Counted from the first letter of the stretch, positions 1-32,000 are shown. The stretch: DNA of 32,000 nucleotides from Geotalea daltonii FRC-32 (GCF_000022265.1 NC_011979.1:2730001-2762000); one strand, 5' to 3'. A program made the numbers and translations. The notes: generated by a model not told the origin, from the letters alone.

Positions 1-8797: not shown

Positions 8798-10144
8798 ATG
8801 GGTATCGTTACACCACTGAAAACAAAAGATAAACCTTCTTACCCGGAGGGTGTTGACGCGCCCCGCTTCTCCTGCGCACCGGGTGGGGTCTATATGGCGA
8901 CTCTTGCCACCTTTGGCGCCGTGCCCATACTGCATTCGGGGGCAGGCTGCGGCATGTTCCGGAACTCAGGACAGAATCTTGCCGGCGGTCTCAAGGGCGC
9001 CGGTCCCAACGGCAATATCAGCACCCCTTGTTCCTGCATGGCGGAGGATCATGCGTTGTCCGGCGGCGAGGAAAAACTGCGTGGTCTGGTCGGAACCACA
9101 ACCGGCCAAGTCTGCGGCGACCTCTATACAGTCATTTCCGGCTGTGTGCCGGCGCTTATCGGCGACGATGCGGGAGTCGCAGTCAGGGAATTCCGTGGTA
9201 CCGCGCAGGTTATTCACGTGAATACCTCCGGCTTTGCCGGCAACTCTTACATGGGATACGAGCAGTATTTGGAAGCGGTGATAGACCAGTTGCTGGCGCC
9301 GCAGCCAGTGGTGAGAAAGCGCGTCAATCTGCTGGGTATCGTCCCGTACCAGCACGTGTTCTGGAAGGGGAACCTGCAGGTAATCAAGGATCTGCTTGGG
9401 CAGATAGGTGTGCAGGCAAACATGATCTTCACTGAAAATGAGGGTCTGGAGGCGTTGAAAAGTATTCCTTCGGCAGAGCTGAACCTGGTCTTTTCCGCTT
9501 GGTCGGGTGTGAGCACAGCCCGAAAGCTGGAAGAAAAATTCGGTACTCACCATGTGGTCATCCCGTCGGTGCCGATTGGGCCGAAAGACACCTCTACCTT
9601 TCTCCGCTTTCTCGCCCGTCGGCTGCAGCTTAGACGCACCAGAGTCGAAAAAGTCATCGCCGCTGAGGAACATCGGGCCTACCGTTTTACCGAAAATATG
9701 GCCGACATCGCCATGATGGCGCTTCCCCATGCCTATACCGCCATTGTCGCCGATACCGGTACCGCCATCGGGCTCACCAGGTACGGGAGCAATGAACTGG
9801 GATGGCTGCCGGAAGTGGTCGTTATAACCGATGATCCTCCGGAAGAGTTCCGCGCCGACATTATTCGTCACCTGACGGAAGGGCTTGAGAGCGCTGTCAA
9901 GCCAGAAGTGCATTTCGAGATCGATCCCCACAAGATCCGCCTGCTTTTGCGGAAACATACCCTGCAGCTTGTCCTGGCCAGCTCACTTGAAAAGCATATT
10001 GCAACCGACGAGCTGAATGCCATGCAGGTGAGCGTTGCTTTTCCCGCCTATGACCGGCTGATCGCCGATCGTTCCTATGCCGGGTATCGGGGAGGGTTGG
10101 CGTTGATGGAAGATGTAGCATACAAATACGGTGGGCCTTTATAG
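8798..10144 (+). CDS. Nitrogenase component-1-family (Oxidored_nitro) protein, NifK/NifN-like, solo copy
   Basis: FSCAPGG...VPILHSGAGCG...SGCVPALIGDD...SYAGYRGGLALMEDV parallels the K-like protein at 19500..20816 (YVCALGA...VPILHAGPGC...SGCTTEIVGDD...SYVGYRGGLKLLEDI). There is no signal peptide. Confidence 0.8.
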   Translation: MGIVTPLKTKDKPSYPEGVDAPRFSCAPGGVYMATLATFGAVPILHSGAGCGMFRNSGQNLAGGLKGAGPNGNISTPCSCMAEDHALSGGEEKLRGLVGTTTGQVCGDLYTVISGCVPALIGDDAGVAVREFRGTAQVIHVNTSGFAGNSYMGYEQYLEAVIDQLLAPQPVVRKRVNLLGIVPYQHVFWKGNLQVIKDLLGQIGVQANMIFTENEGLEALKSIPSAELNLVFSAWSGVSTARKLEEKFGTHHVVIPSVPIGPKDTSTFLRFLARRLQLRRTRVEKVIAAEEHRAYRFTENMADIAMMALPHAYTAIVADTGTAIGLTRYGSNELGWLPEVVVITDDPPEEFRADIIRHLTEGLESAVKPEVHFEIDPHKIRLLLRKHTLQLVLASSLEKHIATDELNAMQVSVAFPAYDRLIADRSYAGYRGGLALMEDVAYKYGGPL

Positions 10145-10155
10145 GAGAACGACGG

Positions 10156-10247
10156 CTTTTGCGCCAGGGCTGCGTAAGTCTGCGGCTTCCCTTGTGCGAC
10201 GTAGCTTCCGCTACGCCTCCGCGGAAATCCTTGACAGCCTTGCCCTG
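10156..10247. repeat. Structured intergenic repeat, copy A (inverted copy at 16574..16664)
   Basis: CTTTTGCGCCAGGGCTGCGTAAGTCTGCGGCTTCCCTTGTGCGACGTAGCTTCCGCTACGCCTCCGCG... aligns with the reverse complement of 16574..16664. The stems differ by compensatory changes. Confidence 0.5.
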
Positions 10248-10314
10248 ACACAAAATCCGGCGTTCTGCAGCATTGGTGGTTATTCCACTAAAAAATTTAA
10301 CCCAGGAGCTTACT

Positions 10315-11199
10315 ATGGGAACAATTACAGATACTTTCAATCAGGAATCACCAGATGCCAAGATCGTCGTCAGGGACATCAACCGGGTCTTTCACCTGAA
10401 ACGGACCAAGACGGAAGGGGCAAGGGAATTCATCGCCCTCAAGGACATCAATCTGGAAGTGCAGAAAGGTGAGTTTCTGGTGCTGGTCGGGCCTTCCGGC
10501 TGCGGTAAGTCGACCCTCTTGGACATCCTCGCCGGGCTTGCCCAGCCCACCTCCGGCGCCGTCTACATCGACGGCAAACAGGTTAGCGGTCCGGCCCTCG
10601 ATCGGGGTATCGTTCTTCAGGGCTATGCATTGTTCCCGTGGCGGACCGTGCGCCAGAACGTGGAGTTCGGCCTGGAGATCAAGAAGGTTGCCAAGGTGGA
10701 GCGCAAGGCGATCAGCGACCATTTCATCAGCCTGGTTGGCCTGGATGGCTTTGCCGATCGCTATCCCCACGAACTGTCTGGCGGCATGAAGCAGCGGGTG
10801 GCCATCGCCAGGGCACTGGCCTATGATCCCGATGTGCTGCTCATGGACGAACCCTTTGCCGCAGTCGATGCCCAAACCCGTGAGAGCCTGCAGGATGAAC
10901 TCCTGCGCATCTGGGAGGAGACGAAAAAAACCATCGTCTTCGTCACCCACAGTATTGAAGAAGCAGCCTTTCTCGGCGACCGGGTGGCCGTTTTGACTGC
11001 CAATCCCGGCACCCTGCGTGAGATCGTCAAGATCGACCTGCCCAGGCCGCGGCACAACAGCGACATTCGCTCTTCCGCCGAGTTCGGGTGGGTCAGGCAC
11101 AAAATCTGGGAGCTGTTGCAGAACCATCAGCCCGAGATCAGAGTCCCTGCCGACAGCCGCCCGGTGGCCGATATCATTTCGCCATCGGCAGCCCTGTAG
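10315..11199 (+). CDS. ABC transporter ATP-binding protein (SsuB/TauB-like)
   Basis: Walker A GPSGCGKST, signature LSGGMKQRVAIARAL, Walker B LLMDEPF. ATG 10315 follows CAGGAG. Confidence 0.9.
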   Translation: MGTITDTFNQESPDAKIVVRDINRVFHLKRTKTEGAREFIALKDINLEVQKGEFLVLVGPSGCGKSTLLDILAGLAQPTSGAVYIDGKQVSGPALDRGIVLQGYALFPWRTVRQNVEFGLEIKKVAKVERKAISDHFISLVGLDGFADRYPHELSGGMKQRVAIARALAYDPDVLLMDEPFAAVDAQTRESLQDELLRIWEETKKTIVFVTHSIEEAAFLGDRVAVLTANPGTLREIVKIDLPRPRHNSDIRSSAEFGWVRHKIWELLQNHQPEIRVPADSRPVADIISPSAAL

Positions 11200-11210
11200 A
11201 ATGCCCTGTG

Positions 11211-12170
11211 ATGTTTAAACAATTCCTTATCCGTTCATCGGGCGTGATCGCGTTTCTCTTGCTCTGGGAGATCGGGCCCCGGCTGGCCTGGGTTGATCCG
11301 AATTTCCTTCCCTCTTTTTCTACGGTCCTGATGGAGATAGGAAAGCTGTTCAACGACGGCACGTTAAAGGTTCATCTGTTGGTGAGCATCTGGCGTGCCA
11401 CCACCGGACTGCTGCTGGCCCTGGCTATGGGTTTGCCTCTCGGCCTCCTGCTGGGTCGACATCGATTGCATCCGGCAGAAGCTATCGAGCCTTTATTACG
11501 GGTCCTGAGCCAGGTAAATCCCTTTACCCTGATGCCGGTCTTTATTCTGTTCTTCGGCATCGGTGAGACGGCCAAGGTTGCGGTTGTCGCCTGGGTCTGC
11601 CTCTGGCCCGTTCTTTTTTACACCATTACCGCCAGCAGGCATGTGGAGGCGATCCAGATAAAGACGGCAGCTTCCATGGGTATTTCCACCGTGGACATGA
11701 TGCTGAAAGTCATTGTTCCCGGAGCGTTGCCCACTATTTTTGTCGGCATCAGGATCGGCGCTTGTCTGACCTTCTATATCCTGGTGGCAGCGGAGATGCT
11801 GGGTGCCGGCGCCGGACTCGGCTGGCTGGTGCACAATTCCGCGATGAATTACCTGATTCCCCGCATCTATGCGGGAGCCACCTTTATCGTCGTGCTGGGT
11901 TTCCTCCTGAACCGCTTCCTCCTTTACCTGGAACGAGCCCTTTTTTCCTGGCAGTCCAATACCCCTTTGCTGTTCGGTTCTGCCGCTCCCCCGGCAGTCT
12001 TGCGCCCAGGAAAGGGTCTGGTAGCTGCCTTTACCGGTGCTCTGGTCCTGATTGCTCTCCTGGGTGGAATTCAAGTGCAGAAAATCAACAGGGAGGCGGC
12101 TACCGTCAGCGACGGACCACATTCCCATCACTCGGAGACGGGGGGGCACAATGGACACAGTGGATTCTGA
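11211..12170 (+). CDS. ABC transporter permease, NitT/TauT type, copy 3, with an extra C-terminal TM and a His-rich tail
   Basis: MFKQFLIRSSGVIAFLLLWEIGPRLAW...FTLMPVFILFFGIGETAKV...AAEMLGAGAGLGWLV. The tail is ...LVLIALLGGIQVQKINREAATVSDGPHSHHSETGGHNGHSGF. Confidence 0.8.
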   Translation: MFKQFLIRSSGVIAFLLLWEIGPRLAWVDPNFLPSFSTVLMEIGKLFNDGTLKVHLLVSIWRATTGLLLALAMGLPLGLLLGRHRLHPAEAIEPLLRVLSQVNPFTLMPVFILFFGIGETAKVAVVAWVCLWPVLFYTITASRHVEAIQIKTAASMGISTVDMMLKVIVPGALPTIFVGIRIGACLTFYILVAAEMLGAGAGLGWLVHNSAMNYLIPRIYAGATFIVVLGFLLNRFLLYLERALFSWQSNTPLLFGSAAPPAVLRPGKGLVAAFTGALVLIALLGGIQVQKINREAATVSDGPHSHHSETGGHNGHSGF

Positions 12171-12981
12171 GAGAGGGCACCAAAGTAGCATATGTCTAAT
12201 GAGAATAACTGTCGCAGCCCTGGCGCTTTTTGCCTGGGAAGTGCTGCCCCGTATGGAAGTGATAGATCCCCAGTTCGTCCCGCCACTGTCCAGTGTGCTG
12301 GTGACCATAAGGGGATTGCTGGAAAACGGGGACCTGTTGACGCACACGCTGGTCAGTCTGCAACGTGCGTTCAGTGGGCTGTTGGCTGCAACCCTGATCG
12401 GACTGCCGCTCGGACTTGTTCTCGGGGGATGGTTTCCTCGCCTGCAGCAGGCTCTTGAACCGTTGATGGAGCTTTTTGCCCAGGCGAACCCGGTCATCCT
12501 GGCCCATATCATCATCTTCTTTCTGGGGATCGGGGAAGTGGCGAAGATCTTCACCATCTGCTGGCTCTGCATCTGGCCCATTACCTTCAGCACCATTGCC
12601 GGCATCCGGGATGTGGATCCACAGCTGATGAAGGCTGCACGCTCCCTGGGACTCGGCCGATGGCAACTTTTTTTGCACGTCGCGCTTCCTGCCTCGGCTC
12701 CCTCCTTCTTTACCGGTTTGAGGCTGGCCGCCGGGTATGCGTTCCTGATGCTTATCGCTTCGGAAATGATGGGTGCAAGTAATGGGTTGGGATGGCTGGT
12801 GATGCAGAGTCAGGAAAATTACCACATACAACGAATTTTTGCCGGTGCAACGATCATAACTGCCCTGGCGGTACTGACTGACCTGCTGCTTAAGGTGCTG
12901 GAAAAAAGAACTTTGGTCTGGACAGATAATGGTAGCGGCTGGCTGAAACCCCAAGGTCCGGGAATTCCCGTAGGGGAGTAA
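12151..12981 (+). CDS. ABC transporter permease, NitT/TauT type, copy 4 (start at 12151 or 12199)
   Basis: ATG 12151 follows GGAGACGGGGGG and overlaps the end of copy 3 by 20 nt. Motifs: ...FAWEVLPRMEV...IIIFFLGIGEVAKI...ARSLGLGRWQLFLHVALPASAPSFFTGLRL...ASEMMGASNGLGWLV. Confidence 0.8.
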   Translation: MDTVDSERGHQSSICLMRITVAALALFAWEVLPRMEVIDPQFVPPLSSVLVTIRGLLENGDLLTHTLVSLQRAFSGLLAATLIGLPLGLVLGGWFPRLQQALEPLMELFAQANPVILAHIIIFFLGIGEVAKIFTICWLCIWPITFSTIAGIRDVDPQLMKAARSLGLGRWQLFLHVALPASAPSFFTGLRLAAGYAFLMLIASEMMGASNGLGWLVMQSQENYHIQRIFAGATIITALAVLTDLLLKVLEKRTLVWTDNGSGWLKPQGPGIPVGE

Positions 12982-13050
12982 AGGTAAGGCAATAAAAATT
13001 GTGATGGCAGCAAAGACAACAAATACCAGTGAACCAGGTGAAGGAGCGCC

Positions 13051-13530
13051 ATGAGCCATCCTTCCTTCCGCCACGCCTCCGCTTTGCTCCTCGTCATCCT
13101 CTATGGATTGGTGGTAATGCTCCCTCTTGCTCCTTTTATCCTGCATTCGCCAGCCCTTGCACATGTCCTGACAGGAGAATGCTCCGGCGACTGCAGGGTC
13201 TGTGGCTGTGAATCGGAACGAAGCGCCAATCGTACCTGTTGCTGTTGGCAAAAGAAAGGCCGGATGGTTCCTCTGGACAACGACTGCCGCATCAAACACG
13301 ATCAGCACGAAAAACCAGTAACACCGGTTCTATCCTGTACATCTCCCTGTGGCAAACTCAAACAGTCAATCATCTTTGGAGGGGAAAAATATGAGCAGCC
13401 TCCCTCTGATTTTGTCCAAAATGCAGTGTTCCGTTGTCTTATGGAACTTGCCTCTCACCCGTGCGGTCATCCGCCTTTACGCTACCTGAATCCTCCTGAC
13501 CCGCCACCAAAACTCCTGCATCTTTCCTGA
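13051..13530 (+). CDS. Cys-rich membrane-anchored hypothetical protein
   Basis: RBS is GAAGGAG. Has an N-terminal TM LLLVILYGLVVMLPLAPFIL followed by GECSGDCRVCGCESERSANRTCCCWQKK. I do not recognise a family. Confidence 0.45.
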   Translation: MSHPSFRHASALLLVILYGLVVMLPLAPFILHSPALAHVLTGECSGDCRVCGCESERSANRTCCCWQKKGRMVPLDNDCRIKHDQHEKPVTPVLSCTSPCGKLKQSIIFGGEKYEQPPSDFVQNAVFRCLMELASHPCGHPPLRYLNPPDPPPKLLHLS

Positions 13531-13711
13531 TTGTCAAAACCGGATCTTCCGCTGTGTGTAGCGATCTGCACATGCCAGGGACTGGAATATCTTGATATTC
13601 CCCCAGGATGCGGAACTGACGAACATGCACTCGACATGGGCGAACGGCCTTTCAGCGTCATCGGCCGTCGGGCCGAAATGTATCCGTTCGTCCGGATTAC
13701 AGGAGATTTAC

Positions 13712-14770
13712 ATGAGAGAAGTGATACTGATAGTTACCCTGCTGATGCTGCTAAGTTGTGGTGGCACAGAAGCGGCTGACTTTTTGGAAAATCCGTCTCA
13801 CCATGCCCATGGGGGCAATGGTACCCGGTTACTCTTCAACCCGGCCTTCGGTGAGGACATCTACCATACCCATTCTGCGGGAAAGTGGATGGTCAACTAC
13901 AAAGACCTGCACACGAACCAGAAAGGACTTGGTGCCGGTTCGTCCTCTGTTGCCGTCGAGCAGGTTATTCCCATGAATTCCCCCTATGGCTACATGATGA
14001 CCCCTACCGAAATGTCCATGGATATGCACATGCTGATGATCATGTACGGAGTCAATGACCGCTTTACATTGATGGGCATGGGGACGTACCAGGACAATCG
14101 CATGGACATGCTCATGGATATGGGGATGGGAATGGGGCAGAAAGTAATGTCCATGAGGACGAGCGGCATCGGCGACACGGAACTGCGCGGCATTTATAAT
14201 GTGGGAGGCGGGATCGCAGCCAGCCTGGGATTAACCATCCCCACCGGGGATATTGATCAGGAATTCCAGACCATGGGCATGAAATTCCGGGCACCTTACG
14301 ACATGCAACTGGGTTCAGGCAGCTTCGATCTTAAACCGGTGCTGGCCTACTCGGCATTGACCGATGACGGGCTGTGGAACTGGGGTGGGCAGGTCTCCTA
14401 TACCTGGCACACCAATGAAAATAATAATGGTTATCGCCTGGGAGACACCTTCAAGGCCACAAGTTGGGTGCAACGGGCACTGGGACCGGTGGCAGGCTGG
14501 ACGCGTCTTGCCTTCAACCATACCGGGCCCATCAAAGGCCGGGATGGCGAGATTGAGAAGCTTCTTGACACTACCATGGGGGCTCCGACTCCGGATGCTG
14601 TTGCTGACAACTATGGCGGGCGGCGATTGGATGGGTTTGTCGGCGTGAGTTACAACCAGGGTCCTTTCAGTGTGGGGGTGGAAGGAGGCCTTCCCCTTTA
14701 CCAGTACGTGAACGGCCTGCAGTTGAAAAATGACTGGTATATTAATGCCGGGATACAATTGACGCTTTAA
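13712..14770 (+). CDS. Outer-membrane beta-barrel protein (transporter / MetA-pathway-like) with a Met-rich insert
   Basis: AGGAG lies 6 nt before ATG 13712. Signal sequence is MREVILIVTLLMLLSCGG. Alternating beta-strand pattern, GIGDTELRG, and a terminal ...NAGIQLTL. The Met-rich block is MMTPTEMSMDMHMLMIMYG...NRMDMLMDMGMGMGQKVMSM. Confidence 0.55.
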   Translation: MREVILIVTLLMLLSCGGTEAADFLENPSHHAHGGNGTRLLFNPAFGEDIYHTHSAGKWMVNYKDLHTNQKGLGAGSSSVAVEQVIPMNSPYGYMMTPTEMSMDMHMLMIMYGVNDRFTLMGMGTYQDNRMDMLMDMGMGMGQKVMSMRTSGIGDTELRGIYNVGGGIAASLGLTIPTGDIDQEFQTMGMKFRAPYDMQLGSGSFDLKPVLAYSALTDDGLWNWGGQVSYTWHTNENNNGYRLGDTFKATSWVQRALGPVAGWTRLAFNHTGPIKGRDGEIEKLLDTTMGAPTPDAVADNYGGRRLDGFVGVSYNQGPFSVGVEGGLPLYQYVNGLQLKNDWYINAGIQLTL

Positions 14771-14784
14771 AGGGGAATAACTTC

Positions 14785-14811
14785 TTGACAGAGTACTGGA
14801 AATGATATACA
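14785..14811 (+). promoter_or_regulatory. Sigma70-like promoter of the second nitrogenase-like operon
   Basis: TTGACA (14785..14790), a 15-nt spacer containing TG, then TATACA (14806..14811). The spacer is short, so the call is tentative. Confidence 0.4.
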
Positions 14812-14814
14812 AAG

Positions 14815-14829
14815 CTACTAAATCTATAG
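14815..14829. promoter_or_regulatory. CTAY-N7-ATAG box (box 2) adjoining the -10
   Basis: CTACTAAATCTATAG followed by ACTAAAAG. Confidence 0.45.
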
Positions 14830-14849
14830 ACTAAAAGCCAACCGGAAAA

Positions 14850-14892
14850 CCGGAGGTTTCCTTGCACTTGCTGCGGAACCTCCGGTTTTTTT
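14850..14892 (+). terminator. Intrinsic terminator in the leader of the second operon (also downstream of the OMP gene)
   Basis: CCGGAGGUUUCC-13 nt loop-GGAACCUCCGG followed by 7 U. Confidence 0.6.
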
Positions 14893-14924
14893 GTTGTCCA
14901 TGCCTTTTTATCAAGGAGGTATTC

Positions 14925-15344
14925 ATGATACGCGTTGCCATCGCATCGTCCGATGGGGAATCAATCAATGAACATTTCGGCAAGGCAAGTCAGTTCATCA
15001 TCTATGAGGTGGAGGATGACGGAAATTACCGGCAGGTCGAGAAACGGGAGGTACTTTCCGGTTGCAGCAATGCCGAGACCAGTGTCCATGGCCCAGGAGG
15101 TACGACTGACCGGCTTGGTGATGTACAGGCGGTTTTTGCCGTCCAGATAGGCCCGGGTGCCGCTGCCGCACTGCAGGAAAAAGGTGTCAGGGCTTTCAAT
15201 CTCAAAGGCTCTGTCCACAAGGCTCTTACTGCCTATGGAAAACGGCGCAAGCTGCTGGATGCAAAGATCGCCGGCTTGACCCAGGGATGCGGATCGGGCG
15301 GCGGTTGCGGGTGCGGTGGCTCCGGCGGCAATTCTTGCCGGTAG
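14925..15344 (+). CDS. NifX/NifB-C-terminal-like (dinitrogenase FeMo-cofactor-binding domain) protein with a Gly/Cys tail
   Basis: AAGGAGG RBS. MIRVAIASSDGESINEHFGKASQFIIYEVEDDG...VQAVFAVQIGPGAAAALQEKGV is typical of the Nitro_FeMo-Co domain. The tail is GCGSGGGCGCGGSGGNSCR. Confidence 0.8.
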   Translation: MIRVAIASSDGESINEHFGKASQFIIYEVEDDGNYRQVEKREVLSGCSNAETSVHGPGGTTDRLGDVQAVFAVQIGPGAAAALQEKGVRAFNLKGSVHKALTAYGKRRKLLDAKIAGLTQGCGSGGGCGCGGSGGNSCR

Positions 15345-15376
15345 CTACCACCAATCGATCACCAGAAGGAGACGAC

Positions 15377-16465
15377 ATGTCCACCGCACCATTTAAAGAA
15401 ACAATGACATCCAGGGAACGGACCATTGCTGCACTTACCGGCCAGCCCTATGACCGGATTCCGGTCAATCTGCTCATCAGCGACCATGCGGCAAGGGTCA
15501 TCGGCGTTACCGTCGGCGAATACAACAACTCCGCCAGCCTCATGGCCCAGGGGCAGGTTGCGGCCTGGCGCCGCTACGGGGCCGATAATGTCAATACCGG
15601 CCCCGGACTTACCGGTATTGCCGAGGCCATCGGCAGCAAACTCGCCTACCCCGACTCAACCCCTTACGTGGCCGACTATGTGGTCAAGGAAGAAGCCGAT
15701 TTCGACCGGCTCAAGGTTCCCGATCCTGAGCGGGACGGCCGGTTACCTCTTTTCCTGGAGGCAGCGACCATCGTTCTCAAGGAAGTTGGGGACCAGGTGC
15801 CGCTTAATATGACCACTTCCGGCCCTTTTACCACCGCCACCAGCATCCGTGGCACGGAGAATTTCCTGCGCGACCTTCACAAGAACCCCCAATTTGCCCA
15901 TCGGCTGCTGCGCCTGTCCACCGACAGCATCATTCGTTTTGCGGTAGCGGCAATCAAGGTGGGGGCTCGCATCGGTCTGGCTGACCCGACAGCTTCAGGG
16001 ACGATGATCAGTCCCCGTCAGTTCCGGGAATTCGCCCAACCCTATCTGCAGGAAGTGGCCACAGCCGTTGCCGCCGTCGCCGGCGCGGCTCCGTCATTGC
16101 ACATCTGCGGCAATACCAGCAAGATCTGGCCGGGAATGACTGCCACCGGCGCCTCGGTGTTGAGCCTTGACGATGCCGTGGACATAGCCGAGGCGAAACT
16201 GCAGGTGGGGAACAAGGTCGCTATCCTGGGCAATATCCGGCCGACTGCCGCCATGTACCTGGGCAAGCCGGGCGATGTGCGGGAAAATGCACGGGAGTGT
16301 CTGACAAAGGGCTGGGACAACCCCAAGGGCTATATACTTGGCCTGGGTTGTGGACTTCCCATCGACACGCCGCCGGAAAATATCCATGCCCTGGTCGGCG
16401 CGGCGCGGGAATATGGCCGCTGGCCCCTTGATCCGGCGCGGTTTTCCTTGGGTAATGCAGCATGA
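15377..16465 (+). CDS. URO-D-family methyltransferase (MtaA/MtbA/CmuA-like, corrinoid-dependent type)
   Basis: AAGGAG RBS. TSRERTIAALTGQPYDRIPV...ADPTASGTMISPRQFREFAQPYL...SLHICGNTSKIW...ILGLGCGLPIDTPPENIHAL. Confidence 0.75.
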   Translation: MSTAPFKETMTSRERTIAALTGQPYDRIPVNLLISDHAARVIGVTVGEYNNSASLMAQGQVAAWRRYGADNVNTGPGLTGIAEAIGSKLAYPDSTPYVADYVVKEEADFDRLKVPDPERDGRLPLFLEAATIVLKEVGDQVPLNMTTSGPFTTATSIRGTENFLRDLHKNPQFAHRLLRLSTDSIIRFAVAAIKVGARIGLADPTASGTMISPRQFREFAQPYLQEVATAVAAVAGAAPSLHICGNTSKIWPGMTATGASVLSLDDAVDIAEAKLQVGNKVAILGNIRPTAAMYLGKPGDVRENARECLTKGWDNPKGYILGLGCGLPIDTPPENIHALVGAAREYGRWPLDPARFSLGNAA

Positions 16466-16505
16466 CATCATGGATATCCGGACCATTTTGCTGGCACCGG
16501 TGTAA

Positions 16506-16686
16506 CTAGTTTCCATCCGGAAACTCCGGATGAGAAACTAGTGGTTTCCGATTCGGAAAGAGGGGATTTTTTGTTCTGGCAAGGAAATCAAGGGCTTGCG
16601 CGGAGACGTACATCGGTACGTCGCACAAGTAAGCCCGCAGATTGACGCCGCCAGGGCAGAAAAGAACCCTTTCCGGATGGAAACTA
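16506..16686. repeat. Element bounded by 17-bp perfect terminal inverted repeats (MITE/REP-like) in the methyltransferase-metY2 spacer
   Basis: TAGTTTCCATCCGGAAA (16506..16522) and TTTCCGGATGGAAACTA (16670..16686). Nested palindromes include TTTCCGATTCGGAAA. Repeat copy B lies inside it. Confidence 0.45.
16574..16664. repeat. Structured intergenic repeat, copy B (inverted relative to 10156..10247)
   Basis: Its reverse complement CTTTTCTGCCCTGGCGGCGTCAATCTGCGGGCTTACTTGTGCGACGTACCGATGTACGTCTCCGCGC... aligns with copy A. Confidence 0.5.
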
Positions 16687-16713
16687 ACTAACCAGAATAA
16701 GGAGTAACAGCCC

Positions 16714-18027
16714 ATGGCTTACGGAGATTTAAGTTTCGACACGGTGAAAGTGCGGGGAGGGTACGACCCGAAGGCGCACAACCTGGCGGTTTCGGTACCG
16801 ATCTATCAAACGGCGTCCTTCGAGCTGGGGGACACGGAGCGGGTCGAGCGGTTGCTCCGCTTCAAAGAGCTTGGTTTCGTCTATACCCGGCTCGGCAACC
16901 CTACCGTGCAAGTGCTGGAGGAGCGGATCGCTGCACTGGACGGCGGCAGTGCCGCCATTGCGGTAGGGTCGGGGATGGCTGCAGTTACCTATGCCCTGTT
17001 CAACGTGGCGGAAGGGGGAGGGCGGATACTGACCACCCGCAACCTCTACGGCGGTACCGAGGACAGCTTCAAGAAGCTCTTTCCCACCTTTGGCATAGGC
17101 ATTGACCAGGTTGATGATGCCGATGATGTGGATCAGTTTCGCCGGGGGATAAAACCGGAGACCAGGGCCATCTTCGTAGAGAGTATCAGCAACCCCAACG
17201 CCACGCTGCTGGATTTGGAGCGGATCGCTGACGTGGCCCATGAAAACGGCATCCCGCTCATTGTCGACAATACCTTTGCTACCCCCTATCTCTTCAACCC
17301 CCTAAAGCATGGGGCGGATATCGTTGTATATTCGGCCACCAAGGCGTTGGGGGGGCACGGCAACACCATTGCCGGAGTTATCGTCGAAGGGGGCACCTTC
17401 GACTGGGGGAACGGAAAGTTTCCCCAGTTTACCAAGCCCCACTACCTTTTGCGGGACGATACCGGTGTGGAGCGCAGTTTCCTGGAGATCACCCGTGAGT
17501 TCCCCTTTACCCTCCGGGTCCGCCTCAACTACCTGGTCTATTTCGGCGCCGTCCTGAGCCCGTTCGATGCCTACCTGATCCTGCAGGGGGTCGAAACCCT
17601 GTCGGAGCGGGTCCAGAAGCAGATGACCAACACGGAAAAGATCATCCGTTATCTGGAATCGAAGGGCGAGGTTGCCTGGATCAAGCATCCCTCGGCAAAG
17701 GAAAGTCCCTACCGGGCACTGGCCGAGCGATATTTCCCGAAAGGGGCAGGTTCCACCTTCACCTTCGGGTTCAGGGGGGATGAGGCGCAACGTGACGCCT
17801 TCATCAATTCTGTGAGGCTGTTCAGTTATCAGGCCAATGTGGGTGACAGCCGTTCCCTGATCATCAACTCCCCGAAAACCACCCATGGGGAATTGACACC
17901 GGACGAGCTGGCACTGGCAGATATCCCCCCCGAGACCATCCGGCTTTCCCTCGGGCTGGAGGACGCCAATGACCTGATTGCCGATCTTGAGCAGGCCTTT
18001 GCCCGGTCTCTCGGCGGGAAGGAGTGA
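16714..18027 (+). CDS. O-acetylhomoserine sulfhydrylase paralogue (MetY-like)
   Basis: AAGGAG RBS. ...VSVPIYQTASFELGD...FVYTRLGNPT...YSATKALGGHGN...SLGLED. It is clearly homologous to the gene at 5139..6428 but divergent from it. Confidence 0.85.
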   Translation: MAYGDLSFDTVKVRGGYDPKAHNLAVSVPIYQTASFELGDTERVERLLRFKELGFVYTRLGNPTVQVLEERIAALDGGSAAIAVGSGMAAVTYALFNVAEGGGRILTTRNLYGGTEDSFKKLFPTFGIGIDQVDDADDVDQFRRGIKPETRAIFVESISNPNATLLDLERIADVAHENGIPLIVDNTFATPYLFNPLKHGADIVVYSATKALGGHGNTIAGVIVEGGTFDWGNGKFPQFTKPHYLLRDDTGVERSFLEITREFPFTLRVRLNYLVYFGAVLSPFDAYLILQGVETLSERVQKQMTNTEKIIRYLESKGEVAWIKHPSAKESPYRALAERYFPKGAGSTFTFGFRGDEAQRDAFINSVRLFSYQANVGDSRSLIINSPKTTHGELTPDELALADIPPETIRLSLGLEDANDLIADLEQAFARSLGGKE

Positions 18028-18029
18028 TC

Positions 18030-19499
18030 ATGGCGGTACATCTGAACAATAGTGAAAGTGGCACCAGGGAAAACAGGCTCGGTTCTATCACTGCTTATCA
18101 CGGGACCCTGCGTGACCTGAACACAAGGTCCGGGTGCGGCAGCCTTGTGGACAAGGGGCGCTGCTACAGCCAGGCAAGCCTCTGTAACGCCGCCTGCGCC
18201 CTGAGTCAGCTCAGCTTCATAACCGACGCCGCGGTGGTGCACCACGCTCCGGCAGGGTGCGCCGTTACCGCCATGCAGGTCTGTAATGCCAAGGATCAAT
18301 TGGCTGAATCGCTCGGCCTGGATAATTCCCGCTCGGGCTATGTCTGCACCGACATGAACGATTCGGACGTGATCTTCGGCGCCACCGAAAACTTGAAGGA
18401 CGTGGTGCGGGAGACCTGGAGCCGCTACAAACCTTCAGCCATCTTCATCGGCGCCTCCTGCGTCAGCGGCATCATCGGCGAAGATCTTGAGAGTACGGCT
18501 GCCGAACTGATGGAAGAGTTACCGGTGCCGGTCGCCCCTGTCCATTGCGAGGGCTTCAAGACCAAGATCTGGGCCTCGGGTTTCGACGGGGCCTATCACG
18601 CCATCCTCACCCATGTCGTCAAACCGCCGCAGAAAAAAACCAATACGGTCAACGTGATCAACTTTTTCGGCAGTGCCCGGAAGCAGATCACAGAGATTTT
18701 TGCCAACTTCGGCGTAGAGCCGCTTTTCCTTACCTCCAACACGACAATCGACCAACTCTCCCGGTTGGGGGAAGCGGCGGCTACCATAAGCACCTGCGGC
18801 ACCCTGGGGACCTACCTGGGGGCAGGGCTGGAGGAGAAGTATGGCGTTCCCTATGTGAAGTCGTTGCAGCCCCACGGCATCGCCGGGTTCGAGAGCTGGC
18901 TGCGGGGGCTGGGGGAGGCTCTTGGGAAAGAGGCGGAGGTGGAGGCTTTTCTGGACAAGGAACGTTCCCTTTACCTGCCACGGATCGATGCCATCCGCGC
19001 AAAACTCAAAGGGCTTAGGGCGGTGGTCGGCATGGGGCCCGGCTTCAACTTCAACACTTCCCGTGCTGTCCAGGAACTTGGGATCGAGATCGCCCATGCT
19101 GCCGCGTGGCATTTCGACAAACAGTATGACGATGGCAATGCGCCGGATGCCTTCACTTACCAGGTGGAGCATTCCCCCACCGACTACAGCCTGTCGGTGA
19201 ACGATCTGCAGAACCACGAGCTGCTCAACATCCTCCAGCGGGAAAAGCCGGACATCTTCTTCTCCCGCCATGCCGGATCCACGGTTTGGGCCATGAAATT
19301 GGGCATTCCGGCCATTTGCGTCTACGACGAGTATGCAATCTTCGGCTACCGGGGATTGTTGAATTTCGCATCGTCCATCCATGATGTGGTGACCAACCGG
19401 AGTTTCACTGACAACCTGGCCGGCCGGGTGAGGCTCCCGTACACCGACTGGTGGTTCCGGCAGCGCACCGACCATTTCTATTCCAAGGAGAACGGGTAG
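18030..19499 (+). CDS. Nitrogenase-like alpha-type subunit (NifD/NifE-like)
   Basis: GGAAGGAG lies before ATG 18030, which abuts the metY2 stop. Motifs: SLCNAACAL, HHAPAGC, GASCVSGIIGED, HCEGF, ISTCGTLGTYLGAGLEEKYGVPY. Confidence 0.8.
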   Translation: MAVHLNNSESGTRENRLGSITAYHGTLRDLNTRSGCGSLVDKGRCYSQASLCNAACALSQLSFITDAAVVHHAPAGCAVTAMQVCNAKDQLAESLGLDNSRSGYVCTDMNDSDVIFGATENLKDVVRETWSRYKPSAIFIGASCVSGIIGEDLESTAAELMEELPVPVAPVHCEGFKTKIWASGFDGAYHAILTHVVKPPQKKTNTVNVINFFGSARKQITEIFANFGVEPLFLTSNTTIDQLSRLGEAAATISTCGTLGTYLGAGLEEKYGVPYVKSLQPHGIAGFESWLRGLGEALGKEAEVEAFLDKERSLYLPRIDAIRAKLKGLRAVVGMGPGFNFNTSRAVQELGIEIAHAAAWHFDKQYDDGNAPDAFTYQVEHSPTDYSLSVNDLQNHELLNILQREKPDIFFSRHAGSTVWAMKLGIPAICVYDEYAIFGYRGLLNFASSIHDVVTNRSFTDNLAGRVRLPYTDWWFRQRTDHFYSKENG

Positions 19500-20816
19500 A
19501 TGACGAGAATAATTGATCAGCCCAGGTATGTCTGTGCACTGGGGGCGATGCAGACGGTCCAGGGTATTTACCGCGGGGTGCCTATCCTGCATGCCGGCCC
19601 TGGCTGCGCAGGGAAGCTGGCAGCGGGAATTGCCGGAAACAACGGCGATTCCGGTTACATTTCGCCCCAGGTCTATCCCTGCACAAACGTATCAGAGACA
19701 GAGATCGTCTTTGGCGGCGAAGAGAATTTGCGGCAGACCATTGACAACGCGCTGAAAGTAATCGATGGCGATTTTTTTATCGTCCTGTCCGGCTGTACCA
19801 CCGAGATCGTCGGCGATGATATCGCCACCGTGACCCGCGAATTCGGCGATCGGGACAAGCCGGTGATTTTTGTGGAAACGGCCGGTTTCAAGGGAACCAA
19901 CCTGGAAGGGCACGAGTGGGTAATCGATGCCATTATCGAGCAGTATCTGGCTAAAAAGCCGCCAGTCGAGAAGGTGAAAGGGCTGGTCAATATTTGGGGG
20001 CCGGTTCCTTCCTACGATCCTTTCTGGGTAGGAAACATCAGGGAACTGGAAGCGCTGGTTGCGGAACTGGGCCTGACGCCGAACATCATTTTCGGTGAGT
20101 ATCGAGGGATTGCCGAGATAGACAGGATTCCGGCGGCGGAATACAATCTTCTCGTGGCACCGTGGGTCGGACTGAAGAACATGAAGTCCCTTCAAGAGAA
20201 ATTCGGGACGCCGTACCTGCATTATCCGACCCTGCCCATCGGCGCCTTCGAAACCAGCAGGTTCCTGCGGGCAGTCGGTGAATTTGCCGGGGTGGATCCG
20301 TCGAAGGTCGAGGGGATCATCGGCAGGCACGAGAGGGAATACTATTACCATATTGAACGAACCTCGGACGTCTTCCTGGAGAACCGCACCATGTCGCGGC
20401 GCTTTTCCACGGTGACCAACGCGGCCGATGCCCTGGCAATCTCCCGGTTCCTGGTGAACGACTTCGGGTTGGTGCCGGACCGGCAGTACATCACCGACGG
20501 TACCCCGGCGAAGCATCGTGACGCCATTATCCAGCTGTTCAAGGAATTTCAGTACGGGATCGAGGCAGAGGTTGTCTTCTCGACCGACGGCTACGAAATC
20601 CACAACGACATCAGGAACAACGACTACTTCGGGGCGCCGCTCATCATCGGCAGCATCTATGAGAAGAAACTGGCCGAGGAATTGAACGGCAATTTTCTGG
20701 CGGTGTCGGTGCCGTTCAAAGAACGGCTGGTCCTGAGCAGTTCCTACGTGGGGTACCGCGGCGGCTTGAAATTGCTGGAAGATATCTATACCTATGTGCT
20801 TAAGCAATTCAATTGA
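19500..20816 (+). CDS. Nitrogenase-like beta-type subunit (NifK/NifN-like)
   Basis: The ATG immediately follows the TAG of the D-like gene. Motifs: YVCALGAMQ, VPILHAGPGC, SGCTTEIVGDD, SYVGYRGGLKLLEDI. Confidence 0.8.
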   Translation: MTRIIDQPRYVCALGAMQTVQGIYRGVPILHAGPGCAGKLAAGIAGNNGDSGYISPQVYPCTNVSETEIVFGGEENLRQTIDNALKVIDGDFFIVLSGCTTEIVGDDIATVTREFGDRDKPVIFVETAGFKGTNLEGHEWVIDAIIEQYLAKKPPVEKVKGLVNIWGPVPSYDPFWVGNIRELEALVAELGLTPNIIFGEYRGIAEIDRIPAAEYNLLVAPWVGLKNMKSLQEKFGTPYLHYPTLPIGAFETSRFLRAVGEFAGVDPSKVEGIIGRHEREYYYHIERTSDVFLENRTMSRRFSTVTNAADALAISRFLVNDFGLVPDRQYITDGTPAKHRDAIIQLFKEFQYGIEAEVVFSTDGYEIHNDIRNNDYFGAPLIIGSIYEKKLAEELNGNFLAVSVPFKERLVLSSSYVGYRGGLKLLEDIYTYVLKQFN

Positions 20817-20862
20817 GGTGTGGAAACGCCGATTGCAGCGGCATGCTGACCTGAAAGACCTG

Positions 20863-20892
20863 AGGCCATGGACTTTTTCCATGGCCTTTTTT
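20863..20892 (+). terminator. Rho-independent terminator of the second nitrogenase-like operon
   Basis: AGGCCATGGA-cuuuu-UCCAUGGCCU followed by a U-run. Confidence 0.75.
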
Positions 20893-20991
20893 CATTACAA
20901 GGCCGGTGCGGTATCGGGTTGGAGGGGGAAAATGGATGATTGTGTTTGTTTGAGCGTGGAAACATCTTGATGGAATTAGAAAGTGAGGAGC

Positions 20992-21516
20992 ATGATCAAC
21001 AGGGTTTCGATTAATGAGGGAGTGTCAGCCCATCTGGATGCCTGTCTTGCGATGGTACGCGATTCGGACCTGGGCCGAAATTACTTTCAAGATGAGGGAC
21101 GACTTACCGGAATCATTCGTGAGGGGCTACTCAAAGGGGAGATACGGATAGCCTGCACTGCAGAAAATCCCTGCGCCGGATTTATCTGGTTTACCGGTGC
21201 CGGCATGTTTTACGGCTTTCCCTATATCAGGCTTCTTGCCGTTAATCCCGCCTGCCGTTCCGACGGTATCGGCTCTTTTTTACTTCAGTATGTGGAGGAC
21301 CTCCTCCGGCAACGGCAAGCCCGAAAGGTATTCCTGACGGTGGCAGAGTTCAACCTGCGGGCGAAACGTTTGTATGAAAGGTTAGGCTATGGAGAAGTGG
21401 CGCTGATTTCCGATCTCTATATCGCCGGATATGCCGAACATGTGATGATGAAACAACTGGATGAGGTCCCTCGGCCAACGGATCTTCTCTCGGAGATAGG
21501 ACATGCCATTGCATAA
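20992..21516 (+). CDS. GNAT-family N-acetyltransferase
   Basis: GAGGAG lies before ATG 20992. ...LLAVNPACRSDGIGSFLLQYVE...VFLTVAEFNLRAKRLYERLGY is an acetyl-CoA-binding-type motif. Confidence 0.7.
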   Translation: MINRVSINEGVSAHLDACLAMVRDSDLGRNYFQDEGRLTGIIREGLLKGEIRIACTAENPCAGFIWFTGAGMFYGFPYIRLLAVNPACRSDGIGSFLLQYVEDLLRQRQARKVFLTVAEFNLRAKRLYERLGYGEVALISDLYIAGYAEHVMMKQLDEVPRPTDLLSEIGHAIA

Positions 21517-21522
21517 TCTGAA

Positions 21523-21681
21523 ATGTATGGCACCTTTTTGTGCTATGGTTTGGACTCGAAGGAGAGACCGAAACCAGACCCCGACGGCATCCTGAAACTT
21601 GCTGTTCTATGGGATTCACCGCCTGAAGGTCTGGTCATGGTCGGGGATTACCAGTTGGCTGAAGAGTTCCAGGGGGACTGA
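21523..21681 (+). pseudogene. Remnant of a HAD-superfamily phosphatase (C-terminal motif only)
   Basis: The 52-codon ORF MYGTFLCYGLDSKERPKPDPDGILKLAVLWDSPPEGLVMVGDYQLAEEFQGD keeps the KPxPD...MVGD motif, but the N-terminal catalytic DxD part is absent. Confidence 0.45.
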
Positions 21682-21685
21682 AAAG

Positions 21686-22306
21686 ATGTTCGAAATTCAC
21701 AACTATATCGGCTTTATCACAGCCATTCTCCTCTTTCAGCTGGTTCCCGGCCCCGGAACTGTGGCTATCCTCAATGCAACAGCACGCAGTGGCAGGCTTG
21801 CCGGTATGGGAGCGGTTCTTGGTACATTAGCCGGCGATCTGGTTTATATGGTGGCTGCGGTTTCTGGATTGGCGGCCTTATTGACGGCCAGTCCTGTGCT
21901 CTTCTCGGTGGTACGCCTGGCAGGTATTGCGTATCTATGCCGCTTTGGCTGGACACTTCTACGTTCCGCCACAACCAGCAATGTTCAGGAGACCTGTTCC
22001 GTGCCCAGTGTGCGGCGCTCCTTTCATCAGGCCTTTGTCGTCGGACTCACCAATCCAAAGGTAATCATCTTCTTCATGTCTTTCTTCCCTCTCTTCATGA
22101 CCTCCTCAACAAGCTCTGTTACCTTGGTGATCATGATGGCCCATGTCAGTCTGCTCTGCCTGGTCTATCAGACGCTGCTTGTTTTTGTCGGCGACCAGCT
22201 GGCAAAGCGCCTTACGGGTATGGAGAAGGTTCGCCGTTGTACCACACGCCTGGCAGGGGCGGCTTTGATTGTCTTCGGTATCAAATTGGCCCTGGAGTCT
22301 GATTGA
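21686..22306 (+). CDS. LysE/RhtB-family amino-acid exporter
   Basis: MFEIHNYIGFITAILLFQLVPGPGTVAILNATARSG... with about six TM segments. Confidence 0.8.
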   Translation: MFEIHNYIGFITAILLFQLVPGPGTVAILNATARSGRLAGMGAVLGTLAGDLVYMVAAVSGLAALLTASPVLFSVVRLAGIAYLCRFGWTLLRSATTSNVQETCSVPSVRRSFHQAFVVGLTNPKVIIFFMSFFPLFMTSSTSSVTLVIMMAHVSLLCLVYQTLLVFVGDQLAKRLTGMEKVRRCTTRLAGAALIVFGIKLALESD

Positions 22307-22641
22307 AAAGCCCCAACAACTATAGCCATATTTACAGCATTGTGGCCTGTATCCCCAACGGGCGCGTGGCAACCTACGGACAGATTGCACGGCTGGCAGG
22401 GATACCGGGAGGCGCGAGGCTTGTGGGATACGCATTGAGTGTCCTTGCTGACAGGTCAATTCCGTGGCACCGTGTCGTCAATGCCAGGGGGGAAATCAGC
22501 CCACGCTCAGGCAGTGTTACTGCAGGTGACGTTCAGAGGCTTCGTCTTGAGGAGGAAGGGGTGCAGTTCGACAGGCAAGGTCGAATCGTACTTTCCCGGT
22601 ATCAGTGGCGGCAACAACACGGAGCCAGACAAATTGCTTGA
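22303..22641 (+). CDS. Alkyltransferase-like (ATL) protein, MGMT DNA-binding fold without the acceptor Cys
   Basis: ATYGQIARLAGIPGGARLVGYAL...IPWHRVVNARGEIS carries PWHRV instead of PCHRV. The TTG start overlaps the LysE stop (TTGA). Confidence 0.7.
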   Translation: MKSPNNYSHIYSIVACIPNGRVATYGQIARLAGIPGGARLVGYALSVLADRSIPWHRVVNARGEISPRSGSVTAGDVQRLRLEEEGVQFDRQGRIVLSRYQWRQQHGARQIA

Positions 22642-22725
22642 TAGAAGCCTTCTTAACATCATTCAACCTCTCTCCGCAGGGTTCACTTCGTGGAGAACGT
22701 AACCTTGAAGCACAAAAGGACAAGC

Positions 22726-23904
22726 ATGAGTACACAACACTTTGATTTCGATAGGGTCATCGACCGCCGCAATACAGGCAGCGAGAAATGGGACAAGTAT
22801 GCAGGGCGGGACATCATTCCCCTCTGGGTTGCGGATATGGATTTCCGCTCGCCGCCGGCGGTGATCGAGGCACTGCACGAGCGGGTCGAGCATGGTATTT
22901 TCGGCTATACCCATCCCCCGGCAGAATTGGTTGAGGCCGTACAGGCATCGCTACTGGCCGACTACGACTGGGCGGTGGAGGCAGAATGGATCGTCTGGCT
23001 GCCGGGGCTGGTCTGCGGGCTCAATGTGCTCAGTCTTGCCGTTGGCGAACCAGGTGACCAGGTAATTACCTTCATACCGGTTTATCCGCCATTCATGTCT
23101 GCTCCCGGGCTCACCGGACGGACACTGGTCAAGGTTCCCCTCAAGCTGGAAGATGATCGCTGGCAGATGGATCTGCCTGGCCTGGAATTGGCCATAACTT
23201 CGCGTACCAGATTATTGCTCCTCTGTTCGCCACACAACCCGGTGGGACGTTCCTGGTCCAGGGAAGAACTGGCGGCAATTGCCCAGGTGGCTGAACGTCA
23301 CAATCTCATCATCGGTTCCGATGACATCCACGCCGGACTGGTGCTGGATGAGGACAAACGGCATATCCCCATCGCCACCCTGTCTCCGGAAACGGCACGG
23401 CGCACCATTACCCTGCTGGCACCGAGCAAAACGTACAACATTCCAGGCCTCGGTTGTTCCTTTGCCGTCATCTCCGATCCGGGTTTGCGCCGCGCCTTCC
23501 GCAGCGCCAAGGGCCGCATTGTCCCCCATGTGAATACCCTGGGCTATACAGCGGCGTTGGCCGCCTATCGCCATGGGGAAGAATGGCGCCGGCAGTTGCT
23601 GGATTACCTGCGAGGAAACCGGGATCTGCTTACGGCGGAGATAAATTCCATGCCCGGCCTTACCATGGCCCATGTGGAAGCCACCTACCTTGCCTGGATC
23701 GATGCACGGGGGGCTGGCATAGAGGACCCGGCCGTGTTCTTTGAAGAGGCGGGGGTAGGGCTCTCCGATGGCGCCGATTTTGGCTCCCCCGGTTTTGTCA
23801 GGCTCAATTTCGGCTGCAGCAGGACTCTGCTGCTGGAGGCTCTGGGCCGGATGCGTCAGGCCTTGTCGCAAGAAGTGCCATTAAGGAGTAAAATCGAGAG
23901 GTGA
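22726..23904 (+). CDS. PatB/MalY-type PLP-dependent C-S lyase (cystathionine beta-lyase-like aminotransferase class I/II)
   Basis: MSTQHFDFDRVIDRRNTGSEKWDKY...IPLWVADMDF...APSKTYNIPGL...VRLNFGC. Confidence 0.85.
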   Translation: MSTQHFDFDRVIDRRNTGSEKWDKYAGRDIIPLWVADMDFRSPPAVIEALHERVEHGIFGYTHPPAELVEAVQASLLADYDWAVEAEWIVWLPGLVCGLNVLSLAVGEPGDQVITFIPVYPPFMSAPGLTGRTLVKVPLKLEDDRWQMDLPGLELAITSRTRLLLLCSPHNPVGRSWSREELAAIAQVAERHNLIIGSDDIHAGLVLDEDKRHIPIATLSPETARRTITLLAPSKTYNIPGLGCSFAVISDPGLRRAFRSAKGRIVPHVNTLGYTAALAAYRHGEEWRRQLLDYLRGNRDLLTAEINSMPGLTMAHVEATYLAWIDARGAGIEDPAVFFEEAGVGLSDGADFGSPGFVRLNFGCSRTLLLEALGRMRQALSQEVPLRSKIER

Positions 23905-23981
23905 AATAAAAAGTGGCCATCGCTGCCGACTGCCTCTACTTCTCCTGTTGATTGATAAATACGATCAAAATTTAAATTACT

Positions 23982-23996
23982 ATTGATATTATCAAT
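23982..23996. promoter_or_regulatory. Perfect 15-bp palindrome upstream of the nifS-selD promoter
   Basis: ATTGATA-T-TATCAAT. A nearby TTGAT-N11-ATCAA lies at 23948..23968. Confidence 0.4.
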
Positions 23997-24003
23997 ATAG
24001 TGC

Positions 24004-24032
24004 TTGCAAGATGGAAGTGTAGCTGCTATAAA
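24004..24032 (+). promoter_or_regulatory. Sigma70-like promoter of nifS-selD
   Basis: TTGCAA (24004..24009), a 17-nt spacer, then TATAAA (24027..24032). Confidence 0.45.
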
Positions 24033-24033
24033 A

Positions 24034-24048
24034 CTATTAAATCGATAG
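24034..24048. promoter_or_regulatory. CTAT-N7-ATAG box (box 3) adjoining the -10
   Basis: CTATTAAATCGATAG followed by ATTAACGG. Confidence 0.45.
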
Positions 24049-24064
24049 ATTAACGGAGCGCTCA

Positions 24065-26263
24065 ATGGAACCCATTTATCTTGATTACAACGCCACCACC
24101 CCAGTGGACCCATTGGTGGTCGAGGAACTGCTCCCATACCTTCGTGAGGGGTTCGGCAACCCCTCCAGCAGCCACCCCTATGGCAAAAAGGCGAAGGAGG
24201 GGGTCGAGACGGCCAGGAAACGAGTTGCCGGGCTTCTGGACTGCGATCCCGCTGAAATTGTCTTCACCAGCGGCGGCACCGAGGCCAACAATCAGGCATT
24301 GATCGGCACCGCCATGGCCAACCGGGAAAAGGGCAATCACATCATCACCACTGCCATCGAACATCCGGCAGTTCTCAATCCCTTACACTGGCTGGAAGGG
24401 CAGGGTTTCGCCGTTACCTATCTGCCGGTGGACGGTTACGGCCAGGTTGATCCGCAAATGATACGCCAGGCCATCACCGACAAGACCATCCTCATCAGCG
24501 TCATGCACGCCAACAATGAAGTGGGCACCATTCAGCCCCTGGCGGAAATAGGCGCCATTGCCCGGGAACATGGCATTCTTTTCCACACGGATGCGGCCCA
24601 GTCGGTGGGAAAGATACCCACCAGGGTGGACGAGCTGCGGGTGGATCTCCTTTCCATTGCCGGTCACAAGCTCTACGCGCCGAAAGGAATCGGGGCGCTG
24701 TATGTGAGGCGGGGGGTGAAGATCGATTCCTATCTTCATGGAGCCGGGCATGAAGGTGGTCGCCGCGCCGGTACCGAAAATGTTCCGTACATGGCTGCCC
24801 TGGGCAAAGCTGCGGAACTGGCTGCCGAGCACCTGGCAACCGAGAGCGAACATGTCCTTTCCTTGCGTGAGCGGTTCCATGACCGGCTCAAAGAGCTGGT
24901 GGGCGATGTACTTCTCAACGGGCACCCCACCTCCCGCCTTCCCAATACCCTCAATGTAAGCTTTGCCGGGGTCAACGGCGCCGATCTTCTGGCCCGTACC
25001 CCCGAGATTGCCGCTTCCACCGGTTCCGCCTGCCATGACGGCAGCTGCGAACTGTCCGGGGTGCTCAAGGCCATGGGCCTTTCGCCGGAACAGGGATTCG
25101 GCGCTGTCCGCTTCAGTCTGGGACGTCTCACTACTGTCGAAGAACTGGACCGGGCGGCGGAGATAGTTGCCGCGAGGGTAAAGGAACTGCGGGGCATTCG
25201 CGGCGGAGTCTCCCACAACCATGTCCAGACCGGCCTTTCAGCCCTTGCCTCCTGCGCCGGCTGAGCGGCCAAACTCAGTCCCCAGGACCTGGCTCACGTG
25301 CTGAGTCAGCTACCCAGCAGCACCGATCCCAATGTGCTTATCGGCACCAAAACCGCCGATGATGCCGCCGTTTATCGGCTGAGCGACACCCTGGCCATTG
25401 TTGAAACGGTCGATTACTTTACGCCGGTGGTGGACGATCCCTACACCTTCGGCCAGATCACTGCCGCCAACTCCCTGTCCGACATCTACGCCATGGGGGC
25501 AACGCCGCTCTTTGCCCTCAATATCGCCGGTTTTCCGTCTGATACGCTGCCTTTGGATGTACTGGCGAAGATCCTTAAAGGGGGGGCGGACAAAGCAGCT
25601 GAGGCCGGCATCAGCATCATCGGTGGCCACACCATCAAGGATGCGGAGCCAAAGTACGGTATGGCGGTTACCGGCGTGATCCACCCGGACAAGGTCATCA
25701 GCAATGCCGGCGCCAGACCGGGGGATCGCCTGATCCTCACCAAACCCCTCGGCATCGGCATCATTACCACCGCCATGAAACAGGGCAAGGTTTCGGAGAA
25801 AACGATCAGAGCGGCGACAGAGGTAATGGCCACCCTCAACAAGGGGGCGGCAGAGGCTATGGCAACTGTTGATGCCCATGCCTGCACCGATGTTACCGGC
25901 TTCGGCTTCCTTGGGCATCTTTCGGAAATGGTACGGGGAAGCGGCGTTGGCGCCGTGATCAACCTGGCACAAGTGCCGGTGCTGGAGGAGACCTGGTCCC
26001 TGGTGCGGCAGGGACTTGTACCAGGGGGTAGCAGACGTAATCTGGAATTTCTTCGGGAGCGGCTGTTGCCGGGAGCGGGGGTAAGTGAAGAAGCCCTGCT
26101 GGTGCTGGCCGATGCCCAGACTTCGGGCGGGTTGCTCATCGCCGTAGCCGCTGCCGATGCCGAGCGGCTGAAGGAAGAGCTGGCAAGGCGTAATGTGCCG
26201 GTGGTGGCGGAAATCGGTGAGATAACTGATGACCCGGACAGCCGGATCAGGATCGAAGACTGA
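24065..26263 (+). CDS. selD: Fusion selenoprotein: NifS-like cysteine desulfurase / selenocysteine lyase domain plus selenide,water dikinase (SelD), joined in frame across TGA 25262..25264 (Sec)
   Basis: ORFs 24065..25264 and 25298..26263 share one frame. Across the junction the sequence reads ...LSALASCAG-[TGA]-AAKLSPQDLAHVLSQLP..., which is the SelD N-terminal (C/U)-loop context. The NifS part has HKLYAPKGIG and STGSAC. The SelD part has GTKTADDAAVYRL and DYFTPVVDDPYTFGQI. Confidence 0.8.
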
Positions 26264-26273
26264 AATACTCTGG

Positions 26274-26345
26274 TTAGCCACGAATGACGCGAATTTACAC
26301 GAATTTTTTTGAACCAGATCTATTTGCTGCGAGATTCGTGGCTAA
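26274..26345. repeat. 12-bp perfect inverted repeat enclosing CGAAT direct repeats, between selD and the methyltransferase gene
   Basis: TTAGCCACGAAT (26274..26285) and ATTCGTGGCTAA (26334..26345). CGAAT also occurs at 26290..26294 and 26300..26304. Confidence 0.5.
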
Positions 26346-26372
26346 AGGCTCTTGCCAGATGAAGGGTTGGCT

Positions 26373-27155
26373 ATGGATTATGAATTGATAAAAGCTTCCG
26401 TTCAACAACAGTTCAACCGGGTGGCCCATCATTATCTGAATGACAGCCCCATGGCCGAGGCCGGGCTGCTTGACCTGATCATCCAGGCTGCAGAGCCGCG
26501 TTCGGATAATCTTTCCCTTGATATTGCCTGTGGTGCCGGCTTGCTCGCCTGCCGGTTCGCCCCCTTGGTTTCAAAGGCGACCGGTGTCGATCTGAGCCGG
26601 TCAATGCTGGCCGAGGCGGAAAAGGAGGCCCAGCGCCAGGGCCTTGCCAACACCGCCTTCGATCAGGCCGACAGCGAATCTTTGCCCTTTCTCGATAATA
26701 CGTTCCACATTGTTACCTGCAAGCTGGCCCTGCACTATTTTCCCAACCCCCATCGTGCCATCCATGAAATGAAGCGGGTTGCGAGACCAGGCGGACGCAT
26801 CATCCTTGTTGACCGGGTTGCCGCCGAAGACCCCGAGGCACGGGAATATCACAACCGCATCGAAAAGCTGCGGACCCCAAGCAAGGTGAAGGTCTATGCC
26901 CCATCGGAGATTCAATCGCTCCTCGAAGGGGAGGGGCTGGCGGTGCGAGCCGTCCGCCAGTACGAGCAGTATCAGGATGTGGACCAATGGCTGGAGACGA
27001 CCGGGGCACCCCCAGTCAATCAAAAGCTGGCCCGGGATCTGATCGGGCAATCCATCGAAGGCGACGCTGCAGGCCTGAAGCTTTTCCGGCAAAGCGGCCG
27101 CCTGATGATGACCCACAGCACCGCTGTTTTCATCGCCGAGCGGTCCAGCCCATAG
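26373..27155 (+). CDS. Class I SAM-dependent methyltransferase (Methyltransf_11 / UbiE-like)
   Basis: LDIACGAGLLA...GVDLSRSMLAEA...FHIVTCKLALHYFPNPHRAIHEMKRVARPGGRIILVD. Confidence 0.8.
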   Translation: MDYELIKASVQQQFNRVAHHYLNDSPMAEAGLLDLIIQAAEPRSDNLSLDIACGAGLLACRFAPLVSKATGVDLSRSMLAEAEKEAQRQGLANTAFDQADSESLPFLDNTFHIVTCKLALHYFPNPHRAIHEMKRVARPGGRIILVDRVAAEDPEAREYHNRIEKLRTPSKVKVYAPSEIQSLLEGEGLAVRAVRQYEQYQDVDQWLETTGAPPVNQKLARDLIGQSIEGDAAGLKLFRQSGRLMMTHSTAVFIAERSSP

Positions 27156-27194
27156 GGCCGCGCGACTGGAACTCCCCTGGTCTTCTGCGGCACA

Positions 27195-27320
27195 TCACTT
27201 GGCCGCATACTCCATTCCCCAATCGCACATCAGCTCCAGAATGGGGTAGATGCTCCGCCCCTTTTCCGTCAGCGAGTACTCCACCTTTGGGGGCACCTCG
27301 CGGATAGACCACCGATGCAC
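27195..27320 (-). pseudogene. C-terminal remnant of an HxlR-family regulator
   Basis: Minus-strand translation is ..[39 protein letters not shown]. An in-frame TAG lies just upstream and the N-terminal two thirds are missing. Confidence 0.5.
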
Positions 27321-27502
27321 GTTCGGCTACAGCTGCGCAATGTCAATTATGTTCAGTTCTTTCTGAAGCTACTCTATTTGCGATTCTTCAAGTCTCTCGT
27401 GTTGCTATGGAGAAAAAGCGTTGCCCTTTAATGGATGAGGGAGTAATTAATAAGAACTTAATTGATGTAGAGGTTGTGATGATGGTCGAATCAAAATGAC
27501 AA

Positions 27503-27536
27503 AGCCGCTTCCATGAGACCAGGGAGCGGCTTTTTT
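27503..27536 (+). terminator. Rho-independent terminator in an AT-rich spacer
   Basis: AGCCGCUUCC-augagacca-GGGAGCGGCU followed by UUUUUU. Only a 30-codon ORF (27407..27499) precedes it. Confidence 0.55.
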
Positions 27537-27578
27537 CTGTTCAGGAGGAACGATGGCGGCAAATCTCAAGGAGTAATA

Positions 27579-27692
27579 GGGGACGTTGTTTGTTTGTCGA
27601 TTTGTACTTACTAACTAGCTGAAATTATGTCTATGAAGTCAACTGCATCTCGATGCGAAAAATATGTTAGCAAACCAGCAAACAACGTCCCC
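27579..27692. repeat. 14-bp perfect inverted repeat flanking 86 bp (MITE-like element or structured RNA)
   Basis: GGGGACGTTGTTTG (27579..27592) and CAAACAACGTCCCC (27679..27692). Confidence 0.5.
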
Positions 27693-27793
27693 GTCCCCTT
27701 TCCCTGCCTATCGGTTCTCATAGGGCGGTGTCCAACGGTGTGGTTGGGACGCTTTTCAAAATGTTCTACTTTCAAGGCTTATACCATCAGCTT

Positions 27794-28705
27794 CTACTGG
27801 TAATTAACCGACAGGAAACGCCGTCTGATTGCCTTTTGATGCGGATGATCATGATAGCCCAAAATCAGGACCAACGCCGGAGTATGATCCTCGGGGATGT
27901 GATATTTCTTTTTCAGCGTCTTGCTGCGAGCCAAAATTGGCGCAGAACAGCCGATGATGCATGTGCCTAGACCGGCGCTCTCAGCTGCCAGCATGGCGTA
28001 GGTACAGGCGATGACAGCATCGGCGCTGTCGCTATACGGCGACACATGGAATAAAAGTGCCGCCGGCGCGTTGTAAAGCACGTAATCCTTTCCCATACGC
28101 TCTCCATCGACGATCACTTTGCCGAGTGGCAGAATAAAACCGTCGAAACGGTCAAAGGTCACTCTCTTCAGGAATATTCGGCACAGCCCGCGAACAAAGG
28201 GATTACCCATCACCTTGAGCATACCTGCATAACCATTTGCAGTATCTCGGGAAAGTTCAGCCACCTTGGAGTGCCCCAGGATAGCGGTTATCCCGACTTC
28301 GGAAGGCGGTATCCCCATAGGAGCACTTGCCGCCGCCAATATAATACTGTCGAGCATCTCCCGCGACACCTCTTCGTCGGTAAAATTGCGGTTGCTGCGC
28401 CGCGCAAGCATTAATGCGGTCAACTGTTTCCTGTTGGCTCGCTGTTCGGGCGGCGGCAGTTCTACAATATCTTCAGGAGTAATATTTCGTCCTGTTACAG
28501 CAATACTGCCGTTCGGGCAGACCATCATGCACTGGCCACATGCAATGCAGCCGAAGTGTATGTTGTTATCGATCTTTATGTTCTCGTCTTTCAATTGCAG
28601 CACTCCAACCGGGCAGATAGCTGCGCACTTGCCACAATGCAGGCAGCGTTCAGTTTCGACAACCGGAGTACCAGGTGCTGTTCCGAAACTGGATATGATT
28701 CCCAT
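27794..28705 (-). CDS. Nitroreductase-family protein with an N-terminal 2x[4Fe-4S] ferredoxin domain
   Basis: CLHCGKCAAICP and CIACGQCMMVCP, then ...LMLARRSNRNFTDEEV...AAASAPMGIPPS...AMLAAESAGLGTC. Confidence 0.8.
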   Translation of the reverse strand: MGIISSFGTAPGTPVVETERCLHCGKCAAICPVGVLQLKDENIKIDNNIHFGCIACGQCMMVCPNGSIAVTGRNITPEDIVELPPPEQRANRKQLTALMLARRSNRNFTDEEVSREMLDSIILAAASAPMGIPPSEVGITAILGHSKVAELSRDTANGYAGMLKVMGNPFVRGLCRIFLKRVTFDRFDGFILPLGKVIVDGERMGKDYVLYNAPAALLFHVSPYSDSADAVIACTYAMLAAESAGLGTCIIGCSAPILARSKTLKKKYHIPEDHTPALVLILGYHDHPHQKAIRRRFLSVNYQ

Positions 28706-28921
28706 GGTGAATTCCTTAACGTGTAATAGCGCAGCGGCGGAGCGAAGCGGTTATTGTTTTGTCGTTAACGTCGTGAAGGTCGCACCAGCGCGTCAGCGCC
28801 TGTGTGCGGCTCTTCTACCGTATTGACCATTTCCCCGAGATGGTCATCTACGGCTTTCTCCGACAGAAGGTGCATCCAATCGTGCACCAATCCGAAAATG
28901 TCAGCCATCGTCTCTGCCACA

Positions 28922-28965
28922 ATCACTACACCAAAAATGTGTGCAACTCAATTGGAAAATTAAAA
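28922..28965. repeat. 44-nt repeat, copy A (39/44 identical to 30075..30118); upstream region of the minus-strand nitroreductase unit
   Basis: ATCACTACACCAAAAATGTGTGCAACTCAATTGGAAAATTAAAA. Confidence 0.6.
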
Positions 28966-28999
28966 CCAGAGCGGTATGGGGTGAGAGGCAAGAGGTGGG

Positions 29000-29032
29000 A
29001 ATAAAAATGGCCGGGCATTGCTGCCCAGCCAT
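29000..29032 (-). terminator. Rho-independent terminator of the DUF2461 gene
   Basis: Minus strand reads AUGGCUGGGC-agcaau-GCCCGGCCAU followed by UUUUAUU. Confidence 0.6.
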
Positions 29033-29130
29033 GAAAAGCGTGGATTGAAATGGAGGTTGTCACCGGCCCGGATTTTCTCCCAGCGCCGCCAGGTACCCCT
29101 TGACCTTACTCTGACACTTATACTTACTCT

Positions 29131-29811
29131 TTATGCTGCCACTCTGCACAAAAAGTCATAGAAAGGAGCAATTGTCTTGAAGCCAAGTATTAATTCTGAA
29201 ATCAGCTCTTTTTCTATGCTGTTGCCTTCTATTTGCTTATTGCTGACGAGATAAATATTTTTTCTGTTGTACCAATCCTGTAGCTTTTCAGGTAGGTCTG
29301 TTTTAAAAGGGCGCTTGTATACTTCGCCTTCAATAGTGAAAACACCTTGCTTTGAGAAAAACTCTGTTGCGGAAAGGAATTTTGCAGGATTTACATCAAG
29401 ATCTTTTCTGAACCTGTCCATGGTCACACGGCTGGCGCTGTAAAAGCCCATTCCATAACGATATGAATATGGTGATATTTCGAAGAAATACGCAGGGTAA
29501 TCCTGCCAGCTAATTCCCGGACGCTTGAAGGTAATCCAGTGGCTTGTTTTGTATGGGGATTTGTCTTTTGAGAATCTGGTATCTCGGTAGATTCTCGATA
29601 TGGTTCTGTTTATTACGGGTGTTACTTCAAAATCTGGATCAATGCTCAGCATCAACGGGCCTAATCCGGCTGCCAATGCTTGCAATGGTTGTAGAACATG
29701 ATCATGGTAATCCGGTTTATGAAGTAAGAACCACTCTTTGTGGTTGTTATTGGGAAGGTTTCTTAAGAAATGAAATGTGGCCGGAGAAAACCCGTTGAAT
29801 TTTTCTGTCAT
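29131..29811 (-). CDS. DUF2461 (TIGR02453)-family protein
   Basis: ...FLRNLPNNNHKEWFLLHKPDY...RIYRDTRFSKDKSPYKTSHW...YFFEISP...GMGFY is the pattern I associate with this family. Confidence 0.65.
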   Translation of the reverse strand: MTEKFNGFSPATFHFLRNLPNNNHKEWFLLHKPDYHDHVLQPLQALAAGLGPLMLSIDPDFEVTPVINRTISRIYRDTRFSKDKSPYKTSHWITFKRPGISWQDYPAYFFEISPYSYRYGMGFYSASRVTMDRFRKDLDVNPAKFLSATEFFSKQGVFTIEGEVYKRPFKTDLPEKLQDWYNRKNIYLVSNKQIEGNSIEKELISELILGFKTIAPFYDFLCRVAA

Positions 29812-30035
29812 TTTACATTCCTTGTAATGTCTATGCGTTGCAAGTGGGCGGCGGGTATGGAGAGAATTGAGGCCTCTCTGCCTTCTCGCCGTTCTCTTTC
29901 TGTTGGAGTTATTGCCACCATATCCCTGTGAAAAAAATTAGAAAGATTTGTCGCGTCGCCTTTTGTCCAGTGTGCATGAGAAGCATCTCCGTGCCACAGC
30001 CAACTTCGACACAGGTGTTGGCCCGCCAGGAACAT
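29808..30035 (-). CDS. Hypothetical 75-aa ORF, possibly a truncated SnoaL/DUF4440-like protein; ATGA overlap with the DUF2461 start
   Basis: ...HAHWTKGDATNLSNFFHRDMVAITPTERERREGREA... The stop overlaps the downstream ATG, which suggests translational coupling. Confidence 0.3.
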   Translation of the reverse strand: MFLAGQHLCRSWLWHGDASHAHWTKGDATNLSNFFHRDMVAITPTERERREGREASILSIPAAHLQRIDITRNVK

Positions 30036-30074
30036 GGGCTGACCGGCCTCAAGGTGATTTCATTAACTTATACC

Positions 30075-30118
30075 ATCACTACACCAAAAATATGGTCAAC
30101 TCAATGGGAAAATTAGAA
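30075..30118. repeat. 44-nt repeat, copy B
   Basis: ATCACTACACCAAAAATATGGTCAACTCAATGGGAAAATTAGAA lies 40 nt upstream of the 75-aa ORF on the minus strand. Confidence 0.6.
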
Positions 30119-30470
30119 TGCAACTGAGTGGGCGGCAACAAGCGGACGGGGATTACTGCTGCGGGGCTATTGCTTCAGTTCAATGGCTTCCATCTCCGGA
30201 CAACACAGGATGAGCTCTATCGCTTTACTGTGGCCAAGGCTGCTGGTAAGGCTGGTGCCAAGGAAGCGGAAGACTGGTTACGCTCTGGCGCTCATTTTCG
30301 AAATATCTGCTCTTGTCCTTGAAATGCCCCGCCTAATTATCTGATGATAAAGGGTGCACATCAGGGTATAATTCCGCCATGAAGAATTTCGCTGTCTGTA
30401 ATGTTGGGACACTCTGATAGAAATGGGGTAGGCTGGGGGAGCAGGCAACTTTTTTCTCCAACGACAGGTT

Positions 30471-31532
30471 ATGGCAAAACACATCAAGAGATCCATCAAG
30501 AGCGGCCTCCCTCCGGGCACCCTCGTCCACATCGGCGCGAAGAGCGACCGGGAAATCAGGATCACCGTCATGGATTACCATGCCGGCGGTTGTGAGGAGA
30601 AGGAGATCAAGGCGCTCAAGGAATGCGTCTACTACTCCGATACCTCTATTGTCAGCTGGATCGATGTGGAGGGGCTCCATGAAGTGGAGATCGTCCGCCA
30701 GGTGGGGGATTGCCAGGGACTCCATCCGCTGGTCCTGGAGGATATCCTCAACACCAATCAGCGGCCCAAGGTGGAGGACTACGGTGACTATCTCTACATC
30801 GTCCTGAAAATGCTGCACAATGGGGACGGAACGGGCATAGTCGCCGAGCAGGTGAGCCTCGTGCTCGGCAGCAATTTCGTCATTTCTTTCCAGGAGGGGA
30901 TGAAAGGGGATGTGTTCAACCCCATCAGGGAGCGTCTCCGCAGCGGCAAGGGCAAAATCAGGGAAATGGGAGCGGATTATCTTGCTTATGCCCTGATGGA
31001 TGCCGTTGTCGATAATTACTTTGTTGTATTGGAGCGGGTAGGTGAGCGGATCGAGGAGCTGGAGGACGCCGTGATGGCTGACCCGCGCCCTGAGACGGTG
31101 CGGGAGATCCACCAGTTGAAGCGTGAAGTGATTCTGCTGCGCAAGGCGGTCTGGCCCCTCCGCGAGGTGATCAGCGCCCTGGAGCGCCGGGAATCGAAGC
31201 TGATCAGCGAGAAGGTGGTCGTCTATCTGCGAGACCTTTACGATCACACCATTCAGGTGATCGACAACATCGAAGCCAGCCGCGACATGCTGGCGGGCAT
31301 GCTCGATGTCTATCTCTCCAGCATCAGCAACCGCATGAATGAGGTCATGAAGTTCCTGACCATCATCGGTACTATCTTCATTCCCCTGACCTTCATCGCC
31401 GGGGTCTACGGCATGAACTTCCAGAACATGCCGGAACTGCACTGGCAGTGGGGCTACTTCGCCTGCCTGTTCCTGATGGCCCTGGTCGCGGTGTTTTTGC
31501 TTATCTATTTCAAGCGAAAGCGATGGTTGTAG
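30471..31532 (+). CDS. corA: CorA magnesium/cobalt transporter
   Basis: YGMNF signature (GVYGMNFQNMPEL), two C-terminal TM segments, and length and architecture typical of CorA. Confidence 0.9.
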   Translation: MAKHIKRSIKSGLPPGTLVHIGAKSDREIRITVMDYHAGGCEEKEIKALKECVYYSDTSIVSWIDVEGLHEVEIVRQVGDCQGLHPLVLEDILNTNQRPKVEDYGDYLYIVLKMLHNGDGTGIVAEQVSLVLGSNFVISFQEGMKGDVFNPIRERLRSGKGKIREMGADYLAYALMDAVVDNYFVVLERVGERIEELEDAVMADPRPETVREIHQLKREVILLRKAVWPLREVISALERRESKLISEKVVVYLRDLYDHTIQVIDNIEASRDMLAGMLDVYLSSISNRMNEVMKFLTIIGTIFIPLTFIAGVYGMNFQNMPELHWQWGYFACLFLMALVAVFLLIYFKRKRWL

Positions 31533-31704
31533 GTTACCTTCTTGCTAGCAGATGCTAGGATAGGGGGAAGCCCGCTTCTTGATGGCTCACATTGATTTGA
31601 CGCGGCTAATAATTGCGGTAAAGTAGTTACTGAATTCTGTTTCACTGATGTAATCCATAAATCCTTCTTAGGAGGGGGCAGAGAGATACGGTCCAACTAT
31701 GATG

Positions 31705-31750
31705 GCCGAGCTGCTGAAGGATAAGTTCCTTTCGGTTGCTCGGCTTTTTT
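31705..31750 (+). terminator. Terminator-like hairpin about 170 nt downstream of corA
   Basis: GCCGAGC-26 nt (partly self-paired)-GCUCGGC followed by UUUUUU. Confidence 0.45.
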
Positions 31751-31815
31751 GTTTTCTATCATAGTAACCTTACAGCAAAGGAACCTCCTTTTTTGGGGTT
31801 GGTTTCTTCGTTGAA

Positions 31816-32000
31816 GTGTCATTCACCCAACCGTTTCCCCTTAACTCGCCCCTGATCGTGACGATTCCCCCACCAAAGGGTGCGTCTGGACCCGCCACAC
31901 CTACCGGGATAGTTTTCAACGGTACCAAGGATTTTGAAGTCGTCCCAGACAAACCGGCCACCTTCATCTTTGTTACCGAAGATGGGACAATCTCGGCCTG
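31816..32000 (+). CDS. Partial ORF running out of the window, resembling TIGR03118-type secreted repeat proteins; 5' end unclear, possibly truncated
   Basis: ...PLIVTIPPPKGASGPATPTGIVFNGTKDFEVVPDKPATFIFVTEDGTISA. The frame is closed by TAA at 31765 with no ATG, so the expected N-terminal part is missing. Confidence 0.3.
   Translation, partial: MSFTQPFPLNSPLIVTIPPPKGASGPATPTGIVFNGTKDFEVVPDKPATFIFVTEDGTISA

Follow-up and report, generated by a model that had tools for sequence, protein, structure and literature searches.

What reaction a nitrogenase-like D/K pair could carry out when it is encoded with sulfur amino-acid enzymes and without an Fe protein gene in cis is the question raised by one locus of Geotalea daltonii FRC-32. 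We analysed a 32,000-nucleotide stretch of this genome (hereafter the window). All five ORFs claimed in the original prediction were found on the plus strand with the same ends, and Pfam searches assigned them as a NifX-like gene (14925-15344; Nitro_FeMo-Co PF02579, 74.5 bits), an MtaA-like URO-D gene (15377-16465; URO-D PF01208, 311.6 bits), a divergent MetY gene (16714-18027; Cys_Met_Meta_PP PF01053, 372.3 bits), and the nitrogenase-like D (18030-19499; Oxidored_nitro, 259.4 bits) and K genes (19500-20816; Oxidored_nitro, 227.7 bits). The strong terminator said to follow K was also present, as an intrinsic terminator on the plus strand closing the five-gene unit (20862-20896), with an 11-bp stem (20862-20888; 6 G-C pairs) and then a T-run. 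The window holds a real five-gene operon in a Geobacter-family genome. It had been called one compact plus-strand unit; the strand held for all five genes, but the compactness was not uniform, owing to a 248-bp gap at the URO-D/MetY junction (16465/16714). This gap is due to a hairpin-forming, MITE-like palindromic insertion of 186 bp (16506-16691, no strand assigned), with terminal inverted repeats (16506-16523, 16670-16687). For the intergenic region a fold of -112.9 kcal/mol (z=-9.85) was computed, and a partial second copy of the insertion lies at 10156-10203. In Geotalea toluenoxydans the insertion is absent from the same junction, which measures 61 bp; apart from this junction, its five-gene calls and spacing are as in the window.

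In addition to what had been described before, a strong plus-strand hairpin with a T-run (14846-14892) was observed within the 154-nt leader that separates the NifX-like start from the upstream outer-membrane gene. The leader (14771-14924) folds at -48.1 kcal/mol (z=-3.64) with a 17-bp stem, and the hairpin is identical in two G. toluenoxydans assemblies. It matched no Rfam family, and would act either as a terminator for the upstream unit or as an attenuator.

The D and K proteins were compared with solved structures and with family models. The best PDB match of D was MarD (9fmg_A, 329.9 bits; next D match at most 141 bits) and that of K was MarK (9d9u_C, 358.7 bits; next K match 78 bits), a lead of about 190-280 bits over other solved structures. 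NCBIfam scores were far under the cut-offs for nifD (129 against 654) and nifE (159 against 505) with D, and for nifK (83 against 427) and nifN (52 against 327) with K, ruling out NifDK or NifEN. The proposed relationship to the methylthio-alkane reductase Mar was thereby upheld, at about 36-41% identity to Rhodospirillum rubrum MarDK (36% between D and RrMarD).

All motifs quoted in the original prediction are present in the translations (SLCNAAC, HHAPAGC, GASCVSGIIGED, ISTCGTLGTYLGAGLEEKYGVPY, ICVYDEYA, YVCALGA, HAGPGC and SGCTTEIVGDD). When ligand positions were mapped onto the MarD structure paper (PMC12552129), the P-cluster ligands Cys52/77/144 of D aligned with MarD Cys66/91/158, and Cys12/36/99 of K with the MarK P-cluster ligands, so that all six P-cluster cysteines are kept. 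D Cys256 corresponds to MarD Cys270, and D Arg413-His414 to Loop-I Arg428-His429; in MarD these residues ligate the [Fe8S9C] cluster and are a proposed Mar hallmark (PMC12552129). They are conserved in 116 of 116 homologues, and D also keeps Trp181 and His361, the counterparts of Mar Trp195 and His375. The cofactor His had been reported missing. The loop aligned with NifD His442 (ICVYDEYA) does have Tyr435, but a Mar-type His is kept in Arg413-His414; the apparent loss was an artefact of aligning to the NifD His442 loop, as the Mar ligand His429 lies in another loop. By alignment, D/K were shown to keep the predicted Mar-type ligands for an [Fe8S9C] L-like cluster.

These results raise the possibility that the operon encodes a further Mar isozyme, which would act on Mar substrates (DMS, methylthioethanol, ethyl methyl sulfide) and pass methanethiol directly to MetY, the URO-D protein being incidental. 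We consider this unlikely. Mar is the nearest solved structure with every hallmark ligand including the Loop-I Arg-His, the products of Mar are known to be taken up by MetY, an O-acetylhomoserine sulfhydrylase (PMC13474568), and specialised Mar isozymes exist in Rhodopseudomonas palustris (10.64898/2026.08.20.746119). However, true Mar orthologues in Firmicutes share loci with the relatives of the window pair and are 71-80% identical to RrMarD, against 36% for D, and MarD His194, which lies near belt sulfide S2B, corresponds to Ile180 in D, and each of the 116 members of its group has Ile or Val there. Many relatives have CysK rather than MetY as a partner. The gene content also separates the two systems: MarBHDK (group IV-C; R. 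rubrum; 9fmg, 9d9u) shares with the window the P-cluster and cofactor cysteines, the Loop-I Arg-His, Trp195 and His375, together with the O-acetylhomoserine sulfhydrylase link and a sulfur-assimilation neighbourhood, but it encodes marB and marH with marDK, neither of which occurs in cis in the window, whereas the window operon includes MetY, NifX-like and MtaA-like genes.

A place for D/K inside a characterised clade with a different known function would have spoken against the original prediction. In a neighbour-joining tree of 34 sequences, which left out the published group IV-A to IV-F references, they fell instead in a group of uncharacterised group-IV nitrogenase-like reductases that we call clade W. 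Bootstrap values were 100/100 each for W, Mar and Nfl1, and 77/100 for W as sister to the (Mar+Nfl1+x) group; clade W thus appears monophyletic and sister to Mar plus the Heliophilum fasciatum NflDK1 type. Its position outside Mar+Nfl1, with the low identity, led us to reject D/K as Mar orthologues. Because true Mar coexists in W loci and MarD His194 is Ile or Val throughout W, the clade W substrate is probably unlike that of Mar; substrate and product of the clade are read from gene neighbours only.

Clade W is very widespread yet unstudied, and spans at least 571 GTDB species. Its members are habitually flanked by NifH-like, NifB-like and NifX-like genes, MetY or CysK, and sulfonate-type ABC transporters, and Acetivibrio mesophilus carries a complete version in the order perm-ABC-K'-D'-NifB-NifX-H-D-K-CysK-corrinoid protein-URO-D-URO-D. 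In the locus survey, for which the partner references were those named as CysK, the N-terminal part of NifB, and NifH, a MetY homologue (at least 50% identity) was found within 2 kb of DK in 15 of 80 GTDB loci, a CysK-like gene near DK in 24, and one or the other in 38.

The MetY of the operon had been described as dedicated, and this was borne out. It scored 479.9 bits against NCBIfam TIGR01326, just below the cut-off of 495.1, compared with 696 bits for a separate housekeeping MetY in the window (5139-6428), to which it is 44% identical. Judged by its sequence, the product of 16714-18027 is a dedicated, divergent MetY paralogue, a predicted O-acetylhomoserine sulfhydrylase. Farther downstream, as a separate unit on the plus strand, a PatB-family C-S lyase gene (22690-23904; TIGR04350, 479 bits, cut-off 340) adds to the sulfur amino-acid setting.

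The 139-aa product of 14925-15344 is a putative NifX/NafY-like cofactor carrier. It matches nifX and the C-terminal domain of the nifB model (NCBIfam), its best PDB match is the NafY core 1p90, and its Gly/Cys-rich C-terminal tail is common only to Geobacteraceae homologues and one further locus (L025). NifX lies within 10 kb in 20 of the 34 complete clade W loci in GTDB, and a NifX homologue is required for DMS use in R. palustris (10.64898/2026.08.20.746119).

For the URO-D protein, the mtaA_cmuA model scored 207 bits and hemE 93 bits (NCBIfam), and the best PDB match was MtaA 4ay7. Its LHICGN and GLGCG segments align with the His-x-Cys and Cys motifs of that structure, which we take to be the Zn ligands, and H-x-C-G is present in 120 of 120 homologues. 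These matches agree with the claimed thiol methyltransferase and point to an MtaA/CmuA-family Zn (His-Cys-Cys) thiol/selenol:corrinoid methyltransferase of the 'Mlp' kind. Orthologues with 52-88% identity sit in nitrogenase-like clusters of several lineages, as did the hits of all three look-ups seeded with the URO-D protein; in Geobacteraceae the MtaA-like gene belongs to a NifB-URO-D-NifX-NifH module, where it starts on or right next to the NifB-like stop. Seen across clade W, adjacency of URO-D to DK is rare (3 of 46 loci within 5 kb), so the MtaA-like protein may have an accessory role in the system.

Kountz and Balskus had already reported in 2023 that MtaA-like genes are linked to nitrogenase-like genes and MetY (PMC10418091). 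The type I mlp clusters of the non-selenium clade resemble the window in the MtaA-like URO-D with a His-Cys-Cys Zn site, in the physical association with MarHDK-like nitrogenase-superfamily genes, MetY, CysK and PatB, and in their anaerobic hosts. They differ in needing at least Mlp2 and Mlp3 (two or more URO-D-family genes, against one in the window) and in carrying a cognate corrinoid protein and a RACE/RACo activase, which the window unit lacks; 73% of the described clusters are from Firmicutes (PMC10418091), whereas the window host belongs to Geobacteraceae. A tblastn search with a B12-binding query gave no corrinoid-protein match in the 32 kb, and no RACo domain was found among the scanned window ORFs. 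The sole corrinoid protein in the window is HgcA, 13 kb away on the opposite strand.

The original prediction had extended to selenium. DK and the MtaA-like protein would then free selenide or methylselenol, starting from methylated selenium compounds, for selenomethionine and, via SelD, for selenocysteine. A Sec-containing SelD and a NifS-like gene do lie 3-5 kb downstream, HgcA too is predicted to be a selenoprotein, a link to selenium is seen in most type I mlp clusters, and Mlp2 transfers methyl groups to or from cobalamin, with selenide or sulfide as the other partner and a preference for selenide in vitro (PMC10418091). But SelD, NifS and the methyltransferase belong to separate units that lie beyond four unrelated genes, the mlp clusters associated with nitrogenase-like genes were placed in the non-selenium clade (PMC10418091), and partners elsewhere are CysK, MetY and sulfate/sulfonate transporters. 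SelD was near DK in 0 of 80 related GTDB loci, G. toluenoxydans itself excepted, so that the selenium variant found no support beyond a Geotalea-specific neighbourhood, and we regard it as very unlikely.

How the enzyme would obtain electrons and cofactor depends on genes outside the locus. Six-frame scanning of the 32 kb revealed no GKGGxGKS motif, and tblastn (E<=1) with A. vinelandii NifH and Geobacter NFL NifH gave no credible NifH match there (best E=0.46); no NifB-like match was obtained in the six frames either (tblastn). Both the absence of NifH and the supply of the reductase component from elsewhere, as originally claimed, agree with these results. As a distinguishing trait, though, the absence was overstated: NifH lies within 10 kb in 24 of 34 complete clade W loci, in the nearest Geobacter MAG both NifH and a NifB-like gene follow 3 kb downstream, and H-less DK pairs have been published. 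The missing NifH is a local peculiarity, not a clade W property or a new principle. G. daltonii FRC-32 has three nifH homologues (PMC3306737), and no Geotalea-named sequence was found among the best 120 NFL-type NifH relatives.

Loss of genes could also mean decay, with H, NifB, D2 and CysK gone from a larger ancestral cluster and DK non-functional or vanishing. Upstream of the operon, a plus-strand NitT/TauT-type ABC transporter cluster (6982-12981; BPD_transp_1, ABC_tran), with four permeases and one ATPase, flanks an orphan K-like gene, K2 (8798-10144, plus strand; PF00148, 217.8 bits). K2, a third Oxidored_nitro gene that the original prediction omitted, matches MarK with 250.8 bits, keeps all three cysteines and is 34-36% identical to every K clade tested. 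Its relatives normally form H-D2-K2-ABC clusters, and K2 is probably what is left of a second enzyme, D2-K2. The metagenome locus L090 has the same transporter arrangement plus H, CysK and D2, K2 is under relaxed constraint (dN/dS 0.27), and the mobile-element-like insertion splits the operon, all of which would fit decay. The operon genes themselves were nevertheless shown to be under strong purifying selection, with dN/dS of 0.058 for D, 0.042 for K, 0.11 for MetY, 0.18 for URO-D and 0.37 for the NifX-like gene, and at least three Geotalea assemblies have intact D/K ORFs with every ligand kept. DK loci lacking H are frequent (10 of 34), and functional sharing is documented in H. fasciatum, where a single H serves five DK pairs (PMC9147875). 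Decay of D/K is accordingly highly improbable. The best NCBIfam models for the transporter were TauC, SsuC, SaoP and ntrCD, all under cut-off; it belongs to the nitrate/sulfonate/taurine family and is likely the substrate importer.

A role in nitrogen metabolism, such as the reduction of N2 or N-oxides proposed for group IV-A Nfa, would make the sulfur genes bystanders and seems most improbable. Kountz and Balskus call mlp-associated DK genes IV-A (PMC10418091), and a part in N2 fixation has been suggested for the IV-A systems of E. proavitum and H. fasciatum (PMC13474568, PMC9147875). The H. fasciatum N2-fixation pair NflDK1 (published as IV-A-like), however, is in a separate clade with only 43% (D) and 49% (K) identity to the window, and the orthologue of the window pair is another one, with 57% identity for K and 55% for D over the stretch available. 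Next to it is a 362-aa URO-D gene (52% to the window URO-D), and its 20-kb region, unlike the window, also holds H, CysK and a full NifB (radical SAM and NifX domain); one NflH is shared by several DK pairs, and the MetY-D-K order recurs at NflDK1 (PMC9147875). Moreover, clade W neighbours are consistently sulfur amino-acid enzymes and sulfonate/sulfate transporters, and no PII or nitrogen-regulation gene was seen among the scanned window ORFs.

Two organosulfur systems are instructive here. R. palustris NflDK3 (RPA2363-64) is, like the window pair, a DK without its own H or B beside an O-acetylhomoserine sulfhydrylase (MetY) and a transporter; sulfate limitation induces it, and it was inactive on the tested sulfur volatiles (10.64898/2026.08.20.746119). 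It is a close Mar relative (52-56% to MarDK1), whereas the window pair comes from a deeper, different clade and is accompanied by NifX-like and MtaA-like genes. Isethionate reductase IsrBHDK (group IV-F; PMC11423573), compared by description only, also serves anaerobic organosulfur assimilation beside sulfonate-type ABC transporters, but its predicted cluster is of the DPOR-like [4Fe-4S] type and it depends on a radical SAM partner (PMC13474568).

The reading we lean towards is that the five genes form a functional, trimmed core of sulfur assimilation around a clade W C-S reductase feeding MetY, with the Fe protein and NifB in trans. An organosulfur compound would enter through the adjacent NitT/TauT-type transporter, and DK, receiving electrons from an ATP-dependent Fe protein encoded elsewhere and with a NifB-made cluster precursor brought to D by the NifX-like protein, would cleave a C-S bond reductively. 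The small sulfur nucleophile released, methanethiol or sulfide, would be condensed with O-acetylhomoserine by the dedicated MetY to give methionine or homocysteine. The MtaA-like Zn enzyme may shift the S-methyl group to or from a corrinoid, either releasing sulfide by demethylation of methanethiol or of a methylthio compound, or methylating homocysteine, a step that would let the sulfur of methylated compounds reach both methionine and cysteine.

It is also conceivable, though we think it rather unlikely, that clade W represents a new enzyme of the nitrogenase family, with a substrate of its own and the MtaA-like protein as an integral partner, the Geotalea enzyme running entirely on a borrowed Fe protein and NifB or being Fe-protein-independent. 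For example, W might take the second step after Mar, in which methanethiol or a different small thiol or thioether would give up its sulfur as sulfide. If this were true, the borrowed Fe protein and NifB might be those of nitrogenase itself, and sulfur assimilation would be tied to the nitrogen-fixation machinery.

The ORF table and family scans bore out five plus-strand genes in the operon. These encode a NifX/NafY-like protein (14925-15344; PF02579, 74.5 bits), a URO-D-fold protein of the MtaA/CmuA family (15377-16465; 207-216 bits), an O-acetylhomoserine sulfhydrylase, MetY, which just missed the TIGR01326 cut-off (16714-18027; 479.9 bits, cut-off 495.1), and the two Oxidored_nitro proteins D (18030-19499; 259 bits) and K (19500-20816; 228 bits). 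The junctions given in the original prediction were right and are the same in the Geotalea toluenoxydans gene calls, and the proposed terminator proved to be real, with an 11-bp stem at 20862-20888 followed by a T-run. However, the unit is less compact than had been claimed, as the URO-D/MetY junction is 248 bp long, compared with 61 bp in G. toluenoxydans. A 186-bp palindromic MITE-like element, absent from G. toluenoxydans, lies between these two genes (16506-16691; terminal inverted repeats 16506-16523 and 16670-16687) and forms an extended hairpin (-112.9 kcal/mol, z=-9.85). A partial copy of 48 nt, 77% complementary, was found at 10156-10203, 3' of the K-like gene K2 in the intergenic region before an ABC ATPase gene.

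The leader before the NifX-like gene carries a 17-bp hairpin and a T-run (14846-14892) that are identical in G. toluenoxydans. The Rfam scan of the leader and the intergenic gap gave no riboswitch match, and the sigma-70 scan found 5 promoter-like sites against 4.7 expected from shuffled sequence, indicating no excess. The dN/dS values relative to G. toluenoxydans (D, 0.058; K, 0.042; MetY, 0.11; URO-D, 0.18; NifX-like, 0.37) indicated that the operon is maintained. At its C-terminus, the NifX-like protein has a Gly/Cys-rich tail (15278-15344, GCGSGGGCGCGGSGGNSCR), which may provide an additional site for a metal or cluster; similar CxxC...C-R tails were confined to homologues from Geobacteraceae and from one Bacillota MAG. 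Two plus-strand genes lie immediately 5' of the operon (13051-14770). The first encodes a Cys-rich protein of 159 aa that has a hydrophobic segment at its N-terminus and matches no family; a 41% homologue of it occurs in a Geomonas nitrogenase-like locus (L086). The second encodes a Met-rich outer-membrane-like protein with a weak Phenol_MetA_deg match and MDMHMLM..MGMGMGQ runs.

[quoted passage not shown] The scores of D and K in the NCBIfam nifD, nifE, nifK, and nifN models were well under the cut-offs. The original prediction was right to recognize a Mar-related, methionine-linked system. Its statement that D lacks a cofactor His was an alignment error, in which the NifD His442 loop was used and not the Mar-specific Loop I. 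In MarD, Cys270 and His429, the latter in Loop I, are the ligands of the [Fe8S9C] cluster, and the adjacent Arg428 has been proposed as a hallmark (PMC12552129). In the alignment, Cys256 of D corresponded to Cys270, Arg413-His414 to Arg428-His429, Trp181 to MarD Trp195, and His361 to MarD His375, and all of these residues of D were invariant in 116 homologues. Throughout the same homologues, the MarD His194 position was Ile or Val, and the NifD-His442-like position was an invariant Tyr. The published Cys numbering of E. proavitum NfaD/NfaK was rejected as a subgroup marker, because nearly the same numbering occurs across group-IV clades and does not discriminate between them.

The closest protein was from G. 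toluenoxydans (98% identity), with the same gene order in two assemblies. When one genome per GTDB species was scanned, at least 571 species-level genomes encoded relatives, which ranged over Bacillota, Bacteroidota, Geobacter/Geobacteraceae, Myxococcales, Actinomycetota, Spirochaetes, Fibrobacter, Dehalococcoidia, and others. The D-like ORFs of the fetched loci fell into discrete groups, namely a clade containing the window D, here called clade W (at least 51% identity to this protein), true Mar orthologues (71-80% identity to R. rubrum MarD), the Heliophilum fasciatum NflD1 type (Nfl1), intermediates, and distant D' clades. Mar orthologues and W members occur together in single loci, such as L037 and L071, indicating that W is a paralogue and not the Mar orthologue. 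A phylogeny was built by neighbour-joining (34 sequences, 490 columns, 100 bootstraps); W, Mar, and Nfl1 each had a bootstrap value of 100, and the group Mar+Nfl1+x was sister to W with a value of 77. The D/K enzyme is part of this large sister clade.

H. fasciatum NflDK1, which adjoins the single NifH-like gene there, is a proposed N2-fixing IV-A-like pair (PMC9147875). It shared 43% (D) and 49% (K) identity with the window proteins, and a different H. fasciatum pair is the orthologue (K 57%, D 55%). In the H. fasciatum locus L088 (5643-13280), NflDK1 lies within the order MetY-D-K-H-CysK-NifB, where H is a NifH-like Fe protein, with a sulfonate-type transporter adjoining. This context is as compatible with sulfur assimilation as with nitrogen fixation, or more so. 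In many Clostridia, a further, distant nitrogenase-like D'-K' pair (D' 27-30%, K' 33-40% identity) was observed directly upstream of the W D-K genes and was preceded by an ABC ATPase gene (L021, L023, L025, L026, L040, L044, L048, L057, L060, and L065).

The neighbourhood survey suggested along with the original prediction was performed by blastp of all ORFs of 80 GTDB loci against the window and reference proteins, with the partner references (bona fide CysK, the MarB-like N-terminal part of NifB, and NifH) checked by NCBIfam. MetY, CysK, NifX, and NifH recurred near the W D/K genes. A dedicated MetY (at least 50% identity to the operon MetY) was present within 2 kb in 15 of the 80 loci, a CysK-like gene in 24, and either of the two in 38. 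Within 10 kb of fully flanked W D/K genes, NifX-like genes were found in 20 of 34 loci and NifH-like genes in 24, whereas 10 of the 34 had no H in this range, indicating that H in trans is common. URO-D was found within 5 kb in 3 of 46 loci. The nearest H-bearing relative, a Geobacter MAG (D 80%), has the order MetY-D-K-MetY-(CysE-like)-NifX, after which NifH and a NifB-like gene lie on the opposite strand. Acetivibrio mesophilus carries the full set of transporter, K'-D', NifB, NifX, H, D, K, CysK, corrinoid protein, and two URO-D genes.

The claim that the window has no NifH held, as the NifH motif was absent from all six frames, and tblastn of the window (E<=1) revealed no NifH-like, NifB-like, or B12-binding sequence and no extra D-like remnant. 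Genes for the Fe protein, NifB, and any corrinoid protein would have to lie elsewhere. The lack of an Fe protein is local and has precedents: H in trans is documented in H. fasciatum (PMC9147875) and R. palustris (10.64898/2026.08.20.746119). Geotalea daltonii FRC-32 reportedly has three nifH homologues, one of which shows orthology to a Desulfitobacterium nitrogenase-like operon (PMC3306737). The best 120 matches to a Geobacter NFL-type NifH query had 79-92% identity, and no Geotalea was among the minority of them that carried names. The adjacent ABC ATPase was rejected as a NifH substitute, since it is an ordinary NitT/TauT transporter ATPase with permeases on its flanks.

The best structural relative of the URO-D protein was MtaA (4ay7), with which its His-x-Cys and Cys motifs, identified as the Zn ligands, aligned. 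A true uroporphyrinogen decarboxylase was rejected on this alignment and on a hemE score of only 93 bits (cut-off 303). Orthologues with 64-88% identity are common in Geobacteraceae, and all three context look-ups led to nitrogenase-like clusters. The order in Geomonas is a divergent NifB-like gene and then NifX-URO-D-URO-D-DUF1638, that in Citrifermentans is H-H-NifB-like-URO-D-CysTWA-NifX-CysK, and the third is corrinoid protein-URO-D-URO-D-RACo-radical SAM-URO-D-NifX-NifH. Next to DK pairs, both H. fasciatum and a Desulfitobacteriaceae MAG carry orthologues with 52-57% identity. The coupling is thus genuine, though confined to certain lineages, and agrees with an association already in the literature, that of MtaA-like methyltransferase (mlp) clusters with MarHDK-like genes, MetY, CysK, and PatB; Kountz and Balskus labelled the mlp-associated DK genes IV-A (PMC10418091).

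A third nitrogenase-like gene of the window, the MarK-like K2 (8798-10144, plus strand), has no D partner and lies between two permease pairs and the ABC ATPase in a same-strand ABC-transporter cluster. Its identity to every K clade tested was 34-36%. The relatives of K2 are usually D2-K2 pairs (56 metagenome loci), mostly accompanied by NifH and often in the order H-D2-K2-ABC ATPase-permease, and the metagenome locus L090 contains the transporter cluster of the window together with H, CysK, and D2, the last of which is absent from the window. The dN/dS of K2 was 0.27, indicating relaxed constraint compared with the ATPase (0.034). From these observations, H, B (NifB-like), CysK, and D2 seem to have been pruned from a larger ancestral sulfur island in the Geotalea lineage.

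A plus-strand group at 24065-27155 encodes a NifS-like cysteine desulfurase, SelD, and a SAM methyltransferase that shows similarity to ArsM. SelD (TIGR00476, 376 bits) lacks the first ~30 profile positions, and its frame runs upstream through an in-frame TGA (SCAG-TGA-AAKL, read as SCAG-U-AAKL); it is predicted to be a Sec-containing selenoprotein. A selenium role for the operon was rejected, since these three genes neighbour DK only in Geotalea. The mercury-methylation genes hgcA (1573-2547; NF040863, 459 bits) and hgcB (1271-1816; Fer4) were observed on the minus strand (region 1271-2697). Upstream, the hgcA frame continues across an in-frame TGA after Cys (..KPPC-TGA-GPRPP..), a CU selenocysteine motif of the kind reportedly described by Haft and Gwadz. 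Near the DUF2461 and CorA genes are two intergenic 47-nt direct repeats with 87% identity (28919-28965 and 30072-30118), which may be a shared regulatory site.

The best-supported model for the operon is C-S cleavage with capture by MetY. In this model, DK would use ATP to cleave a C-S bond of an imported organosulfur compound reductively, and the dedicated MetY would capture the thiol or sulfide set free. Delivery of the cluster precursor would fall to the NifX-like protein, and the MtaA-like enzyme would shuttle the S-methyl group via a corrinoid.

To our knowledge, nitrogenase-like C-S-cutting enzymes provide the sole route to methionine from volatile organosulfur compounds that works without oxygen, and they release methane and ethylene as well. 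The interest of the finding rests on the breadth of clade W. The habitual pairing with MetY/CysK, and with corrinoid methyltransferases in several lineages, leads to a concrete hypothesis, open to testing, on how sulfur is cycled anaerobically in soils, sediments, and guts. In Geotalea, a genus that can be cultivated, the gene set is minimal, with only NifX, the MtaA-like methyltransferase, MetY, D, and K, and it lends itself naturally to testing whether enzymes of this kind can have an Fe protein and NifB in common with other systems.
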